Source: an uncultured Candidatus Saccharibacteria bacterium
GTDB taxonomy: Bacteria > Patescibacteriota > Minisyncoccia > Phycocordibacterales > DATDWN01
Direction of reading: 5' to 3'
DNA: 64,000 nucleotides
Assembly: GCA_964469605.1 (NCBI GenBank)
Contig: CAYXZA010000001.1
Coordinates: 6,899 to 70,898, forward strand
This document shows positions 1 to 64,000 of the stretch, piece by piece. The notes under the pieces are model-generated. The model was given only the letters and a program-made list of their open reading frames with translations, was not told the origin of the DNA and searched no databases. The translations under genes were made by a program, and so were the position numbers. Each line of letters starts with the position of its first letter. Positions within the stretch are counted from its first letter, which is position 1.

Positions 1-56
1 ACCAAAAAGGTGGTTTTTTGCAATGAAAGCTTAATTCTTTCAAATAATACTAAGTA

Positions 57-3000
57 TTATTTTGATAGAACTTCAGCTGACATATTTGAAGCAGGAAGAC
101 CAACTACGCCATAACCATTTGTCCAATCATTAGATGCATAAACTGATGTAGATGTAGCATTTGGTGACCAGATAAAGTCGTTATTTGAATCGTTGTTGAT
201 TGAAAGTCCATTACCCATAAATCCTGAAAGTGAAGGATAAGCCGCATCACCTTGAACTTGAGTTTGAACAGATGCTCCTGTAGCAGAACCAGATACAGTA
301 CCAACTACATCAAAGTATCTTACTGCACCAGCTGGGACTTGAACTGTTGTTGTAGCACCAGCAGATGTTTGAGCAAAGACTTCTAGATCTGTTGAAGATG
401 AAGCCCAAGCTGTTCCAGCAAGGTTTGATGCAAGCATAGAACCATCAGAAGTCAATCCAGAAACTGGAGTTGAGAATGATGAATCTGTGTATGATCTTAT
501 GTTAATACCTGTAACTGTAGCAGTTGTTGTAGCAACTCTAACTGTAAACTTGTAGATACCTACATCACCAGCAGTTGAAGCAGTCACTTTAAATCTTAGA
601 AGTGATTGTTCACCGTTGTTTAGTGTGTTTGTAGGAACTGAAAGTTTTGTAAATGTAGGGTATGATTTGAACAATCTTACACCTGACACTGCTGTTGAAG
701 CAGATGAGTTTGAAGTTGCTAGGTTGATTGTAGAACCTGAATCAGTTCCTGTTCCTTCTGTTCCTGTTGTATCAGAACCGTTTATATCAACTGCAATCAA
801 GTGACCTTGAACTCCTGGTTGTGAAGTTCCAATAGCAGCAAAGTCAGCCTTGATTGTAAGCACTTTGTCTGTATCTTTTGGAAGAGAAACAGGTGTTGCA
901 AATGTAGTTGTAGCAACTGTATTTGAACCAGTAAATACTACTGAACCAACTTGTGTAGATCCATCCCAAACTGTGACTTGTATCAAGTCAGAAGCAGAAG
1001 ATGAAGCTGAGTTAGTCAATTTCAAACCTAATTTGTTTAGATTTATACCTTCGTTATAAGCTCTGAATTTGTATACACCTAGAACATTTCCAGTTGTATT
1101 TGCAGCAGCTATAGAATATGAAGGACTTGAAGCATCAGTTGTAACTACCAAGTAACCATTTCCAACTGTTTGTGTTTGACCAGCTGAAGCTGAAACAGAT
1201 TCAGTAACATCGTTAGATGAAGTGATACCTGTTACAGATATTGAAGGTGAAGCTTGAATACCCCAAGCATATGTTGCTGAAGTTGTAGCTGTTGAAGAAA
1301 TATTACATTTTAGTTTAACAGTCTTAACTGTTCCTTTTGGAATTGTTAGTGACTGATCTAGTGTAAATGTAACATCACCAGCTGAAGTTTGAGCAGCTGT
1401 TGGGTTAACAACATTTGAACCTGTGTTCAAAGCTGATGTTCCATCAAACAACTGACAAGAATTCAATAGATTTGCAGCACTTCCTGAGTATGTCAGTTTA
1501 AGTGGAATTGAAGCAAATCTAACATCTTCACCAGATTGTGAAGCATCAAATTGATAATTTGCAAACTCTCTAGCTGAACCACCAGCAACTATTGTTTGAG
1601 CAGCTGGAGTTGTAGCAACTGAGATAGCAAGTGAAGCAGCCTTTACAGTCATAGTATTCATTGAGAATACACCATTTCCTGAAAGACTGATTGTGTTTCC
1701 TGTTGTTTGACCAGTTATGTTTGACCAATCAGATGAAGGTGTTGTAGATGCTGTAAGAGTCGTATTGTTTGAAACACCTGAAGGTATTTTACCTTTTAGA
1801 GTATATGTTTTCACTCCAACTGGGAATGTTACAGTATCTGTGAATGTTACTTTTTGAGCAACACCACCAACATTAGTTGCATCAACTGGACCAGCAACAA
1901 CTGCACCATTTGAATCAACAAGTGATACATTTGTTAGAAGGTATGAAGAAGCAGCTACACCTGAACTGTAGTTAAAGTAATAAACCATACTTTGAACTGA
2001 TATAGGTTCACCTTTTATATCTGCATTGAATCCACCAAGAACTTGGTTAGGAACATTAACAGCTATATTTTGAGCAGCAACAGTGTTAGCTTTCTGTATT
2101 GTTGTAACAGAACCAGCTGAAACTGTAACTTTTGAACCATCAAACCAAGGTGTTGAAGCTGTGAACTCAGAAGTTGAATCTGAAGCAGTTCCTGCACCAG
2201 CTGGAGGAGTTATACCGTAACCGTAAGTTTCTCCAGATAGATATAGATCTGTTGTCTTGTAGATATCAAACTTGATTGTTCTTCCAGCAGCACCTGTTCC
2301 AACGATATCACCTTGGATATAGATGTCTTTTGAAGCACCTTTATCTATTGAAATACCGCTTCCTAGGTTAGCTGAATAGTATTTACCATCAGCAGAAACA
2401 GTTGTTGGGTAAGAAGTTCCATCAATATAGACTACAACATTTGCTAAGTCATTTGATGAAGCTGAACCAGATTGATTCCATCTTATAGATTGAACCTTAA
2501 CTTTTTCTACTGAACCAGCTGTAACACGAACACCAGCAAATTTATATCCTGTTGTTCCAATTTCTTTTGTTTGAGAAGTATTTGGATCAAATGAAGATAT
2601 GTTCATTGTAACTGAACCAAGTGAAAGTGTTCCGTTGATTGTGTGCATAGCACCCATTATTGGAAGAGAACCTCCAACTGTTGCTGAAGTGTTAACTGCA
2701 ACAACATTTAAACCAGCAACTTGACCTGCATAAGTTGAAAGTGATGAGGCCATATTACCAGCAATTGTAACAACTTTTGAAGTTCCAGCCTTAACAACGA
2801 AAGGTTCACCTACCATTGCTCTGTGATCTGAATTCAAAGTCTTTGCTATACCAATTTGTGTTCCATCAGAATTCAATAGAACAACACCACCAAACACAGC
2901 ATCTTGTGCAAGACCTGTTCTCTCTACTGTAATAGAGTTAACAGTTACATCTGCAGAACCAGCTGTAAGTGTAAGTGTAGTAAATGGAACTCTAGATGCT

Positions 3001-3467
3001 CCTTGTGGTGCTAAACCATTTGCAGGTTGAGAACTAGCAGAAACTGTAAGTGCACCTCCTGTTGGAGTTGAACTTCCACCATTTCCGTTGTCTGTTGTAG
3101 AACCACCTGAACACATTGAGTTAAGTTTAGCTCTTGTTATAGAACCAACAAAACCAGCAACTGGAGAGATTCCGTATTTTGATTGGAATTTCATAACAGC
3201 AGCTTTTGTAGCTTGTCCAAAGTAAGTTGTTTCATTACCCATTGAACCAGCTCCTGTTGAAGCAATTTGTGTATCAGCAGACATGTTAAGAGTCTTTTGA
3301 AGATTCATAACATCTGTTCCTCTGCTACCAACAGTTAGATTTCTACTGAAAGTGTAGCATTGTGATGTTTGTGCATCTGCTGTAACCGGAGTCACAACAA
3401 AAGACAATACCATCGCAACACCAACAAAAGCAGCAGATACCTGTGCTAATATCGATTTTTTATTCAT
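57..3467 (-). CDS. Large secreted Ser/Thr/Gly-rich cell-surface protein with an N-terminal signal peptide and a peptidoglycan-binding-like domain
   Basis: The N-terminus MNKKSILAQVSAAFVGVAMVLSFVVTPVTADA looks like a signal peptide. It is followed by a KAAVMKFQSKYGISPVAGFVGSITRAKL motif of the PG_binding_1 type. The remaining ~1000 aa are low-complexity T/S/G/V/A-rich sequence predicted to be beta-rich. Confidence 0.55.
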   Translation of the reverse strand: MNKKSILAQVSAAFVGVAMVLSFVVTPVTADAQTSQCYTFSRNLTVGSRGTDVMNLQKTLNMSADTQIASTGAGSMGNETTYFGQATKAAVMKFQSKYGISPVAGFVGSITRAKLNSMCSGGSTTDNGNGGSSTPTGGALTVSASSQPANGLAPQGASRVPFTTLTLTAGSADVTVNSITVERTGLAQDAVFGGVVLLNSDGTQIGIAKTLNSDHRAMVGEPFVVKAGTSKVVTIAGNMASSLSTYAGQVAGLNVVAVNTSATVGGSLPIMGAMHTINGTLSLGSVTMNISSFDPNTSQTKEIGTTGYKFAGVRVTAGSVEKVKVQSIRWNQSGSASSNDLANVVVYIDGTSYPTTVSADGKYYSANLGSGISIDKGASKDIYIQGDIVGTGAAGRTIKFDIYKTTDLYLSGETYGYGITPPAGAGTASDSTSEFTASTPWFDGSKVTVSAGSVTTIQKANTVAAQNIAVNVPNQVLGGFNADIKGEPISVQSMVYYFNYSSGVAASSYLLTNVSLVDSNGAVVAGPVDATNVGGVAQKVTFTDTVTFPVGVKTYTLKGKIPSGVSNNTTLTASTTPSSDWSNITGQTTGNTISLSGNGVFSMNTMTVKAASLAISVATTPAAQTIVAGGSAREFANYQFDASQSGEDVRFASIPLKLTYSGSAANLLNSCQLFDGTSALNTGSNVVNPTAAQTSAGDVTFTLDQSLTIPKGTVKTVKLKCNISSTATTSATYAWGIQASPSISVTGITSSNDVTESVSASAGQTQTVGNGYLVVTTDASSPSYSIAAANTTGNVLGVYKFRAYNEGINLNKLGLKLTNSASSSASDLIQVTVWDGSTQVGSVVFTGSNTVATTTFATPVSLPKDTDKVLTIKADFAAIGTSQPGVQGHLIAVDINGSDTTGTEGTGTDSGSTINLATSNSSASTAVSGVRLFKSYPTFTKLSVPTNTLNNGEQSLLRFKVTASTAGDVGIYKFTVRVATTTATVTGINIRSYTDSSFSTPVSGLTSDGSMLASNLAGTAWASSSTDLEVFAQTSAGATTTVQVPAGAVRYFDVVGTVSGSATGASVQTQVQGDAAYPSLSGFMGNGLSINNDSNNDFIWSPNATSTSVYASNDWTNGYGVVGLPASNMSAEVLSK

Positions 3468-3999
3468 ATATATATGTAATACACATTTTCCATCCTCAAT
3501 TACTTTTAAAATTTTTGAATCAAGAAAAAGTGTTAACTGATAAATTAATTAATTAATAACCTTTTAATTTTGAATAAAATCTTTTTCGTAAAATTTTATC
3601 CGTCACTAAATCTTTTACTTGCTTTATGAAAAATCATAAACCGACCAAATAAAAGTTAGCTAGTATTTTTAGACCGAATTCAACATTAACAACCAAATAT
3701 AGAAAAAATCATTCAGAAATTTCATCTCATTTTATTGAGATTTTAACTCTCTATTTGATTGTCAAAGTTCAATCAAAAATCTGTATTTTAAGAAAACTGT
3801 TTTACTTATTTTTATACAAATAAATACAACTTTCTTGACACTTATTATATATGCAAAACAAAAGATGCACAAAAAAATGTCTGTGGATAAATGGGCTTAA
3901 AATAAGGACTTTCGCCTTTTAAAAACCCATTTACACCACATATATAGTATCTCAAAAAAATGGCAAAAAGTCAATAAATAACGGTTTTCTGTGCAAACC

Positions 4000-4839
4000 T
4001 TAACTTTTAATCAAAGAGTATCTACTCCACCTCCTTTCGCCTGTCTTTTTAACCAGACCCCTGTCTATTAGATTTATAAGCTCCCTTTGTATAGTTTTTT
4101 CACTACAGTCCTTTATAATCTGGCTTATAGTTCCTATTGTAATATTGTCATTTTTAGCCAAAATAGAGATTATAGAATTTTGTCTGTTAGACTTCTTTGT
4201 CACATCATTTACCACATTGTTTACAGTATTTTTGTCTTTTAAACTATATTGGACATTTGATGTTTTTATAAAAGACTTTTCAGAATTAACCATTTCGACA
4301 GCCTTGTTTTCGTGAATATCAAAAAAGTTTTTTTCAAATCCAAATTTTACAGAAGAAACATCTTTCTTTTCAAAAGAACTTGCAAAATGAATTAGGTTTA
4401 GAAACTCATCTTTTAGTATTCTAAAATTCATATCTGATACTAGACCTGAAAAGTTAGCGATCTCTAAAAGAGAAACTATTTCCAAAATATTATTTTTCAA
4501 AAGATTTAAAAATTCTTGTTCTCTAAATTTTAAAACATCTTTGAAACTTAAAATAAAAGACAGTAAACTTGAAACTTTGGATCTGAGAGTCCATTTCATA
4601 GGTTCAGAATCTCCGAAAAGATTTGTAACCATATAAAGTGCCGTTGCTAATTTTTCTGTCTTTTTATAAATAAAGATAAAAGACTTATCATCACCAAAAA
4701 AATCTATACTTTTGGCTGTATTTTGTATGTCTTTTACGGTTTGTCCCTGAATATTATTTGACTGTCCTTGTTGATTTTGGTTTATGTCCATTTTAGTCTT
4801 TAAGACTTTTAGATATGTCTTTTTCAAAAAGATTTTCAC
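4000..4839 (-). CDS. Hypothetical protein with a C-terminal winged-helix/HTH-like DNA-binding segment (putative regulator)
   Basis: The C-terminus (...ISQIIKDCSEKTIQRELINLIDRGLVKKTGERRWSRYSLI) resembles DeoR/winged-helix HTH regulators. It lies next to a long AT-rich upstream intergenic region (3468-3999). Confidence 0.35.
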   Translation of the reverse strand: MKIFLKKTYLKVLKTKMDINQNQQGQSNNIQGQTVKDIQNTAKSIDFFGDDKSFIFIYKKTEKLATALYMVTNLFGDSEPMKWTLRSKVSSLLSFILSFKDVLKFREQEFLNLLKNNILEIVSLLEIANFSGLVSDMNFRILKDEFLNLIHFASSFEKKDVSSVKFGFEKNFFDIHENKAVEMVNSEKSFIKTSNVQYSLKDKNTVNNVVNDVTKKSNRQNSIISILAKNDNITIGTISQIIKDCSEKTIQRELINLIDRGLVKKTGERRWSRYSLIKS

Positions 4840-4928
4840 TAAAAGACTTATTTGATTGATACATTGTCCATTATAGATAAATCACATATTTTTAGCAAGA
4901 TTTTTATAAAAAATGTTATGATATTTAT

Positions 4929-7133
4929 ATGGCAAAAATTAAAAAAGAACAAAAGAAAAAAAAGTTAGATGACGAATTTGAAGAAAAAGAATCCTACTTA
5001 AAAACAGAAACCACACAAGGTATTTTAGCTATATTGTTTTTTGTTTTGGGAATATTTTTTATATTAAGCGGTTTCCAAAAATCCGGCAAAGTTGGGTTGA
5101 TAGTTTTTAAGATTTTTGAAAAACTTTTTGGATACGGTTTCTGGCTTATACCGCTTATATTTATACTTCTTAGTGCTTCATTTTTTAATTCTTTAAAAAA
5201 GAAGTTGGCTCTAACTCACAGTATAGGTGGGTTACTATTTTTTGTATCAACTTTATCTATATTAAATATATTTACAGAAAAAATGTCTGGACTTGGTAAA
5301 GGTGGTTTTATTGGTGGATTTATATCTACCCCACTAACCTCTCTTTTTGACATATATGCTTCTGTTATCATACTTTTATCATTTATTGTTATTTCTATTT
5401 TGATAATGTTTGATATACCTCTGAAAATCAGCTTCCAAAATATTTTCTTTAAAAAAGAAGATTCTCTAAAAACAATTGACGAAGATAAAGAGATAATACT
5501 AAATCCAGAGACCAAAAAAGCACTAGAAGAATCCAAAGAAAATAAAGAGATTAAAACTGAAAAACCAAAAGAAGTTAAAGAAAAACAAACATCAGATTTT
5601 GAACCACTACTCGGTAGAGTTACTTTAGCTGGAAAAGAATTTATTCCTCCTCCACTTAATCTTTTAGAGAAAGACAAGGGGAAACCAGAAGTTGGTGACA
5701 TAAAAGCAAATTCAAATATTATAAAAAGAACTTTGGCTAATTTTGGTATAAATGTAGAAATGGATGAAGTTTCAATAGGACCATCTATAACAAGATATGC
5801 ATTGAAACCAGCCGAGGGTGTAAAACTATCAAAAATAGTCTCTCTTCAAAATGATATTTCTCTGGCTTTGGCAGCACATCCTATCAGAATAGAAGCTCCT
5901 ATACCTGGAAAATCTCTTGTTGGTATAGAGATACCAAACAGTAGTAAAACAAAAGTTAGATTAGGATCACTTCTTTCTAACCCAGAATTTCAAGAGTCTG
6001 ACAAACCTCTATTTTTCTGTCTAGGTAAAGGTATTTCAGGTCACTCGTATTTTGCAAACTTGGCAAAAGCACCACATATGCTCATAGCAGGTTCAACTGG
6101 TTCTGGAAAATCTGTAACTATACATGCAGTTATAACATCACTTCTTTATAGAAATTCACCAGACAATTTAAAATTTATTATGGTTGATCCAAAAAGAGTA
6201 GAATTGACCTTGTATAACAAAATACCTCATCTCCTTACACCAGTCATAACCGATGCAAAAAAGACAATAATGGCACTTAAATGGGCTGCAAAGGAAATGG
6301 ATAGAAGATATGACATACTTCAAGCAAATTCACTTCAAAATATTTCTTCGTATCACGAAAAAATAGTTGAACCAGCTATCAAAAAAGCAAAATCCGATAA
6401 AAATGCAAAAATGGATGGTATTGAAACTATGCCTTATATAGTCATTGTTATAGATGAACTGGCAGATATTATGCAGGCATACCCTAGAGAACTTGAATCT
6501 GGAATTGTTAGACTAGCACAAATGTCCAGAGCCGTAGGAATACACCTTATACTTTCAACTCAAAGACCAAGTGTTAATGTTATTACAGGTCTTATAAAAG
6601 CAAACATACCTTCAAGAATCGCTCTTCAAGTTGCCTCTCAAATAGACTCAAGAACAATACTTGATATGTCCGGAGCGGAAAAACTTCTTGGTGCCGGAGA
6701 TATGCTCTATCTATCAGGAGAAATGTCTCAACCTCAAAGAATTCAATCTGCATACCTATCAGAAGATGAACTTAAATCTGTTGTAAACTATCTTGCATCA
6801 AACTATCAAAACGAACTACCAGAATCAATAGACCTCTCACCAAATTCAAACATCAACACAGAAAATAATCCCATCTTTTCATCCGATGTAACATCTGATG
6901 AAAATGAGGAAGATGATGATCTTTACGAAGAAGCTAGAATGACAGTTATACAAGCTGGAAAAGCATCTACATCGTTTTTACAAAGAAAACTTGGTATAGG
7001 ATATGCAAGAGCAGCTAGACTTATAGATATTTTGGAAGAAAGATCTGTTATAGGCCCAGGGTCAGGTGCAAAACCAAGAGATGTGCTTATAAAACCAGAG
7101 GATAATATAGGTCAACAAACAGAAACAGCATGA
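4929..7133 (+). CDS. ftsK: DNA translocase FtsK/SpoIIIE
   Basis: Has N-terminal transmembrane segments, a Walker A motif (GSTGSGKSV) and a Walker B motif (IVIDELADIM). The C-terminus carries a gamma/winged-helix domain (SFLQRKLGIGYARAARLIDILEE). Confidence 0.9.
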   Translation: MAKIKKEQKKKKLDDEFEEKESYLKTETTQGILAILFFVLGIFFILSGFQKSGKVGLIVFKIFEKLFGYGFWLIPLIFILLSASFFNSLKKKLALTHSIGGLLFFVSTLSILNIFTEKMSGLGKGGFIGGFISTPLTSLFDIYASVIILLSFIVISILIMFDIPLKISFQNIFFKKEDSLKTIDEDKEIILNPETKKALEESKENKEIKTEKPKEVKEKQTSDFEPLLGRVTLAGKEFIPPPLNLLEKDKGKPEVGDIKANSNIIKRTLANFGINVEMDEVSIGPSITRYALKPAEGVKLSKIVSLQNDISLALAAHPIRIEAPIPGKSLVGIEIPNSSKTKVRLGSLLSNPEFQESDKPLFFCLGKGISGHSYFANLAKAPHMLIAGSTGSGKSVTIHAVITSLLYRNSPDNLKFIMVDPKRVELTLYNKIPHLLTPVITDAKKTIMALKWAAKEMDRRYDILQANSLQNISSYHEKIVEPAIKKAKSDKNAKMDGIETMPYIVIVIDELADIMQAYPRELESGIVRLAQMSRAVGIHLILSTQRPSVNVITGLIKANIPSRIALQVASQIDSRTILDMSGAEKLLGAGDMLYLSGEMSQPQRIQSAYLSEDELKSVVNYLASNYQNELPESIDLSPNSNINTENNPIFSSDVTSDENEEDDDLYEEARMTVIQAGKASTSFLQRKLGIGYARAARLIDILEERSVIGPGSGAKPRDVLIKPEDNIGQQTETA

Positions 7134-7486
7134 AAGAATTTATAGTAAAAAACATAAATAAAATACTAATAACTCTTTTTCTTTTGTTTATATTTTCTTA
7201 TGGAATAATAGAATCAAAAGCCCTAATACAAGGCCCCCAGATTACAATAAACTCACCTTTATACGGAGAAACATATAAAAACTCAGGGGTAGTTATAAAA
7301 GGTCTAGCCAAAAATATAAGTAAAATATCTTTAAATGATAGAAATATCTTTTTAGATAAAAATGGCAACTTTATAGAAAAATTGCTGATGTCACCTGGTT
7401 ATAATATAATCAATATCAAAGCAGAAGATAGGTTTGGAAAACAAATTTCTAAAAAAATAGAAGTAACCTGTTTGTGCGATAATTAA
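7130..7486 (+). CDS. Small membrane-anchored hypothetical protein
   Basis: The start overlaps the ftsK stop, which suggests translational coupling. There is one N-terminal hydrophobic segment. Confidence 0.4.
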   Translation: MKEFIVKNINKILITLFLLFIFSYGIIESKALIQGPQITINSPLYGETYKNSGVVIKGLAKNISKISLNDRNIFLDKNGNFIEKLLMSPGYNIINIKAEDRFGKQISKKIEVTCLCDN

Positions 7487-7492
7487 AATAAT

Positions 7493-8569
7493 ATGAAAAA
7501 GACAAAAAAAGAAAGTAAGCCAGTAAAAAATACAAGTAGGATAGAAGATGCATTAAAAGAGATAAAAAGTCGTTTTGGTGATGATGCCATAATGACACTC
7601 GGAGAAAAACCAAAAGTCAACATAGATGCAATACCAACAGGATCAGTTGGACTTGATGCAGCACTTGGAGTATATGGAATGCCAAGAGGTAGAATAGTTG
7701 AAATATTTGGACCAGAATCAAGTGGAAAAACTACCCTATCCCTTCATGTTATAGCCGAAGCTCAAAAAAAAGATGGTATATGTGCTTTTATAGATGCTGA
7801 GCATGCCCTAGATCCTGAATATGCTAAAAGGATTGGAGTTAATATAGAAGAACTTTTAATATCTCAACCCGACAATGGCGAACAAGCACTTGAAATAGTT
7901 GATTCACTTGTCAGATCTGGAAAAATAGATGTTATTGTTGTTGACTCCGTAGCAGCACTTACACCAAGAGATGAAATAGAGGGAGATATGGGAGCGATGC
8001 ATGTAGGAAAACAAGCAAGACTTATGTCTCAAGCTCTTAGAAAACTGACAGCAATAGTTGCAAAATCAAAAACAGTTGTTATCTTTCTAAACCAAATCAG
8101 AATGCAAATCGGAGTAATGTTTGGAAATCCAGAGACAACACCAGGAGGAAAAGCTTTAAAATTTTACACATCTGTTAGGATAGACATAAGGAGGATTGCT
8201 CAGATCAAAAAAGGAGAAGATGTGATGGGTGGAAGAGTTAGGGTTAAAGTTGTAAAAAACAAAGTAGCAGCTCCATTTAAGCAAACAGAGTTTGATCTTA
8301 TGTATAACGAAGGTATATCCAAAGAAGGAGAAATAATCGCACTTGGTGAAAAAATGAAAATTATTGAAAAATCTGGATCAAGTTATAGTTATGGAGAATT
8401 AAAGCTCGGTAGAGGTTACGATTCCACAAGACAATTTTTGAAAGAAAATAAAAACATTTCAGATGAAATCTTGAAAAAAATAAAAGAAAAATTAGATGAA
8501 AATGGTGGTTCAATATCCCCTGTCTCTGAAAAAGAAGTTGAGGATAAAGAAGAAGCACCAGAGGAATAA
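7493..8569 (+). CDS. recA: Recombinase RecA
   Basis: GPESSGKTT Walker A, the FIDAEHALD motif, and the L2 loop region are all present. Overall collinearity with RecA proteins. Confidence 0.95.
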
Positions 8570-8580
8570 AAAACGAAAAA

Positions 8581-8700
8581 GCCGCGGGTTTTAATCCGCG
8601 GCTAAAACTAGGACCATCGGCGGTATTCCCGCCAAAACGTCCTTGATTTTTCCATCCGGCGAGCTCGCCGGAATGCTTCCTCGCCTTCAGCGAGAAAGCT
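8581..8700. other. GC-rich multi-hairpin element (copy 1 of 2) downstream of recA; possible structured ncRNA or compound terminator
   Basis: Four hairpins in a row: gccgcgg/ccgcggc; ggcgg/ccgcc; the palindrome ccggcgagctcgccgg; tcgc/gcga. The linker aaaacgtccttgat is shared with the element at 41400-41605. Confidence 0.3.
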
Positions 8701-8826
8701 AAGAATTTTGATGAACAAATTCATATTACAATTATATCAAATTAAATACAAAATGTCAATGGTATGTTTTTAACAATATACTATATAATTTTTCGGTATT
8801 ATAATTAGATTTAATATATATAAACT

Positions 8827-9402
8827 ATGCTTGAATATAACGAAATAACAGAAAGAAAATACATCATATACGAAGGTCAACCTTTTGAGGTCTTATCTTC
8901 TCATGTATTTAGAAAACAACAGAGAAAACCTGTAAATGCAACAAAACTTAAAAACCTAATAACAGGTAAAGTCACAGAAGTTTCTTTTCATCAATCAGAA
9001 AAAGTGCAGGAAGCTGAGATAAATAAAAAGGATGTAAAATACCTTTACAACAACAAAGGTGAATATTGGTTCTGCGAAGTAAATGATCCTAGCAAAAGAT
9101 TTTCAATGAAAGAAGATTCTATGGAAAGTGGTATTAAGTTTATAAAAGCAAACTCAGTTATAACAATACTACTATTTGATGAAAAAATAATCGGAGTAAA
9201 ACTTCCTATCAAAGTTGATCTAAAAGTTACAGAAGCACACGAAGCTGTTAGAGGAAATACAGCCCAGGGTGCAACAAAACAAGTTGTGCTAGAAACAGGA
9301 GTGACAATAAATGTCCCTATGTTTATAAAAGAAGGAGAAATAATAAGAGTCAACACCGAAGATGGGCAGTATGTTGAGAGAGCAATGGGAAATAGTTATT
9401 AA
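8827..9402 (+). CDS. efp: Elongation factor P
   Basis: N-terminal KOW-like segment ...FRKQQRKPVNATKLKNLITGKV... followed by two OB-like domains. Length 191 aa, typical of EF-P. Confidence 0.8.
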   Translation: MLEYNEITERKYIIYEGQPFEVLSSHVFRKQQRKPVNATKLKNLITGKVTEVSFHQSEKVQEAEINKKDVKYLYNNKGEYWFCEVNDPSKRFSMKEDSMESGIKFIKANSVITILLFDEKIIGVKLPIKVDLKVTEAHEAVRGNTAQGATKQVVLETGVTINVPMFIKEGEIIRVNTEDGQYVERAMGNSY

Positions 9403-9455
9403 AAAACACAAAAAGGAAAATATATACAGAGCAGTTTAAGATATATTCCGTAAAA

Positions 9456-9546
9456 GCATAGTATTTAGAGACTTGCGAGCGCGACTGGCACGAGCACGAG
9501 GAATTTTTCAGTAGAAAAATATCCGTGCTCTAAATATTATGCTTTT
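9456..9546. repeat. Nested long hairpin downstream of efp
   Basis: The arms aaaagcatagtatttagag / ctctaaatattatgctttt pair over 18 of 19 positions. They enclose an inner gagcacg/cgtgctc hairpin. The 5' arm motif taaaagcat..tatttagag recurs at 49586. Confidence 0.35.
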
Positions 9547-9573
9547 ATAAGGCAAATACGAGTAGTTTTTTAT

Positions 9574-9725
9574 TTTCAAACGAAGCGAGCGAAATAAGAA
9601 AGTATTCTTTCTTATTTCCGAGTGCAGTGTAGAAAACAAAATATTCCACAGCTTGCTACGGAGATAAACCGTGAGCGAAGCGAACACCCTTTGGGTCCAT
9701 GGCTCTGCCCTGGGGTTTAACACCT
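9574..9725 (+). repeat. Intergenic repeat family 1, copy A (5' module with a 12 bp hairpin plus a 3' ...ggggtttaacacc module)
   Basis: Contains ttttcaaacgaagcgagcgaaataagaaagtattctttcttatttccgag ... gtgagcgaagcgaacaccctttgggtccatggctctgccctggggtttaacacc. Other copies are at 41605, 46734 and 44701 (reverse strand). Confidence 0.5.
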
Positions 9726-9742
9726 TTTATTTTTAAACTTAT

Positions 9743-9940
9743 CTATCTTATTGTATAAGGAATAAGTCCCATAAATCTTGCTCTTTTTACAGCCAAAGCA
9801 AGTTTTCTTTGATTTAAAGCAGTAACACCAGTTCTTTTTCTAGCAATCATTCTTCCGTGTGGGTTTAAGAACTTCTTTAAAAGATCTATGTCTTTAAAAT
9901 CTATGTGATTTATATTATTTTGTGAAAAGTAACATTTCAT
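9743..9940 (-). CDS. rpsR: 30S ribosomal protein S18
   Basis: ARKRTGVTALNQRKLALAVKRARFMGLIPY matches the S18 signature. Sits in a conserved rpsF-ssb-rpsR arrangement. Confidence 0.85.
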   Translation of the reverse strand: MKCYFSQNNINHIDFKDIDLLKKFLNPHGRMIARKRTGVTALNQRKLALAVKRARFMGLIPYTIR

Positions 9941-9961
9941 AATTTATTTTTATTGATTTTA

Positions 9962-10411
9962 TTAAAATGGTATATCTTCTGGATTTATATCTTCTTCTGG
10001 ATATTCTATTGTATCCATTTTTGAATCAGGAGCAGAAGAATCTCCAGAAGTCTTTGATTCATTGGCAAATGAAGAGCCACCCTCTTTTCTTGGGCCAAGC
10101 TGTATTCTATCAGCAACAACCTCTGTTCTATAATTTTTCTTTCCAGAAGCATCGTCCCAGCTCCTTGTTTGCATTCTACCTTCAACTAAAACTGAACTTC
10201 CTTTTTTTAGATATTGAGAAACAATATCAGCTTGTTTTCCAAAAACTACTATATTATGATAATCAACTGATTCTTGTTTAACACCATTTTTATCTTTCCA
10301 AACTCTGTTTGTTGCCACTGAAAATGAAGAAACTTTTATACCTGACGGTAAAGACTTAGCCTCTGGATCTTTTGTTAAATTACCTATTAAAATAGCTTTA
10401 TTTAAATACAT
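9962..10411 (-). CDS. ssb: Single-stranded DNA-binding protein
   Basis: OB-fold core, a Gly/Ser-rich linker, and an acidic C-terminal tail ending DIPF. Confidence 0.9.
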   Translation of the reverse strand: MYLNKAILIGNLTKDPEAKSLPSGIKVSSFSVATNRVWKDKNGVKQESVDYHNIVVFGKQADIVSQYLKKGSSVLVEGRMQTRSWDDASGKKNYRTEVVADRIQLGPRKEGGSSFANESKTSGDSSAPDSKMDTIEYPEEDINPEDIPF

Positions 10412-10418
10412 ATTTTTA

Positions 10419-10967
10419 TTATGCTACTACTAAATTATCTATTGATTTATCTAGGGCAACTTCATCTATAACATCACTTTTAACATCATCAACAGTCTCA
10501 TCTTTAGAAACCTTGTCTTCTTTTTTAAACATCATTTTACCATTTAAAAGTGTATTTTCTTTAACTGTTTTTACAATCAAAAATCTAACAATAAAAGGAT
10601 TATTTTCCGCATACTTTTTGATCTCTGAAACATTTAGAGTATCCATCTGAAACTTTATATAACCAAAGTAACCCTTTTGACACTTTACTCTAGAAGAAGT
10701 TGTGACTTTAACCATAGGATATGCCAAATCTATAAGTATAGGATTTTCAAATGATAATACATTTCCAGAATTTGAACTTATTTGTTCTTGTAGATTTGTA
10801 ACCTCTTTTGAAACATCATCGTTTGACAGGCTTGGTAAAAGTATATATGAGATCTCGTATATACCAAAAACAGAGTCAACCTCTTCTGTTACTTTTTTGC
10901 TTTTTACGGCCTTTTTTTCTTTAGTTTTTACATCTTTTTCCATAAGAAACAGACTATCATAAAACAT
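10419..10967 (-). CDS. rpsF: 30S ribosomal protein S6 (possibly with an extended or mis-set N-terminus)
   Basis: The S6-like core YEISYILLPSL...LAYPM...GYFGYIKF is present, and the gene sits directly upstream of ssb-rpsR. The true start may be internal, near 10850. Confidence 0.65.
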   Translation of the reverse strand: MFYDSLFLMEKDVKTKEKKAVKSKKVTEEVDSVFGIYEISYILLPSLSNDDVSKEVTNLQEQISSNSGNVLSFENPILIDLAYPMVKVTTSSRVKCQKGYFGYIKFQMDTLNVSEIKKYAENNPFIVRFLIVKTVKENTLLNGKMMFKKEDKVSKDETVDDVKSDVIDEVALDKSIDNLVVA

Positions 10968-11016
10968 CTTTTATGGCAAGGAACGGGTCTAAACCAAAAT
11001 TGAATAAAATACTGCC

Positions 11017-11817
11017 CTATTTATCTATACTAAACAATCTTTTAGCATTAGAGATCAAAACCTCTTTTAGATAATCTTCTTTTATATTTTTTATTTCTGC
11101 CATTTTTCTTACAACAAAAGGAACATTTAGAGGGCTATTTCTCTTGCCTCTAAAAGGAACAGGGGCAACAAAAGGAGAATCAGTCTCGCAATGTATCATA
11201 TCATCTGGTGTATATTTTATAAGATCATTGTAGTCGCTTGTAAAAGTGATAACACCTGTAAAAGAGACAGAAAATCCAATATCCAAAAAACCTTTCAAAA
11301 TTTCCTTATTACCAGCAAAAAAATGTGCATTGCCAAAAAGCCTATCTCCAAAATCTTTTTTATAAGATCCAAGAACATTTAAAGTATCCTCGTAGGCATC
11401 CATAGATTTTTCAGATGGACGACAATGAAGCATTAGTGCTTTACTGTTTTTAACAGCTAAATCTATATGACTTTCAAATATTTGCTTTTGGATTTTTTTA
11501 GCACTATCAATTTCTGACAACCTAAAATAATCAAAACCACATTCCCCTAATGCTACAACTTTTGGCTCTAAAACTAAACTTTCAAAATCCTTATCAAAAA
11601 CATCACTTTGAAAATGAGCAGGGTGAACACCTATACAAGAAAAAATATTTTCATTTTCCTTTGCCAAAGAAATAGATTTTTCTGAAGTCTCTTTATTTGT
11701 TCCGATGGATATAGTAAAAATACCCTCTTTTTTCATAGATTCTAATATAGAAAATCTATCAGAATCAAATTCATCAAAATAAAGATGTGAATGTATATCA
11801 AAATAATTTATATTCAT
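11017..11817 (-). CDS. tatD: TatD-family metal-dependent hydrolase/DNase
   Basis: N-terminal FDIHSHLYFDEF metal-binding motif. The TIM-barrel histidine and glutamate pattern runs throughout. Confidence 0.8.
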   Translation of the reverse strand: MNINYFDIHSHLYFDEFDSDRFSILESMKKEGIFTISIGTNKETSEKSISLAKENENIFSCIGVHPAHFQSDVFDKDFESLVLEPKVVALGECGFDYFRLSEIDSAKKIQKQIFESHIDLAVKNSKALMLHCRPSEKSMDAYEDTLNVLGSYKKDFGDRLFGNAHFFAGNKEILKGFLDIGFSVSFTGVITFTSDYNDLIKYTPDDMIHCETDSPFVAPVPFRGKRNSPLNVPFVVRKMAEIKNIKEDYLKEVLISNAKRLFSIDK

Positions 11818-11821
11818 AAAA

Positions 11822-13264
11822 CTATTCTTTTCTTAAAAATAGTGGTTTTTCTAGTTTATTTTGTTTTATAGCATCTCTTATCTTCAAACTAGTTTCTGGC
11901 ATTATAGGCTCCAATAAAGTTGATACAAAATAAAGTCTTTTAACTAAAAAATCTATCATCTCTATACCCTTCTCTTTTTCTGTTTTTACAACCTTAAAAG
12001 GTTGATTTTCTTGTATATACAGATCAAGTTCAGAAATTTTCTGCCAAATATAATCAGTGGCTTTATTTATCTCAAAATTATTCAACAAGTTAAAATACTC
12101 TTCAATATTTTCAGAATCAACATCAGAAATGTAAACAGGAGTATCTAAATTTGTCTCAGCCATCTTCATTATACGAGAAACTAGATTTCCCAATCCGTTT
12201 GCCAAATAGCTATTGTAACTTTCTTTAAGCCTTTCCATTGTCATGTCAGAGTCTTCAAAACAAGATAGCTCTTTTACCACAAAAAATCTTAAAACATCAG
12301 CTCCGTATATAGAAACAACATCATAAGGATTTATAACATTACCGAGTGACTTACTCATCTTTTGACCTCCGCTTAAAATAAAACCATTTATAACAATACG
12401 ATTTGAATTTGGAAGACCTGCTGACATAAGCATTGCTTGCCACATTGCTGACTGCTGTCTTAGATTGTCTTTACCAGCATACTGAACAGGAGTGCCATTT
12501 ATCCAATATTTTTCAAAAGTAACAATATCATTTGGCCAACTTAAAGTTGAAATATAGTTTATAAGTGCATCAAACCAAACATACATAACATGATCAGGAT
12601 CATTTGGCACAGGAACACCCCAAGACATTTTTGACCTAAGTCTTGAAATACTAAAATCTTCAAGTCCTCTTTCTACAAATTTTTTTATTTCAGTAAAACG
12701 AAAATCTGGCACAACAAAATCTGGATTTTTTTCATAAAAATCTAGTAGTGGTTTTTGATATTTACTCCACCTAAAAAAATAATTTTCCTCTTCCCTTATT
12801 TCAAGTTCCCTGTTTGGATGTATAGAACATTTACCATCAACCAACTCTGAATCAGTTTTTTCAAGTTCACATCCAATACAATATTTAATCTTGTAATTTT
12901 TTTTGTATATATCTCCATTTTGAAAGCAAAGATTCCAAAAATATTGAGCTGACTTTTGATGTTCTTTGTTTGTAGTTCTTATAAAATGTAAATCACTTGA
13001 AAGATTTAACAGCTCTTTCAATCCTTTAAACCTATCAGCAAAAAAATCAACATAATCTTGAGTCTCCTTACCTGCCTTTAAAGCTTCGTCAAAAATCTTT
13101 TGACCATGCTCATCTGTTCCTGTGTTAAAATACACATCAAAACCTTGAATCTTTTTCGATCTAGCTATTATATCAGCCCTAACTATTTCAGCGGCAAAAC
13201 CAATATGAGGATCCGCATTTACATAAGGAAGAGTTGTTGTTATATAAAAAGTTTTCTTTTGCAT
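11822..13264 (-). CDS. metG: Methionyl-tRNA synthetase (short form)
   Basis: A class I HIGH-like motif (PHIGFA), a zinc knuckle (CIGCELE...CSIHPN) and KMSKSLGN are all present. Confidence 0.9.
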   Translation of the reverse strand: MQKKTFYITTTLPYVNADPHIGFAAEIVRADIIARSKKIQGFDVYFNTGTDEHGQKIFDEALKAGKETQDYVDFFADRFKGLKELLNLSSDLHFIRTTNKEHQKSAQYFWNLCFQNGDIYKKNYKIKYCIGCELEKTDSELVDGKCSIHPNRELEIREEENYFFRWSKYQKPLLDFYEKNPDFVVPDFRFTEIKKFVERGLEDFSISRLRSKMSWGVPVPNDPDHVMYVWFDALINYISTLSWPNDIVTFEKYWINGTPVQYAGKDNLRQQSAMWQAMLMSAGLPNSNRIVINGFILSGGQKMSKSLGNVINPYDVVSIYGADVLRFFVVKELSCFEDSDMTMERLKESYNSYLANGLGNLVSRIMKMAETNLDTPVYISDVDSENIEEYFNLLNNFEINKATDYIWQKISELDLYIQENQPFKVVKTEKEKGIEMIDFLVKRLYFVSTLLEPIMPETSLKIRDAIKQNKLEKPLFLRKE

Positions 13265-13310
13265 ATATAAGAGACTATAACAGAAAAATATGTTTTTGTC
13301 TTTGTATTTT

Positions 13311-14369
13311 TTAAGCTAGATTTTTTTCAATTCTCTCTATTTTATCTTTTTCAACATCATCTAAAAATTCCATAAGTGCAGTGGCAATAGGGACAGAAAG
13401 TATCAAACCTAAAAATCCAAATAACTCATATCCAGCAACTAGGGCAACTATTGAAACAATTGGCGAAACTCCTATAACTTTTTTTACAACAAGTGGATAT
13501 ATCAGATGATTTTCAAATTGATGAATAATAACATAAAGTCCAACAACAAGTATTGCAGTAGAAATACCACCGGAAACGAATGATAGTGTTATGGCCGGTA
13601 TAGAGGCAAGTATTGGACCAAAAAGAGGAATAATCTCAAAAACAGCGGCCAAAAAAGATAGAAGTAGTGCATTTTTAACATCCAAAAGAGTTAATCCTAA
13701 AAATACCAACATTCCTATAATAATAGCTAAAACTAACTGACCCTGCATCCACAAACCTATCTTATATTGAGCTCTTTGCCAAAGGTTTAATATATATTTT
13801 TCGTGTTTTAACGGAGTTACAAGTTTTAAAAATTTAGCAACTCCATTTTCATCAACGGAAAGATAAAAAGATAAAACTATCATAAGTATAAAACTTAAAA
13901 ATCCACCAAAAACTGAGACTATGGTATTAAATGCACCTATATTTAAACTATCTATAAAAGCATTTATAGTATTACCTATTTGTTGTATGTTTATTGAATT
14001 TTTTAAACTATAAACTATTGGCTGATTTGAAACAGACGAATCAAGTCCACTATCAAAACCAGAAAAATAACTTGGCAAATTTTTAATAACCTCAGATGAT
14101 TCTGAAAGCAGAGGAAGTAGAAGATAAAAAACACTAATACCTAAGATAATAGCAATGGTAAGATATATAACTATAACACCTAAAAGTCGAGGTATTTTCC
14201 TTCTAGAAAACCATTTTGTCAAAGGTTCAACAGCCGAAGCGATAACAATAGACATCAACACCACCAGCATTAAATCTTTTAAGATATAGAGAATATAAAA
14301 ACCGATCAATACCAAACAAAATTTTATCATTGTTGAAATACCAATAGATAACTGTTCTTTATGTTCCAT
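13311..14369 (-). CDS. AI-2E family (UPF0118/PerM-like) membrane permease
   Basis: Multipass membrane protein of about 350 aa whose topology and length match the AI-2E family. A paralog is at 42942-44006. Confidence 0.6.
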   Translation of the reverse strand: MEHKEQLSIGISTMIKFCLVLIGFYILYILKDLMLVVLMSIVIASAVEPLTKWFSRRKIPRLLGVIVIYLTIAIILGISVFYLLLPLLSESSEVIKNLPSYFSGFDSGLDSSVSNQPIVYSLKNSINIQQIGNTINAFIDSLNIGAFNTIVSVFGGFLSFILMIVLSFYLSVDENGVAKFLKLVTPLKHEKYILNLWQRAQYKIGLWMQGQLVLAIIIGMLVFLGLTLLDVKNALLLSFLAAVFEIIPLFGPILASIPAITLSFVSGGISTAILVVGLYVIIHQFENHLIYPLVVKKVIGVSPIVSIVALVAGYELFGFLGLILSVPIATALMEFLDDVEKDKIERIEKNLA

Positions 14370-14441
14370 ATAAATAAATATTTACTAAAATAATATATAA
14401 TTATACTACCATATACAACCAATAAAGTTTACAATTTATAT

Positions 14442-15689
14442 ATGACAATAGAAAAAGAAATTGAAAATATCCAAATACCACTTGAAATGTATGCAGTGCC
14501 TAGATCAGAAAAACACACATCAGATCTATATGAAATGTATAAAAAATCAGAACAAAGAGAGCTTGATAAAATAAAACAAGCAGTAAAAAGAAAATCAATT
14601 TTAAAAAAAATTAATGAAAAAGTTCAGTATACCTTTGAATTAATGACATTTAGATTAGATAGATTTGGAACTAAATCTAAGATGTTTTTAAAAGAAGAAT
14701 TGATTAGATCCCTATCTCAAAAACAAAAATTTAAACTTGCAAAAATTTTTTTCAAATCCAAAGATATTGAAAATCAAAAAACAGCAATATTTATATTATA
14801 TTTATTATCAAAAGAAGAACAAAAAGTTGAATGTATAAAAATTGGTCTTGAAAAAGGTGGTGATATTATTAAACAACACTGTGCTTTAAAAATTAGATTT
14901 TTAAATGATGAGAAATACAAAAAGGAGCTTTACTTTATATTAAAAGAATTGATCTTAAAAGCTCTAAGTAGTGGTTACGAACAACTTTCATATATAAGGT
15001 TAATTGAGTATTTACCAGAAGAACAAATGGTTGAGTGTATAAAAATCGGTCTTCAAAGTAAAGATGAGTTGGTTGTAAAAAAATGTTCAGAAATAGTTAT
15101 ATTTACTATGTCTAAAGAAAAAAGAGATATACTTTTTCCACTAATACCAGATAAATATGATATGAAAATAATAGAACCACCTTTATATACTAAAATTAGG
15201 AGAGACTTGAAAGGTAATTATCTACTATCCAAAGCAAAATTCGAAAAAGACGGTTCTGAAACAACACTACTTGGTGGTGGTCTTGAAGGTAAAGTAATAG
15301 TAAGACATATAAATCCAGAATCATTTTTAGCTTGGAGAAAAGCTTTTGAAGATTATGATATGTGGAGACAAGAAGGTTTTGATTATGTTCCAGTTGAACC
15401 AATTGTTAAGTTTAGATTAAACAATGACGGACTAGTTGATGTTTATTCCGGAGTTTTAGATCACAATTTAGCAGATTTCACAACAAAAAATGGTCCATTT
15501 TTTAATGAATTAACTGAAGAAGCAGATAAAATTAAGGAAATCTTATTAAAAAACAAAATTATTCACGGCCATAGTCATAATTGGAATTTTTGCTTAAGAT
15601 TTTTTGATGATGAAAATGGTAATATAGATTTTTCAAAAAAACCTAGAATTTACATTATAGATTTTGATCAAGCATATATTCAGAAGTAA
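14442..15689 (+). CDS. Hypothetical protein with internal helical repeats and a C-terminal APH/choline-kinase-like phosphotransferase motif
   Basis: The segment EQ.VECIKIGL occurs twice. The C-terminus has HGHSHNWNF plus IIDFDQAYI, which resemble the HGDxHxxN and IDxExx motifs of APH/ChoK-fold kinases. Confidence 0.4.
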   Translation: MTIEKEIENIQIPLEMYAVPRSEKHTSDLYEMYKKSEQRELDKIKQAVKRKSILKKINEKVQYTFELMTFRLDRFGTKSKMFLKEELIRSLSQKQKFKLAKIFFKSKDIENQKTAIFILYLLSKEEQKVECIKIGLEKGGDIIKQHCALKIRFLNDEKYKKELYFILKELILKALSSGYEQLSYIRLIEYLPEEQMVECIKIGLQSKDELVVKKCSEIVIFTMSKEKRDILFPLIPDKYDMKIIEPPLYTKIRRDLKGNYLLSKAKFEKDGSETTLLGGGLEGKVIVRHINPESFLAWRKAFEDYDMWRQEGFDYVPVEPIVKFRLNNDGLVDVYSGVLDHNLADFTTKNGPFFNELTEEADKIKEILLKNKIIHGHSHNWNFCLRFFDDENGNIDFSKKPRIYIIDFDQAYIQK

Positions 15690-15696
15690 ATTGAGG

Positions 15697-16965
15697 TTAT
15701 ATTTTCAGCAATTTGTAAATCTCTTTATCATCAAGACCATCGCCTATCAGAGCAACTGCTAAATTTTCTGTCTTAAATATTTGTTTAGCCAACCTTAAAA
15801 CATCAGAAGGTGTAACTTTTCTAATATTGGAAATAAAACTTTCAGGAGTTTCCAACTCTTGATCTAAAATCCTTTGCATACCAAAATATTCAGCCACATT
15901 GTCGGAAGATTCAAGAGAAAGTAAAGTGTTGCCTATTAGATATTCCTTTGCTTTTAAAATTTCTTTTTCAGAAATTTTTTCATCTTTTATTTTTTTCAAC
16001 TCATCAATAATAGCTTTTATAACATCAAAAACTCTTTTGTTATCAGCACCTATGGAAATACTGAAATTTCCATGATCACTAAACTCTTCTATGTTTGTCC
16101 TTATATAATATCCAATACCCATTTGGTCACGAAGTCTGTAAAACAGTCTTGAACTTAGACCACCAGAAAGAATTGCATCTAAAACCTTTAAAACATAACC
16201 CCTCTTGTCAGATGCTTTAAATGTTCTGATCCCAAAAACCAAATGAGTTTGATCTGTTTTTTTATTTTTTATTAAAATATTTGGTTTAGTTTTGTTTTCA
16301 ATAACTTTTTCTTTACCTTCTTTTTTAGAAACAGAAATATTATTAAATATTTTATTTATTTTTGGAGCTATCTTCTTAACATTAAAATTACCAGCTACTA
16401 TGACTTTTGTTGCCGATGCTACATAGTGTTTATTTATATAATCCACAAAATCTTCCCTTTTTGTTTTTAAAATATTTTCTTTTGGGCCAAGTATTGTAAA
16501 ACCAGCTGGACTATCACCGTAAAGTGCCTGAGAGAAAACATCTTGAACTTGTCTGTGAGGCATATCCTCATACATATTTATTTCTTCAACAATCACACCT
16601 TTTTCCTTTTCAATTTCATTTTTATCAAAAATAGGGTTTAAATACATATCGGAGACAACATCCAGTATTGTATTTATATGTTTTTTAGATGACTTAGCAT
16701 AATAACCAGTGAATTCTTGTGAAGTAAAAGCATTGTATTGAGAGCCAATAGAATCAAGCTCCTCTGATATAAGTTTTGGGGAAGGTCTCTTGGAAGTCCC
16801 TTTAAAACACATATGTTCTAGAAAATGAGAAATGCCATTATTTGACTTATTTTCATATTTAGAGCCAGTTTTAACCAATATAAGAACAGTGACGGCCATA
16901 GAATCCTTCATTGGTGCAAAAATGACCTCTAAGCCGTTTTTTAGTTTTTTAGTTGAAACTTTCAT
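15697..16965 (-). CDS. M16-family (pitrilysin/insulinase-like) zinc peptidase
   Basis: Inverted zincin motif HFLEHMCFKG (HxxEH). Confidence 0.8.
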   Translation of the reverse strand: MKVSTKKLKNGLEVIFAPMKDSMAVTVLILVKTGSKYENKSNNGISHFLEHMCFKGTSKRPSPKLISEELDSIGSQYNAFTSQEFTGYYAKSSKKHINTILDVVSDMYLNPIFDKNEIEKEKGVIVEEINMYEDMPHRQVQDVFSQALYGDSPAGFTILGPKENILKTKREDFVDYINKHYVASATKVIVAGNFNVKKIAPKINKIFNNISVSKKEGKEKVIENKTKPNILIKNKKTDQTHLVFGIRTFKASDKRGYVLKVLDAILSGGLSSRLFYRLRDQMGIGYYIRTNIEEFSDHGNFSISIGADNKRVFDVIKAIIDELKKIKDEKISEKEILKAKEYLIGNTLLSLESSDNVAEYFGMQRILDQELETPESFISNIRKVTPSDVLRLAKQIFKTENLAVALIGDGLDDKEIYKLLKI

Positions 16966-17058
16966 AGTTTTGCAAAGCGACTATATCACAGCTTTGAAAA
17001 AGTTTGAATATTTACTGGATTATACCATATTTTTATAAAAAAGTAAAATACCACCTAT

Positions 17059-17556
17059 TTAGGTGGCCCTAGTATTACTACCAAATGCGAATCTATAATT
17101 AGAATGCCAATATTCAGTAACAGATTCATTTAATTTATCACCTATTACTAAACAAACTTCATCTTTACCATCTTCATCTTTTCTTCTAACAAGAGAAATA
17201 TCATAACCATCATTAGTATATATTCTAAAATCTTCAAAAGATAAAGCTGTTGTATTCCTAAAATACAAGACAGAGGCAATGTAGATTAAAACTTCATATA
17301 AATTAAACTTCCTAGATGTTTTTTGCTCATTATGCGAATTTTTAATGGAAATATACGGAAAATTTAAATGAGCATTAGGTGAACTAGAAATTTTTTCCAT
17401 ATCCATAATTAAGTTAAATGTAAAACCTTTTCCTACAAGAAATCTAATTAAAGGATAAATAAAAAATCCATATACTAAGATTTTATCCTCTTGAAAATCA
17501 CAATCTATTTTAATATCAACACCTAATTCTTTGTAAAAATTTCTCCAAGTGAGCAT
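17059..17556 (-). CDS. Hypothetical protein
   Basis: ORF only; no recognisable motif. Confidence 0.3.
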   Translation of the reverse strand: MLTWRNFYKELGVDIKIDCDFQEDKILVYGFFIYPLIRFLVGKGFTFNLIMDMEKISSSPNAHLNFPYISIKNSHNEQKTSRKFNLYEVLIYIASVLYFRNTTALSFEDFRIYTNDGYDISLVRRKDEDGKDEVCLVIGDKLNESVTEYWHSNYRFAFGSNTRAT

Positions 17557-17604
17557 TCCGTAACTATTTTTACATAAAAGATAGTTACGGGAAATATAGA
17601 CAAA

Positions 17605-18936
17605 CTATATTAAAGAATTTCTAATTATTTCCTTAACTTCATCAACAGTTTTCCTCTCTTGAACCCCAGTATCTCTGTATCTTAAGGTCACAGTTTTATC
17701 TTTTTCAATGGTGTCGAAATCCACAGTAACACAAAAAGGTGTTCCTACCTCATCTTGTCTCCTGTATCTCTTACCAATATTTCCATTGTCATCAAACTCA
17801 ACTGTTCCAAAATCTTTTTTAAGTTCTCTGTATATTTCTCTTGCACTAGAAACTAAATTCTCTTTATTTTTTAAAAGAGGAAAAACTGCACACTTAACAG
17901 GAGCAATTTTTGGAGACAGTTTCAGTACAGTGCGAATCTCCCCTTCATTATCTTCTTCAAAATAAGCATTTGAAAGAACAGCTAAAACAAGTCTTTCTAA
18001 ACCAAAAGTTGGTTCTATACAATGAGGTATAAACCTATCTTTTGTAGGTTCATCAAAATACGACAAATCAACACCAGAGAAACTGCTGTGATTTTTTAGA
18101 TCAAAATCTGTTCTATAAGCAAGCCCTAGCAATTCTTTTTGTCCAAAAGGAAAATCAAACTCTATATCAACACTTCGTTTTGAATAGTGGGCTCTGTCAG
18201 ATTCAGAAACTTCTATTTTATGAATTTTAGAATCATCAAGACCAATTGTTTTTAAAAATTTAAACTGCTCTAAAAGGAGTTTTTCAAAAACACCCATCAC
18301 CTCTTTTTCATCTCTAGGATCAACAAAATACTCTATCTCCATTTGTTTAAATTCACGAAGTCTAAAAATAAAATCTCTTGGAGCTATCTCGTTTCTAAAA
18401 GCCTTACCTATCTGGGCTAAACCAAAAGGAAGTTTTGGATGCATTGAATCTAAAATATTTTTAAAATTAAGAAACATACCCCCAGCAGTTTCAGGTCTAA
18501 GATATGTTATAGAAGATTCATCCTCTGTGGCCCCAACATAAGTCCTAAACATCATATTAAATTGTTTTGAAGAACCCAAGTTTCCTCCACAGTCAGGACA
18601 AACATTCAGATCTTTTAAATGATCAGTTCTAAATCTATGTTTGCATTTTTGACATTCAGATAAAGGATCATTAAACCCGGATATATGACCAGATGCTTCC
18701 CAAGCTTTTGGATTCATTATTATTGAAGCATCAACACCATATACATCTTCCCTATCTGTCACAAACATTTTCCACCAAATATTTTTTATATTATGAGCTA
18801 GTTCAACTCCATAAGGTCCATAATCATAAGTTCCAGCCATACCACCATATATTTCAGAGCCTTGAAATATAAAACCTCTTCTCTTACAGAGAGATACTAT
18901 TTTTTCCATTAGATTATTTTCGTTCATACAAAACAC
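17605..18936 (-). CDS. glyQS: Glycyl-tRNA synthetase (alpha2 type)
   Basis: N-terminal RRGFIFQGSEIYGGMAGTYDYGPYG is characteristic of alpha2 GlyRS. A class II core and a C-terminal anticodon-binding domain follow. Confidence 0.85.
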   Translation of the reverse strand: MFCMNENNLMEKIVSLCKRRGFIFQGSEIYGGMAGTYDYGPYGVELAHNIKNIWWKMFVTDREDVYGVDASIIMNPKAWEASGHISGFNDPLSECQKCKHRFRTDHLKDLNVCPDCGGNLGSSKQFNMMFRTYVGATEDESSITYLRPETAGGMFLNFKNILDSMHPKLPFGLAQIGKAFRNEIAPRDFIFRLREFKQMEIEYFVDPRDEKEVMGVFEKLLLEQFKFLKTIGLDDSKIHKIEVSESDRAHYSKRSVDIEFDFPFGQKELLGLAYRTDFDLKNHSSFSGVDLSYFDEPTKDRFIPHCIEPTFGLERLVLAVLSNAYFEEDNEGEIRTVLKLSPKIAPVKCAVFPLLKNKENLVSSAREIYRELKKDFGTVEFDDNGNIGKRYRRQDEVGTPFCVTVDFDTIEKDKTVTLRYRDTGVQERKTVDEVKEIIRNSLI

Positions 18937-18972
18937 TATATCAAAAAGATGAAAAATTTACTAGAAGTAAAA

Positions 18973-20850
18973 CTACTTTACTAAACCAGGAGAACCAGAA
19001 ACACTTGTATTAAAATTTGAAAGATTTATTTTTATAGGAAGATTAGTAAATGAATCAGTTCCACTAAAAATAACTTTTGATGTCAGCTCTGGTATAGTTC
19101 CAATCTGATTTAAACTTGGAGTTATTTTAATCTGAAAACCACCTTTTTTAGAAGAACTATTAAACCCAGCACTATTTGAAATACTTCCAATATTCCACAA
19201 AACCTCTCTACTCTCTTCGTTGTATACAATATTTTCAGAAGATGGATATGTCTTTCCAACAAAAGTTACATATTGAGGTAAGACAATAGATATTGTTGCA
19301 TTATTTATATCATTATAAGTATTTGATATATTGAAATCTAGATTATATGAAGTTGTTTTTTCAGATACAGGAGGATTTGGGCCGGTCGTAGATAGTGGTG
19401 ACCCATACAAAGTTTTCAATACAAATGTCGGTTCGGTTTTTATCCTTATGCTTTTACTCATAGAAGATGTTATTTCTTCTGAATCAGAATCTTGAGAAGT
19501 TCTAAGTCCATTTACTTTGAGACTGAAATCTATTTTTGGATTTTCTGAAGAGACTGGTATGTCCACTATGTCAAACTGAAAAGACAGTGAATTTGTTGAA
19601 AGTGGTCCAAAAGAAGAAAGTGAATTTGTTGTGTTTCTATTCCAAGTTATTGTATTTGAAATAGAATCATAAAATCCTCCTTGACCAACTCTGATACTTT
19701 TTTTGTCTATAAGTGGAGAATTTATATTAACAAAAACTTCATTATCATAAACACTTTCATTTAAAGTATTTGATATATCAAAATTAACCGATACAGAAGA
19801 TTTATTGTCAGATATAGCAAAAGATGGATTATCTATAACACCTCCCATATAACTAACAATATTAAAAAATGGTTTTTTTATAGTTACAGAAGACAAGCCA
19901 TCTGCAATAACAGATATATCATCTTCTTTTTTATCTTTTGAGCCAACTGCAAATCTAAATGTCCTCTCTTCATTGTTTTGAGCAATGAGCTTGCCTGTTA
20001 TATTTAAAGTCTTTTTATCTCCATTTTTCAAATCACCAATAAACCACTCATTATTTGAACTAGAATTTTTTAAACTAGAATCGGCAAACTCAAAACCATA
20101 TGGATATTCAGCAGTGATATATATATTTTTCAAAACAGTTTGTGAATTTGAAGTTATATCAACTTTAAAATTTAGATTTTGGCCAGAATTTATTTCTTTT
20201 GAAGAAGATATATTTAATATAACCGGTGATGAGTCGAGTTTTAGATCATATTTCTTTTCTTTTACAAAGACAGCATTTGACCCGACAATTCTATATTGAA
20301 TTTTGAAAGATATAACCTTGTTAACATCTTTATTTCCTAAAATCGCAAAATTTATATCCCTATTTATATTTTGACCTTTTGCTATTTTACCTATATCAAA
20401 AGACAGATCTTTGATGGGTTTTTGATCCGGCATCATAACAGAACCATCAGGTAAAACAACAGAAAGAACAGAAGACTCAATATCACTTTTATTCTTATTA
20501 AAAACAGAAACTGAAAGCAAGACATCGGAACCAGAAGAAACAGATGTCGGCCCAGAGACCAATATCTCTAAATTATTTGATGACACAAATTGATTTTTAA
20601 AGAAAAATATATACAGAGAGAAAACGACAGAAAGCAAGAAAAAAGCTACTGCAAATATTGTAAATTTTTTTAAAAAACCTGTGTTATTTTCATCGTAATC
20701 TTTTATGTTAAGTTTTTCATCTTTTGCCCATCCAGAATAATCATCATCTCTTTTTGATAAATTTGAAAGTTCTGACCTGTCATCAGAGACTGAAAAGTAT
20801 TTTCTCGAATATAGTCTTTTTTTTAGTTTTTCAATACGATCAAAATCCAT
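18973..20850 (-). CDS. Hypothetical membrane-anchored surface protein (beta-rich)
   Basis: Has one N-terminal transmembrane segment (FTIFAVAFFLLSVVFSLYIFFF), then about 540 aa of S/N/T-rich extracellular-type sequence. Confidence 0.4.
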   Translation of the reverse strand: MDFDRIEKLKKRLYSRKYFSVSDDRSELSNLSKRDDDYSGWAKDEKLNIKDYDENNTGFLKKFTIFAVAFFLLSVVFSLYIFFFKNQFVSSNNLEILVSGPTSVSSGSDVLLSVSVFNKNKSDIESSVLSVVLPDGSVMMPDQKPIKDLSFDIGKIAKGQNINRDINFAILGNKDVNKVISFKIQYRIVGSNAVFVKEKKYDLKLDSSPVILNISSSKEINSGQNLNFKVDITSNSQTVLKNIYITAEYPYGFEFADSSLKNSSSNNEWFIGDLKNGDKKTLNITGKLIAQNNEERTFRFAVGSKDKKEDDISVIADGLSSVTIKKPFFNIVSYMGGVIDNPSFAISDNKSSVSVNFDISNTLNESVYDNEVFVNINSPLIDKKSIRVGQGGFYDSISNTITWNRNTTNSLSSFGPLSTNSLSFQFDIVDIPVSSENPKIDFSLKVNGLRTSQDSDSEEITSSMSKSIRIKTEPTFVLKTLYGSPLSTTGPNPPVSEKTTSYNLDFNISNTYNDINNATISIVLPQYVTFVGKTYPSSENIVYNEESREVLWNIGSISNSAGFNSSSKKGGFQIKITPSLNQIGTIPELTSKVIFSGTDSFTNLPIKINLSNFNTSVSGSPGLVK

Positions 20851-20884
20851 AAGAATAAATTTTTAATTTAAATCTATTATAACA

Positions 20885-21454
20885 TTAAAGATTGCTTAAT
20901 GATAAAGCATTATTCACCATTTTAACAATTGTATTTATTTCAGTTTTAGCTTGATCCAAAATATCAAAATTTGGCACCAAAAACCTACTATCAAATGAAG
21001 ATAAATCAACATATCCTAGATGAAATAAAACTGAAAGCAAAATAATAGCCTCAACAACCAAAACATCTTTATCATCTACTTTATTTAACATCAACAATCC
21101 TTCTCTAACAGATTTATATATTTGTTCATTTTTCTCTTCTGAAAGAATAAATTTTTCTAAAATTTTACAAATATTAAACAATGCTTTTTTTTTGATTTTA
21201 GATGAGTTATCAAATAAATTTTCAATAAAAGATGCCGAGGTTATTTTAAATCCTCTTCTGCTTTTTATAAAAGAGATTGATGATAAAAAATACTGTTGAA
21301 GTGAAAATTTTAATTTTGAGTTTACTTTTCTAACACCAACAGCTTTTGCATAAACAATACCAAAATCAGAAGTTAAGATAACATAAACAGCATCGTTTTC
21401 CAGAGGAACCCTTCTTAAAATTATACCTTCGGTAGTATGTATATGATAAGACAT
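20885..21454 (-). CDS. recO: DNA repair protein RecO (short form)
   Basis: N-terminal OB-fold pattern EGIILRRVPLENDAVYVILTSDFGIVYAKAVGVRK as in RecO. Confidence 0.6.
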   Translation of the reverse strand: MSYHIHTTEGIILRRVPLENDAVYVILTSDFGIVYAKAVGVRKVNSKLKFSLQQYFLSSISFIKSRRGFKITSASFIENLFDNSSKIKKKALFNICKILEKFILSEEKNEQIYKSVREGLLMLNKVDDKDVLVVEAIILLSVLFHLGYVDLSSFDSRFLVPNFDILDQAKTEINTIVKMVNNALSLSNL

Positions 21455-21456
21455 AT

Positions 21457-24400
21457 TTACAAGACTTCTATAGAGAAATGAGTTTTTTTATCTTTTAAAC
21501 TAACTTCAAAAGTTAAATCACCGTCTTCAAAAACAATTTCCTTTGCACCGACTGTCTTTTTTATAATCTCAGAAAAAGATTTGATGATTTTCTGTATATC
21601 AGAAGAAGCTGAAACTTTAAGTAAGATAATATTTTTTGAAATTAGATTCATTTTCTTTCTGCCATCTTGAACCGCTCTTATAAAATCACGGCAAATACCC
21701 TCCTCTATCAGTTCATCGGTTAAGTTTGTATCAAGAACAATGTCAGCAAGTGAAGAATCCACCTCTATTTCTTTAACATTAACTTCATCTTTAATAATTT
21801 CTAGTATTTCAGTATCCAAATCTGTATTTACATATAGTTTATACAGAGGTTGTCTGACTTTGATAGAAACCTTTTCTCTTTGCATTAAAACATTTGAAAC
21901 TATCTCTCTTGCTTTTTGCATAGAAGAAAGCAGATTATCATTTACCTGCCTATTTACTTTTGGCCAATTATCCAAATGAACACTTATGGAATCACCACCA
22001 TCTCTTAATCTCAGATACAGACTCTCTGCTAAAAATGGCATAAACGGAGCCAAGACTTTTGATAATTCTTTCAAAACATATTTTGTATAAAACAAGGCAG
22101 ATTTTCTATCATCTTCATTTTCTGATTTAAACCTCTCTCTTGATCTCCTGATATACCAAACAGAAAAATCATCTATAAATGAAATTATAGGTTTTGTAGC
22201 TTTATCTATTTCATACAAATCCATAGACAAAGTCACCTCTTTTATAAGAACAGCTAATTTATCTAGTATCCAACTATCCAAAACTGATTCTTTTGGTAGA
22301 TTAGAAATATCCTCTTTATACATATCATAAAAAGAATAAATATTTTCAAGTTTTAAAACTATTTTTTTATAAACCTCATCTACCAATTTTTCTGAGAAAT
22401 TGAAATCTTCAGCTTTAACAAGTGGAGATGATAGGAGTAAATACCTTATACTATCGGCACCGTATTTATTTATAGTATCCATAAGATCTGGATAGTTTTT
22501 AAGTTTTTTAGACATCTTTCTACCATCTTCAGCAAGCACAAGACCATTTACCAAAACATTTTCATAAGGACTTTTACCAAAAAGAGCTGTTCCTAAAACT
22601 AAAAGTGTATAGAACCAACCCCTTGTCTGATCAAGTCCTTCTGCTATAAATTCTGCCGGAAACATTAAACTATCAACTTTATCAAACTCATTTTTATTCT
22701 TAAAAGGATAATTTTGTTGTGCAAAAAACATAGAACCGGATTCATACCAACAATCAAAAACATCAGGAATTCTTTTTAGTTTCTGACCTTCATCATCAAA
22801 AACTTCTACATCATCTATAAATGGCCTATGCAGATCAACTTCAAAATCTTCATTTACAGGAAGCTGACGAAAATCAACCTCTCTAACTTCTGCATTATCC
22901 CAATCACTTTTATAATCCAAATACATCTCTCTTTTAGATAAACCCTTTGAAACCAGGTCTAAAATAATAAGTGGTGCTCCGTGAGAAACTATTAGTATAT
23001 TTTTACCTTGATATTTTTTATCTATATCATATATAAACTCGGACACTCTTTTTCTAACATCATCCCAATTTTCATCTCCATCTACTTTTTTTTCAAACTT
23101 ATCTTTTTTTTGTGGAAAATTTTCCAGATATGTTGACCATAATTTACCATTAAAGGATTTTGCTTGAAGCTCAATTAACCTTTCATCAGTTTCTATTTGA
23201 CCAGAAAATCCAATTTCTTTAGATAACAACTGGGCAGTTTGCATTGTTCTCTTAAAAGGAGATGAAAAGATTACATCAATTTTTTCATTTATATTTTTAG
23301 CTGAGGATATAACATCTTGAATACCTGAATCTATTAGAGAATCTTCACCATCATAAATACACGAAATTACAGATTTTTCATTTGACTTTGATCTTCCATG
23401 CCTTACTAGAAAATAATTATTTCTCTTTGGTATATGTTTTTTTATATCTGAAATAGATTCAAAAACATATTCCTTTCCTTTTTCATCAGTCCAAACAGGA
23501 AGAGGTGCTCCCCAAAATCTAGATCTAGATATTGCCCAATCTGGAGCACCCTCTATCCAATTACCAAATCTATTTTCCCCTATTTGTTTTGGAATCCATT
23601 TAACTTTTCTGTTATTTTCAAGCATTTTCTCTTTCAAACTCTCTATCTTTACAAACCAAGAACTTGTAGCATAGTTTAAAAGTGGACTATCACATCTCCA
23701 ACAATGAGGATATGAGTGGACAATTTTTTCCTTTGCAAAAAGCAGTCCGCTATGTGCCAAATATTTTATAATCTCAATATCTGTTTTTTGATGACCATCT
23801 TTGTCATCTGATTTTGGTTTTACAAAAAAACCTTTAAAATCCAAAATCTCATCTTTAAATGTTCCGTCTGTTTTTACATGTTGAATAAAAGGCAGACTAT
23901 ATTTTTTAAGTAGAGAGTAGTCATCATTTCCAAAAGCTGGTGCAATATGAACAATACCTGTTCCATCTTCTGATGTCACAAAATCACCTTCATAAATTTT
24001 CCAACCATTTTCTCTGTTTTCTATTTTTTCATTTTCTGAATAATAATTGAAAAGTGGTTTATATCTTTTTCCTAAAACTTCATCAACTAAAACAGTTCTC
24101 AAAATTTTAAAATTTTCTTTAAATACAGCTTCAACTCTTGATTTTGCGATTATGTATTTATTTTCATCAACTCCACTAGAAACTTCAACATATTCAATAT
24201 CTTTATTTATGGCCAAAGCAACATTTCCAGGAAGTGTCCAAGGTGTTGTTGTCCAAACCAAAAGATAAGTATTTTCCAAACCTTCTAATTTAAACTTCAC
24301 ATATACAGAAATATCGGTTATATCTTTGTAACCCAGATTGACCTCAAAATTTGAAAGTGTTGTCTCGCATCTAGGACAAAGATGCATTGATTTGAATCCT

Positions 24401-24936
24401 TTATAGATAAGCCCTTTATCATAAAGATTTTTAAATGACCACCAGATACTTTCAGTATATGTCTTGTCCATTGTCCTATAATCATTTTCCATATCAACCC
24501 ATCTCCCAGTTCTAGGTATAACCTCTTTCCAAATATCAGCATATTCCAAAACAGAATTCTTTGCCTCTTTATTAAAATTACCAACTCCATAATCTAAAAT
24601 ATCTTTCTTTGTTTTAAGATTTAATTTCTTCTCTATCAAATTTTCGATCGGAAGACCGTGACAGTCCCAACCCCACCTTCTCAAAACCTTTTTGCCCTGC
24701 ATTGTTTTGTATCTAGGAATAGCATCTTTTATAGAACTAGCCAAAAGGTGTCCGTAATGTGGCTCACCTGTGGCAAATGGTGGACCATCATAAAAAACAA
24801 AACTACCACCGTCTTTTTCTAGACTTTTTTCAAAAATATTATTTTCTTTCCAAAAAGCAAAAACTGCCTCCTCCCTTTTGGCAACTTCACTTTTTTCTTT
24901 TTTATCTTTATTTGACGACTGATCCATAAAATCCAT
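21457..24936 (-). CDS. ileS: Isoleucyl-tRNA synthetase with an inserted histidine-phosphatase-like domain
   Basis: HYGH (PPFATGEPHYGHLL), a CP1 editing region and KMSKKLKN are present. Between the ...WAISRSRFWGAPLP and ...DCWYESGS segments there is an extra ~180 aa carrying LVRHGRSKSNE and IVSHGAPL motifs. Confidence 0.9.
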   Translation of the reverse strand: MDFMDQSSNKDKKEKSEVAKREEAVFAFWKENNIFEKSLEKDGGSFVFYDGPPFATGEPHYGHLLASSIKDAIPRYKTMQGKKVLRRWGWDCHGLPIENLIEKKLNLKTKKDILDYGVGNFNKEAKNSVLEYADIWKEVIPRTGRWVDMENDYRTMDKTYTESIWWSFKNLYDKGLIYKGFKSMHLCPRCETTLSNFEVNLGYKDITDISVYVKFKLEGLENTYLLVWTTTPWTLPGNVALAINKDIEYVEVSSGVDENKYIIAKSRVEAVFKENFKILRTVLVDEVLGKRYKPLFNYYSENEKIENRENGWKIYEGDFVTSEDGTGIVHIAPAFGNDDYSLLKKYSLPFIQHVKTDGTFKDEILDFKGFFVKPKSDDKDGHQKTDIEIIKYLAHSGLLFAKEKIVHSYPHCWRCDSPLLNYATSSWFVKIESLKEKMLENNRKVKWIPKQIGENRFGNWIEGAPDWAISRSRFWGAPLPVWTDEKGKEYVFESISDIKKHIPKRNNYFLVRHGRSKSNEKSVISCIYDGEDSLIDSGIQDVISSAKNINEKIDVIFSSPFKRTMQTAQLLSKEIGFSGQIETDERLIELQAKSFNGKLWSTYLENFPQKKDKFEKKVDGDENWDDVRKRVSEFIYDIDKKYQGKNILIVSHGAPLIILDLVSKGLSKREMYLDYKSDWDNAEVREVDFRQLPVNEDFEVDLHRPFIDDVEVFDDEGQKLKRIPDVFDCWYESGSMFFAQQNYPFKNKNEFDKVDSLMFPAEFIAEGLDQTRGWFYTLLVLGTALFGKSPYENVLVNGLVLAEDGRKMSKKLKNYPDLMDTINKYGADSIRYLLLSSPLVKAEDFNFSEKLVDEVYKKIVLKLENIYSFYDMYKEDISNLPKESVLDSWILDKLAVLIKEVTLSMDLYEIDKATKPIISFIDDFSVWYIRRSRERFKSENEDDRKSALFYTKYVLKELSKVLAPFMPFLAESLYLRLRDGGDSISVHLDNWPKVNRQVNDNLLSSMQKAREIVSNVLMQREKVSIKVRQPLYKLYVNTDLDTEILEIIKDEVNVKEIEVDSSLADIVLDTNLTDELIEEGICRDFIRAVQDGRKKMNLISKNIILLKVSASSDIQKIIKSFSEIIKKTVGAKEIVFEDGDLTFEVSLKDKKTHFSIEVL
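22880..23430 (-). other. Histidine-phosphatase (PGAM/RHG-fold)-like insertion domain within ileS (approximate bounds)
   Basis: Contains an RHG motif (FLVRHGRSKSN) and a second catalytic histidine motif (VSHGAP). These sit between conserved IleS catalytic-core blocks. Confidence 0.5.
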
Positions 24937-24968
24937 ACTATCATTTTTATCATTTTTTTGAAAGAAAA

Positions 24969-26165
24969 ATGTGCTATATTGAATTTAATAAAAAATTTAT
25001 GAAAAACATATCAAAAGAAGAAAAACTAAGACTTAGGACTTGGGTTGAAATAGACAGATCAGCCATCAAGCACAATGTAAATATTTATAAAAAAATTATT
25101 GGTAAAAATGTAAAACTAATTGCTGTCGTAAAATCAAATGCTTATGGACACGGACTTGTATCATTTTCAAGAGAATTAGAAAAAAACGGAATAAAATCTT
25201 TTGCAACTGACTGTATGGAGGAAGCTACCACACTAAGAGAAGCTGGCATAAAATCTGAAATACTAAATTTGGGTTTTTGTCCTTATACAGATTACCAAAA
25301 TGCTATAAAAAACAATATAACCATTACAATATCAAGTTTAGATTCTTTAAAAAGAGTTTCCAAAGTTAAAGAAAAAATAAACATACATATAAAGGTGGAT
25401 ACTGGTATGGGAAGACAAGGTTTCAAAAATGAAGAACTTGATATTGTATTAAATACACTAAAAAAACATAAAAATATAAATGTATTAGGTGTTTACAGTC
25501 ACCTAGCATCAGCAGATGATTTGGAAAATGTTGCATTTACAGAAAAACAGATTGGGACACTAAACTCTTGGCACAGTAGATTTTTAGAAAATGGTTTTAA
25601 ACCAATAAAACATATCACTGCTTCTGCCGGCACAATGCTTTTTCCTCAATTTCACTTTGATGCAGTTAGGATAGGTATTGGACTTTATGGACTTCACCCA
25701 TCTGACACAACCAAAAAACTTTTTTCAAAAAAATACCCACTTAAACCTGTGCTATGTTGGAAAAGTATTTTAACTGAAATAAAAAAATTTAAAAAAGGAG
25801 ATAAAATTGGATATGATTTAACAGAGACACTGCAAAGAGATTCTAGACTAGCAATAATACCAGTTGGATACTACAACGGTTATCCAAGACTACTTTCCCT
25901 CAAAGGATTGTTTGAACTGAAAGGTAAGAAAATAAAAATCATAGGTAAAGTTTCTATGAATATGATTATTGTTGATATAACCGATGTAAAAAAAGCTAAA
26001 TTGTTTGACGAAGTTATTATTGCTGGTGGCAAAAGCCATATTGCAGATATATATCAAATAGCACAAGATACTGAAAGTATAGTATATGAAGTATCAACAA
26101 AAATAAATCCAATTATAAAAAGATATTACAGTATCAACCCTGACATAAAACGAGTAGTGGTTTGA
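24969..26165 (+). CDS. alr: Alanine racemase
   Basis: PLP-lysine motif AVVKSNAYGHG, and the overall fold III PLP-enzyme layout. Confidence 0.9.
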   Translation: MCYIEFNKKFMKNISKEEKLRLRTWVEIDRSAIKHNVNIYKKIIGKNVKLIAVVKSNAYGHGLVSFSRELEKNGIKSFATDCMEEATTLREAGIKSEILNLGFCPYTDYQNAIKNNITITISSLDSLKRVSKVKEKINIHIKVDTGMGRQGFKNEELDIVLNTLKKHKNINVLGVYSHLASADDLENVAFTEKQIGTLNSWHSRFLENGFKPIKHITASAGTMLFPQFHFDAVRIGIGLYGLHPSDTTKKLFSKKYPLKPVLCWKSILTEIKKFKKGDKIGYDLTETLQRDSRLAIIPVGYYNGYPRLLSLKGLFELKGKKIKIIGKVSMNMIIVDITDVKKAKLFDEVIIAGGKSHIADIYQIAQDTESIVYEVSTKINPIIKRYYSINPDIKRVVV

Positions 26166-26267
26166 AAATCTAATACAATAATGAAGCCTCGCTCCCGATG
26201 AATCGGAAACGAGGCCGAGGACCAAGGTCAAAGTGTCTAAAAAATCACAGTGACCTAGCCCAAAGAA

Positions 26268-26909
26268 CTAACTTTCGAGATAAGCCGAAAAATGCCAGCT
26301 ATGCCACCGATCGCTGAGCCGACGCACGCGCCAGTGCCACTGACCTCCAACCGAGCACAAGTACAGAACGCAACGCCCGCCATCCGGATTACGGAGAATG
26401 GTTCCGAAGAAATCGAGATATTTGATACCTCGCTCCCTTCGGAGATTCTCCAAAACGGAGGCGCTGCCTCTGGACTTGTAGTCCACAAGGAGAGCCTCTC
26501 CGACCAGGGCGTCGAGGACGATCTTGCCTGACTTCTTAAGCTGGGCAAACTTTTCCTCTCCGGTGATACTCGTCTCGCCGGGATGGAGAAAGGTCTCGAA
26601 ATTCGCCCAATCCACCTCTTTCAAAGCAAGACTGTCGAGGTCTTGCTCCATATCCCCATAGAGACCATCACCATTGGCTGGACCCCTCCAAATGGTCCAG
26701 CCGGGACCAATGAAGGTGGTTGGGTTGAACTTCTTTGTGCGGTCTATGGCGAGCACTGGGCTCACCACCCAACAAGCCTCCTTCCGGAGGAATTTTTTGA
26801 ACTCTCTGAGCCACCGCTCGCCGTCCTCCCCGGCGAGATTGACGATTAAATGATTCAGCAGTCCGGAGTTAAACTCACGGAGTGCTTTGAAGAGCATGGT
26901 GTTGTCCAT
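26268..26909 (-). CDS. GC-rich island paralog 1 (unknown function; Trp-rich C-terminal domain)
   Basis: Its GC-rich codon usage contrasts with the host. It shares about 140 aa of C-terminal homology with the 27208-28074 product (FNPTTFIGPGWTIW...GEEKF..LKKSGKI..DA...FFGTILRNPDGGRCVLYL...W.WRV). Confidence 0.55.
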   Translation of the reverse strand: MDNTMLFKALREFNSGLLNHLIVNLAGEDGERWLREFKKFLRKEACWVVSPVLAIDRTKKFNPTTFIGPGWTIWRGPANGDGLYGDMEQDLDSLALKEVDWANFETFLHPGETSITGEEKFAQLKKSGKIVLDALVGEALLVDYKSRGSASVLENLRRERGIKYLDFFGTILRNPDGGRCVLYLCSVGGQWHWRVRRLSDRWHSWHFSAYLES

Positions 26910-26955
26910 GGTCTTTTTCCTTTCTGCCAGAGGACCATCTTTAATCTTGTTGGAT

Positions 26956-27002
26956 GGTCATAGCCAAAAAATGCCTACTTTAAGCATTTTTTGGCTATGA
27001 CC
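26956..27002 (-). promoter_or_regulatory. Conserved 5'UTR hairpin (19 bp stem) between promoter and start codon of paralog 1
   Basis: ggtcatagccaaaaaatgc-ttaaagta-gcattttttggctatgacc is a perfect inverted repeat. A nearly identical copy is at 29036-29082. Confidence 0.5.
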
Positions 27003-27064
27003 AAGTCTAAAATTAAAATTTGTCCTACTTGGGGGGTTTGGGGGTTGCCCGAATTTCTCATCCA

Positions 27065-27093
27065 ATTATATCATATTTAGATATAAAAGTCAA
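27065..27093 (-). promoter_or_regulatory. Near-consensus sigma70 promoter driving paralog 1
   Basis: Read on the minus strand: TTGACT, a 17 nt spacer, TATAAT. Confidence 0.55.
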
Positions 27094-27121
27094 TAAATAA
27101 ATTTGTAGGATTAAGAAAAGA

Positions 27122-27151
27122 CCCTGCATCTCTGTACAAGCAGATGCAGGG
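27122..27151 (-). terminator. Hairpin terminator after paralog 2
   Basis: The 10 bp stem ccctgcatct/agatgcaggg is followed, on the minus strand, by a tcttttctt T-rich tract. Confidence 0.5.
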
Positions 27152-27207
27152 CCCAAAGGGCTAAGGTCAAAGGGTTCAAGAAGGTCCCAGTGGCTTAGTC
27201 CAAAGAA

Positions 27208-28074
27208 CTAAATTGCGAGAACGGCGGATGGCTGTCGAATGTCCCAGTTGCCCATTAACCAGGACACGTTCCAGCGCCACCGACCCCTGCTCCAAAACAA
27301 GCACAGAACGTAACGGCCACCGACCGAGTCCCGAAGGACTGTGCCGTCAAAGAAGATGTAACGGGTGTTCCAGTTGACCCTCTCCTTCCACGACTCGGGA
27401 ATGAGGTGCTGGTTCTCCCAGAGCGTGAGGAAGATGTCGGCGTCCAAGCGAATGTAGTCCGATTCTTTGAGACGCCTGAGCTTCTCCTCGCCATTCACGT
27501 ACGTCTCGCCGTCCTTCAGCATCGTCACGTGCTGAACCTTCGTCAGGTCCAGTTCGGTGAGTGCGATGGATCGAGTGTCTGTCTCGTCCACCCAGATGTT
27601 CCAACCTTGGCCGATTAATAATGAATTGGGATTGAAGCGACCATGGTTGATTGGGATGATCTTCGACTCGCCGACGATGATCTTTCCACCGTTCTTGAGG
27701 AACGCCGTGAACTGTCTGCCAGCTTCCTTCGGGTTACGGACGATGAAGTCCTGAAGCCCCGAGTTAGCGAAGTCAATCGTTGCCCAATCAGTATTCACAG
27801 CCAGAGTGGCGATAACCTGATGGGATTGGTCAATTTGGCCGATTAATGAATTGGGATTGAAGCGACCATGGTTGATTGGGATGATCTTCGACTCGCCGAC
27901 GATGATCTTTCCACCGTTCTTGAGGAACGCCGTGAACTGTCTGCCAGCTTCCTTCGGGTTACGGACGATGAAGTCCTGAAGCCCCGAGTTAGCGAAGTCA
28001 ATCGTTGCCCAATCAGTATTCACAGCCAGAGTGGCGATAACCTGATGGGATTGGTCAATAGTGATTTGTCCCAT
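27208..28074 (-). CDS. GC-rich island paralog 2 (unknown function) containing an internal 75-aa tandem duplication
   Basis: Residues ~1-76 and ~77-152 are near-identical (IDQSHQVIATLAVNTDW...GRFNPNSL). The C-terminal domain is homologous to paralog 1 (FFDGTVLRDSVGGRYVLCLFWSRGRWRWNV). The start codon is preceded by a strong SD (caaggagatagacaATG). Confidence 0.55.
   Translation of the reverse strand: MGQITIDQSHQVIATLAVNTDWATIDFANSGLQDFIVRNPKEAGRQFTAFLKNGGKIIVGESKIIPINHGRFNPNSLIGQIDQSHQVIATLAVNTDWATIDFANSGLQDFIVRNPKEAGRQFTAFLKNGGKIIVGESKIIPINHGRFNPNSLLIGQGWNIWVDETDTRSIALTELDLTKVQHVTMLKDGETYVNGEEKLRRLKESDYIRLDADIFLTLWENQHLIPESWKERVNWNTRYIFFDGTVLRDSVGGRYVLCLFWSRGRWRWNVSWLMGNWDIRQPSAVLAI
27608..28060. 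repeat. Tandem direct duplication of about 225 bp (two copies, one 3 nt indel) inside paralog 2
   Basis: Plus-strand ORFs 27643-27846 and 27868-28119 translate identically. The DNA at 27608-27835 nearly equals 27836-28060. Confidence 0.8.
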
Positions 28075-28221
28075 TGTCTATCTCCTTGTGTGCAAGAGGG
28101 CGACTGTATGTCGCCGTAGCTGGGAAAGCCCTATATAAATTACTTTTTTGTAAGACTCTTTCAGCTATGGCGATTTTTTTGAAGATCAGATATGTTTAAG
28201 ACTTTGCAAATTTCTTATCGA

Positions 28222-28250
28222 ATTATATCATATTTAGATTAAAAAGTCAA
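28222..28250 (-). promoter_or_regulatory. Near-consensus sigma70 promoter driving paralog 2
   Basis: Read on the minus strand: TTGACT, a 17 nt spacer, TATAAT. Confidence 0.55.
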
Positions 28251-28278
28251 TAAATAAATTTGTAGGATTAAGAAAAGA

Positions 28279-28308
28279 CCCTGCATCTCTGTACAAGCAG
28301 ATGCAGGG
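28279..28308 (-). terminator. Hairpin terminator after paralog 3
   Basis: The same ccctgcatct/agatgcaggg hairpin as at 27122, followed by a T-rich tract. Confidence 0.5.
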
Positions 28309-28364
28309 CCCAAAGGGCTAAGATCAAAGGGTCCAAGAAGGTCCCAGTGACCAGAGCCAAAGTG

Positions 28365-28952
28365 CTACTTGCGACGAACGAACACGAAGCGACTGTAACC
28401 GTCCCAGAGGGTGTCCCACTTACCGTTGCCATTCAACCAACGACCATCCTCGCCGTGTACAACGTGGAACACGTTAGGATAGCCGTCCGAGTCCGAAATC
28501 GGTTTCATCCCGATGAGTAACCACTCTCCCTTCGGCTGGTCCTTGTACTGCAAACGCAGTTGAGGACCAACTTCAGAAGGACAGAGTTCCAGACCGAGTG
28601 AAATCGCTCGCTCGTAGATGTCGCCACGTGTGGCACCATCATTGAAGCCGAGCTCGGCAACGGAGACATTGACGAGGGGGAGCTCCATCTCGGTTTCGCT
28701 CGCCGTGAAGGCGGGCTTGCCGAGAATGTCGTTACCCCAATTCCCGATTTTGAAGCCCCCGTCCTTGAGTGCCTTTCGGAAATCATCGGCGATCTTCAGT
28801 CCCGTGCCAAGCTTCACCGTCTTCCAAATGGTGAACTGTGGAACCGATAGGGTCAGCTCACCCGAGAGGAAGCGGCGAACGCCGTCCATCCCACCGAGCT
28901 TGTTGACTATTGCTTCTATCTGACCAAGAGTTAATTCCCCGTATTTCATCAC
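28365..28952 (-). CDS. GC-rich island paralog 3 (unknown function)
   Basis: GC-rich. Its C-terminal ~40 aa (DGYPNVFHVVHGEDGRWLNGNGKWDTLWDGYSRF) resemble the paralog 1/2 C-terminal motif more weakly. It carries the same promoter, UTR and terminator cassette. Confidence 0.5.
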   Translation of the reverse strand: MMKYGELTLGQIEAIVNKLGGMDGVRRFLSGELTLSVPQFTIWKTVKLGTGLKIADDFRKALKDGGFKIGNWGNDILGKPAFTASETEMELPLVNVSVAELGFNDGATRGDIYERAISLGLELCPSEVGPQLRLQYKDQPKGEWLLIGMKPISDSDGYPNVFHVVHGEDGRWLNGNGKWDTLWDGYSRFVFVRRK

Positions 28953-29035
28953 TCTCTCTCCTTATCGGCTGATTGCCGATGGACTTCCCACTGCCCGTGG
29001 GTTTAGGGTTAGAGCTAGAGGACAACCACATTGGT

Positions 29036-29082
29036 AGTCATAGCCAAAAAATGCCTACTTTAAGCATTTTTTGGCTATGACC
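29036..29082 (-). promoter_or_regulatory. Conserved 5'UTR hairpin of paralog 3
   Basis: agtcatagccaaaaaatgc...gcattttttggctatgacc, a copy of the hairpin at 26956. Confidence 0.45.
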
Positions 29083-29144
29083 AAGTCTAAAATTAAAATT
29101 TGTCCTACTTGGGGGGTTTGGGGGCTTCTGAAATTTCTTATCCA

Positions 29145-29173
29145 ATTAGATCATATTTAGATTAAAAAGTCAA
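29145..29173 (-). promoter_or_regulatory. Sigma70-like promoter driving paralog 3
   Basis: Read on the minus strand: TTGACT, a 17 nt spacer, TCTAAT. Confidence 0.45.
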
Positions 29174-29192
29174 TAAATAAATTCAGAAGATT

Positions 29193-30872
29193 TTACATCT
29201 CCTCTGGAGTTTTTATACCAAGAAGCCAAAGTCCTGACTGCATAGTTTCTTTGAAAACTTCTATTAAGAAGATTTTATATGGAGAATTTTTATCATCTTT
29301 GTCTACTATTTTTTCTTTTGCATAAAAACTATTAAACTCACCTGAAAGCTCTATCAGATATGTACTTATGTATTGTGGAGCATATTTTAGTCCCGCTCTT
29401 TCTATAACAGAATAAAATCTCTCTAAAAGTTTTTCTAGTTTTGTTACTTTCCAATCTTCTGGAATCAAATCACCTGAAACCAAAGACAGATCATTTGCTT
29501 TTTTTAATATAGAATTTGCTCTGACAGCTGAATATTGTAAATAAGGACCAGAATCCCCTTCAAAAGAAAGTGATTTATTGAAATCAAAAATAATATCAGA
29601 ACCGATTGATTGTTTTAATATAGAATATTTTATAGCACCAATAGCAACCATCTGAGCAATTTCTTTTTTCTTTTCATCTGAAAACTCTCTGTCTTTCATT
29701 TTTTCTAATGTTTTTTCTTTAACCTGATTTATCATTGACTCTGCTGTTATAACATTACCAGTTCTACTAGACATCTTTCCTTCTGGGAGTTTTAACATCC
29801 CATGAGATATATGTTTTAATTTACCTTTTCTTGATGGCATAACTTCACCTATGGCAACCTCTACCACATCAAAAAAACTATCTTGCTCATTTGCTGTTAC
29901 GGTAATAGATAAATCATAATCAAAATTTTCTTTTTTTATGAAAGCAAGACCAACTTCTTTTGCTTCATAAGTTGGCAATCCGTCGCTGTTTAAAAAAACT
30001 CTGGTATGAGTTTTAGGTATAAAATTTTCACCTTTAAATATCACTGCTCCACTATCACCTTTTTCAAAAACTTTACCAATATTTTCAGATACAACTTTTT
30101 TACCAATCTCCCCTGACTGACTTTCTAAAAAATGAAAATTAAAATGACTATCTAGTTTTTTATAAATTTCTTCAAAAAACTCAAAACTTTTTTTTATACC
30201 TTCTTTGTATATTAAATTTATATAACTATCAGATTCTTCATATATTTTCTTATTAATTTCATTTATTTCACTTTTTTCCACAAGGTTTTCATAAAATATA
30301 TTTCCTACTGCATAAGCTTTTTTAAAATCATCTGTTTTTTTATTGAAAATAGCCCACACAGCTTTTGCTATATGAATACCTTTATCACCGTGATAAGTAG
30401 CAACTTGCACATCCGCTCCAAGTGTCTTAATAAGTCTTGATATTGACTCACCAATTGCATTGTTCATTAAATGTCCAATGTGAAATTCTTTAAACGGATT
30501 TGGTTGAGTATGTTCTATAAAAATCTTCTTTCCTTTCAAATTGCTCGGTAAACCCTCACCTTTTTTAGTCCTCTTTAAACAATCCCTTATATATTCTTTT
30601 GTTAAAAAGAAATTCAAAAAACCATTTGGTGCAACTTCAACTTTTTCAATTTCTTTTATTTTTTGATTATTTAATTTTTCTACAAATTCAGCGGATAAAG
30701 TCTTTAAATCCTTACCCTCTTTTTTTGCCATCATCAAAGCTACGGTGCTAGAGTAGTCACCAAAAGAAAGGTTTTGATTTGGTTCAATAGAAAAATCAGT
30801 ATCTAAACCCAAAACCTCGGCTATCCATTTTTTTATTATACTTTCTGTCATTTTATTTTCCAGATGAACCAA
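29193..30872 (-). CDS. argS: Arginyl-tRNA synthetase
   Basis: A class I HIGH motif (FHIGHLMNNAIGE) and a C-terminal DALR anticodon-binding-like region. Length 559 aa. Confidence 0.9.
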   Translation of the reverse strand: MVHLENKMTESIIKKWIAEVLGLDTDFSIEPNQNLSFGDYSSTVALMMAKKEGKDLKTLSAEFVEKLNNQKIKEIEKVEVAPNGFLNFFLTKEYIRDCLKRTKKGEGLPSNLKGKKIFIEHTQPNPFKEFHIGHLMNNAIGESISRLIKTLGADVQVATYHGDKGIHIAKAVWAIFNKKTDDFKKAYAVGNIFYENLVEKSEINEINKKIYEESDSYINLIYKEGIKKSFEFFEEIYKKLDSHFNFHFLESQSGEIGKKVVSENIGKVFEKGDSGAVIFKGENFIPKTHTRVFLNSDGLPTYEAKEVGLAFIKKENFDYDLSITVTANEQDSFFDVVEVAIGEVMPSRKGKLKHISHGMLKLPEGKMSSRTGNVITAESMINQVKEKTLEKMKDREFSDEKKKEIAQMVAIGAIKYSILKQSIGSDIIFDFNKSLSFEGDSGPYLQYSAVRANSILKKANDLSLVSGDLIPEDWKVTKLEKLLERFYSVIERAGLKYAPQYISTYLIELSGEFNSFYAKEKIVDKDDKNSPYKIFLIEVFKETMQSGLWLLGIKTPEEM

Positions 30873-31275
30873 ATCCAGTTTGTCCCCTTTTTGAATCTGA
30901 TAAACTATCTACCTCAATAATATTACAATAAATATAAGGTTGTACAATCATTTGCATTACCTTATGTCCTTTTTCAAAAACATAATCATCTAAACCTAAA
31001 TTAACAACACCTAAAACAAGCTCCCCTCTAAATCCGGAATCAATAACACCAGCCAAAACTTTTATACCATTATTCATTGAAAGTCCACTCTTATCCCAAC
31101 AAAGACCAACAAAACCATCTTGTAATTCTATAGATATCCCTGTTCTTATTTTCGTTATTTTTCCCCTTACAGCAACAGTTTTTTCTAAAGCAAAAATATC
31201 CATACCTGCATCACCATCTTTTGCATAAGCTGGCAATTTAGCATCCTTTTCTATTTTTTTAACCTTTAAAATCAT
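30853..31275 (-). CDS. dut: dUTP diphosphatase (dUTPase)
   Basis: The motifs GLCWDKSGL, VIDSGFRGEL and the C-terminal glycine-rich GQTGFGSSG are typical of trimeric dUTPase. The start overlaps the argS stop. Confidence 0.85.
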   Translation of the reverse strand: MILKVKKIEKDAKLPAYAKDGDAGMDIFALEKTVAVRGKITKIRTGISIELQDGFVGLCWDKSGLSMNNGIKVLAGVIDSGFRGELVLGVVNLGLDDYVFEKGHKVMQMIVQPYIYCNIIEVDSLSDSKRGQTGFGSSGK

Positions 31276-31354
31276 ATTCTAATAATAACAAATATGTTCT
31301 AAATAAAAAATAAAGTCAATATTGTACAATAAAAATATATGATAAAATCCATCT

Positions 31355-32251
31355 ATGGAAAAGATAAAACTTAAAAGAATATTGGATATGGAAGAGCTAA
31401 AAAGTTCTCTAAAAAAATTAGAGTTTAGAGGTTTGTATGGTAAAGATGGTCAAAAAATAAGACCTTATGATAAAGCAAAGTTTAGTATTGCAACAGTATT
31501 ACCGGCACCATCCATAGGAGACTCACCAACTATAAAAATAGGAAATAAAAAGGAATTTCTTTTTTCACCTCAGCCAACATTATATCAAAATCAAACTGAC
31601 ATAATAAAAACTGTTGACAATTTCCTTAAACCACACAAAATAAGAATTAATGAATTAAAATACGGAATAGAGTATGACTGGAAAGATAGAGGCACCTTCC
31701 ATATGATACCTCCCATAATAGAAAAACATTCATATCATCTTTCCAATGGTTTTATAGATTTAAATAAATTAATAACTTTATTTAAAAAATTTTATACAAA
31801 AGATTCAGAGGGAAATTTACACCATATATTAAATAGATTTTTAGAAAATTATTTCATAGATGAAATAAGTTCAATAAATAACTTAGACATATTCCATTCA
31901 AATGCCCCTCTTATAAACTATGGAATACAATACAATGGTAAATATGATTTTTATATAATATGTGATGGTTCACACAGAATAGATTATTCAATAGAACACT
32001 TAAACAAACCGATCAATGTAATACTAGTTGAACCAGAAGAAAACCAAAAACTAATACCTTATTATGCATTTCCAATGCCATTTAGACCAACAATACGACT
32101 GTCGAGTAAGCAAGCAGAAATAATATATACAAGATTAGAAAGAGACAAAGTTCATTTATTTAATGATTTTTTAAAAAAAATACTACATTACGATTGGACA
32201 AACACTGGATTAAATGTAAGTAGACTAAGGACTAATATAAAAATAAACTAA
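31355..32251 (+). CDS. Hypothetical protein (first gene of the coupled operon; possible ParB/Srx-like DGxHR motif)
   Basis: Contains ...YIICDGSHRIDYS..., which is loosely ParB/sulfiredoxin-fold like. No P-loop. Its stop overlaps the next gene's start (taATGa). Confidence 0.35.
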   Translation: MEKIKLKRILDMEELKSSLKKLEFRGLYGKDGQKIRPYDKAKFSIATVLPAPSIGDSPTIKIGNKKEFLFSPQPTLYQNQTDIIKTVDNFLKPHKIRINELKYGIEYDWKDRGTFHMIPPIIEKHSYHLSNGFIDLNKLITLFKKFYTKDSEGNLHHILNRFLENYFIDEISSINNLDIFHSNAPLINYGIQYNGKYDFYIICDGSHRIDYSIEHLNKPINVILVEPEENQKLIPYYAFPMPFRPTIRLSSKQAEIIYTRLERDKVHLFNDFLKKILHYDWTNTGLNVSRLRTNIKIN

Positions 32252-33123
32252 TGAACAAAGAAATGTTTAATGAATTAAAGAGCAACCTTAAACTATCTAT
32301 TACAAAAAAAGATGGTTCTTTTAGATCGGTTTCTGTTGCAGTTTCACTTTCTGGAGAAAAATATTTCGGAGGATTAGTTGAATCAGATACAAATACATTT
32401 AATTTACCATCTGAACATATTGCTTTAATGTTATCCACAATATCAAATGATTATAGAGTCAATGAGATTGTTACACTAACCGAAGAAACAGATCACTATA
32501 CATTACCAATCATACTTAAAATAATAATTGATCATTCGATAAGAACTGGACAGTTGATTAAATACACCTTAATTGACACAAAAGGAGATATAATTTTTAA
32601 ACAAGAAAATGTGAGTCTTGATTTTTATAAACCAAAAAATATATTATTATCAAAAATAAATCAAAACCATTCTCCTTATCATAAAAAATTAAACTTAGAT
32701 CAAAATAAAAATTTAGTAGATGAGATTAAAAAATATGCAATTGAAGGTTTAGTTAAAAACTTCCCTCTTTATGATTCAGCTTCTGGTTATGCAACATCGG
32801 TTGTAACTGAAAAAAATGAAATATTTTTTGCCGGACAATATTCCAGTCCAGACAAAAGACTTGGGTTGCATTCAGAAGTAAATTCTATACTTTCATCACT
32901 AATGTATAATAAAGACAAAATAACACACATAGGATTAGTATCAAATAAGTATAAAAATGAACCGTGTCAAATGTGTGGAAATTGTAGACAATTTATTTCA
33001 GAAATTTGCAGTAAATTTAACTTTGATCCTAAGATATACTTATTTGCAAAAGATAAAGATATTTACATTAAACAAAATATTAATAATTATTTACCATCAA
33101 AATGGACAAGCAAAAATTGGTAG
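32251..33123 (+). CDS. Tandem-domain cytidine/dCMP-deaminase-fold protein (degenerate N-terminal domain, catalytic C-terminal domain)
   Basis: Domain 2 has GLHSEVNSI (HxE) plus PCQMCGNCRQF (PCxxC zinc ligands). Domain 1 has YFGGLVESDTNTFNLPSEHIAL, with the cysteine ligand replaced. Confidence 0.65.
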   Translation: MNKEMFNELKSNLKLSITKKDGSFRSVSVAVSLSGEKYFGGLVESDTNTFNLPSEHIALMLSTISNDYRVNEIVTLTEETDHYTLPIILKIIIDHSIRTGQLIKYTLIDTKGDIIFKQENVSLDFYKPKNILLSKINQNHSPYHKKLNLDQNKNLVDEIKKYAIEGLVKNFPLYDSASGYATSVVTEKNEIFFAGQYSSPDKRLGLHSEVNSILSSLMYNKDKITHIGLVSNKYKNEPCQMCGNCRQFISEICSKFNFDPKIYLFAKDKDIYIKQNINNYLPSKWTSKNW

Positions 33124-35516
33124 AAAAAAATACATTTCCATTAATAGATGCAATATTACAAATGCCCCAAGAAGGTACAAATGGAAATATTGCCATCTGC
33201 ACAAACACATCATCTCCCGGACAAGTATTAAACGAGATACCAGAAGATTTAAGGAAATATATATGTATTTTAGGTACTCTTATTGTAAGTCGTGACGGTG
33301 GAGAAAGAATGATTATCAATTCTTTATCCCACAAAACATTAAAATATTTAATTCTATTTTCAGAAGAATCAAACACTTTTTGCCCAAGCACTAATCTATT
33401 ACAAGCACTAATGAATGGCTTTGATCTAACACAAACAGGTAATTATATAAACGATGGTGTAGGAGCTTCATATCACTATCCAAATATTAATGCAAAAATT
33501 TTTGAAGAATTCAAAGAAGAAATCATTGTTTTGCCTATGTTTGCATATAAAAACGAAAAAAGTAAAAATATTATAGAAAACTACCTGAAATGGCTTGAAA
33601 ATAAAATACCGAAAAATCTACTAGATGAATTAATAGAAATTAATAAAAAAGATAAAATCTATTACGATTCATTGAAAATGATCATTAAAACCATATCTAA
33701 TTTAAAAGAAAATATAAAAAAACCCAAAGAACTTGATCCAAAAGATTTTCAACATCTTCAGCCACCTAAAATTTATTTAGACGTATTGCCTATAAAATTT
33801 AATACTTCATTTAAAGTAAGCAGAAAAAATAAAAGTATAAGAGTTGATTTAAAGATAATCTCAGACACCTATTTTATAATTGGAGATGACCCATTTCTAA
33901 TATGCTACTCAATCATGAAAGAGTTAGGAGATAAAAAAAAATACATTTCTCCTACAGATCAAATATTACTAGGGGCAGAGATCGGGAGAGTTAATACTGA
34001 AATACTAAATGAAGTACAATTTCCATCTTTTATTTTAGATAATGAAATTATAGGTGATAAAGAAATAAAAACAGAATCCAATATACAATTAAAAATGGAT
34101 CAAAGATATTACTATAAAATCAATTCCAGAGATAAAAAAATTTCTGTTATGTGTTTATCTTTTGATGTATGTGAATCAGTTTTTGAATTATTATCCAATA
34201 ATCTACCAGAAATGATAGACAGAATATCAAGAGAAAACAGGTTTGAAAATTATGAAATGGATATATTACACAGGATGGATATTGGAGTTCAGCTTGGAAA
34301 AGCTGCTATTGCATCAAAGCTTGGGTACTCATTTATACAAGATTTTAGTTTAATTTTTAAAATTAACAAAGAAAACCTACCAACAACTATTATAGACGGA
34401 GATAGTTTTTTAGATGTCCACAAAGGAGTTTTAAGATCAATATACACACTTGGAATAACCGAAGAGCATGGTGATTCATGGAAAGGATTGGCTCGAACAT
34501 CATCTATATTGGCAATATATAGAAAATCAAATATCTCATTGGAAAAAATACCTGCAATATACAGACAAGGTGATCAAAGCGGAGAAGAAGTTAGAGAAAA
34601 ATACAAACAGCAACTTTTAAGAAAAGATCATGATGGTTCATATTCATACGGCGAAAGAACTAGAACTTATTTTGGTTTTGATCAATTAGAAAAAACTATA
34701 GAAATCCTGAAAAATAACTCAAAATTAGCAACAATCATTCAGAGATTTGATCCTGCAACTGATATGGGAACATATATTGACATAAGCACTGGAAAACAAA
34801 AATTTACTCACGATCCATGTCTAACACATGATATTTTCTTTATACAAAACGACAAACTAAACTCTTTTCACATTGCAAGAGCACATAATGCCGTAAATGC
34901 TTATCCTGAAAATATTTTTGGTCTTTTTGATGCATACATATCAACAATACAAAAAGAATTGAATATACCTTTTGGAGATATGTATATGCTTTCCAATAGA
35001 GCAAATATTTTACTTTTAACAGAGGAACAAAGGACCAAAAAGATATTATCAGAACCATCAAAACCAGTCGGTGACATTGATACAAAATCTGGACCTTATA
35101 AACTAAATACAGATAATAATTTAAATACATCAGGAGGAGTTGCATATTATTTTGACGATATTGTTGAAATAAAAGAAAAACCTAAAAGTAAGATTCTTGA
35201 AAAATTAGAAGATTACGAAGGTGTAAATACAATCGAAAAATCTATTAACTACTTAAAAGAAAAAGGGGTTATACATAACAACCCAGTTATGTCAGAATAT
35301 TATACTGGAAAATCAGACCCCCAAGGTGATAATTTGGTATTTCTACAAATAAATGTTTATGGAGGAAAGGTTTATGCAACAGCAGTGTTTGCAAATAGAT
35401 CAATAGATAATTTATCTGATGATAAAAAACTAATTTCCTATATTGCAACATTGTTTTCAACCAGATTAAATGCTTTATTAGGGAAATTAAGTATATACTA
35501 TGTTGCATATAAATAA
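33102..35516 (+). CDS. Large fusion protein: unknown N-terminal ~480 aa plus a C-terminal thymidylate-synthase/dCMP-hydroxymethylase-like domain
   Basis: The region ~34540-35200 encodes ...IIQRFDP...HDPCLTHDIFFIQNDKLNSFHIARAHNAVNAYPENIFGLFDAYISTIQKELNIPFGDMYM... . This aligns to the ThyA core around its catalytic cysteine, as detailed in the corresponding finding. Confidence 0.55.
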   Translation: MDKQKLVEKNTFPLIDAILQMPQEGTNGNIAICTNTSSPGQVLNEIPEDLRKYICILGTLIVSRDGGERMIINSLSHKTLKYLILFSEESNTFCPSTNLLQALMNGFDLTQTGNYINDGVGASYHYPNINAKIFEEFKEEIIVLPMFAYKNEKSKNIIENYLKWLENKIPKNLLDELIEINKKDKIYYDSLKMIIKTISNLKENIKKPKELDPKDFQHLQPPKIYLDVLPIKFNTSFKVSRKNKSIRVDLKIISDTYFIIGDDPFLICYSIMKELGDKKKYISPTDQILLGAEIGRVNTEILNEVQFPSFILDNEIIGDKEIKTESNIQLKMDQRYYYKINSRDKKISVMCLSFDVCESVFELLSNNLPEMIDRISRENRFENYEMDILHRMDIGVQLGKAAIASKLGYSFIQDFSLIFKINKENLPTTIIDGDSFLDVHKGVLRSIYTLGITEEHGDSWKGLARTSSILAIYRKSNISLEKIPAIYRQGDQSGEEVREKYKQQLLRKDHDGSYSYGERTRTYFGFDQLEKTIEILKNNSKLATIIQRFDPATDMGTYIDISTGKQKFTHDPCLTHDIFFIQNDKLNSFHIARAHNAVNAYPENIFGLFDAYISTIQKELNIPFGDMYMLSNRANILLLTEEQRTKKILSEPSKPVGDIDTKSGPYKLNTDNNLNTSGGVAYYFDDIVEIKEKPKSKILEKLEDYEGVNTIEKSINYLKEKGVIHNNPVMSEYYTGKSDPQGDNLVFLQINVYGGKVYATAVFANRSIDNLSDDKKLISYIATLFSTRLNALLGKLSIYYVAYK

Positions 35517-36177
35517 TACAAACTTTTCAAAAATAAAAATAATCGGGTTTGATCTTGATCAAACTTTATATCCCAAATCCCCTCTTATAGATGAAGCTAT
35601 ACAAGGATATTTATTTGAGGAAATATCTTTACTTAAAAAAATAAGCAAAGATGAAGCAAAAAAAATATTTGATAGTTATTATAAAAATGGCAAAGGCTTA
35701 AGTGGTAGTAAAACTCTTATTCAGATTGGCTTTGGGGAAAATAGAGCAAAAAATTTAGTTCAAGAGGCACTAGAAAATGCTGATATTTCAGAATTTTTAA
35801 AACCAAACAAAGACATACTGAGCATATTAAAGTATTTAAAAAATAAATACTCATCACTTGATATAATAACCGGTTCAAATAAAAAAAATACATTAATCAA
35901 ACTTGATAAATTAAAAATTAACACCTCATTATTTAAAAATATTTTAACTTCTGATAATGCCTCAAAATCCGATTTAGATGCTTATAAAATATGGATGAGT
36001 TACTATCCAAATTTATTGCCTGAAAATTTTCTTTATATTGGGGACAGACCATCTACTGACTATGAAAAACCAAAAGATTTGGGTATAAAATCAATATTGG
36101 TAAACATTAAAGAATTTGATCCAAGCATAAACTGTCTACAACTTAAATCTCTAATTGAGATAAAGGAATATTTATAA
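35500..36177 (+). CDS. HAD-superfamily hydrolase (phosphatase/nucleotidase-like)
   Basis: N-terminal motif I IIGFDLDQTLY (DxDxT). A further HAD motif lies in ...YIGDRPSTD.... The start overlaps the preceding gene. Confidence 0.65.
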   Translation: MLHINNTNFSKIKIIGFDLDQTLYPKSPLIDEAIQGYLFEEISLLKKISKDEAKKIFDSYYKNGKGLSGSKTLIQIGFGENRAKNLVQEALENADISEFLKPNKDILSILKYLKNKYSSLDIITGSNKKNTLIKLDKLKINTSLFKNILTSDNASKSDLDAYKIWMSYYPNLLPENFLYIGDRPSTDYEKPKDLGIKSILVNIKEFDPSINCLQLKSLIEIKEYL

Positions 36178-36188
36178 AAAATTCCAGG

Positions 36189-36743
36189 TCAACCCTGGAT
36201 TTTTTTCCAAACAAAATAACTTGTCTTTTTAGAATCATTTTCTATATACCCATCTGGTTTATAACCATTATCATTTAATACTAAAATAAACCTAAAAAAA
36301 ACATAAACTGTTTTTAGTCCTGGATAAGACTTGGAGTTCTCTTCTTTTGTGGTTACCCCATTGTTTTCAAGAGTATAATTCAATGACTCAATGGATAATT
36401 CTTCTCTAATACACCTTATGACACCCTGATTTGGCTCTTCATTTAAATAGAGTTTTTCACCTAAACTTGTTTCAAGATTTCTTTTTCTTATTCTACCATC
36501 ACTAAATTCCTGCTTTTCTTCAACAAGAATATATTTATTTCCTTTATGATCATTATAGAAAACATCTATTGCAACAACTTTTAAATTCCTGACACACAAT
36601 CCACCTTCATTAATAATCAGTTCAGCTTCTTTCTTTTGAATTTCTTTTAATAAATCATCAATTGATTTCGCACTACCAAAACCCCAATTTGAAGTATCTA
36701 TTCTACTTTTTGAAAGAATTCCTAAAAGTTCTTGTTCTGTCAC
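36189..36743 (-). CDS. Hypothetical protein (weak Nudix-like REELSIE segment)
   Basis: ORF only. GEKLYLNEEPNQGVIRCIREELSI is reminiscent of a Nudix box but does not match it. Confidence 0.3.
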   Translation of the reverse strand: MTEQELLGILSKSRIDTSNWGFGSAKSIDDLLKEIQKKEAELIINEGGLCVRNLKVVAIDVFYNDHKGNKYILVEEKQEFSDGRIRKRNLETSLGEKLYLNEEPNQGVIRCIREELSIESLNYTLENNGVTTKEENSKSYPGLKTVYVFFRFILVLNDNGYKPDGYIENDSKKTSYFVWKKIQG

Positions 36744-36789
36744 TTAAACCTCTCACCTCAGACTATCAGAAAAAAATTAAAAAGTAAAA

Positions 36790-37239
36790 CTAGACTTTAC
36801 AAATATCACTTTCACACAAATCAACCTGAACTGATTGTTTAAAATGTTTCAACTCCTTTTCTTTAATAAAATTTAAAATATCTTCTTTTGATTCATATTC
36901 ATTTAAAGTAAACATTGGGTGATTTATTCCCAAGATAAATGTTGAAACTTTAGTACCTTTTTTATAGAAAGCAATGACTGGTTTACTAAACTTTTCTAAA
37001 GCTAAAGAAATCTCATATCCTAAACTTATAGAAGGATAATCACATATTGCAACAATAAAATCTGACAATAAAACACAGTTTATACTATGTTCATAAACTT
37101 CAACGGATTTTATTTGTTCTAATTCAGTAAAATCTAAAACTTCATATTGTTTTTTTAGATCAAATTTAACCTCTTTTATAAAATTTATAAAATCGATTGG
37201 AGTATTAGTTAAAGAAAGTGATATATAAATCTTTCTCAT
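36790..37239 (-). CDS. Nucleoside 2-deoxyribosyltransferase-like / TIR-like flavodoxin-fold protein
   Basis: N-terminal KIYISLSL. The segment ...ICDYPSISLGYEISLALEKFSKPVIAFY matches the NDT-family pattern (D..S...GxExG.A...gKPV) with a candidate glutamate nucleophile. Confidence 0.4.
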   Translation of the reverse strand: MRKIYISLSLTNTPIDFINFIKEVKFDLKKQYEVLDFTELEQIKSVEVYEHSINCVLLSDFIVAICDYPSISLGYEISLALEKFSKPVIAFYKKGTKVSTFILGINHPMFTLNEYESKEDILNFIKEKELKHFKQSVQVDLCESDICKV

Positions 37240-37399
37240 AATAATTATTTAAAAAAATTAAGTAATGCAAAAGGCGCCTTGCGACACCTTTTACATTTTT
37301 AATTATATCTAAAGACTGGAAATCTGAAAATTAGTTATCCACAATTACACCTTTATGAGATACATTTCCAGTTATTCACATCTATATAATTATCACATA

Positions 37400-37825
37400 T
37401 TACCCTTTAACTTCAACACCCATACTTCTAGCAGATCCTTCTATTATTTTCATTGCAGCTTCAATATCATTAGCATTTAGATCGGGCATTTTCTTTTCAG
37501 CCACTTCTCTTATTTGTGCCTTTGTTATAGAACCAACTTTTGAAACAGCATTTTTACCACTACCCTTTTCTTTACCAATCGCTTTTAGTATAAGAGATGA
37601 AGCAGGTGGTGTTTTAAGAACGAAACTAAATGTTCTATCTTCGTAAACTGTTATTTCAACAGGAACTATATCGCCCATCATCTTTGCAGTAGCATCATTG
37701 AACTGCTTTACAAACTCACCAATATTAACCCCAGCTTGACCCAAAGCAGGACCAGTTGGAGGAGCAGGTGTAGCTTTACCAGCAGATATAACAAGCTTTA
37801 ATCTTTTTGTAATTTTTTTTGCCAT
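37400..37825 (-). CDS. rplK: 50S ribosomal protein L11
   Basis: ...[29 protein letters not shown]..., the L11 N-terminal signature. Confidence 0.9.
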
Positions 37826-37908
37826 AATTTATGTTTTTATCTTTAACTTTCTCGAGAAGCACGAGAAGACTTAATATACATTAAAATACTTATAATTTCA
37901 AATTTATT

Positions 37909-38454
37909 TTAAATTCTTTTTACCTGCAAAAAATCAAGTTCAACAGGGGTTTCTCTTCCAAACATAGATACCAATATTTTGACTTTACCTCTCTGACTAT
38001 CAACATTTGAAACTTTCCCTTCAAGATCTTTAAATGGACCATCTATAATAACCACAGGATCATTTATACTTAGATCAATAGCATGACTTGCTGTTTGAGA
38101 GTTCATTCTAGAAAATAGAGAATCTAATTCTTTCTTTTCAACAGGAACGGGATAAACACCTGACCCAACGAAACCTGTAACACGAGGAGTATTTCTAACA
38201 ACATACCAAGAATCATCAGTTACAATCATATCAACCAAAACATAACCCGGATATATTTTTTCAAGCTCCTCAATTCTTTTTCCACCTTTGATTTTTATCT
38301 TCTTTTCAACAGGAACAACAACATCAAATATTTTATCACCCATAGCTAAGGACTCTATTCTTTGTTTAAGATTTCTCATAACTGCATTTTCATAACCAGC
38401 ATAAGTGTGTATAACATACCAATTTCTACCCTCTTGTATTTGTTGTTTTGACAT
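37909..38454 (-). CDS. nusG: Transcription termination/antitermination factor NusG
   Basis: An NGN domain (WYVIHTYAGYENAV) and a C-terminal KOW domain. Sits in the secE-nusG-rplK context. Confidence 0.9.
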   Translation of the reverse strand: MSKQQIQEGRNWYVIHTYAGYENAVMRNLKQRIESLAMGDKIFDVVVPVEKKIKIKGGKRIEELEKIYPGYVLVDMIVTDDSWYVVRNTPRVTGFVGSGVYPVPVEKKELDSLFSRMNSQTASHAIDLSINDPVVIIDGPFKDLEGKVSNVDSQRGKVKILVSMFGRETPVELDFLQVKRI

Positions 38455-38464
38455 ATTTAATCTA

Positions 38465-38647
38465 TTAATTTAGTAAAAATTTTTCTAATAAAAGATTGAA
38501 ACCAAAATCAAAAACACCTAAAAATATTGAAACAAATATTGAAACAAAGACAGTAATAAGTGTAAAAATTATAGCTTGTCTTTTTGTTGGCCAACTACAA
38601 TGTCCAAGTTCTATGTATGTATCTTTTATGTATTGTATTAAATTCAT
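38465..38647 (-). CDS. secE: Preprotein translocase subunit SecE
   Basis: A 60 aa single-TM protein immediately upstream of nusG. Confidence 0.65.
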   Translation of the reverse strand: MNLIQYIKDTYIELGHCSWPTKRQAIIFTLITVFVSIFVSIFLGVFDFGFNLLLEKFLLN

Positions 38648-39065
38648 ATTATTTATATTATCAAATTTTGGTTTTATAAAAAGGCCTTTCGGCCCGACAT
38701 TTATATATTATATACTATTTAATTTTTTCTGTCAAATCTTAGCTTTTCCAATGTTTTTGATTTTTTCTTCAACAAATACCATAGGTACCATAACAATATA
38801 AATAATGATATTAGAACCAAAGGGTTCATCCTACCACAACCTTCCCAACTCATACATTATTTGTTTTTTACAACAATATAGCAAAACAAAAGGGATTATA
38901 ATCCATTTAAAAATCACTAGAAAAAATGGCTTTATTACATCTTTTATCATATCAGCAATTTCATAAACACCTAAACAAAAACTTAAAAACATTACATAAA
39001 TAAACTCTTTTATTGTTTGTCTCATCTAATAGAGAGTTTCTCACAAATAAAGCAATAAAGCAACT

Positions 39066-39130
39066 GGTTTATTCGAGAAATGTCCAGTAGCTTTGCTGTG
39101 AAGATTGGACGAGGTATCTGCTTTTATTCT
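39066..39130 (+). repeat. Intergenic repeat family 2, copy 1
   Basis: ggtttattcgagaaatgtccagtagctttgctgtgaagattgg...ctgcttttatt. The homologous copy is at 49614-49771. Confidence 0.4.
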
Positions 39131-39945
39131 ATTTCGTAAGTAATAGTGATATTTGATATAACTTTATTTTCACCAGTTGGAATCTCCGGAGAAATCCTAT
39201 CTGCTTTTGCAGACATCATAGCACCACCACCCATACCCTCTCCGTATCCATACATATTATCTGAACTGTCATAATAACTTGTTATTTTCTTTATTTTAAC
39301 ACCAAGATTTTTTGACAATTCTTTTGCTTTTTCTTTAGCATCTTTTATAGCCAGTTCTTTTGCTTGTTTTTTCAAAGCATCAATGTCATCTATAACAAAA
39401 GAAATTCCAGATACATTTGAAACTCCCATTTCCCCTATCTTTGCCAAAACATCACCTGATTTTTCTATTTTTCTAACTTTAACTTCAAAAGTCTGACTAA
39501 CTTCGTAACCGACAATGATAGACTTACCGTCTGTACAATTTCCCAAAGGACAAGAACCGTCAGAATTTCTAGGATTGGTTCTGTATTCATATTTTGGATA
39601 TATATTATAACCAGTTGTTTTTATATCCTTCTCTTCAATTCCAAAACCCCTTAAAGAAGCTAGGGTGTCGTTTGATTTTTTTGTAGCTTTGTCTTGTGCC
39701 TCTTTTGCAGTTTTTGCACTTTCAATCACAGAAAAAGATATAGATGCAATATCTGGTTTTACCAAAATTTCTCCTTTTCCGTTTACAGATATAACACTAC
39801 TAGGATAAACACCTTTACCTACATATTTATACTCTTTTAAAGCTGTAATAGTTTTTAAAAGAAAAAAGATAGAAACGATAATGACAAAAAAAGAAATGTA
39901 TTTTGCCACCCTATATTTTTCCAAAGAATTTACAAATGTATCCAT
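39124..39945 (-). CDS. SIMPL-domain (DUF541) periplasmic/secreted protein
   Basis: An N-terminal transmembrane/signal segment, then ...ISFSVIESAKTAKEAQDKATKKSNDTLASLRGFGIEEKDIKT..., which resembles the SIMPL/'26 kDa periplasmic immunogenic protein' family. Confidence 0.6.
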   Translation of the reverse strand: MDTFVNSLEKYRVAKYISFFVIIVSIFFLLKTITALKEYKYVGKGVYPSSVISVNGKGEILVKPDIASISFSVIESAKTAKEAQDKATKKSNDTLASLRGFGIEEKDIKTTGYNIYPKYEYRTNPRNSDGSCPLGNCTDGKSIIVGYEVSQTFEVKVRKIEKSGDVLAKIGEMGVSNVSGISFVIDDIDALKKQAKELAIKDAKEKAKELSKNLGVKIKKITSYYDSSDNMYGYGEGMGGGAMMSAKADRISPEIPTGENKVISNITITYEIE

Positions 39946-39976
39946 AATAAAATGTTAAACTTTTAATACTTATATA

Positions 39977-40813
39977 CTAACAAATATCAACAAGATTTTC
40001 AAAAACAGATGCAACAGTCACAGGACCAACACCTTTTGGAACAGGTGTTATAGCTGAAACAAAATCTTTTACAAGATCAAAACAAACATCTCCACATAAT
40101 CCAAAAGACCCATCATCTTTTTCAATTTTATTTATCCCAACATCAATAACAATAGGTTTTTTATTTCCTATATAACTTTTATCTATCAGATTTACCTTAC
40201 CAACAGCTGAAATAATAATATCTGCTGACAAAGAGATTTCTTTTGGATTTTTTGTTTGACTTGAAATAACAGAAACCAAACCCCCTCTCTGTGACAAAAG
40301 ACAAGCAGTTGGCTTTCCGACTAAATCTGATCTACCGAAAACAGAAATATTTTTTCCAACAACATCTATTTTATAAAAATCCAATATGGACAAAATGGCC
40401 CTTGCCGTTGCTGGAACTACTGATTTTTTACCACTATAAAGTAGTTTTTTATTCTCCTCCGTCAGACCATCGACATCTTTGGTTGGTAAAATAGAATTTA
40501 TTATTAAATCTTTGTCTAAATGATTTGGTATTGGAAGTTGAACAATAATACCATTTACAGAAGAGTCTTTGTTTAATTTAGAAACAAAATCTATTATTTC
40601 CTGATTTGTGGAATCAGAAGATAGATTGTATAAATCACAACCAAAACCAACCTCTTGACCAAATCTCTGTTTGTTTCTGACATAAATATCAGACTGGTCT
40701 GATATTGAAATATTTAATATTGCTAATTTTGGTTTAAAATCTAAAAATGATAATTTTTTCCTCAAATCACTTTTAATATATTCAACAACAGGAAGTCCGT
40801 AAAGTATCTGCAT
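39977..40813 (-). CDS. folD: Bifunctional methylenetetrahydrofolate dehydrogenase/cyclohydrolase
   Basis: The YxxSxxK-type region and GKNISVFGRSDLVGKPTACLL are characteristic of FolD. Confidence 0.9.
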   Translation of the reverse strand: MQILYGLPVVEYIKSDLRKKLSFLDFKPKLAILNISISDQSDIYVRNKQRFGQEVGFGCDLYNLSSDSTNQEIIDFVSKLNKDSSVNGIIVQLPIPNHLDKDLIINSILPTKDVDGLTEENKKLLYSGKKSVVPATARAILSILDFYKIDVVGKNISVFGRSDLVGKPTACLLSQRGGLVSVISSQTKNPKEISLSADIIISAVGKVNLIDKSYIGNKKPIVIDVGINKIEKDDGSFGLCGDVCFDLVKDFVSAITPVPKGVGPVTVASVFENLVDIC

Positions 40814-40814
40814 C

Positions 40815-41318
40815 TTATTTATAAAATTTTAAAACTACATAAACACAAAGTCCACCTAAAATATATCCAAATAAAACATCTGAAAGGAAATGAAAAGAAA
40901 AGTAAAGTCTAGATACCCCTACAAAAAGAGCGGATGATAAACAGAAAGCAAAATGAAGATATCTCCTGAAAACATTTTTATCTCTTCTCATAATATGAAG
41001 TAGAAAAATAAAATAAGAAGTAGCAACAGAGCTGTGAGCACTAGGAAAACTAGGACTAAAAACATTTACACCGTTTGGTCTTTCTATGTTGAAAATATAT
41101 TTTAAAATATATGTCAAAATAACAGTTAAAAATATAGCTAGGATAAATTTTATAAAATCTTTACTATCAGATGAATATTTTTTTATCAAATATAAAGTTA
41201 AAACAAATACAATCAAAAAAGGAATAGGATTAAATAAAGTAGAAGCAAAATTAAAAGCAAAATTAAAATCTAAATTGCCAGAAAAAAAATTTAAAAAATA
41301 TTTATCAAAATTAAACAT
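40815..41318 (-). CDS. PAP2-family membrane phosphatase
   Basis: Multipass membrane protein with a PSAHSS motif (PSGH-like) and a downstream SRLYFSFHFLSD motif (SRxxxxxHxxxD). Confidence 0.6.
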   Translation of the reverse strand: MFNFDKYFLNFFSGNLDFNFAFNFASTLFNPIPFLIVFVLTLYLIKKYSSDSKDFIKFILAIFLTVILTYILKYIFNIERPNGVNVFSPSFPSAHSSVATSYFIFLLHIMRRDKNVFRRYLHFAFCLSSALFVGVSRLYFSFHFLSDVLFGYILGGLCVYVVLKFYK

Positions 41319-41399
41319 AAAATAATATTAACATTTCCACAGATTTTAAACAAAAAAGTTGACTTTTATTGCAAATGTTATTATATTTTTTACGGTATG

Positions 41400-41605
41400 C
41401 TAATTTCGAGAGAAAAGTTCCGGGAACTTCAAATGAAGTTCCCGAAACAAAAGTTCCTTGATGCTCCCCCACGATGGTGGGGGAGCGAAATCATGGAGGG
41501 GCGGGAAATCGCCCCTCAAAAGGAGGTGGAAGAAGAAAAATGACCCGAAGTGGGTCGGGGGTGTCAGACCGCAAGCGACCCCCGACCCACTTGCGGGTTT
41601 TTTAT
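41400..41605. other. GC-rich multi-hairpin element (copy 2 of 2); candidate structured ncRNA ending in a terminator-like hairpin plus T-run
   Basis: Four hairpins: gttccgggaactt/aagttcccgaaac; gctcccccac-gatg-gtgggggagc; gaggggcg/cgcccctc; cgaagtgggtcggggg...cccccgacccacttgcg followed by tttttt. The linker aaaagttccttgat is shared with the element at 8581-8700. Confidence 0.4.
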
Positions 41606-41740
41606 TTTCAAACGAAGTGAGTGAAGTAAGAGAGTAGTCTTTCTTACTTCCGAGCGAGTGCAGGAAAAGATCTCTTTTCAAACGAAGTGAGCGAAGCGAA
41701 CATTCTTTGGGTCCAAGGCTCTGTCTTGGGGTTTAATACC
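41605..41740 (+). repeat. Intergenic repeat family 1, copy B
   Basis: Its hairpin is gaagtaagagag...ctttcttacttc. Relative to copy A (gaaataagaaag/ctttcttatttc) it carries compensatory A-T to G-C changes. The 3' module is gtgagcgaagcgaacattctttgggtccaaggctctgtcttggggtttaatacc. Confidence 0.5.
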
Positions 41741-41760
41741 CTTTTTATTTTTTTAATTTT

Positions 41761-42624
41761 CTAAAAAGAAACAATGGAGAAAATACCAGAAGAAAGATAA
41801 GCCTCCTCTTCTTGTTGTTTTATAGATAGTTCACCAGAAGAAATATTTTTCTTTTCCTCAAAAACTTTTTGAAGTAAATTTTGGTAAGTTAAAAATGAAT
41901 AATTTGTTCCATAACCAGACAGAAGCAAAAAAATCTTATTTTTTGATAAAATTTTTTTACAAGAAATCAAAAGTTTTAACAAATCATCTTCAAGTATCCA
42001 TTTTTTACCACTTGATGTCTTTCCATAAGGTGGCGGATCAAGCAATATAGCATCATAAACATTTCCCCTTTTAGATTCTTTTTCTACAAACTTTAAAGCA
42101 TCATCTAGCAAAAACCTGACACTGCCACTGAAGCTATTTATAGATTTATTTTGGTTTGCCCAAAGTATTGCCTGTTTTGAAGAATCAACACACAAAACAT
42201 CCGCTCCTTTTTTTGCCAAATACAAAGCAGATGCTCCAGTGTAACTAAAAAGATTTAAAACCTTGATTTGTTTGTTTGGATTTATTTTTTTAGACTGATC
42301 TATCAAATCCCCCATCTTTCTCCATAAAATGGCTTGTTCTGGAAAAAGACCCGTGTGTTTAAAATTATTTATTTTCAAAATAAGATTTAGATTTTCAAAA
42401 ATAATCTTCCATTCTTTAATGTCTTTTTTAAAAACCCATTTAAAACCCTTTGTAGTTTTTTTAAAATATAGATCATAATTTTCCCAAAGTAAAGGAAAAG
42501 ATTTTGGCCAAATAGATTGAGGGTCCGGTCTTCTAAGTATAACCCCAGCAAAATCTTCAAGTTTTTCACCATCTCCACAATCAATAAGTTTATATGAATC
42601 TGTATTTTTTAAAGAAAAATCCAT
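41761..42624 (-). CDS. Class I SAM-dependent RNA methyltransferase (RlmI/RlmK-like; DPPPY motif)
   Basis: A SAM-binding region (VLNLFSYTGASALYLAKKGADVLCVD) and ILLDPPPYGK (DPPY motif IV). Confidence 0.65.
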   Translation of the reverse strand: MDFSLKNTDSYKLIDCGDGEKLEDFAGVILRRPDPQSIWPKSFPLLWENYDLYFKKTTKGFKWVFKKDIKEWKIIFENLNLILKINNFKHTGLFPEQAILWRKMGDLIDQSKKINPNKQIKVLNLFSYTGASALYLAKKGADVLCVDSSKQAILWANQNKSINSFSGSVRFLLDDALKFVEKESKRGNVYDAILLDPPPYGKTSSGKKWILEDDLLKLLISCKKILSKNKIFLLLSGYGTNYSFLTYQNLLQKVFEEKKNISSGELSIKQQEEEAYLSSGIFSIVSF

Positions 42625-42657
42625 AACTATATTTATAACATTAAAAACAAAAAACCA

Positions 42658-42921
42658 CTACATAAAAAGTGGCCTGTATTTTATAAAAAACAACAAAATA
42701 ATATTTTTCAATTTATGAAAATAAAAATATATTTTTTTGACATATAAAATGTTTGTATATTCAACAAAAGATCCAGGGAAACTTAATTTCATTCTTTTTT
42801 TATGATCAAATACCGCTGAAAAAAATCCAATTACTCTAAGTAAAACCCATACAACAAAACAGAAAGGTTTTGAAATAATACAAATAATATCTTGATCAAA
42901 AATTGATTCTTTTTCTTTCAT
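42658..42921 (-). CDS. Small hypothetical membrane protein
   Basis: ORF with one hydrophobic segment. Confidence 0.25.
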   Translation of the reverse strand: MKEKESIFDQDIICIISKPFCFVVWVLLRVIGFFSAVFDHKKRMKLSFPGSFVEYTNILYVKKIYFYFHKLKNIILLFFIKYRPLFM

Positions 42922-42941
42922 CTAAAAGAATAATACCTATC

Positions 42942-44006
42942 TTATGGTATAAAATCAACACTGTTGTTGTTCAATAAACTAGATTTATATATACCAACAA
43001 ATGCAACAAGAAGACTTACTATAACTGGCCCAAATATAAAACCTTCTGGCCCAAAAAGAGCTATTCCACCTAAAACTGAAAATAGGATCAAGAGAGAGTG
43101 TATTTTTGTTCTAGATCTAATAATATAAGGATTTAAAAAGTTATCTATACTACCAACCAATATAGCCCCCCATAGCAAAAGTCCTAGTGCATAAGGTGTA
43201 TTTCCAACAAATAACAAATATATAACAGAAGGAACAATAACAATACTTGTTCCAAGACCAGGAACAACAGCACAAACAGCAGATACAGCACCCCAAAGTG
43301 AAGCATTTGGAATACCAAAAATATATAATCCTAAGCCAACTAAAAAACCCTGAACAACAGATATAATCAAAGTGCCTTTTATTACAGAATTTACAGTATT
43401 TGATATTTTTACGATAATTTCTCTATCATAACTATCTCTCATAGGAGATAGTTTTACCATCTCTTCTATAAAAGACTTACCATCTCGTATAAAAAAGAAA
43501 GTTGCCACTAAAAACAAAACTAAATCTATAACAATAGTTAATGTTCCAAAAACAATATCAGTAAAATTATTTGTCATAAAAGAAAAAAATGTTTCTGCAT
43601 AAGACTGTGTGTTTATTGTAAAGTCTGGAAATATTTTTTGTATAATATTTTCAACAGTAAAAACCAAAACATCAACTTCGTTTACATTATTATTTGCCAG
43701 ATTGTCATATATATCCCTAGCTTGAAAAAAAGCTTGTTTACCAAGAAAAATAAGTGGAGCTAGTATAAAAATCACAAACAAGATAATCGTAACAAAAGCT
43801 GAAAGTGATTTATTTGAGAAAAATTTAGATAAGATAAATTTGTTTAGAGGATACAGAAAAACAGAAAAAGTTATGGCTAAAAATAAAATACTTATAAATG
43901 GTTTGAAAAGAAAATAGTTTAAAACTATCACACCAAAAAACAATCCGAAAAAAAATATTGTTTCTTTTTTTTGTATATTTTGATTATTCATATTTTTATA
44001 AAGCAC
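42942..44006 (-). CDS. AI-2E family (UPF0118/PerM-like) membrane permease
   Basis: Multipass membrane protein whose length and topology match 13311-14369. Confidence 0.6.
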   Translation of the reverse strand: MLYKNMNNQNIQKKETIFFFGLFFGVIVLNYFLFKPFISILFLAITFSVFLYPLNKFILSKFFSNKSLSAFVTIILFVIFILAPLIFLGKQAFFQARDIYDNLANNNVNEVDVLVFTVENIIQKIFPDFTINTQSYAETFFSFMTNNFTDIVFGTLTIVIDLVLFLVATFFFIRDGKSFIEEMVKLSPMRDSYDREIIVKISNTVNSVIKGTLIISVVQGFLVGLGLYIFGIPNASLWGAVSAVCAVVPGLGTSIVIVPSVIYLLFVGNTPYALGLLLWGAILVGSIDNFLNPYIIRSRTKIHSLLILFSVLGGIALFGPEGFIFGPVIVSLLVAFVGIYKSSLLNNNSVDFIP

Positions 44007-44553
44007 CTGATACTAGTGCAACAAGTAAAACACCTATAAAATTCATAATAAACGATATTAAAGCTAAATTTACTGATCGGATCTTTGAAATACCCAAAAG
44101 AGTAATACCTAACTCATCTGGAAGAGGTGAAGCTATAATAAAAGCCCCAAGTAGAGGTGATAACCATCTAAAAAAACCTTTTCTGAAAAAATGTAATATT
44201 TTTCTAGCTTTACTTAATTTTAAAACCTCCATAATATCATCAGCAAATCTGTCTCTTATAAAAAGAAATATAATCATATCCCCTATTACAGCACCTATCG
44301 CACCCCAAAAAGCAACTATAAAAGGCGATGTTGTTTTAGCTATTTCAGCCAAAGATATAGAAGCAGGAGCAATGGTAAAAGCAGATGTAAAAAATATTCC
44401 AGAAACAAAACTACCGATTATCTTTGCCTCCTCTGTAATAGCAAAAAAATTTGCAAGAACACCGAGCTTAACAAGCAAAACAGCAAAAACAACACTGATT
44501 GCCACAAAAAACAAATCTCTTTGTAGGTTTCTATAAACTTCAATCTTTCTCAT
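43996..44553 (-). CDS. Hypothetical multipass membrane protein
   Basis: Hydrophobic segments throughout. The start overlaps the previous gene. Confidence 0.4.
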   Translation of the reverse strand: MRKIEVYRNLQRDLFFVAISVVFAVLLVKLGVLANFFAITEEAKIIGSFVSGIFFTSAFTIAPASISLAEIAKTTSPFIVAFWGAIGAVIGDMIIFLFIRDRFADDIMEVLKLSKARKILHFFRKGFFRWLSPLLGAFIIASPLPDELGITLLGISKIRSVNLALISFIMNFIGVLLVALVSGAL

Positions 44554-44700
44554 TATTATAAATATAACATTTACTTTGAAAATATAAAAAACTTATTAAC
44601 ATAAAATATTTTTTATATTTTCTAAACCCTTTCTCCTATTTGCTCTCTCCACATAGCATAATACAAACCTTTATCTTCCAAAAGACTTTTATGATCACTA

Positions 44701-44770
44701 AATAAAAGGTTAAACCCCAGAGTAGAGCCCTAGACACAAAGGGTGTTCGCCTTGCTCACGGTTTATCTTA
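44701..44770 (-). repeat. Intergenic repeat family 1, copy D (3' module only, reverse orientation)
   Basis: The reverse complement reads ...aaccgtgagcaaggcgaacaccctttgtgtctagggctctactctggggtttaacc. Confidence 0.4.
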
Positions 44771-45268
44771 AATACTTAAATTAAATAAATCTAAAATATA
44801 TTTAGCAAAAGGATCTGCAGATGTTCCATATACAATAACACCCCCTAAAACACCTGTTAAAAATATTAAAATAAAACCTAAAATAGCAAATGTTTTAGTT
44901 AAAAATTGTCTTTCTGATAATTTTGAGAAAAATAATAAAAATTTTCCAAACTTCAAATTAAAATATGATTTTGTATTTAAGAAACTGCAAAATTCCAAAA
45001 ACCCAAGAAAGACAAAAACGAAAGTTGAAAGAGATGCAAAAAGAGAGTGTATTTCTATAATATTTCTATTTTTCCTTACAATATGCTCTGCAATCTCCCC
45101 TGTGTTTAAAGAAGCAAATGCACCCAAAATACCAAAAAATAAAAGAGTTCTTTCTATACTTTTCCTATTTTGAGCAAAAAATCTAGCGGGTAAAATTTTT
45201 ATTAAAGAATAAAGCGAAAGAAAAGCTATTGGAAAATGAACAAAAATCGGATGAATATTGTATTGCAT
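44768..45268 (-). CDS. Hypothetical membrane protein
   Basis: Five to six hydrophobic segments. Confidence 0.35.
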   Translation of the reverse strand: MQYNIHPIFVHFPIAFLSLYSLIKILPARFFAQNRKSIERTLLFFGILGAFASLNTGEIAEHIVRKNRNIIEIHSLFASLSTFVFVFLGFLEFCSFLNTKSYFNLKFGKFLLFFSKLSERQFLTKTFAILGFILIFLTGVLGGVIVYGTSADPFAKYILDLFNLSI

Positions 45269-45291
45269 ATTATATATTAAAATTTTAATTG

Positions 45292-45364
45292 GGTGACCAG
45301 AGGGAATCGAACCCTCATTATCGGCTCCACAAACCGAAGTCCTAACCGTTGAACGATGGCCACC
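45292..45364 (-). tRNA. tRNA-His (anticodon GTG) with an encoded G-1
   Basis: The reverse complement GGTGGCCATCG...TCGGT-TTGTGGA-GCCGA...GGGTTCGATTCCC...TGGTCACC folds as a cloverleaf with anticodon GUG, an extra 5' G and C73. Confidence 0.8.
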
Positions 45365-45448
45365 ATAGCCATTTATTTAAAAATGGTTAAATAATTTATA
45401 TCAGAAAAATTGCTAAAAATCTAGTTTTTTCATATAATAACCGGAAAT

Positions 45449-46717
45449 ATGAATACTAAAATAAATTTTGATCCCTATGACTTTTCGCAAACAGAAATAT
45501 CATCTGTTCCTGTTTATTACAAAAATCTTCCTTGGGCAAATTGTATTTTTATTAGAATAGTTTTCAAAGTAGGTGCACTAGACGATCCTATTGGTAAAGA
45601 AGGTTTGGCTCATTTTTTAGAACACATGATGTTTGACGGATCAGAAAGTTTTCCTGATAGAAAATCCATAGTTGAATGGAAAAAAAATATGACACTAAAC
45701 ACTTTCAATGCTTCAACTGGTTTACGGAGAACAGAGTATAACTTAAAATGTATTCCTGAAAATTTTGAGAAAGTAATGACCGATTTAAACAATATAATCT
45801 GGAAACCATTTTTAAAAGAAGAATTTGTGGAAAGTGAAAGACAGGTTATCACCCAAGAATGTTGGCAAAGATATAAAAATGAAAAATTTTTAGCACACCT
45901 AAAAGAAGTGCAAAATATTGTATACCCAAATACAAGATATGGAAAAATAATAATAGCATTTGGTTTTCCAGATACAATATCATCTATATCAAAACAAAAC
46001 TTGAAAGATTTTTATGAAAATAAATATGTAAAAGAAAATATGTTTATTATCTTGACTGGAAAAATAGATGAAGAAAATATAAAGCATCTAAATCTATTTT
46101 TTAAAGATTCAAAAAGTGGTGTGAAAAATAATAGAAATGCAGAGAATATAACAAAACCATCACAAAATAGAATTGAAAAATCATCAAAAGACATAGGCAA
46201 CCCACAAAAACAAACTGAAATATTAAAAATTTTTTATTCAAAACCTTTTGAAAAAAATACCAGCAAGATTTTAATCTGGAGAAATTTGATATATGAAATA
46301 CTTATGGAAAAAATGAGATATGAAAAAAACCTGTGTTATTCATTGTCTTTAAACTATAATGAAACTTCTGAAATGTCATCTTTTTATTTTTTATTAAAAA
46401 CAGATACAAAAAACATAAAAATAGTTGAGGATGAATTTCAATCCATAATCACAGATATTTATAACGGAAAATATGAAGATAAATTTGCAACACAAAAAAG
46501 AATTTATCTAGAAAGAATAATTACAAGTGAGAGACTTTCTGATGACATAGCAGATGATGCACTGAATGATGTATTGTATTTTGGCAAAATAAAACATCTT
46601 CGAGAAACTATAGAAGATGCTTTAAAAGTAGAATTTTCTGATATGCAAGAAATTTCGAAAAAAATCTTTACCAAGGATAGGACTTTTACCAAAATAACAC
46701 TTTCAGAAAATGACTGA
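45449..46717 (+). CDS. M16-family zinc peptidase
   Basis: HFLEHMMFDGS (HxxEH). Confidence 0.8.
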   Translation: MNTKINFDPYDFSQTEISSVPVYYKNLPWANCIFIRIVFKVGALDDPIGKEGLAHFLEHMMFDGSESFPDRKSIVEWKKNMTLNTFNASTGLRRTEYNLKCIPENFEKVMTDLNNIIWKPFLKEEFVESERQVITQECWQRYKNEKFLAHLKEVQNIVYPNTRYGKIIIAFGFPDTISSISKQNLKDFYENKYVKENMFIILTGKIDEENIKHLNLFFKDSKSGVKNNRNAENITKPSQNRIEKSSKDIGNPQKQTEILKIFYSKPFEKNTSKILIWRNLIYEILMEKMRYEKNLCYSLSLNYNETSEMSSFYFLLKTDTKNIKIVEDEFQSIITDIYNGKYEDKFATQKRIYLERIITSERLSDDIADDALNDVLYFGKIKHLRETIEDALKVEFSDMQEISKKIFTKDRTFTKITLSEND

Positions 46718-46733
46718 TTTTATTTTCAAACGA

Positions 46734-46873
46734 AGTGAGCGAAATAAGAAAGTACTCTTTCTTATTTCCGAGCATAGTGTAGAAAACAAAATACTCCATA
46801 GTTTTATTATGGAGTATTTTATAATCTTAATTTATATCATTTAAGGTCAAAAGCTCTGTCCAAGGTTTAATAC
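46734..46873 (+). repeat. Intergenic repeat family 1, copy C (intact 5' module; degenerate 3' module; extra 11 bp hairpin)
   Basis: ttttcaaacgaagtgagcgaaataagaaagtactctttcttatttccgag... then aatactccata/tatggagtatt ... ctctgtccaaggtttaatac. Confidence 0.45.
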
Positions 46874-46878
46874 ATCTC

Positions 46879-49497
46879 TTATTTATTTCCACAAGTTATA
46901 TAACTAATCTTTCCTCTTGTTATAGATCCAACAAAACCAGTTGGAGATATACCATTATCACTTTGAAATCTTTTTACAGCTTGAAATGTTAATATTCCAA
47001 AATAACCAGTTGGTTCTGAATTCAAATAACCTTTAAACTGCAAGAAATCTTGTAAAGCAGAAACTTCTTGGTTTGTTGTAATATCTTTTGATCTGTATCT
47101 AAGATTATTTTGTAAGTTCAAACAAGAACCAGCAGATTGATCCTGTGTATCCACATCACCAACAACAGGGTCATGTTGATTTACAGTTGGAGTTGTTGAT
47201 GGTGTTTGTACAGTAAGTATATTAGCTGAACTTAAAACAGTTAAATAAACTGCACTACTAATAGCTGAACCTTCACCTACTTGAATAGAATGTGATCCAA
47301 TGGAAATGTTTGATGGAACTGTAAATGTTATAGAGGTTGGAGATATAAAACTTGTATTAGACTTAATTGAATTACCATCAATAGAAACATAAGTGTTGTA
47401 GTTAAAATTTGTCCCAGAAACAGTAACTTGACCACCTTGTAAAGCATACATTGGACTTATTGATGAGATTGTTGGAGCTTTTAGGAAATTATCATTTATA
47501 CCTGAAAAATTAGATGAGAGAGTTTCAACAATATTTATAGTAAAGAAATTACTAAGAGGACCAGAACCTTCAACCACTTGAACAGTATGTGATCCAAAAG
47601 AAATATTTGGTGGAAGTATGAATTTAAGAGAAGTCTTTGAAACAACATCAAAAGTTGGCTTGATTACATATCTTCCATTATCAATATAGACATAAGTTTT
47701 ATCACTAAAATTTGTTCCAGAAACATAAACAGTAGATCCTTGTAAAATATTAGATGTTGGACTTATTGAAGATATTGTTGGATTTTGTGAAGCTGAAACA
47801 ACAGTTAAATAAACTGGGTTGCTAAGGGGAAGACCAGATCCTGTCTCACCTACTTGTATAGTATGTGATCCAACAGAAAGATTTGATGGAACTGAAAATG
47901 TTATAGCAGTTGGAGATATAGAATTAGGTGTAATTGTCTGACTTCCATTATTTACAGATATGTAAGTTTTGTTGGTAAAGTTTGTTCCGTAAATATGAAC
48001 TGAACCACCTACAAAAGCTGATGTTGGAGACATTGATGAGATTGTTGGATTTTGTGATGAAACAACATTTAAATTAACCGCATTGCTAAGTGGAAAATTA
48101 GATGCTTTTTCACTAACTTGAACAGTATGAGTACCCATACTAATATTTGATGGAACTACAAAACTAATTGATGTGTCAGAAATCAAAGTTGGAGTAATTG
48201 TTTGTCCGTATGCTCCATCTAAAGCAACAAAAATACCTTGATTGAAATTTGTTCCGTAGATATAAACTAAACTGCCCGGTAAAGCTGATGTTGGAGACAT
48301 TGAAGATATTGTTGGAGGTTGAGGTGAGACAACATTTAAATTAACTATGTTACTAAATGGAAGCACAGATGACAAAACACCAACACTAACAGTATGTGAT
48401 CCAACAGAAAGGTTTGATGGAACTGTAAATTTAAGAGTAGTTGGAGATATAAAATTAGGTGTAATTCTTTGACCGTTACTATCAAAAGCAACGACAGTAT
48501 TATTGGTAAAATTTGTTCCGTAGATATAAACTTCATTTCCTAATAAAACCGATGTTGGACTTATTGAAGATATTGTTGGATTTTGTGAAGCTGAAACAAC
48601 AGTTAAATAAACTGGGTTGCTAAGGGGAAGACCAGATCCTGTCTCACCTACTTGTATAGTATGTGATCCAACAGAAAGATTTGATGGAACTGAAAATGTT
48701 ATAGCAGTTGGAGATATAGAATTAGGTGTAATTGTCTGACTTCCATTATTTACAGATATGTAAGTTTTGTTGGTAAAGTTTGTTCCGTAAATATGAACTG
48801 AACCACCTACAAAAGCTGATGTTGGAGACATTGATGAGATTGTTGGATTTTGTGATGAAACAACATTTAAATTAACCGCATTGCTAAGTGGAAAATTAGA
48901 TGCTTTTTCACTAACTTGAACAGTATGAGTACCCATACTAATATTTGATGGAACTACAAAACTAATTGATGTGTCAGAAATCAAAGTTGGAGTAATTGTT
49001 TGTCCGTATGCTCCATCTAAAGCAACAAAAATACCTTGATTGAAATTTGTTCCGTAGATATAAACTAAACTGCCCGGTAAAGCTGATGTTGGAGACATTG
49101 AAGATATTGTTGGAGGTTGAGGGGTTGTAGTATTTCCAATTGAAAAGACTCCACTTATAGCACCAGTTTGAGATGGTCCTTGAAAATTTACAGTATAAGA
49201 ACCAGCTGGAATATCTGTTGGAACTGTCCAATTAAATTGAGAACTACTTGTATTTATTGAACCTAAATATTTTGGACCATTTACACCAAGACTACGACCA
49301 TAAAGATAAATTGAATAGCCACTTATTGGATTAAAAGAAGAGTCAAAATCCCAACCAGACCACTTGAAACTATATGTCTGTCCTGAAACAAGATTCTCTC
49401 CCCCAGTTGGATATAAAATAGTAAAAGGGCCACCGCCAGCATAGACTGATCCGGAAAACAAAAAACTGAAAATAAAAATGCCTAGTATTTTTTTCAT
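46879..49497 (-). CDS. Surface protein with about 8 IPT/TIG-like repeats and a C-terminal peptidoglycan-binding-like domain
   Basis: A signal peptide is followed by repeated ~85 aa modules (PTISSMSPTSA..G..V.IYGTNF...). The C-terminus VKRFQSDNGISPTGFVGSITRGKI matches the PG-binding motif of the 57-3467 product. Confidence 0.6.
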   Translation of the reverse strand: MKKILGIFIFSFLFSGSVYAGGGPFTILYPTGGENLVSGQTYSFKWSGWDFDSSFNPISGYSIYLYGRSLGVNGPKYLGSINTSSSQFNWTVPTDIPAGSYTVNFQGPSQTGAISGVFSIGNTTTPQPPTISSMSPTSALPGSLVYIYGTNFNQGIFVALDGAYGQTITPTLISDTSISFVVPSNISMGTHTVQVSEKASNFPLSNAVNLNVVSSQNPTISSMSPTSAFVGGSVHIYGTNFTNKTYISVNNGSQTITPNSISPTAITFSVPSNLSVGSHTIQVGETGSGLPLSNPVYLTVVSASQNPTISSISPTSVLLGNEVYIYGTNFTNNTVVAFDSNGQRITPNFISPTTLKFTVPSNLSVGSHTVSVGVLSSVLPFSNIVNLNVVSPQPPTISSMSPTSALPGSLVYIYGTNFNQGIFVALDGAYGQTITPTLISDTSISFVVPSNISMGTHTVQVSEKASNFPLSNAVNLNVVSSQNPTISSMSPTSAFVGGSVHIYGTNFTNKTYISVNNGSQTITPNSISPTAITFSVPSNLSVGSHTIQVGETGSGLPLSNPVYLTVVSASQNPTISSISPTSNILQGSTVYVSGTNFSDKTYVYIDNGRYVIKPTFDVVSKTSLKFILPPNISFGSHTVQVVEGSGPLSNFFTINIVETLSSNFSGINDNFLKAPTISSISPMYALQGGQVTVSGTNFNYNTYVSIDGNSIKSNTSFISPTSITFTVPSNISIGSHSIQVGEGSAISSAVYLTVLSSANILTVQTPSTTPTVNQHDPVVGDVDTQDQSAGSCLNLQNNLRYRSKDITTNQEVSALQDFLQFKGYLNSEPTGYFGILTFQAVKRFQSDNGISPTGFVGSITRGKISYITCGNK
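47753..49122. repeat. Two near-identical ~572 bp direct repeats (47753-48324 and 48551-49122; 798 bp offset) within the IPT/TIG gene
   Basis: Long identical DNA stretches give identical antisense ORF translations, duplicating three IPT modules. Confidence 0.75.
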
Positions 49498-49613
49498 AAT
49501 TAAATATTTTGATTATTTACAATATGTTCAATTATACAATAAAAATAATATATTATCAAATACTATACTTATCCACAACTATCCCATAAAAGCATCATAT
49601 TTAGAGCAATGGC

Positions 49614-49771
49614 TGATTTTATTCGAGAAATACCCCGCAGCTTTGCTGTGGGGATTGGTAAAAGAGTGTCAGTGGTGGCCGACTCCTATACGAATATAAG
49701 AGCATTGGTTCGCCTCGCCAATACCTCGTCTGCTCTGCAGCGAGGATCAGGCGAGGCTACTGCTTTTATTT
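49614..49771 (+). repeat. Intergenic repeat family 2, copy 2 (with inserted nested hairpin gcctcgcc...ggcgaggc and a T-run)
   Basis: tgattttattcgagaaataccccgcagctttgctgtggggattgg ... gcctcgccaatacctcgtctgctctgcagcgaggatcaggcgaggctactgcttttattt. Confidence 0.4.
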
Positions 49772-51577
49772 AAAACCACTTGCTTGGATATTGAATAATT
49801 GATGATATAGTGATTTGTTTTTTATAAGAACCTTATGTGTCCCCTCTTCTTTTAACTGACCGTCTTCTAGAACTATTATATGATCACATTCTTTTATCAT
49901 AGAAAAATCATGTGATACTAATATTATGGTTTGATTGTTTGGTAAAGTATTTAATGATTGAAATATTTTTGCTTCAGATTCTGCATCCACAGAAGCCGTT
50001 GGTTCATCTAAAACCATTACAAAACCATTTCTATATAAAATTTTTGCAATAGCCAACTTCTGCTTTTGTCCTTTTGAAGGTTCAACTCCTTTAAATTCAA
50101 CTCCAATCTGATGGTCATATCCATCTTCCCATTTTTCAACAAATTCACTTACCTGACTTATTTTAGATGATTTTACAACAAGCTCATCATCAATAGGAAC
50201 ATTTGACCTACCAATAGCAATAGCTTGTTTTACTTTAAAATCATAACTGGCATAATCTTGTAACATAACAGAAAGATAACTCCACCACTTATCTAAATCA
50301 ACATCTTTTAGATCAATACCATTTATTAAAATCCTTCCTTCTGTTGGATCATACACCCTACAAAGTAGTTTTATAAGTGTCGTCTTCCCAGCACCATTGT
50401 TCCCAACCAAACCAATCTTAAAACCACCTTTGAAAATTAAGTTTAAATTTTTTAAGACAAATTTTTCATCTTTTTGATTTGGATATTTGAAACTAACATT
50501 TTCAAATACTATATCAGGAGGGTTTTTCAAATCAAGATCAACTGGATTTTCACTTCTTTTTACAAAAGGTTTTGTATTAAATACCTGCAACAAATCACCT
50601 ACTATCATATTTTGTTCAAGAGATTGTGATAATTGTGAAATAAAATCTACAAAATAAGCACTTATATTATCAAGTGTTCTTAAAATATATATCATTGAAC
50701 CAATCATTATAATACCAGACAACACATCCCTAAACACTAAATAAAAAGAGAGGGTAAAACCTAATAGATAAATTATTTCTGCAATAAAAGTATATGATGT
50801 TTTTGATTTTTCAACTGAAATTTGCTTTTTATTGAAGTTTTCAAGTATCTCTTTTGACCATGAAAGAAGTATGTCTTTGCTTTGTAGAAGTTTTGTTTCT
50901 ATTAAATTACTTTTTGATACAAAATGCATTCTTATATCAGAAAATCTTCTTTGTTCGGGAGAATCTTTTGCCCAAATACTATAAACACTTTTACCATAAC
51001 GATACTGAACAAAAAAACTGGGCAAAGAAGATAATATAATTATAAAATAAACCCACGGATTAAATATTGTAGCTAAAATAGAACCAACTATAAAAAATAT
51101 AAGTGCCCTAATTACACCAAAATTGGACTGCCAAAATTCTAAGATAGGCCAAAAACTTTGCCTAAAAGCTCTTTGGTATAAATCTTGAAATTCTGAGTCT
51201 TCATAATGAGCTATATCTATAACCTCTCTTTTTCTTATAGATTCAACTTCCATAAAAGAAGAAAATTTATATCTAGCAATTTTATTATAATAATTTACAA
51301 TACTTGAAATTAAAGATGGTAGTGAATTTAACAATGCATAAATAGAAAAAACATAAAATAAACTTGATTGAAAACTAAAAGAATTGCTTTTTGAAACATA
51401 TAAAGAAACTTCATTTATTAACAATCCTAAATAGTATGCTGATAGATATGGAAAAGATGCCCTAATAAATGTAAGAAAAAATATAATACTAACCTCTTTT
51501 TTAGATACAGACCAAAAATAACGAAAAGATTCTCTTGAATTCTTTATATAGCTTTTAAAATTATTTTTCTTATCCAT
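49766..51577 (-). CDS. ABC transporter, fused permease/ATP-binding (exporter type, MsbA-like)
   Basis: N-terminal transmembrane domain. Walker A (GLVGNNGAGKTTL), signature LSKGQKQKL and Walker B (VLDEPTASVD). Confidence 0.85.
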   Translation of the reverse strand: MDKKNNFKSYIKNSRESFRYFWSVSKKEVSIIFFLTFIRASFPYLSAYYLGLLINEVSLYVSKSNSFSFQSSLFYVFSIYALLNSLPSLISSIVNYYNKIARYKFSSFMEVESIRKREVIDIAHYEDSEFQDLYQRAFRQSFWPILEFWQSNFGVIRALIFFIVGSILATIFNPWVYFIIILSSLPSFFVQYRYGKSVYSIWAKDSPEQRRFSDIRMHFVSKSNLIETKLLQSKDILLSWSKEILENFNKKQISVEKSKTSYTFIAEIIYLLGFTLSFYLVFRDVLSGIIMIGSMIYILRTLDNISAYFVDFISQLSQSLEQNMIVGDLLQVFNTKPFVKRSENPVDLDLKNPPDIVFENVSFKYPNQKDEKFVLKNLNLIFKGGFKIGLVGNNGAGKTTLIKLLCRVYDPTEGRILINGIDLKDVDLDKWWSYLSVMLQDYASYDFKVKQAIAIGRSNVPIDDELVVKSSKISQVSEFVEKWEDGYDHQIGVEFKGVEPSKGQKQKLAIAKILYRNGFVMVLDEPTASVDAESEAKIFQSLNTLPNNQTIILVSHDFSMIKECDHIIVLEDGQLKEEGTHKVLIKNKSLYHQLFNIQASGFK

Positions 51578-51580
51578 TGT

Positions 51581-51610
51581 TTTTATTCGTTTGTGCCCAA
51601 GGAGGGACTT
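51581..51610 (-). repeat. Direct repeat duplicating the last 17 nt of tRNA-Leu plus 13 nt of its 3' flank
   Basis: 30 bp at 51581-51610 are identical to 51747-51776. The intervening 136 bp contain tRNA T-arm-like gttcaagtccc and a 9 bp hairpin (ggatttgcg/cgcaaatcc). Confidence 0.6.
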
Positions 51611-51759
51611 TCCCTCATAAATCCTAATTTCGTCAAATTAAGATTTATTGGGCACCGGATTTGCGACAAAGTCTGCTGACTTCGTAAACCGCAAATCCGT
51701 TCAAGTCCCTTCGTAAATCTGCGATTTACCCCTTGGTCAAAACTCATTTTATTCGTTTG

Positions 51760-51841
51760 TGCCCAAGGAGGGACTTGAACCCTCAAGGATCGCTCCATAC
51801 GCACCTCAAGCGTACGCGTATACCAGTTCCGCCACCTGGGC
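51760..51841 (-). tRNA. tRNA-Leu (anticodon GAG)
   Basis: Reverse complement GCCCAGGTGGCGGAACTGG...TACGC-TTGAGGT-GCGTA...GAGGGTTCAAGTCCCTC-CTTGGGC-A. It has a type II variable arm and is 82 nt long. Confidence 0.8.
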
Positions 51842-51891
51842 AATTGAATATATACTAACAAAAAAACACCTTTTAGGCGATTTTTTGTTGA

Positions 51892-52290
51892 TTATTCTGA
51901 CTTTGTATCTTCTGAAACTTCCGCTTTCTCAACCTCTTTAACAGCTCTAACATTTCTCATTTGTCTTCTTATTTCCTTAGCCGCCTTGTCTCTTATGTGA
52001 TACAGTTTTGATTTTCTAACTTTTGACCTCTTTAAAATTTCAATAGAATCTATAATAGGAGAATACAAAGGATATATTCTCTCAACTCCAATACCGTTTG
52101 ATACTTTTCTTACAGTAAAAGTAGCACCAGCTTCTTTGCCGTGTTTTTTTGCTATAATCAAACCTTCAAAAGCTTGGAGTCTTGTTTTTCCCTTTTCTTG
52201 GATTTTTTGCCAAACCTTTACAGTATCCCCTGATCTCATATCAAGATTTGATCTTTCCTCTATTTTTACTGGTGAAATTATATTTATCAT
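51892..52290 (-). CDS. rplS: 50S ribosomal protein L19
   Basis: ...FRSGDTVKV-like MRSGDTVKVWQKIQEKGKTRLQAFEGLIIAKK... is characteristic of L19. Confidence 0.9.
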   Translation of the reverse strand: MINIISPVKIEERSNLDMRSGDTVKVWQKIQEKGKTRLQAFEGLIIAKKHGKEAGATFTVRKVSNGIGVERIYPLYSPIIDSIEILKRSKVRKSKLYHIRDKAAKEIRRQMRNVRAVKEVEKAEVSEDTKSE

Positions 52291-52317
52291 TGCGAAAACA
52301 AGTCTAACATATAAAAA

Positions 52318-53040
52318 TTAAATTCGCAAATCCTTGAATTTAGTTAAAGCTTTTTTAAAATCATCTGGAAAATCAGATTCAACTTTAATCATTTGACCAT
52401 CTAAATTTTGAAATTCAATACTTTTTGCATGAAGTGCAGTTCTATTGAAACCAATTTTAGATCTAACAGTTGGTCCATATAAACTATCAGAAACAACAGG
52501 GTGTCCTATACTCTTTAAATGAACTCTAATTTGGTGTGTTCTACCTGTTTTTGGAATAACTTTTAAAAAAGAAAAATTTGGTATTTCACCTAAAACTACA
52601 TAATTTGTTATAGCATCTCTTTTATCACCTTTCATACTTCTCTCTGTTGTCTTTTTTCTAAAATCATAATCACTTCTACCAATCTGCTTATCTATTATCC
52701 CTCTTTTTATTTTTAAATTCCCATAAACAAAAACATTGTATATTTTTTTTATAGTGTGATTTTGAAACTGCTCTTTTAAAAAAGAAAATCCTTCTTTGGT
52801 TTTAGCTAAAATCAAAACACCAGAAGTGTCTTTATCTAACCTATGAACAATCCCCGATCTTTTTATAACACCACTATCAGTATAGATATCCTCTCCTACA
52901 TTTTTAGATCTAGGATAATTTTCAACAAACCAGTCAGAAATAGTTTTTTCTTTACCTTTACCATCACTATGAACTAAAACCCCAAAAGGTTTGTCTATAA
53001 CTAAAATATTCTTATCTTCGTATAATATTTTTATCTTCAT
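52318..53040 (-). CDS. RluA-family pseudouridine synthase (RluD/RluC-like)
   Basis: Catalytic motif GIVHRLDKDTSGVLILAKT (HRLD). Confidence 0.85.
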   Translation of the reverse strand: MKIKILYEDKNILVIDKPFGVLVHSDGKGKEKTISDWFVENYPRSKNVGEDIYTDSGVIKRSGIVHRLDKDTSGVLILAKTKEGFSFLKEQFQNHTIKKIYNVFVYGNLKIKRGIIDKQIGRSDYDFRKKTTERSMKGDKRDAITNYVVLGEIPNFSFLKVIPKTGRTHQIRVHLKSIGHPVVSDSLYGPTVRSKIGFNRTALHAKSIEFQNLDGQMIKVESDFPDDFKKALTKFKDLRI

Positions 53041-53043
53041 AAA

Positions 53044-53736
53044 TTATTTACCCATTCTTCTTTGTCTTTTATTGTAGCTTTCTAAAATACCCTTAAATTC
53101 TTCTTTTGTAAAATCTGGCCACATAGTCTCTGTAAAGAAAAATTCACTATAAACCGATTGCCAAGGTAAAAAACCTGAAAGTCTTTGCTCACCAGAAGTT
53201 CGGATTATTATATCAGGATCTTTGATTTCAGATGAATACAAATTGTCACTAATATCTTTTTCAGTTATCTTTACTGTATTATTATTTTTTTCTAAAAATT
53301 GGTTAACGGCATAGACAATCTCCCCTCTGCCACCATAAGACAAACACAAAACCAATGTAAAACCACTGTTTTCTTTTGTTTTGTTTTGCAACTCTATCAT
53401 CTTTTCATAAATATCTTTTGGAAACTTTGATATATTGCCAGCAAAAACAATTTTTACTTTCTCTTTTACAAATTTATCATCTTCTTCAAAAATAATTTTT
53501 TTTATTAAAGAGATTAAAAAAGAAACCTCTTCTTCTGACCTTTTCCAGTTTTCCTCTGAAAAAACATAAGAATAAACGGTTTTAACTCCAAATTCCCTTG
53601 CCCAATTTAAAAAATCTTTAAATATAGCATAACCAGCAGTATGACCTTCAAAACCTTGTTTACCTTTTTGTTTTGCCCACCTCCTGTTTCCGTCCATAAT
53701 AACTCCAACAGATAGAGAGCTGTTTTCATTTTCCAT
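53044..53736 (-). CDS. uppS: Isoprenyl transferase (undecaprenyl diphosphate synthase)
   Basis: VGVIMDGNRRWAK, the cis-IPPS signature. Length 230 aa. Confidence 0.9.
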   Translation of the reverse strand: MENENSSLSVGVIMDGNRRWAKQKGKQGFEGHTAGYAIFKDFLNWAREFGVKTVYSYVFSEENWKRSEEEVSFLISLIKKIIFEEDDKFVKEKVKIVFAGNISKFPKDIYEKMIELQNKTKENSGFTLVLCLSYGGRGEIVYAVNQFLEKNNNTVKITEKDISDNLYSSEIKDPDIIIRTSGEQRLSGFLPWQSVYSEFFFTETMWPDFTKEEFKGILESYNKRQRRMGK

Positions 53737-53804
53737 AATACATTAAAGCATAGCAAAAAAATGCTCTTGTAAAAAGGGTCGTTTTGATATAAAATGACTT
53801 TAAT

Positions 53805-53877
53805 GCGCGATTAGCTCAGTTGGTAGAGCAACCCGTTTACACCGGGAAGGTCATAGGTTCGAGTCCTGTATCGCGCA
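53805..53877 (+). tRNA. tRNA-Val (anticodon TAC)
   Basis: GCGCGATTAGCTCAGTTGGTAGAGC-A-ACCCG-TTTACAC-CGGGA-AGGTC-ATAGGTTCGAGTCCTGT-ATCGCGC-A. Confidence 0.85.
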
Positions 53878-53926
53878 CCTTAAACGAACTAAACGGCTTT
53901 GAAAAAGCCGTTTAGTTCGTTTAAGG
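53878..53926. repeat. Near-perfect 23 bp-stem palindrome between tRNA-Val and the left TIR
   Basis: ccttaaacgaactaaacggcttt-gaaaa-agccgtttagttcgtttaagg. Confidence 0.7.
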
Positions 53927-54124
53927 TGCATTTATATTACCAAATCCGAACCTATTTTGAAAATCTATAAAATGGATGAATTTTTGCGAAATATATTTTC
54001 TAGGGAAAGGATTCGCAAAAATTCGGCTAGTGTTTTCTGAAATGTGGACTCGCCCGCCCGCAGAAAGGGGTCTGGGGAATGAATGCGGGCGGGTTTCGGG
54101 TTTTTTGTTTTTGGCGAGGCGGGC
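53925..54124 (+). repeat. Left terminal inverted repeat
   Basis: See the element above. Contains the GC hairpin cccgcccgca...tgcgggcggg. Confidence 0.7.
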
Positions 54125-54508
54125 TTCAAAAGAACTTGCAAAATACCGAATCGTATACTATCATACCCGTATGAGTTTTTCAGTTAAATTTTCCGCAAAT
54201 TACTATTATACCCGCCCTGTGGGACGGTCTTCTTTTTGTTAACTGATTTTTACTAAAAACAGAGCACAAAAGACCGCCCCAAAGGCGGTCTTTTGTTTAT
54301 TACTTACACATTATGATTCTAAAAAAATTACAAACAAATAGCATTTATTATTACGGCTCTTTGCAAGAGACTTGTTTCAAGGTGCCGAAATAATTTTTTT
54401 AAAATTTCGACTCCTCCAACTGGTCTCTTGCGAGACCAGTTTTTATTTGGGTGAAGGAATCTACCCATGCAAGTGATTCCAAAATAGTTCTTTAAAAAGG
54501 AGGAGACC

Positions 54509-55036
54509 ATGAATAAAAAAGTGGTTCTCTTGGCAGGCTTACCTGGTGTGGGTAAGTCAACTCTGGCGCGAAAGATTGCCAACAAAGAGTGTGGCTTGGT
54601 TTTGGACATTGACGAAATTAAAAGAAAGATTGTCGATCCAAAACTCGTCACGTCAACCATTGACCCACCGGAAGTTAGGTGGCGATGTTACGAGGAAGCC
54701 GCGGAAAAGGTTTTCTTTCTCCTTGAAAAAGGAGCGTCTACAATTATTATGGACGAGGTATTTCATTTGGCGATTCTCCGCCAAAAACTGGAAGAACTTT
54801 TCCTTCAAAAAGGAATTGAAGTTTTCTGGTTGGAAGTACGTTGCTCACATGTCGAGGTTGAGCGACGGCTTCGTGAGAAATCTCGAAATGGACATATTCT
54901 CTCGACAGATGAGGCGTTGAAAATGAATCTTCTTTTCGAGGGAATCTTCGAAAGATTTCCTGAAGGAAAGAAAAATCATATCATCTTCAGAAATGAAGCT
55001 GGTTGTGATTTTGAAAAATTGGCATTCAACCCTTAA
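54509..55036 (+). CDS. P-loop NTPase kinase (AAA_33 / polynucleotide-kinase / zeta-toxin-like fold)
   Basis: Walker A VVLLAGLPGVGKSTLARKIA near the N-terminus, a DE Walker-B-like IIMDEVF, and a lid-like RRLREKSRNGH. It is preceded by a canonical SD (aaaaaggaggagaccATG). Confidence 0.6.
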   Translation: MNKKVVLLAGLPGVGKSTLARKIANKECGLVLDIDEIKRKIVDPKLVTSTIDPPEVRWRCYEEAAEKVFFLLEKGASTIIMDEVFHLAILRQKLEELFLQKGIEVFWLEVRCSHVEVERRLREKSRNGHILSTDEALKMNLLFEGIFERFPEGKKNHIIFRNEAGCDFEKLAFNP

Positions 55037-55045
55037 ATGGGTATT

Positions 55046-55088
55046 GAGGGTTGGTGCAGTGGAAACTTGCACCAACCCTCTTTTGTTG
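55046..55088 (+). terminator. Rho-independent terminator after the kinase gene
   Basis: gagggttggtgca-gtggaaact-tgcaccaaccctc followed by ttttgttg. Confidence 0.55.
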
Positions 55089-55126
55089 AATAAAATCTGA
55101 ATTACTAATATAATAAAAATATTCTT

Positions 55127-55840
55127 ATGACTAATACATTACAAAAAATCAAAAATCTTGCTCTAAAAATAGATAACGATATTGCTTTTGGTGGAAAGTC
55201 AAAAGGTAATAAGCATTTGCTTAGAGTTGTTAAGGTGGCAAAATTTCTCGCACAAAAAACTGGAGCAGATTTGTTTATAAGTATAGCTGGAGCGTATTTA
55301 CACGATACTGCCTTACCCTCTGGAAATGACTACAATTACAAAAATAATAAAGAAATAGTAAAAGATTTACTCAAATCTTTTACTATTTCCAAAAAAGAGC
55401 TAGATGGAATAGCGGAGTGCGTGGCTTCTCATGAAGGTACATTTAAGCCAAAAAGTTTAGAAGCAAAAGTTGTTCATGATTCAGATGTTCTTGAAAAAAC
55501 TGGATTATTGGGGATTATTCGTCACACATGGAAATTAACCAATTCGGGAAAGATTAATCATAAAAATATAACGGATAAAGATGTCAAATTAGTTATTGAC
55601 CATATAGATTGGCGTAGAAAAAAATTACAAACACCTATTGCAAAAAAGATTGCAAAATTTTTAACAATACCAATAAATAAAGAGAAAGCAAAAATCATTG
55701 TATCAATATCATCAGAATTAGCTTTCAATAGTGTTGTCACTGAAAAAATAGCTGTAGCTTTACGAAAACATTTAAACAAAAAAGAAAATGAAAAGCTCAA
55801 AGAGCAATTAAATTTAGCTTATTTGAATAAGTTTAAATAA
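55127..55840 (+). CDS. HD-domain metal-dependent phosphohydrolase
   Basis: Full HD pattern: H (NKHLLRV), HD (AYLHDTALP), H (VASHEGTF), H...D (VVHDSDVLEKTG). Confidence 0.7.
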   Translation: MTNTLQKIKNLALKIDNDIAFGGKSKGNKHLLRVVKVAKFLAQKTGADLFISIAGAYLHDTALPSGNDYNYKNNKEIVKDLLKSFTISKKELDGIAECVASHEGTFKPKSLEAKVVHDSDVLEKTGLLGIIRHTWKLTNSGKINHKNITDKDVKLVIDHIDWRRKKLQTPIAKKIAKFLTIPINKEKAKIIVSISSELAFNSVVTEKIAVALRKHLNKKENEKLKEQLNLAYLNKFK

Positions 55841-56038
55841 GCCCGCCTCGCCAAAAACAAAAACCCGAAGCCTGCGCGCATTCCTCCCCAGACCCCTCCT
55901 CCGCGCGGGCGAGTCCGAATTTCAAAAACAGATTAGCCGAATTTTTACGAATCCTTTCCCCAGAAAATATATTTCGCAAAAATTCGTCCATTTTATAGAT
56001 TTTCAAAATAGGTTCGGATTTGGTAATATAAATGCACC
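55841..56038 (-). repeat. Right terminal inverted repeat
   Basis: Reverse complement of the left TIR with scattered mismatches. Confidence 0.7.
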
Positions 56039-56236
56039 AGAATAGAACTTAACGATTTAGAACCTATTTGCAACTCTCGGAGGGAAATCTTCCACAAGTA
56101 AAACTTTTTCGTCAAAAAGTTTTCTCGTGTCCACGACTCGCGACCTAGCTTGCTAGCTGGGTACCCCGCTCCGTCTTTCGATTCCCTCTCGTAAAGCTCC
56201 ACTTTACTCTCGGCACAAAACAGCTTTGCAATTTTG

Positions 56237-56308
56237 TGCTCTCGGAGGGAATCGAACCCCCATCAAGGCCTTAGAAGAGCCCTGCTCTATCCATTGAGCT
56301 ACGAGAGC
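56237..56308 (-). tRNA. tRNA-Arg (anticodon TCT)
   Basis: Reverse complement GCTCTCG-TA-GCTC-AATGGATA-GAGC-A-GGGCT-CTTCTAA-GGCCT-TGAT-GGGGG-TTCGATT-CCCTC-CGAGAGC-A. Confidence 0.75.
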
Positions 56309-56337
56309 ATTTTTTTTGATTCTAACATAAAAAAAGT

Positions 56338-56652
56338 CTAAAAGAAAGGATTTGGTATATTTAAAACACCAGAATCAAGTTTTTCTCTTTTGCTATCCAT
56401 ATATTCAAAAAAGTCATTTAAATTTTTTTTATTTAATTTATACTCACGAACTTCCGTCTGAAAATCAACTTTCCAAAAAACACCAGAAGAAACTATTTTA
56501 AAAAGCCACAAACCTAAAAATCCAAAAATTATAACAAATAAAAATGTTGACATAATCATAAATATCCAATCTTTATCAGGACAAATAACTCGTCTTTTAT
56601 AAATACTCGATGATTTTAAAAATTTTATTTTATCTGTTATTTTTTTAAACAT
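56338..56652 (-). CDS. Hypothetical small membrane protein (last gene of the pilM-N-O-like operon)
   Basis: One transmembrane segment. Confidence 0.3.
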   Translation of the reverse strand: MFKKITDKIKFLKSSSIYKRRVICPDKDWIFMIMSTFLFVIIFGFLGLWLFKIVSSGVFWKVDFQTEVREYKLNKKNLNDFFEYMDSKREKLDSGVLNIPNPFF

Positions 56653-56654
56653 AT

Positions 56655-57185
56655 TTAATTTTTTTCAACAATATAAACCTCCAAAAAACCTTTTAAAATT
56701 TTGTTTTTCAAATCTTCTGGTTTAGATATGGAAAACTTGTTTATAAATATATGATAAGGCAACATTTCAACCAGATTCAAAAACCTGTATATCCCCTCCC
56801 AAGAGCCTTTTATATTTATTTTAACAACCAAATAAACCAAATTATTTTTTGCCAAAACTTGATCTTTTTCTATATTTATAGAAGATATTTCAACATCTAG
56901 TTTATTATCCTTTGCAAAAGATTCAAGATTTTCTATAAAAACAACTTCCTGATCTTTTGTTAAAAAGTAGCTATTTATAGAATCAATATCTGGTTTGATT
57001 TTTTGATAACTAGATCTGATATCACTTATATTGTTTTTTATTTTTTGATCCTCATATAGAGACTGATAATTTTCTTTTATTGTAAAAGTTAGTTCTTTAA
57101 ATTTTTTATAAGCAAAAAACCATATTGCACCAAAACACAGAAAAGTTAATATTATCAATATTATGTTTTTATAATTATTTTTCAT
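56655..57185 (-). CDS. PilO-like type IV pilus assembly protein
   Basis: N-terminal transmembrane segment plus a coiled/periplasmic domain. Position in the operon after PilM and PilN. Confidence 0.4.
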   Translation of the reverse strand: MKNNYKNIILIILTFLCFGAIWFFAYKKFKELTFTIKENYQSLYEDQKIKNNISDIRSSYQKIKPDIDSINSYFLTKDQEVVFIENLESFAKDNKLDVEISSINIEKDQVLAKNNLVYLVVKINIKGSWEGIYRFLNLVEMLPYHIFINKFSISKPEDLKNKILKGFLEVYIVEKN

Positions 57186-57721
57186 ATAGAAGTTTTTACA
57201 TCAAAAGAAAATTCTATGTTTTTATCTTTTGCAAAATTTGAAATTGGTAAATTTAAATCTTTAAAAATCGGATTTGAAGATATTTCTTTTGAAAACATAA
57301 TCAAAGAATCTCTGTTTGAAGCCACACCTTTAATGGTAAATATAGCTGTACTTGACGACAATCTTTGATACAAAATATCTGTCATTTTTATACCAGTATT
57401 GCTAGATAAAATAACCTTTGAAAGCATAAAAGTTGAATAAAAAGATGGTTTTGAGGAGTTGATATAAGCTAGTAAATTATTGGTACTATCAAATATCTCT
57501 TTTGTTTCTTCATCTTCTTTAGATGAAAAAGAGTTTCTAAAAGAGTCGTTTATAGTTAAAACATATTTTTTTTCAGACCAGATAGCAACAAAAGATGGTG
57601 TTAAAACTATTGTTATAAAAAAGAATAAAAATAGTAGAAAAAGAAATATCATAAAAAACCTCCTGTTTTTATAATCAGATTCAATATTTTTCTTTAAATC
57701 TTTTGTTAGAACATTGAACAT
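57182..57721 (-). CDS. PilN-like type IV pilus assembly protein
   Basis: Single N-terminal transmembrane segment. Overlapping start/stop with its neighbours. Confidence 0.4.
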   Translation of the reverse strand: MFNVLTKDLKKNIESDYKNRRFFMIFLFLLFLFFFITIVLTPSFVAIWSEKKYVLTINDSFRNSFSSKEDEETKEIFDSTNNLLAYINSSKPSFYSTFMLSKVILSSNTGIKMTDILYQRLSSSTAIFTIKGVASNRDSLIMFSKEISSNPIFKDLNLPISNFAKDKNIEFSFDVKTSI

Positions 57722-57725
57722 ATTT

Positions 57726-58691
57726 TTATATACAAATAAATTTCTTTGGAATAGCTAAACCAATAGCCGAGGCATACCTCAAAGAATCCTCAAAACCAAT
57801 TTCCGGAACACTATCCTTTAAATCAAAAACATTACTCCAAACATTAGCCAAAGATGCTTTTACACCAGTTGTTTGAGAAATTATATCTAAACAAGAATTA
57901 TCAAAATCACTGCCACAAACAATTATTTTATTAAAATGTAAATTTTTGTCTTTGCTAATACTATCACTCCAATAATTTATAACTTTTAAAACTTCGAAAG
58001 CAGCTTTGTTATAAAAACCATCTTGGTTTTTTAAAATACTGATAGTTGAAGTAAATCTAACAATATTATCCTTTACCACATAAACACCTATCTTGTCAGA
58101 AGAAAAATGAACTATCATATACAAATCTTTGTCAGTATCCTTTATAACAGCATCAGCAGTTGTCTGAGATTCTATGCTCATATTAAACAAAGAGAAACCG
58201 GCCGATATTATAACTTCTTCATAACTTTCAATTGTGTTTTTAGGTAGAGCCGAAACTACAAGTTTTAGAGAGTCAATTTTTTCTTCCAAAATAACATAAT
58301 CAAAAATAGTTTCGGGTGCTTTCAAAGGAACACTTTCTTCTATTTTAAATTCAATAGTGCTTTTTATTTCACTTTGTAAAACTTTTGGAATCTCAGTTTC
58401 AAAAAGATAAACTTTCTCTTCTGGCATAGATGCTCTAACAGCAGAAAAACCAGTTTCTTTTCTGACTTTTTCAAGTAAAGAGATGAGATCTTCTTTGTTT
58501 TGTATCTCTCCGGAAACAATCACACCATCTGGTATAGAAACTTCTTTGTGACAAATAATATGCAAACCTTTAGAATCCTCGTTTAAAGCAACCAGTCTTA
58601 TATGATTATCTGAAATAGAAAGACCTGCGGTTGGTTTTTTTAAATATTTTGGGGTGGGAAAAAATTTATATAATTTTTCAACAAAAGACAT
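57726..58691 (-). CDS. pilM: PilM-like actin-fold type IV pilus assembly ATPase
   Basis: N-terminal LSISDNHIRLVAL and an overall actin/FtsA-like fold pattern of about 320 aa. Confidence 0.55.
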   Translation of the reverse strand: MSFVEKLYKFFPTPKYLKKPTAGLSISDNHIRLVALNEDSKGLHIICHKEVSIPDGVIVSGEIQNKEDLISLLEKVRKETGFSAVRASMPEEKVYLFETEIPKVLQSEIKSTIEFKIEESVPLKAPETIFDYVILEEKIDSLKLVVSALPKNTIESYEEVIISAGFSLFNMSIESQTTADAVIKDTDKDLYMIVHFSSDKIGVYVVKDNIVRFTSTISILKNQDGFYNKAAFEVLKVINYWSDSISKDKNLHFNKIIVCGSDFDNSCLDIISQTTGVKASLANVWSNVFDLKDSVPEIGFEDSLRYASAIGLAIPKKFICI

Positions 58692-58731
58692 AGATATATT
58701 ATATCAATATTGTTATATAAAAGAAGTCTGT

Positions 58732-59064
58732 TTATAACAATCTACTTCCTATCTCTATTTTTTCAGAAACATTTAACAGTGAAAAATCCTCTCCACTTGA
58801 AACAGCAAAAAGCATACCGTTACTTTCCATACCCATCATCTCTCTTGGCTTGAGGTTTGTAATAAACGGACATTTAACGCCAACTAAAACAGATTGATCT
58901 GGGAAAAATTTTGCTATTCCTGATAAAATAACTCTGGGACTTTCCTCACCAACATCAACGAGAAGTTTCAAGAGTTTGTTTGAACCTTCAATATTTGAAA
59001 CTTCAAGTATCTTCCCTATCTTTATCTCAACTTTTTTTAAATCATCTATATCTATTTTTTCCAT
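58732..59064 (-). CDS. tRNA-binding OB-fold protein (CsaA/Trbp111-like)
   Basis: The ~110 aa protein KIGKILEVSNIEGSNKLLKLLVDVGEE...ESNGMLFA matches the tRNA-binding domain found at the MetRS/PheT termini. Confidence 0.65.
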   Translation of the reverse strand: MEKIDIDDLKKVEIKIGKILEVSNIEGSNKLLKLLVDVGEESPRVILSGIAKFFPDQSVLVGVKCPFITNLKPREMMGMESNGMLFAVSSGEDFSLLNVSEKIEIGSRLL

Positions 59065-59065
59065 T

Positions 59066-59458
59066 TTAATTTGAATTTATTTTATCTAAATAACCTTGTA
59101 ATATAAGTGAAGCAGCGGAAGCATCATGCATATCATTTTCTCCAGTAAATCTTTTTGCTTCAACAGATGTTAAAAACTCTGGATGAAAGACGACTGGCAA
59201 ATCTGAAACCTTTGAAAAATCATCTTTAAAGATTTTAATTTTTTCCATTATTGGATTCTCATTGCCACTAAAATCTTTTGACTCACCCAAGACCAAAGTT
59301 TTAATATTGTTTTTTTGGCAAATTTCTAATATTTCAGAAACTATATTTTTTGAGTTTTTTAAAACAATAAGTGGAAATGCTATTTTACCCAAATCATCAG
59401 AAACAGCTAATCCTATATTTTTTAAACCAAAATCAACACCTAAATATTTATTAAACAT
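59066..59458 (-). CDS. ruvX: Putative pre-16S rRNA nuclease / Holliday junction resolvase-like YqgF
   Basis: N-terminal LGVDFGLKNIGLAVSD and an RNase H-like fold. 130 aa. Confidence 0.85.
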   Translation of the reverse strand: MFNKYLGVDFGLKNIGLAVSDDLGKIAFPLIVLKNSKNIVSEILEICQKNNIKTLVLGESKDFSGNENPIMEKIKIFKDDFSKVSDLPVVFHPEFLTSVEAKRFTGENDMHDASAASLILQGYLDKINSN

Positions 59459-59533
59459 TTTATAAATCTAACATAAAAACAGTAAAAAAACAGCAAATCT
59501 AAATTTGCATAATTTGCTTTTTTTCAGTAATAT

Positions 59534-59746
59534 ATGAAAATGACTGATATAAATCCAGTTATATTGATTGTTATCTTTCTTTGGAGCCTCCCTTGGAAAG
59601 GATTGGCCTTATGGAAAGCATCGAGACTAAATCACAGAAACTGGTTTATAGTTCTGCTTTTAGTCAACACTTTGGCAATAGTTGATATATATTACATATA
59701 TAAAATTGCAAATAAATACAAAGTGGAAGTTGAAGAATCAGTTTAA
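59534..59746 (+). CDS. Small hypothetical membrane protein
   Basis: Two hydrophobic segments. Confidence 0.3.
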   Translation: MKMTDINPVILIVIFLWSLPWKGLALWKASRLNHRNWFIVLLLVNTLAIVDIYYIYKIANKYKVEVEESV

Positions 59747-59755
59747 ATTAAATAC

Positions 59756-59842
59756 GGATGGGTGGCCGAGTGGTTTAAGGCAACAGTCTTGAAAACTGTC
59801 GTGCTCGTAAGGGTACCGTGAGTTCGAATCTCACCCCATCCG
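59756..59842 (+). tRNA. tRNA-Ser (anticodon TGA)
   Basis: GGATGGG-TG-GCCGAGTGGTTTAAGGC-A-ACAGT-CTTGAAA-ACTGT + long variable arm + GTGAG-TTCGAAT-CTCAC-CCCATCC-G. Confidence 0.85.
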
Positions 59843-60197
59843 CATCGTAATATCATCGGATGTATTTGCCATCAGATTGAACAGAGAACGCAAGGTAAAA
59901 CTTAGCGTTTTTTTGTTTAAGATACAGTTAGAAAGTAAGAAACCTAAAAGTTGTCATTTTCCTTTACTTCTTTACTTCAGAACTCATAAAGATTTCTTGC
60001 TCATTTAGCTAGATTTAACATTGTATTTACACTGATATAAAACTGTTCATCAGCATCAGAATGACCCCATATCTGTTCAAGTAATTCTGATTACTTTCAT
60101 TTATACTCTCTCAATAAGCTGTCATACATTTCATCTGTAATTCCCCATAGTTGACATTTAATAAAAAAGATTTATGCTATTCTTTAGAGGAGTAATT

Positions 60198-60539
60198 ATG
60201 GGAAAAGTCATCCCATTCAAAAAAAATCCAAACAAGCCAGTACAAACACGCCATTCAAGTGTAGGTCTGCACAAAAATATTGCGCCTCTGATTCCTGGTC
60301 TGGAAAGTGAATTAAACAGAATTGGAATCGAGATTGATCCTGTATTAAAAATCCGTGCTTATCTTAATTCCCTTCAGGGATACATATCGCAACACGCGAT
60401 TGCAACAGGAAGAAACATACTAAAAAACTACACTCTCGAAGAACTTAAAACTTTCGCCAAAAACAGCAATGAAAATCAATGGAATGCTAAACCTGGATAC
60501 TTCGTCGCTCTGTGCGATGAAATCGATGCTCGAGGATAA
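60198..60539 (+). CDS. Hypothetical protein (strong SD) in a ~0.8 kb compositionally distinct segment after tRNA-Ser
   Basis: tagaggagtaattATG start. No recognisable motif. Confidence 0.35.
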   Translation: MGKVIPFKKNPNKPVQTRHSSVGLHKNIAPLIPGLESELNRIGIEIDPVLKIRAYLNSLQGYISQHAIATGRNILKNYTLEELKTFAKNSNENQWNAKPGYFVALCDEIDARG

Positions 60540-60732
60540 TGCCCGTCTTCCTGTACAGTAAAATCTGTCTCAAGGCGGGTTTTCTGTTACCAAATAGTTT
60601 ATACTATATTCCTAGCCACCATGGTTCCAACTTCGAACCACACTCCCCGCATTCAAAAAATGGCTCAAATATTGAGTCATTTTTACCCAAGGTAAGATAT
60701 GAACTTTTCTAATAATTTGATATTATGTTGCT

Positions 60733-61449
60733 ATGAACAAAAACAAACAAATGGTTACTGACCCTGTTATATCAGCTCAGCAACCACATAAATACTTGGG
60801 AATTTTTGGGATGCTTTGGGTTACAGTTTTATTGGTAGGAACTTTTACCTCGTTAAAAACCTTCTATATTGGTAGTTTTGTATTTTCTGTTGGAGCAATT
60901 GCATATCCATTTGTGTATATATTTGCAGATATTTTTACAGAAGTATATGGCTACAGAGTGACCCGAAAAATTGTTTGGACTGGATTTGCTTGTATGCTTC
61001 TATCCACAACCCTAACTTCTATTTATAGTTTTGTTCCTAACCCTGGCTTTGAATACAACGATGCATTTAATTTGATTTTTAGGTCTGCTCCAATTGTTGC
61101 ACTAGGTTTTATTATTGCGTTCTTTGCTGGAGAACTTACAAACTCATACATTGTTGCGAAAATGAAATTGTGGACTAAGGGTAAATATGTAGGTGCAAGA
61201 CTTGTTATATCTACTTTATTTGGACAAACAGTTGATAATACAATAGCTTTCTTTACCGCCTTTTATTTTGCTGGATGGTTTACTGCAAGTGAAATAATCC
61301 CTTTAACTATTACAACTGTTGTCTTCTGTACAACTTGGGAAATAATCGCACTGCCTATAACCCAAAAAGTAATAAAAATTATTAAGCACAAAGAAGGACT
61401 AGATACTTATGACTACGGGACTAACTTCAGCCCATTTAGTTTAAAGTAG
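60733..61449 (+). CDS. yhhQ: YhhQ/COG1738-family transporter (queuosine-precursor transporter family)
   Basis: AIAYPFVYIFADIFTEVYG and ...STLFGQTVDNTIAFFTAFYFAG blocks resemble E. coli YhhQ (AFSFPFIFLATDLTVRIFG; STLFGNVSDTLAFFFIAF). Confidence 0.65.
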   Translation: MNKNKQMVTDPVISAQQPHKYLGIFGMLWVTVLLVGTFTSLKTFYIGSFVFSVGAIAYPFVYIFADIFTEVYGYRVTRKIVWTGFACMLLSTTLTSIYSFVPNPGFEYNDAFNLIFRSAPIVALGFIIAFFAGELTNSYIVAKMKLWTKGKYVGARLVISTLFGQTVDNTIAFFTAFYFAGWFTASEIIPLTITTVVFCTTWEIIALPITQKVIKIIKHKEGLDTYDYGTNFSPFSLK

Positions 61450-61587
61450 AAGAGTTCTTGGTTCATTTCTGTCAAATCACTAGTTCTAAAAACATCTAAC
61501 CATTCCATCACTCAAAATATGGCTTAAATTTTTAGCCGTATTTTGCACTAGCAGTAAGATACAAATTTTAGTACACTTTTAACCACA

Positions 61588-62283
61588 ATGAATAAAATAG
61601 ATAAAAGATTTGCAAATAGAATAGGAGTGGAATATAACTTATTTCCTTTAGCTGCTCCACACTACAATGAACTTCAATTTAAATTAGCTGAATTGATTAT
61701 TAAATACAAAGTTAAAAATCCAATAATTTTAGAAATTGGATGTGGAACTGGTCTTACTACTACGGAATTACATAAAGCTAGACCAGATGCAAAAATTGTT
61801 GCTATTGATGCGGAAGAAATTATGGTTAAACAAGCTAAAAGTTTTTTAGCCGATAATAAAATAGAAATCGTTTGGATTGATGCTTTGGAATATTTAAAGA
61901 AACTGGAATCACAAAGTTTAGATATAGTAGTTTCAGCTTTCTGTCTACACAATACACCCTTAAAATACAGGAGAGAGGTTTTTGAAGAAATCAGTAGAGT
62001 ATTAAAGCCGAACGGACTTTGCATCAATGGAGATAAAATTGCACTAGATAACGAAGAAGCACACAAAAAAACTTTAGAAAAACAAATAGAAGCATTTGCT
62101 GTATTCAAAAATACGGAATATCCAGAACTTCAAGAAGAGTGGACAAAACATTATCTTGAAGACGATAAAACAAAACTTACTGAAAAGGAACAAATGGAAC
62201 TGTTAAAACTAGCTGGTTGTCAAGATATAAAAATGAAGCAACGTTGGTTAATGGATGCTATATATGTTGGAATAAAGAAATAA
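61588..62283 (+). CDS. Class I SAM-dependent methyltransferase
   Basis: Motif I ILEIGCGTGLTT and post-I acidic IDAEE. Confidence 0.65.
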   Translation: MNKIDKRFANRIGVEYNLFPLAAPHYNELQFKLAELIIKYKVKNPIILEIGCGTGLTTTELHKARPDAKIVAIDAEEIMVKQAKSFLADNKIEIVWIDALEYLKKLESQSLDIVVSAFCLHNTPLKYRREVFEEISRVLKPNGLCINGDKIALDNEEAHKKTLEKQIEAFAVFKNTEYPELQEEWTKHYLEDDKTKLTEKEQMELLKLAGCQDIKMKQRWLMDAIYVGIKK

Positions 62284-62369
62284 AAGTTTTAATTACTATT
62301 ACAAAATATTACAGTTACCAATTTTATAAACACACAAAACTACTACCACAATCTGCTATAATATCTATT

Positions 62370-63140
62370 ATGTATAAATCACACTCAACAGAGTATTATA
62401 AAGCTCGTTTTGGTCTACCAGAAGATTACACCATTAATGGTTTATTATCTTACGGAGCATGGGACGAACAAAAACATTTCAACAAGATTCATAAAATACT
62501 AGATGAATTGAATATAAAATATTCAAGCAAACAGTTGACTGGATTTTTAAGTCATATTTATGAAATAGAAATTCAAGGAAAACTCTATTGGTTTACCCTT
62601 TTATACGGAGGAGCTATGTTATCAGAATATACACACCTAGCCTGTCTATTTGGTTCAAATAAAAATATACACATAGGAAGTTGTGGTGGACTATATCCTC
62701 AAATGAATTCTTTGGATTTTCTCATTCCTAAATGGAGTTTTGGCAACGATAGCATAACAAGAGTATATAACCGAAACTCGACAGACTTTAAACATTATTC
62801 AAACGAAAAACTTTCAAAATCCTTGAAAGAAAAAATAACACTTTCAAACAAAATATGGGATGGACCTATTGTAACTTGCCAAGGTATGATGGGAGAAACT
62901 TTTGAAGATGTCCAGAATTGGTCAAAAGATGGTTTCTATGGAGTGGAGATGGAGACTTCTACAGTTTTTTCTGTATCTAATTTTCACAAAATCCCCTGCG
63001 CTTCACTAGTTTATGTATCAGACAATATGATCAAGGGTCAAACCATAGGAGACGAAAGTCATATTGCAGAAAAAGAGCTGAGGGAAAAATCAAAAGATGA
63101 AGTTTACAAAGCTGGCCTTAAAGTTCTTATTGAAAATTAA
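62370..63140 (+). CDS. PNP/UDP-family nucleoside phosphorylase or nucleosidase-like protein (start set at internal ATG 62370)
   Basis: IHIGSCGGL (glycine-rich phosphate/ribose loop) and GVEMETSTVF (EME motif) are typical of the PNP/MTAN/UDP family. The ORF track extends to 62217 but that overlaps the preceding gene. Confidence 0.5.
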   Translation: MYKSHSTEYYKARFGLPEDYTINGLLSYGAWDEQKHFNKIHKILDELNIKYSSKQLTGFLSHIYEIEIQGKLYWFTLLYGGAMLSEYTHLACLFGSNKNIHIGSCGGLYPQMNSLDFLIPKWSFGNDSITRVYNRNSTDFKHYSNEKLSKSLKEKITLSNKIWDGPIVTCQGMMGETFEDVQNWSKDGFYGVEMETSTVFSVSNFHKIPCASLVYVSDNMIKGQTIGDESHIAEKELREKSKDEVYKAGLKVLIEN

Positions 63141-63261
63141 ACAGCTTAAATACACAACACTTATATATTAAAATAGGAATTTAATATATAAATATTTTAT
63201 TAAATTTTTCTAAGTAAATATTATTGAGACACTAAAACTGACCACTAAAAGATAATGGATT

Positions 63262-63879
63262 TTACTGAGATAAACCTATTTTAATACCCATTAATTTCCA
63301 ATTTGGATATTCATATATATATTTTAGTTGAAAATTAATTGTCGAAGAATTTTGGTAAGGATAATAACCTTTGAGAATCAGAATCTCATCCTCATTGATT
63401 ATTGGTTTTTCGGTAAACACAAGGTCAGTATCCTTCAAATTGGTTATATCTATTTTTTGATCTACAAAAGATTTGAATATATCTTGAATTTTTTCAGGAG
63501 TTATTTGATTTTGCCAAAACTTTGATATTGACGAATAAAACACAGAAAAATCATTATTCTTTACCGCCTCGGCAAAAAGTTGTATAGAATCATTTGTTAA
63601 TTTTACTAAATCAGTATCACTGGGAATAGTTTTTGTTTGAGACACTCCCCTTTTCACATCAATACCTAAAATCTTCCACTTTCCATCTTCTTTTATTAGG
63701 CTAATTTTTACTGGAACTGTTTGGTTATTTTTGGTTTTAATATTACCTTCAAGTTCGGCAATGCCTGGATTTATCGTTCTTGAATTCCAAAAAACACTAT
63801 TAAAATCATTTATGGAATATGTTTCGATAAAAATTTTAAAATTTTCTAATGTTGTTTTGTCTTTAAATTGTATAGACAA
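63262..63879 (-). CDS. Hypothetical protein
   Basis: ORF only. Confidence 0.3.
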   Translation of the reverse strand: MSIQFKDKTTLENFKIFIETYSINDFNSVFWNSRTINPGIAELEGNIKTKNNQTVPVKISLIKEDGKWKILGIDVKRGVSQTKTIPSDTDLVKLTNDSIQLFAEAVKNNDFSVFYSSISKFWQNQITPEKIQDIFKSFVDQKIDITNLKDTDLVFTEKPIINEDEILILKGYYPYQNSSTINFQLKYIYEYPNWKLMGIKIGLSQ

Positions 63880-64000
63880 AGTTTCATATGCACTATCAAT
63901 TTGACCATTTTTTATTAATGAAAAGAAATTATCTGCTGATTTAGCCGCACCACTTGTAAGATAGAAAACTAGACTAATAATAATTCCGATTGAAACAATA

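Follow-up and report, generated by a model that had tools for sequence, protein, structure and literature searches.

The window analysed here is a continuous stretch of 64 kb (64,000 nucleotides), in which the interval between alr and argS holds three minus-strand ORFs, P1, P2 and P3. Pfam agrees with alr and argS as the flanking genes, confirming the position between them that a preliminary description of this DNA had reported. The three genes are as follows:

26268..26909, minus strand: P1 gene, 213 aa, putative DGR variable protein with the N-terminal module MDNTMLFKALREF... followed by a C-type-lectin-like domain
27208..28074, minus strand: P2 gene, 288 aa, putative P1/P2-type DGR variable protein with a duplicated N-terminal module
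28365..28952, minus strand: P3 gene, 195 aa, predicted N-terminal helical module and C-type-lectin-like domain

The likelier start of P3 is the ATG at 28949 (~194 aa), which is preceded by the SD AAGGAG at 28963-28958. The GC of the three ORFs is 53-55% against ~30% in the host genes, with a GC3 ranging from 0.65 to 0.70 compared with 0.14-0.19 in six neighbouring genes, so the coding GC is indeed far above that of the host, as had been claimed. The excess also held in sliding 200-nt windows, where GC was 0.50-0.585 within the ORFs, 0.32-0.40 in the spacers and ~0.30 in the flanks, and no second stretch of comparable GC over >500 nt was present in the 64-kb window.

P1 and P2 share 34% identity by BLASTP (E=1e-20) over ~200 aa, a stretch that takes in almost the whole of P1; their paralogy therefore stands, while the shared part is longer than the ~140-aa C-terminal domain first proposed, and the distinct N-terminal modules seen on the two paralogs bear out the earlier remark that these regions differ. 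No relation of P3 to P1 or P2 was detectable by BLASTP (E=0.027 and 2.0), though a profile-profile comparison gave a weak, co-linear alignment (E=0.016). P2 also contains an internal repeat:

27619..28059, minus strand: perfect, in-frame tandem duplication in P2, repeating the ~75-aa N-terminal module

The two copies, 27619-27834 and 27844-28059, are 216 nt each, 100% identical and spaced 225 nt apart. Contig L001, from another assembly, runs through copy 1 and the junction and stops 107 nt into copy 2, which supports the junction, though the duplication could still be an assembly artefact.

The DNA between the genes is AT-rich, as had been noted, yet it is not merely host-like, since it consists of near-identical repeated units (91-94% identity), each of which combines a TTGACT-17-TG-TATAAT promoter with a structured leader and with a terminator. 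The elements assigned to each gene are:

29145..29173, minus strand: putative P3 promoter, TTGACT, 17 nt, TG-n-TCTAAT, beginning ~20 nt past the argS stop codon
29029..29087, minus strand: P3 leader hairpin H1, core GTCATAGCCAAAA...TTTTGGCTATGAC, covariance model 67.6 bits on the sense strand
28964..29001, minus strand: P3 leader hairpins H2+H3, immediately 5′ of the SD
28279..28364, minus strand: P3 3′ unit, with T/C-rich CTTTG/CCCTTTG repeats, a terminator hairpin and a T-run
28279-28308, minus strand: P3 terminator hairpin, CCCTGCATCT...AGATGCAGGG
28222..28250, minus strand: putative P2 promoter, TTGACT-17-TATAAT with extended -10 TG, 11/12 matches
28105..28177, minus strand: P2 leader hairpin H1, diverged and weaker, covariance model 34.8 bits, E=4e-6, sense strand
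27122..27207, minus strand: P2 3′ unit, 91% identical to the P3 3′ unit, terminator hairpin at 27122-27151
27065..27093, minus strand: putative P1 promoter, TTGACT-17-TATAAT with extended -10 TG, 11/12 matches
26949..27007, minus strand: P1 leader hairpin H1, covariance model 66.2 bits, in a region 92% identical to the P3 copy
26185..26267, minus strand: P1 3′ unit, partly conserved, with a different terminator hairpin (26185-26216) facing the convergent alr

A 31-nt promoter block occurs in three copies in the 64-kb window and nowhere else in it, and these blocks upstream of P1, P2 and P3 would be expected from their sequence to act as promoters; a simple promoter scan did not list that of P3 because its -10 hexamer is TCTAAT. 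Across 21 loci, 96% of the H1 cells were paired and nine pairs showed compensatory changes, a level reached by 0/500 shuffles. H2 and H3, which in P3 read CCCAC-GGGCA-GTGGG (29001-28987) and ATCGGC-AATCA-GCCGAT (28980-28964), had 92% of cells paired and compensatory changes in 9/11 pairs over 21 loci. The conserved three-hairpin 5′ leader had no match in Rfam 15. CTTTG-rich 3′ regions with a hairpin were also observed past the stop codon in the related loci L010, L012, L008 and L009, and the 3′ unit may serve DGR target recognition or termination. The island would then consist of three cassettes in tandem, each transcribed on its own: a sigma-70-type promoter comes first, followed by a structured leader of ~150-200 nt, an SD and an ORF, and the cassette is closed by a T/C-rich 3′ unit that includes an intrinsic terminator.

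In a diversity-generating retroelement (DGR), RT-Avd (RT, the reverse transcriptase) makes cDNA from the RNA of the template repeat (TR) and misincorporates nucleotides opposite its adenines. This cDNA then takes the place of the variable region (VR) of the target gene, so that AAY-encoded ligand-contact residues are randomised on a fixed scaffold. Paul et al. 2017 is reportedly among the works that treat DGR variable proteins of CPR/Patescibacteria. Homology places P1, P2 and P3 as members of Patescibacteria-specific families of DGR target (variable) proteins. For both types, many relatives lie directly upstream of TR, avd and reverse transcriptase, in a stereotyped layout with the TR ~350 nt downstream of the stop, then an opposite-strand avd and then the DGR reverse transcriptase. 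The P3 family comprises >1168 proteins, with 268 loci in GTDB genomes, and all of the relatives in GTDB species genomes (268/268) come from Patescibacteria-type MAGs, a few of them mislabelled. Among 79 P3-family loci examined, 39 were DGR-linked and 21 were orphans with ≥2.5 kb of flank on both sides, a local DGR thus being absent in about a third (21/60) of the members with adequate flanks.

Within the P3-type relatives, 613 of 636 VR-TR mismatches fell at TR adenines (36 pairs; C-terminal ~45 codons), and the P3-type loci L012/L013 gave 16/16. Homologs of the P1 N-terminal module adjoin bAvd and RVT_1, with mismatches at adenines only (25/25 in L008 and 17/17 in L009). A full-length P1/P2-type homolog, P0012 in L010, matches both the N-terminal module of P2 and the C-terminal domain, and has a TR 490 nt downstream, with 24/30 mismatches at TR adenines. 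The P1/P2-type loci from metagenomes number 38, of which 12 have an adenine-specific TR, in most cases on a contig that also carries avd and/or RT; mismatches at adenines were, for example, 24/24 (L096), 16/16 (L098), 17/17 (L103) and 16/16 (L125). Independent TR/VR pairs in relatives total more than 45, which makes it unlikely that these pairs are artefacts. In the family alignments, hypervariable positions alternate with a conserved scaffold over the last ~45 residues, and one P3-type cluster shows natural variants confined to the VR.

Because of the adenine-specific TR/VR mismatches in relatives, the shared Trp-rich C-terminal segment of the three proteins is taken to be the VR, at the following positions:

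28368..28502, minus strand: P3 VR equivalent, last ~45 codons, ...SDSDGYPNVFHVVHGEDGRWLNGNGKWDTLWDGYSRFVFVRRK, aligning to the VRs of relatives, boundaries set by homology
27211..27345, minus strand: P2 VR equivalent, ...VLRDSVGGRYVLCLFWSRGRWRWNVSWLMGNWDIRQPSAVLAI, homologous to the L010 VR and other P1/P2-type pairs, boundaries likewise approximate
26271..26405, minus strand: P1 VR equivalent, ...ILRNPDGGRCVLYLCSVGGQWHWRVRRLSDRWHSWHFSAYLES, aligning with the L010 VR and other P1/P2-type targets, boundaries likewise approximate

The coding-strand A content of these segments is 18% in P3, 14% in P2 and 14% in P1, compared with 24%, 26% and 24%, respectively, in the remaining gene. Compared with the family scaffold, the P3 VR lacks one codon and has W in place of the usual P, a deviation that would fit decay and equally a cognate variant TR. 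The VRs of P1 and P2 differ at the third position in 15/35 aligned codons (read off the sequence by eye), for which reason they would need different TRs. With TR, RT and Avd all missing from the ~82 kb around P1, P2 and P3, DGR targeting of these copies is inferred from homology only. The rapid diversification suggested previously is seen in the way that the VR was built; no sequence variants that would point to present-day diversification of these copies are on record.

Pfam, NCBIfam and PHROG models gave no match to P1, P2 or P3, in line with the view that the family was unrecognised, although CPR DGR targets without recognisable domains are a class that has already been described (PMC8144416, PMC5758913). 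The AlphaFold model of P3 (pLDDT 84) matches folds of the C-type-lectin and FGE types, the DGR proteins TvpA and Mtd among them, and that of P1 (pLDDT 87) matches the same set more weakly, so the structure search proposed at the outset did return a fold. The likeness to C-type-lectin folds is clear in the P3 model and weak in that of P1, with structural scores so low that only a fold class, and not a subfamily, would be claimable. The product of each ORF would be a variable protein of the DGR-target kind, small and apparently cytoplasmic, with a short helical N-terminal module, exchangeable within the family, followed by a divergent C-type-lectin-fold domain whose last ~45 residues would form the VR; a ligand-binding role of P1, P2 and P3 is plausible.

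The GC richness extends across the family, with an excess of +0.13 in 73/78 loci, in relatives throughout Patescibacteria. It is limited to the target gene, the GC in 32 cassettes being 0.565 for the target, 0.434 for the flank, 0.379 for RT and 0.387 for avd; the neighbouring avd and RT resemble the host in GC or are richer in AT. The dependence on host GC is weak for the target (slope 0.44) and close for RT (0.92). At four-fold sites the targets have A.12, C.44, G.19 and T.24, against A.40, C.06, G.06 and T.47 in the host genes of the window, and both this profile and the excess are alike in orphan and DGR-linked copies. Synonymous identity between family members is 0.45 against 0.33 expected from composition, that is, near saturation. 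The GC-rich, adenine-poor, pyrimidine-ending third-position composition is a maintained property of the target-gene families. This whole-gene bias falls outside what the standard DGR mechanism explains, and neither a whole-gene GC/NNY bias nor the three-hairpin leader was found mentioned in the DGR literature searched.

Horizontal acquisition was the explanation first given for the GC; as a recent transfer from a GC-rich donor, it would make the coding sequence unameliorated foreign DNA. The GC3 gap to the host, the interruption of housekeeping genes and the variable site of orphan copies among related genomes (between tRNA synthetase and peptidase M16 genes in L014/L036) would all agree with it. 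It is nonetheless very improbable: a recent transfer from such a donor is unsupported because the excess is family-wide whatever the host GC, target-gene-specific and persistent despite near-saturated synonymous sites; moreover, the families are found only in Patescibacteria-type MAGs, the co-inherited avd and RT lack GC richness, and P1, P2 and P3 have AT-rich, host-like promoters, leaders and terminators in common. Neither an integrase nor a tRNA attachment site turned up at the island, and it is not flanked by direct repeats. It is hardly conceivable that the island is an assembly chimera, or that the ORFs are not genes (e.g., a GC-rich non-coding RNA). Contigs of other assemblies do break in or beside the island, at the P2 duplication and the repeated leader, and the argS-P3 junction is covered by the window alone. 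However, such breaks sit at repeats, as short-read assembly would give, one promoter block lies both past the argS stop codon and ahead of each gene, and independent assemblies carry the same sequence over ileS-alr-P1-P2 (L001), alr-P1 (L002, L003) and P3-P2 (L134), so that contiguity is corroborated everywhere but at argS-P3. The ORFs, 195-288 codons long, are real genes, as had been assumed: they have protein-level homologs in the hundreds, and their folds are predicted with confidence. The island is very probably a cassette array of DGR-type variable-protein genes without a local TR-avd-RT, and the odd base composition of P1-P3 belongs to the gene family and is not a sign of recent foreign origin.

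A search of the 64-kb window together with a further 10 kb and 8.3 kb of flanking DNA (~82 kb of the 138-kb contig), reaching ~36 kb left of the island and ~43 kb right of it, revealed neither RT nor Avd nor TR, and P1, P2 and P3 are on this account orphan or remote targets. Most likely they are orphans, with VRs that are frozen and genes kept as ordinary binding proteins, a status inferred from the negative evidence within those ~82 kb. All three are singletons in their 90%-identity clusters, where no sequence variants of them are on record, and the P1 and P3 protein sequences recur identically in other assemblies and sequencing runs, which may all derive from one population. Somewhat unlikely, though deserving serious consideration, is that all three are active remote targets, whose VRs keep being rewritten by one or more DGRs elsewhere in this small genome that supply three cognate TRs in trans. 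Remote, non-adjacent DGR targets are documented in Treponema and others (PMC5758913), the lack of a local DGR in a third of the adequately flanked P3 family would agree, and none of the three ORFs is disrupted, their 3′ units and leaders being conserved as well. Orphan copies family-wide also match linked ones in GC excess and in the same extreme avoidance of adenine in the VR (1-6% A at four-fold sites), which could reflect continued servicing in trans. Against this, three TRs would be needed, P3 having yet another VR type than P1 and P2; the 2017 survey found mostly one adjacent target in CPR DGRs and targets >100 kb away only in another lineage (PMC5758913); the retroelement parts are missing from the surrounding ~82 kb; and no VR variants of P1-P3 are on record, while an orphan homolog cluster (P0018) shows dispersed drift and not VR-confined variation. 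The frozen-orphan state is therefore preferred, by a modest margin.

Compared with known systems, the locus resembles horizontally acquired genomic islands in its sharp compositional break between housekeeping genes, but differs in that the bias is gene-by-gene with host-like spacers and family-wide in many hosts. Like the Treponema denticola DGR with its seven targets, it has target-type genes far from any RT; known remote targets, however, have a single TR in common and VR scaffolds that are nearly identical, whereas the three VRs here are incompatible with any single TR, and no TR is known. The closest parallel is with the CPR/Patescibacteria DGR targets, namely the 'DGR clade 2' of Roux et al. 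2021 and the 'CPR set' of Wu et al. 2018 with its unclassified VR classes UVR1-6 (PMC8144416, PMC5758913). As in those, the proteins are small, lack a recognisable Pfam or transmembrane domain, have a C-terminal VR and fuse modular N-terminal parts to a lectin-like C-terminal domain, and their relatives adjoin TR, avd and RT and are restricted to Patescibacteria (PMC8144416, PMC5758913), a likeness drawn from the published descriptions of the class. Three tandem copies with two VR types in ~82 kb without TR, avd or RT set the locus apart from them. Mtd (Bordetella phage BPP-1, 1YU0), TvpA (Treponema denticola, 2Y3C), archaeal AvpA and Thermus TaqVP likewise carry the VR at the C-terminal end, with a Trp/Gly/Arg scaffold interleaved with AAY-encoded variable residues; sequence identity to them is 6-12%, the domain here is far smaller (~150 aa), and the genes stand outside any trimerisation, phage-tail or lipoprotein context.

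The island between alr and argS is made up of three cassettes for variable proteins of Patescibacteria, of the type diversified by diversity-generating retroelements (DGRs) and with a predicted C-type-lectin fold, and it has no local retroelement. Its three genes (P1, P2 and P3), the genes on either side and the elements recognized at each gene are as follows:

24969–26165, plus strand: alr, flank gene, Pfam-confirmed
26218–26267, minus strand: 3′ UTR of P1, CTTTG motif repeated before a hairpin
26268–26909, minus strand: P1, ORF of 213 aa
26949–27007, minus strand: match to the covariance model of leader hairpin H1, sense strand
27152–27207, minus strand: 3′ UTR of P2, CTTTG motif repeated before a hairpin
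27208–28074, minus strand: P2, ORF of 288 aa
28105–28177, minus strand: weaker H1 covariance-model match, sense strand
28309–28364, minus strand: 3′ UTR of P3, CTTTG motif repeated before a hairpin
28365–28952, minus strand: P3, ORF of 195 aa (194 aa from the likelier start, the ATG at 28949)
28964–29087, minus strand: three-hairpin leader with compensatory base changes, also found upstream of target genes in L015–L093 (loci of relatives)
29029–29087, minus strand: H1 covariance-model match, sense strand
29193–30872, minus strand: argS, flank gene, Pfam-confirmed

The preliminary description had proposed a GC-rich island of three genes, and this is borne out by the GC windows, the GC content at third codon positions (GC3), the Pfam-confirmed flank genes and the paralogy of P1 and P2. 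In 200-nt windows, the GC content was 0.50–0.585 inside the ORFs, 0.32–0.40 between them and ~0.30 around them, with no stretch of comparable GC in the rest of the 64 kb, whilst GC3 was 0.65–0.70 in the island genes against 0.14–0.19 in six neighbouring genes. The BLASTP comparison revealed that P1 and P2 are paralogs with 34% identity (E=1e-20) spanning almost all of P1; it shows no relationship of P3 to either, for which a weak co-linear match (E=0.016) was obtained by profile-profile comparison. P2 carries a perfect 216-nt in-frame tandem duplication (27619–27834 and 27844–28059, spacing 225 nt) that doubles its N-terminal module, and the duplication junction is also present in a contig of another assembly, which stops inside the second copy; either the duplication arose very recently or the assembly is at fault here.

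The intergenic DNA had been described as keeping the AT-rich character of the host, and AT-rich it is, but it is not generic, since the spacers are near-identical repeated units (91–94%). Each island gene has its own promoter (TTGACT-17-TG-TATAAT, with TCTAAT as the −10 of P3), followed by a leader of 150–200 nt and then an SD sequence, and a 31-nt promoter block occurs in three copies in the window, all at island genes. Each stop codon is followed by a T/C-rich unit, conserved in relatives, in which CTTTG/CCCTTTG repeats are joined by a GC-rich hairpin plus T-run; the hairpin lies 60–90 nt from the variable region (VR) and has a terminator-like look. The motifs CTTTG and CCCTTTG(A/G) precede this hairpin at intervals of ~8–12 nt in the 3′ UTRs of the target genes, those of two related contigs (L010 10673–10770 and L012 6595–6690) included, and may be bound by a protein or serve DGR target recognition.

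Scans of all three proteins against Pfam, PHROGs, NCBIfam and PADLOC gave nothing meaningful, in keeping with the earlier remark that the family was not recognizable. With the curated profiles silent, it was the genomic context of the homologs that decided the identity of the genes. Only 25 homologs of P1 turned up among 5.8 billion proteins, and both P1 and P2 are 38–60% identical to family members, including P0012, a homolog that has a template repeat (TR). Three of the 25, P0022–P0024, share 67–83% identity with P1 over the N-terminal ~60 residues and have a different C-terminus; two of them, on contigs L009 and L008, lie directly upstream of bAvd and RVT_1 genes. In both loci, the 3′ end of the gene recurs ~500 nt downstream as a ~115-nt repeat; the two copies disagree at 17 and 25 positions, respectively, and the downstream copy has adenine at every one, which is the TR/VR signature of a DGR. 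P0012 (contig L010) is a full-length P1/P2-type homolog, which also bears the N-terminal module of P2; the translation of its TR is rich in AAC codons (FLRSPNGNRNTLYLYRNDDGKWNWNYNWLNNNWNADNL), and 24 of the 30 TR/VR mismatches fall at TR adenines. A metagenome scan added 38 P1/P2-type loci, 12 of them with adenine-specific TRs (examples of mismatches at adenines being 24/24, 17/17, 16/16 and 16/16), and on contigs of sufficient length the TR is followed by avd and the reverse transcriptase (RT) gene in a stereotyped order.

The P3 family is far larger, with >1168 proteins, more than 100 of which are 58–73% identical to P3; its named members come from Parcubacteria, Minisyncoccia, Uhrbacteria and similar groups, and the GTDB species genomes contain 268 loci of the family, in Patescibacteria-type MAGs. 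Among the 79 loci examined, 39 are linked to a TR, avd or RT, 21 are orphans, having at least 2.5 kb of flank on each side and no DGR part in it, and 19 could be placed in neither class, leaving 21 orphans among the 60 loci with adequate flanks. The linked loci are laid out as target (plus strand), ~350 nt, TR, avd (minus strand) and RT (plus strand). The mismatches of 36 TR–VR pairs lie almost entirely at TR adenines (613 of 636), those of the P3 homolog P0143 are adenine-only (16/16), and one P3-type 90% cluster contains natural variants, all inside the VR. The alignment of the family shows a largely invariant stretch of ~150 N-terminal residues, while in the last ~45 residues an invariant W/G/R/F scaffold alternates with free positions (alignments A1, A3 and A5). 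The adenine-specific TR/VR mismatches of the relatives support the preliminary reading of these genes as diversifying, with the C-terminal segment as the device for it. The folds predicted by AlphaFold, with confident pLDDT values of 84 (P3) and 87 (P1), resemble a C-type-lectin fold bearing the VR, clearly for P3 and weakly for P1. The N-terminal modules of P1 and P2 are fused to P3-type bodies in five other loci (L079, L060, L085, L073 and L052), and a gene with the P1/P2-type VR domain (L028 3363–3674) lies 4.3 kb away from an orphan P3 homolog, which indicates module shuffling among the target families and co-occurrence of both target types.

A conserved 5′ leader was observed upstream of all three island genes and of P3-family genes in many lineages. 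It contains a long hairpin, H1, with a nearly invariant core (GTCATAGCCAAAAG...TTTTCTGGCTATGAC) and covariation in both the outer and the inner stem; in the 21 loci compared, 96% of the cells are paired and nine pairs show compensatory changes, a level reached by none of 500 shuffles. Two short hairpins, H2 (CYCAC-GGRNA-GTGRG) and H3, stand directly 5′ of the SD, with 92% of the cells paired and compensatory changes in nine of 11 pairs across the 21 loci. The covariance model of H1 found sense-strand matches upstream of target-family genes, at 38 of the 79 P3-family loci and five P1/P2-type loci, and two extra matches likewise lie 5′ of diverged P3-like paralogs. No Rfam 15 family matched the leader: a scan of the window at gathering thresholds was negative, as was one of the island at E<=1, apart from spurious sub-threshold matches of the miRNA hairpin type. 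The simplest guess is that the leader is a dedicated post-transcriptional control element.

The GC content of the island had also been taken as a sign of horizontal acquisition, a reading contradicted by a bias that is family-wide and specific to target genes, with no integrase and no tRNA within 16 kb; the repeats flanking the island are cassette units only. The GC anomaly is no evidence that a GC-rich donor recently passed these genes on. In 78 P3-family loci, the GC content of the target is on average 0.134 above that of its flanks (by >0.05 in 73 of them), with no difference between linked and orphan loci. The 32 complete cassettes have GC contents of 0.565 for the target, 0.434 for the flanks, 0.379 for the RT and 0.387 for avd, and the slope of GC against host GC is 0.92 for the RT versus 0.44 for the target. 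The target genes, both in the window (26268–28952) and in contigs L008–L131, have a GC3 of ~0.67 and adenine-poor synonymous sites over their full length, with avd and RT being host-like or AT-richer.

The base composition of four-fold sites was as follows:

Neighbouring host genes: A.40, C.06, G.06, T.47
Island genes outside the VR: A.12–.14, C.34–.51, G.18–.29, T.17–.25
Target family outside the VR: A.12, C.44, G.19, T.24
Target family inside the VR: A.01–.06
RT genes: even, ~.25 for each base

Synonymous-site identity between family members is 0.45 vs 0.33 expected from composition alone, close to saturation, which marks the sequences as ancient and divergent, and still the bias persists. 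It is asymmetric between the strands: sense-strand codons are poor in adenine and tend to end in a pyrimidine. Its VR part fits the logic of DGRs, because the scaffold must avoid adenine and NNY codons are not mutable to stop through their first two positions, but for its extension over the whole ORF the standard DGR mechanism gives no account. There is no upstream-decaying gradient of adenine depletion; a step at the VR boundary was observed, with the rest of the gene uniformly A-poor. A limited literature search met no description of the whole-ORF bias. A speculative and rather improbable explanation is that a DGR-linked process working on the whole target transcript or gene, beyond the 130-nt VR, has left its mark in the composition. 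In such a process, the entire mRNA might now and then be reverse-transcribed and re-integrated with adenine mutagenesis, or else selection might shield the scaffold from such mutagenic events, and the three-hairpin leader could be an RNA handle for it or serve dedicated regulation. If this were true, orphan targets such as P1–P3 would remain controlled by a retroelement even with no TR nearby.

A sizeable share of the targets has no local DGR machinery (21 of the 60 whose flanks suffice, as well as the three island genes), which raises the question of whether they are frozen binders or are serviced in trans. Sensitive blastn found no second copy of any VR in the 64-kb window or in 18 kb of added flank, and the island compared with the window gave P1–P2 similarity only. 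A degenerate pattern allowing the VR base or A at each position of the P3 VR had no match in the GTDB genomes, the VR itself included, the source genome not being among them. A single TR for both P1 and P2 was rejected because the third position differs in 15 of 35 aligned VR codons, and one island gene as the TR of another was likewise rejected because the VRs are adenine-poor. With three RTs of related cassettes as tblastn queries, no match was better than E=0.25 in the window and none reached E<=0.1 in the flanks, no window ORF >150 aa has a YxDD motif, and three Avds (accessory proteins) of related cassettes gave no match better than E=0.6. Extending the flanks via the window-edge proteins gave a further 10 kb (left) and 8.3 kb (right), again without DGR parts, so that any DGR would have to be more than ~36 kb away from the island on its left side or ~43 kb on its right.

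We lean towards P1–P3 being frozen orphans, whereas their still being rewritten in trans by DGRs elsewhere in the genome is possible but on the doubtful side. Rewriting in trans would agree with the intact state of all ORFs, leaders and 3′ units and with the composition of the family's orphans, which match the linked copies down to the 1–6% A at VR four-fold sites, but it would require three TRs for the three VRs, P3 having another VR type. Each of the three proteins is, moreover, a singleton in its own 90% cluster, the protein sequences of P1 and P3 are identical in other assemblies and runs, the VR of P3 lacks one codon of the family scaffold and carries W in place of P, and in a cluster of orphan homologs (P0018) the variation is dispersed, as in ordinary drift, all of which argues against current activity.

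Several other loci were recorded in the window and its flanks. The added right flank (L133 18211–19109) has rpsT and ruvA adjacent, whilst the L008 genome contains a complete DGR (target, avd and RT) between the same two genes (9345–12836), a presence/absence polymorphism of a DGR cassette at a conserved location. An ORF of 165 aa (17059–17556) stands where the syntenic genome L014 has its orphan P3 homolog; as a decayed target it is excluded, being AT-rich and without similarity to targets. The isoleucyl-tRNA synthetase gene (21457–24936, minus strand) contains an inserted histidine-phosphatase domain (PF00300, His_Phos_1) with the RHG motif LVRHGRSKSN, a fusion also present in a related Parcubacteria MAG (L014 1–2117). 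A hairpin-rich non-coding stretch of ~350 nt (41390–41740, plus strand), with GC up to 0.59, follows a promoter-like TTGACT...TATAT site and repeats the motif TTCAAACGAAGTGAG(T/C)GAAG; it has no credible Rfam match and may be an uncharacterised small RNA. A non-coding inverted repeat of ~220 nt (53909–54126 and 55839–56054), 89% identical, with GC ~0.5 and no Rfam match, brackets genes for an AAA_33-type kinase and an HD-domain protein beside tRNA-Val and tRNA-Arg, and the segment may be mobile or invertible, or the repeats may be paired ncRNA genes. Beyond the left window edge, a contig ends in ~4.5 kb of raised GC (L132 12800–17574, GC 0.39–0.58) in which hardly any genes were called, possibly an rRNA operon.

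The role ascribed to retroelement-type variable proteins is the recognition of a host, a phage or a ligand. What appeared to be an unclassifiable, GC-rich 'alien' island becomes a recognizable cluster of such proteins, with a predicted lectin fold, in an ultra-small bacterium of the candidate phyla radiation (CPR). A sharp GC discontinuity in AT-rich Patescibacteria can accordingly mark DGR targets and not horizontal transfer, which is useful for annotation and for transfer screens. The parts worth pursuing are the tandem orphan arrangement and two testable leads: the maintained codon regime specific to target genes (GC3 ~0.67, with A at 1–12% of four-fold sites) and the covariation-backed three-hairpin leader RNA specific to these genes. 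The kind itself is already known, P1–P3 being new members of the CPR DGR target families. The DGR targets of CPR bacteria have been described as lacking recognizable domains and as probably carrying new variants of the C-type lectin (PMC8144416), and many VRs of CPR bacteria belong to no established class (PMC5758913); the targets analyzed here, profile-less and with a predicted lectin fold, agree with this published view.

Follow-up and report, generated by a model that had tools for sequence, protein, structure and literature searches.

A probable tandem array of three stand-alone DGR target genes in conserved Patescibacteria-type modules

Within the 64-kb stretch of DNA analysed here (hereafter the window), three gene cassettes lie in tandem on the minus strand (26185-29192). 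Their sigma-70 promoters are nearly identical, their leaders contain long hairpins, conserved segments follow the stop codons, and one terminator hairpin is repeated. Judging from related loci, we regard this island as probably a tandem array of three stand-alone target genes of a Patescibacteria-type diversity-generating retroelement (DGR), each enclosed in a conserved 'target module'. The repeated architecture of promoter, hairpin, gene, and terminator had been described in an earlier reading made from the DNA letters (the sequence-only reading), and repeats and inverted repeats on the minus strand show it to be real. What that reading had not noticed is that the three genes, designated A, B, and C (Table 1), are likely to be DGR variable-protein (target) genes; the cassette would thereby represent the usual form in which DGR-hypermutated genes are packaged in Patescibacteria.

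The GC content of the island is ~50 per cent, versus ~29 per cent for the host, and its GC-rich genes represent two protein families (A, and B/C). The promoter of cassette A begins 16 nt past the argS stop codon, and ~20 nt separate the hairpin that ends cassette C from the stop codon of alr, which is convergent. Family-wide, the elements follow one order: a strong promoter, ~47 nt, a 22-bp hairpin (HP1), a leader whose proximal part is gene-specific and has a Shine-Dalgarno (SD) site, a gene ending in GCAAGT, ~55 nt of CTTKG repeats, and finally a GC hairpin followed by a T-run. These non-coding flanks are conserved across both protein families and many Patescibacteria lineages.

Table 1. Coordinates of the island features in the window (VR, variable region)
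Feature	Position	Strand	Description
Gene A	28365..28949	-	194 aa from ATG 28949; predicted C-type-lectin-like fold; VR ~28492-28368, ending ...CGC AAG TAG
Gene B	27208..28074	-	288 aa; putative second DGR variable-protein family; VR ~27335-27211
Gene C	26268..26909	-	213 aa; paralog of B (34 per cent identity); VR ~26395-26271
Promoter A	29145..29176	-	-35 TTGACT 29173-29168, 17-nt spacer, -10 TCTAAT 29150-29145; 1 mismatch to TTATTGACTTTTTAATCTAAATATGATATAAT
Promoter B	28222..28253	-	TTGACT, 17-nt spacer, TG-extended TATAAT; 11/12 versus sigma-70 consensus; exact TTATTGACTTTTTAATCTAAATATGATATAAT
Promoter C	27065..27096	-	TTGACT, 17-nt spacer, TG-extended TATAAT; 11/12 versus sigma-70 consensus; 2 mismatches to TTATTGACTTTTTAATCTAAATATGATATAAT
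HP1 copy A	29028..29090	-	Stem 29082-29036; 61.4 bits, E-value 2.6e-15; whole-leader fold z = -5.7
HP1 copy B	28104..28180	-	Diverged, long apical part; stem ~28173-28111; family A·C mismatch kept; 55.2 bits, E-value 1.6e-13
HP1 copy C	26948..27010	-	Stem 27003-26955; 58.9 bits; leader fold z = -6.3
P2 + P3, gene A proximal leader	28964..29001	-	P2 29001-28987, P3 28980-28964, directly before SD AAGGAG
3' element A	28270..28364	-	56-nt spacer with seven degenerate 7-8-nt CTTKG repeats (28364-28309); 10-bp GC hairpin 28308-28279; T-run 28278-28270
3' element B	27113..27207	-	Periodic spacer 27207-27152; hairpin of A at 27151-27122; T-run; 91 per cent identical to that of A
3' element C	26185..26267	-	Degenerate periodic spacer 26267-26217; different 14-pair hairpin 26216-26185

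The target genes and their relatives

Pfam, PHROGs, NCBIfam, and PADLOC yielded no meaningful match for the three island proteins. The gene C protein has C-type-lectin-like matches, including TvpA and Mtd, and both families are predicted to have C-type-lectin-like folds. Gene B contains a perfect duplication of 225 bp, in tandem and in frame (28059-27844 and 27834-27619).

Members of the A and B/C families in dozens of relatives among the Patescibacteria adjoin a template repeat (TR), Avd, and a reverse transcriptase (RT). Immediately downstream of the homologs, an RT was found in 34 loci and Avd in 39 loci, and one homolog (P0143) adjoins bAvd and RVT_1. The VR of these relatives comprises the C-terminal ~125 nt, copied from the adjacent TR. 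Across 48 VR/TR pairs, mismatches fall almost only at TR adenines (e.g. 15/15, 19/19, and 24/24), and the pairs with adenine-restricted mismatches include the closest relatives of A (locus L009) and of B/C (loci L089 and L091); at locus L003, the VR and the TR are 88 per cent identical. In the alignment of A-family proteins (A1), the scaffold shows 60-73 per cent identity, with variation at alternating positions in the final ~45 residues, and hypervariability in the B/C alignment (A2) is likewise confined to the C-terminus. Because both families lie beside TR, Avd, and RT in relatives, and because VR and TR differ there almost only at template adenines, genes A, B, and C are probably DGR variable-protein genes.

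The island VRs themselves were compared with TRs from other genomes, an indirect test whose P-values rest on non-independent TRs. Against these heterologous, non-independent TRs, VR_B is mismatched at 69 per cent of adenine versus 35 per cent of other positions, VR_C at 71 versus 35 per cent, and VR_A at 37 versus 31 per cent (P-value = 0.07).

The Patescibacteria/CPR DGR targets belong to RT clade 2 of Roux et al. 2021 (PMC8144416) and to architecture B3 of Wu et al. 2018 (PMC5758913). Homologs of the island proteins (60-73 per cent identity for A, 40-59 per cent for B/C) share with them the order of target, TR, Avd (on the reverse strand), and RT, and the C-terminal VR and the predicted C-type-lectin-like fold are further points of likeness.

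Promoters and the leader hairpin HP1

Three TTGACT-17 nt-TATAAT promoters, one of them with TCTAAT, had been proposed in the sequence-only reading, and three minus-strand copies of TTATTGACTTTTTAATCTAAATATGATATAAT were found (29176-29145, 28253-28222, and 27096-27065), against 0 expected from shuffles. The same reading had called such consensus promoters and strong SD sites unusual here, which the counts bear out: matches of at least 11/12 to the sigma-70 consensus number five in 64 kb, two of these in the island, and an SD core lies upstream of the island genes only, among the 34 ORFs of at least 200 aa in the window (AAGGAG at 28963-28958 for gene A and at 28087-28082 for gene B). Ordinary genes of this genome appear to lack SD sites. 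In the relatives, a near-consensus promoter of the same type is located a median of 47 nt upstream of HP1; promoter, HP1, and SD are no peculiarity of the island and are conserved in many Patescibacteria lineages. A leader of ~150 nt had also been claimed; the leaders measure ~190 nt (A), 141 nt (B), and 150 nt (C), so that their length is not uniform.

An identical hairpin had been reported in the leaders behind promoters 1 and 3. The palindrome, GGTCATAGCCAAAAAATGC with its complement, has only two copies in the 64 kb, at 29036-29082 (A) and 26956-27002 (C), which are one base apart at the foot of the stem. A diverged HP1 that had been missed lies in the leader of gene B, the middle one; it was recovered with a covariance model, which has exactly three matches in the window, one per leader (Table 1). 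Pairing in HP1 is supported by covariation, as 14 of the 22 pairs change on both sides and 92.6 per cent of alignment cells are paired, versus 37-52 per cent in slid controls. The lower stem is conserved in sequence beyond what pairing demands, and the apical stem covaries. In addition, the sense strand scores 15-25 bits above the antisense strand, and G·U pairs are conserved on the sense strand only. The proximal leader of gene A contains two further hairpins, P2 and P3, with 82 per cent of cells paired (versus 29-40 per cent in slid controls) and 9 of 11 pairs changing on both sides; this structure was specified and counted explicitly, and RNAalifold alone recovered part of P3 only.

HP1 occurs in 30 of the 63 A-family and 13 of the 32 B/C loci, and the gene downstream of it is always of the target type. 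Its orientation is fixed and its distance from such genes is 60-260 nt across >60 loci spread over different lineages, and in ~800 kb of related loci it was found nowhere apart from these positions. This distribution bears on the proposal that HP1 is a MITE- or REP-like element, a small mobile palindrome that landed in the leaders by chance. The repetition of a long, nearly perfect palindrome within 3 kb invites such a reading, as does the fact that other assemblies break at HP1, and the sequence-only reading had itself allowed that the hairpin might be the end of a genome-wide mobile repeat. However, the 64 kb hold no further copies, the related loci are clean outside the leaders, where position and orientation are fixed, and no exact HP1 match is present in viral contigs. 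We consider this explanation very improbable. Overall, nothing useful emerged when phages, plasmids, and viral contigs were searched.

The resemblance of the island to integron-like gene cassettes, in which the hairpins would be attC recombination sites, extends to several features: small genes stand in tandem, and every one of them has an imperfect hairpin in which the base and an unpaired position are conserved and the top varies. Unlike attC, HP1 lies on the wrong side of the gene, 5' and within the transcribed leader, and RYYYAAC/GTTRRRY core sites are absent. An integron gene cassette has attC 3' of a promoterless ORF beside IntI, whereas every island gene has its own promoter, the window contains no integrase-like ORF, and the relatives are mostly single genes beside a DGR. 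An integron origin of the cassettes is thus exceedingly improbable.

Conservation of the lower-stem sequence itself, and not of pairing alone, together with the location of HP1 just downstream of a strong promoter, would also suit a double-stranded DNA operator, at which a dimeric transcription factor bound to the inverted repeat ATAGCCAAAAG...CTTTTCTGGCTAT downstream of the promoter represses the target genes. We find this quite unlikely, given that the half-site spacing varies from 9 to >35 bp, that the apical stem covaries, and that both the conserved G·U pairs and the higher score belong to the sense strand. HP1 is probably an RNA-level regulatory site, and we put it forward as a candidate of that kind. 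The earlier suggestion of an RNA regulatory or stability element fits the covariation and the G·U asymmetry, whereas its thermosensor variant found no support.

The conserved sense-strand G·U pairs and the stem of two helical turns suggest that HP1 is a site for a double-strand-RNA-binding protein or RNase III; acting in the mRNA, it would set the stability or translation of the target message. Leader hairpins processed by RNase III are known from the rnc, pnp, and phage lambda N mRNAs. Like these, HP1 has a stem of ~22 bp in the 5' leader and is constrained in the stem, not the loop; unlike them, it is found with unrelated genes whose sole link is DGR targeting, and it is a candidate site by its sequence.

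HP1 is a conserved leader hairpin with no match in any RNA family database searched (Rfam 15). The Rfam 15 scan of the window and seven related loci returned tRNAs only, and no island element reached a gathering score, the sub-threshold matches being chance ones (miRNA-like; RAGATH-10 with 18 bits versus 41). The RNA motifs RT-1 to RT-19, including RT-10 of DGRs, adjoin RT genes or the TR (Weinberg et al. 2017, PMC5737381). HP1 resembles them as a conserved RNA structure associated with retroelement loci and differs in residing in the leader of the target gene, with no Rfam 15 family matched. The presence of HP1 is independent of TR adjacency and it is missing from about half of the family loci; therefore, HP1 does not appear to be needed for retrohoming.

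The 3' element and the DGR machinery

A conserved segment of ~60 nt had been claimed to follow the stop codon of each gene. It does so for A and B, where 28209-28367 and 27052-27210 are 91 per cent identical over 159 nt (next promoter included), but the corresponding segment of gene C is only partly similar (77-78 per cent over 26-45 nt). The terminator hairpin said to appear twice, CCCTGCATCT(N10)AGATGCAGGG, has exactly two copies (28279-28308 and 27122-27151), and gene C ends with a different one (Table 1). In A and B, a 10-bp stem and a 10-nt loop are followed by TCTTTTCTT, as in an intrinsic terminator; this loop is too long for the terminator scan, which flagged the 14-pair hairpin of C.

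A hairpin with a T-run is present in 148 of 150 distinct family flanks, with a median spacer of 54 nt. The spacer consensus is periodic (autocorrelation z = 18, 14, and 14 at lags 7, 8, and 15), and GCAAGT at the gene end is conserved in two different reading frames. In the island, the boundary at the stop codon reads GCAAGT (A), GCAATT (B), and GAAAGT (C), so that B and C are each one base off the consensus, and is followed by the spacer and the GC hairpin, an arrangement with an IMH-like boundary. What had been described as a conserved 3'UTR and terminator hairpin is a family-wide element 3' of the VR, found in two unrelated target families.

At the mtd target site of Bordetella phage BPP-1, which consists of GC14, the IMH, and a stem-loop/cruciform, the role of the IMH and stem-loop is known (PMC5758913, PMC12875486). 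The Patescibacteria flanks are similar in having a GC-rich inverted repeat downstream of the 3' end of the VR, and in VR/TR homology that stops at a short conserved boundary (after GCAA, which is followed by GT in the VR and by C in the TR). Unlike in BPP-1 mtd, where the stem-loop comes directly after the IMH, the Patescibacteria stem-loop is ~55 nt away and the gap is occupied by 7-8-nt periodic CTTKG repeats; its hairpin also has a T-run and resembles an intrinsic terminator. The 3' element is placed where DGRs are known to have a stem-loop, downstream of the IMH.

A pairing between the periodic spacer and the DGR RNA was seen by eye at locus L003 (TTCAAAGGGCG complementary to CGCCCTTTGAA). 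It was dropped, as loci L012 and L009 alter the RNA block and the spacer does not match the change.

Unlike the Patescibacteria/CPR DGR loci, the island combines three targets of two families in tandem, and neither DGR machinery nor diversification was detected. Within the 64-kb window, no TR was found by blastn of the three VRs, no RT or Avd by a YxDD motif scan and tblastn with the RT and Avd of a relative, and no DGR RNA remnant, the conserved DGR-RNA blocks giving chance-level matches only. There is no sign of ongoing diversification among four independent assemblies, in which the VRs are identical. Within the window, genes A, B, and C are probably stand-alone targets; a DGR located elsewhere in the genome may act on them, or they may have been orphaned. 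Stand-alone targets are common in both families, with no TR in the locus for 35 of 63 A-family and 20 of 32 B/C loci.

It is possible, although we are doubtful, that the island genes are orphaned relics, that is, descendants of DGR targets that are no longer acted on, with flanks that serve ordinary expression and a repetition that stems from recent local duplication. The missing TR, RT, and Avd, the VRs shared by four assemblies, a VR_A that has no adenine signature against heterologous TRs, the one-base departures of B and C from GCAAGT, and the 91-92 per cent identity of the island copies would all be expected of relics. Yet more than half of the family members elsewhere also stand alone and retain the 3' element, which argues for continued selection. 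Moreover, remote targets are a recognised DGR arrangement (PMC8144416), and the machinery search covered 64 kb of the genome.

Proposed roles and significance

If the island is, as we favour, an array of stand-alone DGR targets in conserved modules, the 3' module would have a double role: its hairpin would end transcription, and GCAAGT, spacer, and hairpin would together mark the 3' edge of the VR for mutagenic retrohoming, as do the IMH and stem-loop of the Bordetella phage. The module would bring its own promoter and SD because the host genes here are essentially without SD. The 91-92 per cent identity among island copies could have arisen by local duplication or by gene conversion at the shared promoter. 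The roles of HP1 and of the periodic spacer are those that we infer.

A more speculative extension, which we think unlikely, is that HP1 and the CTTKG spacer are 'address labels', cis elements on the two sides of a gene that mark unlinked, unrelated genes or their transcripts as targets for one RT-Avd-RNA machine, wherever in the genome it is encoded. Pentameric Avd might, for instance, be bound by the repeats, with the leader hairpin perhaps coupling retrohoming to transcription of the target. If true, this would explain why both elements are common to two unrelated families, why half of the targets stand alone, and why, in foreign genomes, the modules retain a GC content and expression signals of their own.

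To our knowledge, prokaryotes have no natural means of targeted protein hypermutation other than DGRs, in which Patescibacteria are particularly rich. It is not yet understood how the mutagenised cDNA locates its target and gains entry (PMC12875486), and surveys systematically overlook remote DGR targets (PMC8144416). The target module, with its 5' hairpin and 3' periodic element, would provide a sequence signature for finding stand-alone targets with no RT nearby, as well as concrete, mutable cis elements for probing target recognition and regulation. We know of almost nothing that has been established about gene regulation in Patescibacteria, for which HP1 would be a new candidate cis-regulatory RNA.

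Three target-type genes in a GC-rich island

The three minus-strand genes of the island (A, B, and C) occupy a block (26185-29192) with a GC content of ~50%, versus ~29% across the AT-rich window.

Coordinates of the island genes and of the genes that bound the block (window positions)
Feature	Position	Strand	Remark
argS	29193-30872	minus	its stop codon bounds the block on one side
gene A	28949-28365	minus	194 aa
gene B	28074-27208	minus	288 aa
gene C	26909-26268	minus	213 aa
alr	24969-26165	plus	convergent gene bounding the block on the other side

None of the three proteins is recognized by curated protein libraries (Pfam, PHROGs, NCBIfam, and PADLOC). B and C are paralogues with 34% identity, and the sequence of A is unrelated to theirs. 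A has >1168 homologues, all hypothetical proteins of Patescibacteria and typically 60-73% identical; C has 25. The gene of one homologue (P0143) is followed by the accessory gene bAvd on the opposite strand and then by an RVT_1 reverse transcriptase (RT), and its last 130 nt recur 460 nt downstream with 88% identity, which is the layout of a diversity-generating retroelement (DGR). Across 80 genomic loci of the A family, an RT lies directly downstream in 34 and Avd in 39. A search of these 80 loci and of 60 metagenomic loci of the B/C family for pairs of a variable region (VR) and a template repeat (TR) yielded 48 pairs, in which mismatches are nearly confined to TR adenines (e.g. 15/15, 19/19, and 24/24); such pairs are present in the relatives closest to A (L009) and to B/C (L089 and L091). 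Protein alignments of both families combine a conserved scaffold with a hypervariable C-terminal stretch, and a model of C (pLDDT 77.2) has weaker matches of the C-type-lectin-like fold class, including the DGR variable proteins TvpA and Mtd. These results show that A, B, and C are genes of the DGR-target type, and the island belongs to a known kind, the DGR target genes of Patescibacteria.

In P0022-P0024, the N-terminal ~45 residues of protein C (MDNTMLFKALREF..., window 26909-26775) are joined to another C-terminal domain, which suggests that modules are shuffled among these small proteins. High-GC contigs that are not labelled as Patescibacteria (L034, L127, L128, and L133) also have the same target families and lack HP1, the long leader hairpin; the first of them, a 1.17-Mb contig labelled Bryobacterales, carries RT and Avd besides the target family.

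The sequence-only reading had described a repeated expression cassette (promoter, leader hairpin, gene, 3' segment, and terminator hairpin), and every one of its features was found in the block. A 32-nt promoter block is present in three copies (chance expectation 0), and two promoter copies match the sigma-70 consensus at 11/12 positions, both with a TG extension. The 19-nt hairpin arm occurs four times, as two hairpins confined to the block, and the terminator hairpin CCCTGCATCT...AGATGCAGGG exactly twice. The repeats form a mosaic, in which 28209-28367 is 91% identical to 27052-27210 (3' segment, hairpin, and promoter) and 29037-29192 is 92% identical to 26957-27112 (promoter and leader through the hairpin). 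Gene B carries a perfect in-frame 225-bp tandem duplication (27619-27834 and 27844-28059) that doubles its N-terminal ~75 residues. Four other assemblies match the window at 100% identity, VRs included, and their contigs break at HP1 or within this duplication, which argues that these repeats are real; the duplication, inside which contigs of two other assemblies stop, is probably both real and recent.

The 5' leader and its hairpins

HP1 is more than a local oddity, and was first recognized by eye in the 5' flanks of both families. In an alignment of 36 sequences, its 22-bp stem has 92.6% of cells paired, versus 37-52% when the partner column is slid, both-sided changes affect 14/22 pairs, and the covariation score is 0.52, versus 0.22 in shuffles. 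Sequence conservation is found in the lower stem (GTCATAGCCAAAAG / TTTTCTGGCTATGAC), where an A·C mismatch recurs; at this position most B/C-type leaders have G-C and the window has A-U. The lower stem also has G·U pairs, on the sense strand only, at columns 24/56 (32/36 sequences) and 29/51 (30/36 sequences). In the apical part, pairing is retained despite variable length and sequence.

A covariance model built from this alignment (R1) detects three significant sites and no more across the 64-kb window, each in a different leader; one of them is a diverged HP1 copy in leader B that had been overlooked. The observation of a cassette is confirmed and extended, and the interpretation that accompanied it was right in part. 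R1 matches 30/63 evaluable A-family leaders and 13/32 B/C leaders; in related loci its matches are always upstream of a target-type gene, and the sense-strand score always exceeds the antisense score by 15-25 bits. Two further matches precede divergent A-like paralogues (L052:5433-6052 and L073:2116-2905) that are seemingly without a diversified VR.

At nearly every locus, a near-consensus TTGACA-17-T(G)nTATAAT promoter, at some related loci almost identical to those of the window, lies upstream of HP1 (median 47 nt). In leaders A and C, HP1 is separated from the promoter by a C-rich tract, cccccaaacccccc (~29122-29109 and ~27042-27029, minus), which was not seen in the leaders of relatives. 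Between HP1 and the A-family start codon are two small covarying hairpins, P2 and P3 (82% paired versus 29-40%; 9/11 pairs doubly changed), and AAGGAG then follows. The window's leaders are far better folded than shuffled sequence (z-scores of -5.7, -3.0, and -6.3), and no cassette element has a match in Rfam 15.

Three features suggest that HP1 acts in mRNA: G·U pairing on the sense strand, the varying distance that separates its arms, and its position downstream of a promoter. There it would probably be a target of RNase III or of a dsRNA-binding protein. HP1 occurs independently of whether a TR is adjacent and is therefore not needed for retrohoming.

The 3' end of the target genes

Of 150 distinct downstream flanks, taken from both families, 148 have the same order after the stop codon: a spacer (median 54 nt), then a GC hairpin with a T-run. 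The coding sequences of both unrelated families terminate in GCAAGT, in different frames (...CGC AAG TAG in A and ...GCA AGT TAG in B/C), and TRs have GCAAC where VR genes have GCAAGT; the hexamer therefore marks, at the nucleotide level, where VR/TR homology stops. Six or seven degenerate CTTKG-containing units make up the spacer, which shows peaks in base autocorrelation at lags 7, 8, and 15 (z = 18, 14, and 14). The window's three spacers conform to this pattern, and the periodic spacer has no known counterpart.

In the Bordetella phage element, efficient retrohoming needs a GC-rich inverted repeat directly after the IMH (PMC5758913, PMC12875486). The 3' GC hairpin is in an analogous place here, but the periodic spacer lies between it and the VR end, and the hairpin also resembles an intrinsic terminator. 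The hairpin and T-run would terminate the mRNA and, together with GCAAGT and the spacer, may set the 3' edge of the rewritten region. Pairing of the spacer with the DGR RNA was also considered and dropped: in L012 and L009 the RNA block has changed and the spacer shows no corresponding change.

The retroelement and the host background

Searches with the VRs of A, B, and C found no TR in the 64-kb window, which also lacks RT, Avd, and any remnant of the conserved DGR RNA. Compared to TRs from other genomes, the VRs of B and C are mismatched at 69-71% of adenine positions versus 35% of others, and the VR of A has almost no adenine excess of mismatches. In this family, targets commonly stand alone (35/63 A-family and 20/32 B/C-family loci lack a TR of their own), and published DGR surveys acknowledge missing remote targets (PMC8144416). 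Hence, A, B, and C either are orphans or are targeted remotely by a DGR that lies outside the window. At other loci (L003:5690-5920, L008:6790-7030, and ~45 more), a conserved stretch of ~230 nt (GGYAGTAGGTGAATAYGCGGG ... CCAGTATCCATAC ... ATGAAGATACTTGGTATAG ... TTCAARGGG) lies between the target's terminator and the TR; it has no Rfam match and presumably forms the DGR RNA's structured 5' domain.

The promoter and Shine-Dalgarno (SD) signals had been called unusual for this genome, correctly so, since among the 34 ORFs of >=200 aa in the window the SD core is found only upstream of island genes. Many host genes have a TATAAT-like -10 box 5-10 nt before the ATG instead of an SD, which suggests that initiation in this organism is normally leaderless or SD-independent. 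Outside the island, perfect sigma-70 consensus promoters (12/12) occur at two sites (window 38735 and 8759 (-)). The isoleucyl-tRNA synthetase gene (21457-24936, minus) has an inserted histidine-phosphatase domain (His_Phos_1), according to the Pfam list of the identical L005 gene.

The GC excess of the island is a family trait. Across 94 related loci, the median GC is 55% in target genes versus 43% in the flanks; target genes exceed the flank by >5 points in 84/94 loci and lie ~13 points above host flanks in nearly all genomes, with a slope of target GC on host GC of 0.43. This excess could stem from frequent horizontal transfer or from a constraint imposed by the system. Searches of phage, plasmid, and viral collections yielded nothing related. 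Plus-strand GC skew is negative across the whole window, from which the island genes appear to be on the leading strand, the orientation favoured for editing in a reconstituted DGR system (PMC12875486); this agreement is only a consistency, not evidence.

Promoter, HP1, SD, GCAAGT, periodic spacer, and hairpin constitute a conserved module common to two unrelated target families, and its conserved 5' hairpin and periodic 3' spacer are, as far as could be checked, undescribed putative cis elements.

What the first reader, a model, noticed from the sequence alone, without database searches (positions are those of the whole stretch)
30853..37239. dut-linked, translationally coupled pyrimidine-modification or salvage operon with a thymidylate-synthase-like fusion protein
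Four plus-strand genes overlap start-to-stop (31355-32251, 32251-33123, 33102-35516, 35500-36177). They encode: a hypothetical protein with a ParB/Srx-like DGSHR motif; a tandem CDA-fold deaminase (HSE...PCQMCGNC); an 804 aa protein with a C-terminal ThyA/dCMP-hydroxymethylase-like domain; and a HAD phosphatase (DxDxT). The ThyA-like domain aligns as (ours/ThyA) LKN/LKN, PC/PC, NDKLNS/DGKLSC, ARAHN/QRSCD, PENI/PFNI, FGD/VGD. The catalytic Cys in THDPCL is conserved, as is the Asn (PENI) that corresponds to the dUMP-specificity residue. dUTPase lies immediately upstream. A nucleoside-deoxyribosyltransferase-like gene and a Nudix-like gene lie immediately downstream on the other strand. A deaminase plus a TS-like enzyme plus a phosphatase could constitute a non-canonical dCMP to dUMP to (modified) dTMP route in an organism expected to lack de novo nucleotide synthesis. 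Alternatively it could be a phage-type 5-substituted-pyrimidine (DNA hypermodification) pathway. The large unknown N-terminal domain fused to the TS-like domain is unusual.
Basis: partly seen in the sequence, partly recalled or inferred. Interest (0 to 1): 0.75.

Follow-up and report, generated by a model that had tools for sequence, protein, structure and literature searches.

The report
Unusual thymidylate-synthase-like operon of ultra-small microbes
The four overlapping genes are real and form an uncharacterised pyrimidine-nucleotide operon, conserved across the ultra-small CPR bacteria and DPANN archaea, built around an 804-residue five-part protein whose thymidylate-synthase-like core probably makes thymidylate in a non-standard way.

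Summary
Four + strand genes overlap start-to-stop, bounded by a divergent dut promoter region and a hairpin terminator. Profile and structure searches support every domain call:
- g1 has a ParB/sulfiredoxin fold.
- g2 is a tandem cytidine-deaminase fold; only the C-terminal half is catalytic.
- g3 carries a thymidylate-synthase (TS) fold.
- g4 is a HAD phosphatase.

A probable degenerate second TS repeat follows the TS core.

The block g1-g2-g3-g4 recurs in about 48 of 56 loci from Patescibacteria and DPANN archaea, often beside dut, SHMT and rplK-nusG. Distant relatives of g3 keep the ParB-like gene, and in one case also the HAD gene.

The TS core keeps the Cys nucleophile, Tyr94, Arg166 and the uracil-specifying Asn177. 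It has Asp169→Asn, lacks the folate-contact residues, and matches a flavin-dependent dCMP hydroxylase best.

Most likely reading: an unconventional cytosine-to-thymine nucleotide conversion and thymidylate module. The one-carbon or redox cofactor is unresolved, and a 5-hydroxymethyl or 5-hydroxy product is not excluded. I found no published description. Novelty: a new variant of a known kind.

The parts
30853..31275 (-). dut, dUTP diphosphatase; divergent neighbour that supplies dUMP
   Evidence: TIGR00576 E 3e-36 and PF00692 E 2e-21. A dut gene lies next to the operon in about 20 of 56 homologous loci.
31276..31354 (.). 79-bp AT-rich divergent intergenic region; presumed promoter region for dut and for the operon
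   Evidence: Sequence read. Promoter-like hexamers occur at no more than chance frequency, so the promoter role is an inference from gene layout only.
31355..32251 (+). g1: ParB/sulfiredoxin-fold protein (Pfam ParB-CE) with invariant C203-D-G-x-H207-R208; presumed NTP-dependent phosphotransferase
32251..33123 (+). g2: tandem cytidine-deaminase-fold protein. The N-terminal half is degenerate (no Zn ligands). The C-terminal half is catalytic (H207-S-E209, C242-G-x-C245-R-Q-F).
   Evidence: Family profile against PDB: B. subtilis CDA E 2e-10, E. coli Cdd E 6e-4. Internal repeat: hhalign 85%, E 6e-6. Invariant columns. The ribose-binding Asn42 and Glu44 of B. subtilis CDA align with invariant Tyr197 and near-invariant Ser199 (>=90% of sequences).
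33102..35516 (+). g3: 804-aa multidomain TS-like fusion protein (whole gene)
   Evidence: More than 120 full-length homologs at 50-66% identity. AF2 model pLDDT 84. Globally homologous to the distant 811-877 aa proteins P0304 and P0310 (hhalign 99.5-99.8%).
33135..33701 (+). g3 domain 1 (aa ~12-200): MtrA-like Rossmann domain without the cobalt-ligand His (His84 aligns with invariant Phe93; Glu54 with Ser63)
34077..34346 (+). g3 domain 3 (aa ~326-415): PterinBD-DUF4346-like domain with invariant C351, D355 and C357. Residues 206-325 before it form a conserved linker/beta domain of unknown fold.
   Evidence: hhalign of the middle region against PF14251 segments of P0318, P0322, P0327, P0310 and P0304: 95.7%, E 1e-8. 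PF14251 was identified in those relatives.
34374..35051 (+). g3 domain 4 (aa ~425-650): TS-fold catalytic domain of the archaeal (TIGR03283) lineage. Residues: Tyr516 (=Tyr94), Cys573 (=Cys146, nt 34818-34820), Arg593 (=Arg166), Asn596 (=Asp169, nt 34887-34889), Asn604 (=Asn177, nt 34911-34913), His570 (=Leu143).
35139..35513 (+). g3 domain 5 (aa ~680-804): probable degenerate TS repeat in which DPC becomes DPQ; inferred to act as an intramolecular pseudo-dimer partner
   Evidence: The hhalign alignment is in register with the TS core, but support is weak (P 0.015, probability 3%). The AF2 model shows the same helix/hairpin/helix/strand order. No PDB hit for this domain.
35500..36177 (+). g4: HAD-superfamily phosphatase (D18-L-D20-Q-T22), closest to pyrimidine 5'-nucleotidases
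   Evidence: HAD_2 E 5e-15; TIGR02253 E 2e-15; TIGR01993 pyrimidine 5'-nucleotidase E 2e-11; YjjG E 1e-5. PDB Sdt1/SSM1 E 1.6e-3. Present in 48 of 56 loci and beside the distant relative P0304.
36183..36199 (.). Bidirectional hairpin terminator closing the operon and the convergent gene g5
   Evidence: TCCAGGTCAACCCTGGA followed by a T-run on both strands.
36189..36743 (-). g5: weakly Nudix-like protein; a frequent convergent neighbour
   Evidence: Pfam NUDIX E 0.054 only. Homolog directly downstream in about 14-17 loci.
36790..37239 (-). g6: weakly DNPH1/Rcl- or nucleoside-2-deoxyribosyltransferase-like protein; an occasional neighbour
   Evidence: phmmer against PDB: DNPH1 (5-hydroxymethyl-dUMP N-hydrolase) E 0.015-0.14, and NDT E 0.9. 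Adjacent in about 5 loci, only 2-3 of them convincingly.
39977..40813 (-). folD (context): methylene-tetrahydrofolate dehydrogenase/cyclohydrolase, 3.8 kb downstream
   Evidence: PF02882 E 7e-47, PF00763 E 7e-28.

Best explanation
This is a housekeeping operon of Patescibacteria (the window groups with Zambryskibacteria) that is also shared with DPANN archaea. It converts scavenged cytosine deoxynucleotides or nucleosides into a C5-substituted uracil nucleotide, most probably dTMP.

Proposed steps:
- g2, a cytidine-deaminase-family enzyme, deaminates the cytosine compound to the uracil compound. dut and the cell's other routes also feed dUMP.
- In g3, the TS-fold domain attacks C6 of the uracil nucleotide with Cys573. 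Asn604 reads the uracil face, Arg593 binds the phosphate, and Tyr516 acts as the base. A one-carbon unit is installed at C5.
- The canonical folate-contact residues are missing and Asp169 is Asn. The one-carbon and reducing cofactor is therefore held differently, with the help of the fused PterinBD-DUF4346 and His-less MtrA-like domains. The C-terminal degenerate TS repeat stands in for the second subunit of the usual TS dimer.
- Methylene-tetrahydrofolate from the neighbouring SHMT and FolD is the likely carbon source.
- g1 (ParB/Srx-fold phosphotransferase) and g4 (HAD pyrimidine nucleotidase) set the phosphorylation state of the substrate or product. For example dCMP -> dC -> dU -> dUMP, or dTMP -> dTDP.

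What is shown: the operon structure, the folds, the catalytic-residue conservation, the synteny and the taxonomic spread.
What is inferred: the substrates, the product (methyl rather than hydroxymethyl or hydroxyl), the cofactor, the order of steps and the role of each accessory domain.
For: Operon boundaries:
- Overlapping genes, a divergent dut gene and a terminator.

TS domain of g3:
- Cys146, Tyr94, Arg166 and Asn177 equivalents are invariant in 30 homologs and in DPANN copies.

Other proteins:
- g2 carries the cytidine-deaminase signature CGxCRQF and matches CDA at E 2e-10.
- g4 is nearest to pyrimidine 5'-nucleotidases.
- g1 is nearest to the small-molecule kinases and phosphotransferases of the ParB/Srx fold.

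Synteny:
- g1-g2-g3-g4 are syntenic in about 48 of 56 loci.
- Recurrent neighbours are dut (18-20 loci), SHMT (15 loci, PF00464 E 1e-153) and rplK/nusG (about 30 loci). folD lies in the window. Together these are a thymidylate-cycle neighbourhood in a housekeeping setting.
- Distant relatives keep the ParB-CE gene (P0310), or the ParB-CE and HAD genes (P0304), beside the fusion.

Other points:
- No canonical ThyA, ThyX motif-bearing protein of plausible size, or E. coli-like DHFR was found in the window or in about 0.8 Mb of flanks.
- Sequence conservation is very high (50-66% identity across classes), as expected of an essential enzyme.
- No PADLOC defence hits.
Against: - Asp169 is Asn in every member. 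In the published ThyA-family survey this substitution marks flavin-dependent 5-hydroxy-dCMP synthases (PMC13326640).
- The best structural match is such a hydroxylase, 9iqc/9iqu.
- The Leu143 position, associated with methyl rather than hydroxymethyl products, is His.
- The 3'-OH-binding His207 and Tyr209, the partner-subunit Arg126/127, and the folate contacts Glu58, Trp80 and Trp83 have no counterpart.
- The protein scores far below the TS family cut-offs (63.5 bits against 174.55).
- A phosphatase in a dTMP-forming operon is not obviously useful.
- Whether these genomes lack ThyA or ThyX could not be tested genome-wide.
Confidence: 0.5

Rival explanations
1. The operon makes a non-canonical pyrimidine nucleotide, 5-hydroxymethyl-dUMP or 5-hydroxy-dUMP. 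This would be for DNA base replacement or modification, as in phages, or for another metabolite. The deaminase and dUTPase feed dUMP. The TS homolog hydroxymethylates or hydroxylates it. The ParB-like kinase phosphorylates the modified nucleotide onward. The HAD nucleotidase, and the DNPH1-like and Nudix-like neighbours, clear unwanted nucleotides.
For: - Asp169->Asn is invariant and is the published diagnostic of flavin-dependent 5-hydroxy-dCMP synthases.
- The top structural hits are 9iqc and 9iqu.
- A polar His sits at the Leu143 position.
- The nearest phage proteins by tblastn are annotated or known dUMP hydroxymethylases of phiRSL1 and PaMx11.
- The gene set mirrors the phage sets of deaminase, TS homolog, dUTPase, kinase and nucleotidase.
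- g6 weakly resembles 5-hydroxymethyl-dUMP N-hydrolase.
Against: - The hydroxylases carry Asn177->Asp and Leu143->Glu. Here Asn177 is kept and position 143 is His.
- Phage dUMP hydroxymethylases keep Asp169 (NRSND).
- An O2-dependent step is unlikely to be a core function in largely anaerobic CPR and DPANN lineages (inference).
- The operon is near-universal, shows no mixing of CPR and DPANN copies in the tree, and sits among ribosomal and tRNA-synthetase genes. It gives no defence-system hits.
- Long contigs of 0.5-0.6 Mb from MAGs that are probably long-read assemblies (my inference from the record names; I did not check the sequencing platform) carry intact operons. That is hard to reconcile with wholesale thymine replacement (inference).
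Confidence: 0.2
2. g3 is a corrinoid-dependent thymidylate synthase. The MtrA-like domain carries a cobamide that is methylated from a methyl-pterin, and the Cys-activated C5 of dUMP takes the methyl group directly. No dihydrofolate is formed, so no DHFR is needed. g1 could be the NTP-dependent reactivator of oxidised corrinoid.
For: - MtrA-like domains recur fused to archaeal-type TS and PterinBD domains in many archaea, and fused to MtrH in a DPANN protein.
- The N-terminal domain has many invariant polar residues, which suggests a real ligand site.
- No DHFR was seen in the flanks.
Against: - The cobalt ligand His84 aligns with an invariant Phe, and its partner Glu54 with Ser.
- The same His->Phe change is seen in most TS-fused MtrA-like domains.
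- No MtrH-, MeTr- or MetH-like methyltransferase and no MTHFR occur among the recurrent neighbours.
- Recurrent SHMT adjacency, and FolD in the window, point to methylene-folate, not methyl-folate.
Confidence: 0.1
3. The operon is not about DNA precursors. The TS-like Cys enzyme and the deaminase-plus-phosphatase pair act on a ribonucleotide, an RNA, or a pyrimidine or pterin cofactor intermediate. This would be analogous to CMP hydroxymethylase pathways (MilA/BcmA) or to the RibD-plus-HAD steps of riboflavin synthesis.
For: - The deoxyribose 3'-OH contacts His207 and Tyr209 are not conserved.
- The ribose contacts of cytidine deaminase are replaced in g2.
- Deaminase plus HAD phosphatase is also the logic of riboflavin biosynthesis (established knowledge). 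There is a weak YigB hit at E 0.02.
Against: - dUTPase is the most specific recurrent neighbour.
- Asn177 is kept, whereas MilA and BcmA are cytosine-specific with Asp.
- g2 carries the cytidine-deaminase CGxCRQF signature rather than a RibD-like one.
- No glycosidase or other antibiotic or cofactor pathway genes recur.
Confidence: 0.08

Closest known systems
Archaeal-type thymidylate synthase (TIGR03283, MJ0757-like) and its uncharacterised MtrA-TS-PterinBD(DUF4346) fusions in archaea
   Same: The best sequence-family match for the g3 TS domain (E 1.9e-17). Both have the same compact TS core without the folate-binding helices. The modules MtrA-like, PterinBD and TS co-occur in both.
   Different: - g3 scores well below the family cut-off.
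- g3 has Asn in place of the conserved Asp169, and R-A-N-I-L in place of the H-x-Y 3'-OH motif.
- The module order differs (PterinBD lies before TS).
- g3 has an extra linker domain and a degenerate second TS repeat.
- g3 sits in a four-gene operon with ParB-CE, CDA and HAD genes.
- I found no searchable published biochemistry for these archaeal fusions.
Canonical ThyA, and bifunctional DHFR-TS of protozoa and plants
   Different: - The fusion partner is MtrA-like plus PterinBD, not DHFR.
- Asp169, Glu58, Trp80/83, His207/Tyr209 and Arg126'/127' are not conserved.
- The protein is probably a pseudo-dimer within one chain.
Flavin-dependent 5-hydroxy-dCMP synthases of phages (HY126 AfhB, PDB 9iqc/9iqu; RB69 gp48; DLP3 gp80)
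   Different: - Those enzymes are cytosine-specific (Asn177->Asp) with Glu at position 143. g3 keeps Asn177 and has His.
- They are about 220-aa single-domain phage proteins that need O2.
- g3 is an 804-aa chromosomal housekeeping protein of mostly anaerobic lineages.
Phage deoxypyrimidine reprogramming gene sets (the SPO1 and T4 paradigm: dCMP deaminase, TS-homolog hydroxymethylase, dUTPase/dCTPase, dNMP kinase, nucleotidase)
   Same: The same functional inventory clustered together: deaminase, TS homolog, phosphotransferase, nucleotidase and dUTPase.
   Different: - It is cellular, and conserved without mixing across two whole radiations.
- The deaminase belongs to the cytidine-deaminase family, not the dCMP-deaminase family.
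- The kinase candidate has a ParB/Srx fold, not a P-loop.
- There are no glycosyl- or other transferase genes.
MtrA, the corrinoid subunit of methyl-H4MPT:CoM methyltransferase
   Different: His84 (the Co ligand) aligns with Phe and Glu54 with Ser. There is no membrane anchor and no Mtr partners. Cobamide binding is therefore doubtful.
Free serine kinases SerK and SbnI, and sulfiredoxin (enzymatic ParB/Srx-fold proteins)

Membership tests
ThyA thymidylate synthase (PF00303 / TIGR03284) | TS alpha/beta fold | tested here: met
ThyA thymidylate synthase (PF00303 / TIGR03284) | Catalytic Cys146, Tyr94, Arg166 and uracil-specifying Asn177 | tested here: met
   Cys573, Tyr516, Arg593 and Asn604 are invariant in 30 homologs and in DPANN copies.
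ThyA thymidylate synthase (PF00303 / TIGR03284) | Pterin-contacting Asp169 and folate contacts Glu58, Trp80 and Trp83 | tested here: not met
   Asp169 is replaced by invariant Asn596. There is no counterpart of the Glu58 or Trp80/83 segment.
ThyA thymidylate synthase (PF00303 / TIGR03284) | dUMP 3'-OH contacts His207 and Tyr209, and partner-subunit Arg126'/Arg127' | tested here: not met
   GGDTHLY aligns with SNRANIL. The Arg pair is reduced to a non-invariant single Arg, which is Lys-Leu in the window and absent in DPANN copies.
ThyA thymidylate synthase (PF00303 / TIGR03284) | Score above the curated family cut-off | tested here: not met
   No PF00303 hit at E<=1 for the window protein. TIGR03284 is not reported.
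ThyA thymidylate synthase (PF00303 / TIGR03284) | Forms dTMP and dihydrofolate from dUMP and CH2-THF | not testable with these tools
   Needs an enzyme assay or complementation.
Archaeal-type TS (TIGR03283) | Match to the family model above the trusted cut-off | tested here: not met
   63.5 bits (E 1.9e-17) against a cut-off of 174.55. The match is homologous but outside the equivalog.
Archaeal-type TS (TIGR03283) | R-[SA]-[HQ]-D motif (Asp169 equivalent) and H-x-Y near the C-terminus | tested here: not met
   Archaeal members have RSHD or RAQD and AHRY, GHFY or AHIY. g3 has RAHN and RANIL.
Flavin-dependent 5-hydroxy-dCMP synthase (AfhB / RB69 gp48 type) | Asp169->Asn (the published diagnostic residue) | tested here: met
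   Asn596 is invariant. The criterion is from PMC13326640.
Flavin-dependent 5-hydroxy-dCMP synthase (AfhB / RB69 gp48 type) | Asn177->Asp (cytosine specificity) and Leu143->Glu | tested here: not met
   Asn604 is retained, and position 143 is His570.
Flavin-dependent 5-hydroxy-dCMP synthase (AfhB / RB69 gp48 type) | Bound flavin and O2-dependent hydroxylation | not testable with these tools
   Needs spectroscopy and assays.
MtrA corrinoid protein (PF04208) | MtrA Rossmann-type fold | tested here: met
MtrA corrinoid protein (PF04208) | His84 cobalt ligand, hydrogen-bonded to Glu54 | tested here: not met
   His84 aligns with invariant Phe93 and Glu54 with Ser63 (alignment; residue roles from PMC4915002).
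MtrA corrinoid protein (PF04208) | Score above the Pfam gathering threshold | tested here: not met
   16.1 bits against 25.
PterinBD-DUF4346 (PF14251) | Profile similarity to the domain | tested here: met
   hhalign 95.7%, E 1e-8 against segments taken from PF14251-positive relatives. There is no direct Pfam hit for the window protein.
Cytidine deaminase (CDA; TIGR01354/TIGR01355) | Zn-binding H/C-A/S-E ... C-x-x-C with the CGxCRQ signature | tested here: met
   H207-S-E209 and C242-G-N-C245-R-Q-F are invariant. The profile hits 1ux1 at E 2e-10.
Cytidine deaminase (CDA; TIGR01354/TIGR01355) | Ribose-binding Asn42 and Glu44 (B. subtilis numbering), and a score above cut-off | tested here: not met
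   They align with Tyr197 and Ser199. TIGR01354 scores 30.3 bits against 113.65.
HAD-superfamily phosphatase | DxDxT nucleophile motif and HAD core | tested here: met
   D18-L-D20-Q-T22 is read from the sequence. HAD_2 scores 56.5 bits against a cut-off of 23.8.
ParB/sulfiredoxin fold (Pfam ParB-CE PF24392) | ParB/Srx fold with a DGxHR-type motif | tested here: met
ParB/sulfiredoxin fold (Pfam ParB-CE PF24392) | NTP binding or phosphotransfer activity | not testable with these tools
   Needs biochemistry.

The most novel reading that the evidence does not exclude
g3 is the founding member of a third mechanistic class of thymidylate synthase. It would be a ThyA-fold, Cys-dependent enzyme that does not oxidise tetrahydrofolate. 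Instead it would draw its reducing equivalents, or its methyl group, from a flavin or corrinoid held by the fused PterinBD and His-less MtrA-like modules. That would make dTMP synthesis independent of DHFR. With its ParB-like phosphotransferase and HAD partners, it would be the sole thymidylate route of both CPR bacteria and DPANN archaea. It could also explain the long-unresolved one-carbon donor of archaeal-type TS.
Probability: 0.2. Interest if true: 0.9.

Novelty: new variant of a known kind. Interest (0 to 1): 0.66.

Why it matters
- Thymidylate synthesis is essential and is a classic drug target. Only two enzyme classes are known, ThyA and ThyX.
- CPR bacteria and DPANN archaea make up a large share of microbial diversity, are thought to live on scavenged nucleotides, and are almost entirely uncultured.
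- A conserved operon shared by both radiations and centred on a TS-fold enzyme with altered cofactor-site residues and fused MtrA-like and pterin-binding-like modules would matter in several ways.
  - It could define how these organisms turn host-derived cytosine nucleotides into thymidylate. That need is obvious for a 29% GC genome.
  - It would test whether automated 'thyA' calls in published CPR metabolic reconstructions rest on this atypical protein. Some IMG records name homologs 'thymidylate synthase'.
  - It gives a concrete handle on the cofactor question for archaeal-type TS.
  - It may reveal new TS chemistry, or a cellular non-canonical DNA base.
- It is also a clean marker of gene sharing, or of common constraint, between the two ultra-small radiations.

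Tried and rejected
- Direct phmmer of g3 against PDB sequences found nothing. Only the family profile and the fold search resolved the domains.
- A profile of g1 against PDB sequences gave only spurious hits. The fold search was needed.
- Literature searches found no description of this protein family or operon. Terms tried: MtrA plus thymidylate synthase plus Patescibacteria, 'ParB-CE', 'MtrA-like', 'DUF4346', ParB plus sulfiredoxin plus TS, 'MJ0757', and thyX plus CPR. The library does not cover most subscription journals, so this is not proof of absence.
- Looking up the window's own contig through the 100%-identical protein P0001 failed, because the product is not on record.
- Defence-system reading: rejected. 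There are no PADLOC hits and the context is housekeeping.
- Prophage or island reading: rejected. The operon's GC content of 27-28% matches the chromosome, and the synteny is conserved.
- ThyA-DHFR-type arrangement: rejected. No DHFR-like domain or gene was found.
- His-on cobalamin binding by the MtrA-like domain: rejected, because His84 aligns with Phe.
- C-terminal domain as a T-fold pterin-binding domain: considered from its secondary structure, but dropped in favour of a degenerate TS repeat. That reading is itself only weakly supported.
- Serine kinase plus phosphoserine phosphatase for g1 and g4: considered because of the SerK and SbnI hits and the SHMT neighbour. It is not supported, since g4 gives no PSP-family hit.
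- Genome-wide absence of thyA, thyX and folA could not be tested. Only the window and about 0.8 Mb of flanks were scanned, using E. coli queries and a ThyX motif. This is a weak negative.

Full report
**1. The observation**

| Gene | Coordinates | Strand | Length |
|---|---|---|---|
| dut | 30853-31275 | - | 140 aa |
| g1 | 31355-32251 | + | 298 aa |
| g2 | 32251-33123 | + | 290 aa |
| g3 | 33102-35516 | + | 804 aa |
| g4 | 35500-36177 | + | 225 aa |
| g5 | 36189-36743 | - | 184 aa |
| g6 | 36790-37239 | - | 149 aa |

- The four + strand genes overlap by 1, 22 and 17 nt.
- A 79-bp AT-rich spacer separates g1 from the divergent dut gene.
- A bidirectional hairpin terminator, TCCAGGTCAACCCTGGA plus T-runs at 36183-36199, lies between the stops of g4 and g5.
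- GC content across the operon (27-28%) matches the rest of the window.
- The surrounding genes are housekeeping: argS, rplK, nusG, secE, folD, recA, ssb, metG and others.
- Homologs of g3 are all from Patescibacteria, and the window copy groups with Zambryskibacteria.

**2. What each protein is**

*dut* is a standard dUTPase (TIGR00576, E 3e-36).

*g1*
- It gives only a sub-threshold hit to Pfam ParB-CE (PF24392, E 2.5e-4). Many of its 50-70% identical homologs carry a precomputed PF24392 hit.
- An AlphaFold model built on 30 homologs has pLDDT 78.
- The motif C203-D-G-S-H207-R208 is invariant.
- The nearest relatives are the enzymatic, small-molecule or protein-thiol-directed members of the fold. 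I therefore infer a nucleotide-dependent phosphotransferase.

*g2*
- Its C-terminal half is a genuine cytidine-deaminase-family domain. A family profile hits B. subtilis CDA at E 2e-10 and E. coli Cdd at 6e-4.
- It has invariant H207-S-E209 and C242-G-x-C245-R-Q-F. This is essentially the E. coli CGHCRQF signature.
- The N-terminal half aligns in register with the C-terminal half (hhalign 85%, E 6e-6). There Ser replaces the Zn-ligand His and there are no Cys ligands.
- So this is a tandem CDA fold with one active site. The domain order is the reverse of E. coli Cdd.
- The ribose-binding Asn42 and Glu44 of B. subtilis CDA align with invariant Tyr197 and near-invariant Ser199. The sugar or phosphate part of the substrate may therefore differ from plain (deoxy)cytidine.

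*g4*
- It is a HAD phosphatase with DLDQT (HAD_2, E 5e-15).
- It is closest to pyrimidine 5'-nucleotidase families: TIGR01993 at 2e-11, YjjG at 1e-5, and yeast Sdt1/SSM1 structures at 1.6e-3.

*g5 and g6* are only weakly assignable.
- g5: Nudix, E 0.054.
- g6: DNPH1/Rcl, E 0.015.

**3. Anatomy of g3**

The AlphaFold model built on 30 homologs has pLDDT 84.

| Residues | Module | Evidence |
|---|---|---|
| ~206-325 | Conserved linker/beta domain | No assignable fold |
| ~326-415 | PterinBD-DUF4346-like domain | hhalign 95.7%, E 1e-8 |
| ~680-804 | Probable degenerate TS repeat | hhalign P 0.015 only |

*MtrA-like domain.* In MtrA, His84 ligates the cobalt and is hydrogen-bonded to Glu54 (PMC4915002).
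- In g3 these positions align with invariant Phe93 and with Ser63.
- The same His-to-Phe change occurs in most other TS-fused MtrA-like domains I inspected: P0322, P0318, P0310 and P0304.
- The fold is therefore MtrA, but classical His-on cobamide binding is not supported.

*PterinBD-like domain.* The match is to PF14251 segments taken from relatives that hit that Pfam family directly. The domain carries invariant C351, D355 and C357.

*C-terminal domain.* It has the same helix, beta-hairpin, helix, strand order as the second half of the TS domain. It aligns in register with that half, with DPC replaced by DPQ. I treat it as a probable degenerate TS repeat that could replace the partner subunit of the obligate TS dimer. 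This is an inference.

**4. Active-site reading of the TS domain**

The alignment includes E. coli ThyA, two phage dUMP hydroxymethylase-type proteins, archaeal-type TS, the distant 800-aa relatives and DPANN copies (invariance; translation).

Conserved:
- Cys146 -> Cys573
- Tyr94 -> Tyr516
- Arg166 -> Arg593

Not conserved:
- Asp169 -> Asn596. It is invariant, also in DPANN copies.
- Leu143 -> His570.
- His207 and Tyr209 -> Asn635 and Leu637, with invariant Arg633 nearby.
- Arg126'/127' are reduced or absent.
- The Glu58 and Trp80/83 folate-contact segment is missing.

How Asp169 behaves elsewhere:
- Archaeal-type TS keeps Asp169 (RSHD).
- The phage dUMP hydroxymethylase-type proteins keep it (NRSND).
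- The distant 811-877 aa relatives P0304 and P0310 keep it (RAHD, RSHD).
- The change to Asn is therefore specific to the CPR/DPANN clade, plus one Abditibacteriota protein.

Lee et al. (PMC13326640) report Asp169->Asn as the diagnostic of TS homologs that hydroxylate dCMP with a flavin and O2. Those enzymes also have Asn177->Asp and Leu143->Glu, which g3 lacks. g3 thus fails membership tests both for canonical ThyA and for the hydroxylases. It is a diverged branch of the archaeal-type TS lineage whose cofactor site has changed.

**5. Distribution and context**

- The word-indexed search found more than 120 full-length homologs at 50-66% identity. Nearly all are unnamed or 'hypothetical', and a few IMG records name them 'thymidylate synthase'.
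- The exhaustive representative search shows that the family collapses to a handful of 50% clusters.
- Beyond those clusters lie 811-906 aa relatives (E 1e-31 to 1e-11), and many 460-520 aa proteins that combine MtrA and archaeal-type TS, some also with PterinBD; the named members are archaeal.
- A scan of one genome per species returned 54 loci.
  - Patescibacterial lineages include Zambryski-, Nomura-, Vogel-, Kaiser-, Sungii-, Peri- and Gracilibacteria, Paceibacterota and Saccharimonadales.
  - At 40-48% identity there are also DPANN archaea: Woesearchaeota, Nanoarchaeota and Iainarchaeum.

Synteny analysis, over 56 non-redundant loci:

| Gene | Loci with the gene adjacent |
|---|---|
| g2 | 49 |
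| g1 | 48 |
| g4 | 48 |
| rplK | 31 |
| nusG | 30 |
| argS | 23 |
| dut | 18-20 |
| SHMT (PF00464, E 1e-153) | 15 |
| g5 | 14-17 |

- Most loci that lack one of g1, g2 or g4 are truncated contigs.
- The g1-g2-g3-g4 block is almost always in the same order and on the same strand, in the archaea too.
- The window has folD 3.8 kb downstream of the operon.
- In a neighbour-joining tree rooted on the distant relatives, the CPR and DPANN copies form two sister clades. That implies either one ancient inter-domain transfer of the whole operon or long co-retention.
- Outside these radiations, the distant relative P0310 has a ParB-CE gene just upstream. It is homologous to g1 (hhalign 92.7%).
- P0304 has HAD and ParB-CE genes divergently adjacent.
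- The ParB-like gene, and in P0304 also the HAD gene, stays beside the TS fusion even in these distant relatives (two of the three examined). The CDA gene was seen only in the CPR and DPANN loci.

**6. Mechanism proposed**

The recurrent neighbours dut, SHMT and FolD make up the thymidylate-cycle neighbourhood. Together with the uracil-type Asn and the intact Cys/Tyr/Arg catalytic set, they make C5 one-carbon transfer to dUMP the most economical reading.

The housekeeping location, the extreme conservation and the presence throughout two radiations favour dTMP as the product. A scavenging organism with a 29% GC genome also has an obvious need to turn surplus cytosine nucleotides into thymidylate. 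That last point is an inference.

The changed cofactor site and the fused MtrA-like and PterinBD modules argue that the one-carbon or reducing cofactor is handled in a non-ThyA manner.

g1 and g4 probably set the phosphorylation state of the substrate or product. Two possibilities:
- A nucleoside-level deamination loop, dCMP -> dC -> dU -> dUMP. This would fit g2 being of the nucleoside-deaminase family.
- A phosphate 'handle' added before the TS step and removed after it. This would fit the new invariant Arg633 where the 3'-OH contacts normally sit.

Both are speculative.

I put 0.5 on the dTMP reading. The rivals are:
- a 5-hydroxymethyl or 5-hydroxy uracil nucleotide (0.2);
- a corrinoid-mediated methyl transfer (0.1);
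- a non-DNA-precursor role (0.08).

**7. What I could not do**

The decisive bioinformatic test is whether operon-bearing genomes lack thyA, thyX and folA. It was out of reach because only flanks can be fetched.

A scan of the window plus about 0.8 Mb of flanks, using E. coli ThyA, FolA and Tmk as queries and the ThyX RHRx7S motif, found no canonical ThyA or DHFR and one Tmk. That is a weak negative.

**8. Novelty and verdict**

None of my literature searches retrieved a description of this family, its architecture or the operon. Databases call the protein hypothetical, or auto-label it thymidylate synthase.

All the folds are known, and the overall logic of deaminase, TS homolog, kinase-like protein and nucleotidase is known from phages. 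I therefore class it as a new variant of a known kind.

There is a real chance, about 0.2, of new TS chemistry. Interest score: 0.66.

Noticed in passing
window 26100-29100: A roughly 3-kb island of 45-57% GC sits in a 29% GC chromosome, between alanine racemase and argS. It holds three minus-strand ORFs without Pfam hits. It also holds a perfect 225-bp x2 tandem duplication at 27619-28059, which gives ORF 27208-28074 an internal protein repeat. It is either a recent foreign insertion or an assembly chimera.
   Followed up: partly
L044, L047-L050, L053, L054, L057, L059, L061 (g3 match usually at 7001-9400): The whole g1-g2-g3-g4 block is shared between CPR bacteria and DPANN archaea at 40-48% identity. 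In an NJ tree the two sets form sister clades. In L053 the order is permuted (g3-g4-g1-g2), and in L059 g1 and g2 were not found within the flank.
   Followed up: partly
L065 6001-7569 and flanks: A Thermoprotei-type 522-aa MtrA-TS fusion (P0328) is the only TS-fused MtrA-like domain I inspected that keeps the His84 equivalent. It lies among many small unannotated ORFs with a resolvase and a PD-(D/E)XK nuclease, which looks like an archaeal virus or mobile element.
   Followed up: no
P0327 (Abditibacteriota, 786 aa; not in the window): This protein contains two TS(TIGR03283)+PterinBD units in tandem. Like the CPR/DPANN family, it has Asn at the Asp169 position (RTHN).
   Followed up: no
P0362 (DPANN archaeon, 544 aa; not in the window): An MtrA-MtrH fusion turned up among weak hits to the g3 N-terminal domain. 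MtrA-like modules are thus combined with different pterin-dependent partners in DPANN genomes.
   Followed up: no
window 13311-14369 and 42942-44006; 15697-16965 and 45449-46717: The window carries two AI-2E family transporter paralogs and two M16 peptidase genes. This is ordinary gene content and unrelated to the finding.
   Followed up: no
L036 4055-4750 (-): In one Parcubacteria locus a thymidylate kinase homolog (E 1e-5 to E. coli Tmk) lies just upstream of the operon. It was the only Tmk seen in the flanks.
   Followed up: no
L015 and L041 (record titles 'uncultured Gammaproteobacteria'), L042 ('Methanosarcinales'): These MAG labels disagree with the placement of their g3 copies. L015 groups inside the Patescibacteria clade and L042 inside the DPANN clade. 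L041 carries a truncated g3 that was not in the tree, but its best segment is 60% identical to the window protein. This probably reflects binning or taxonomy errors in the source records.
   Followed up: no
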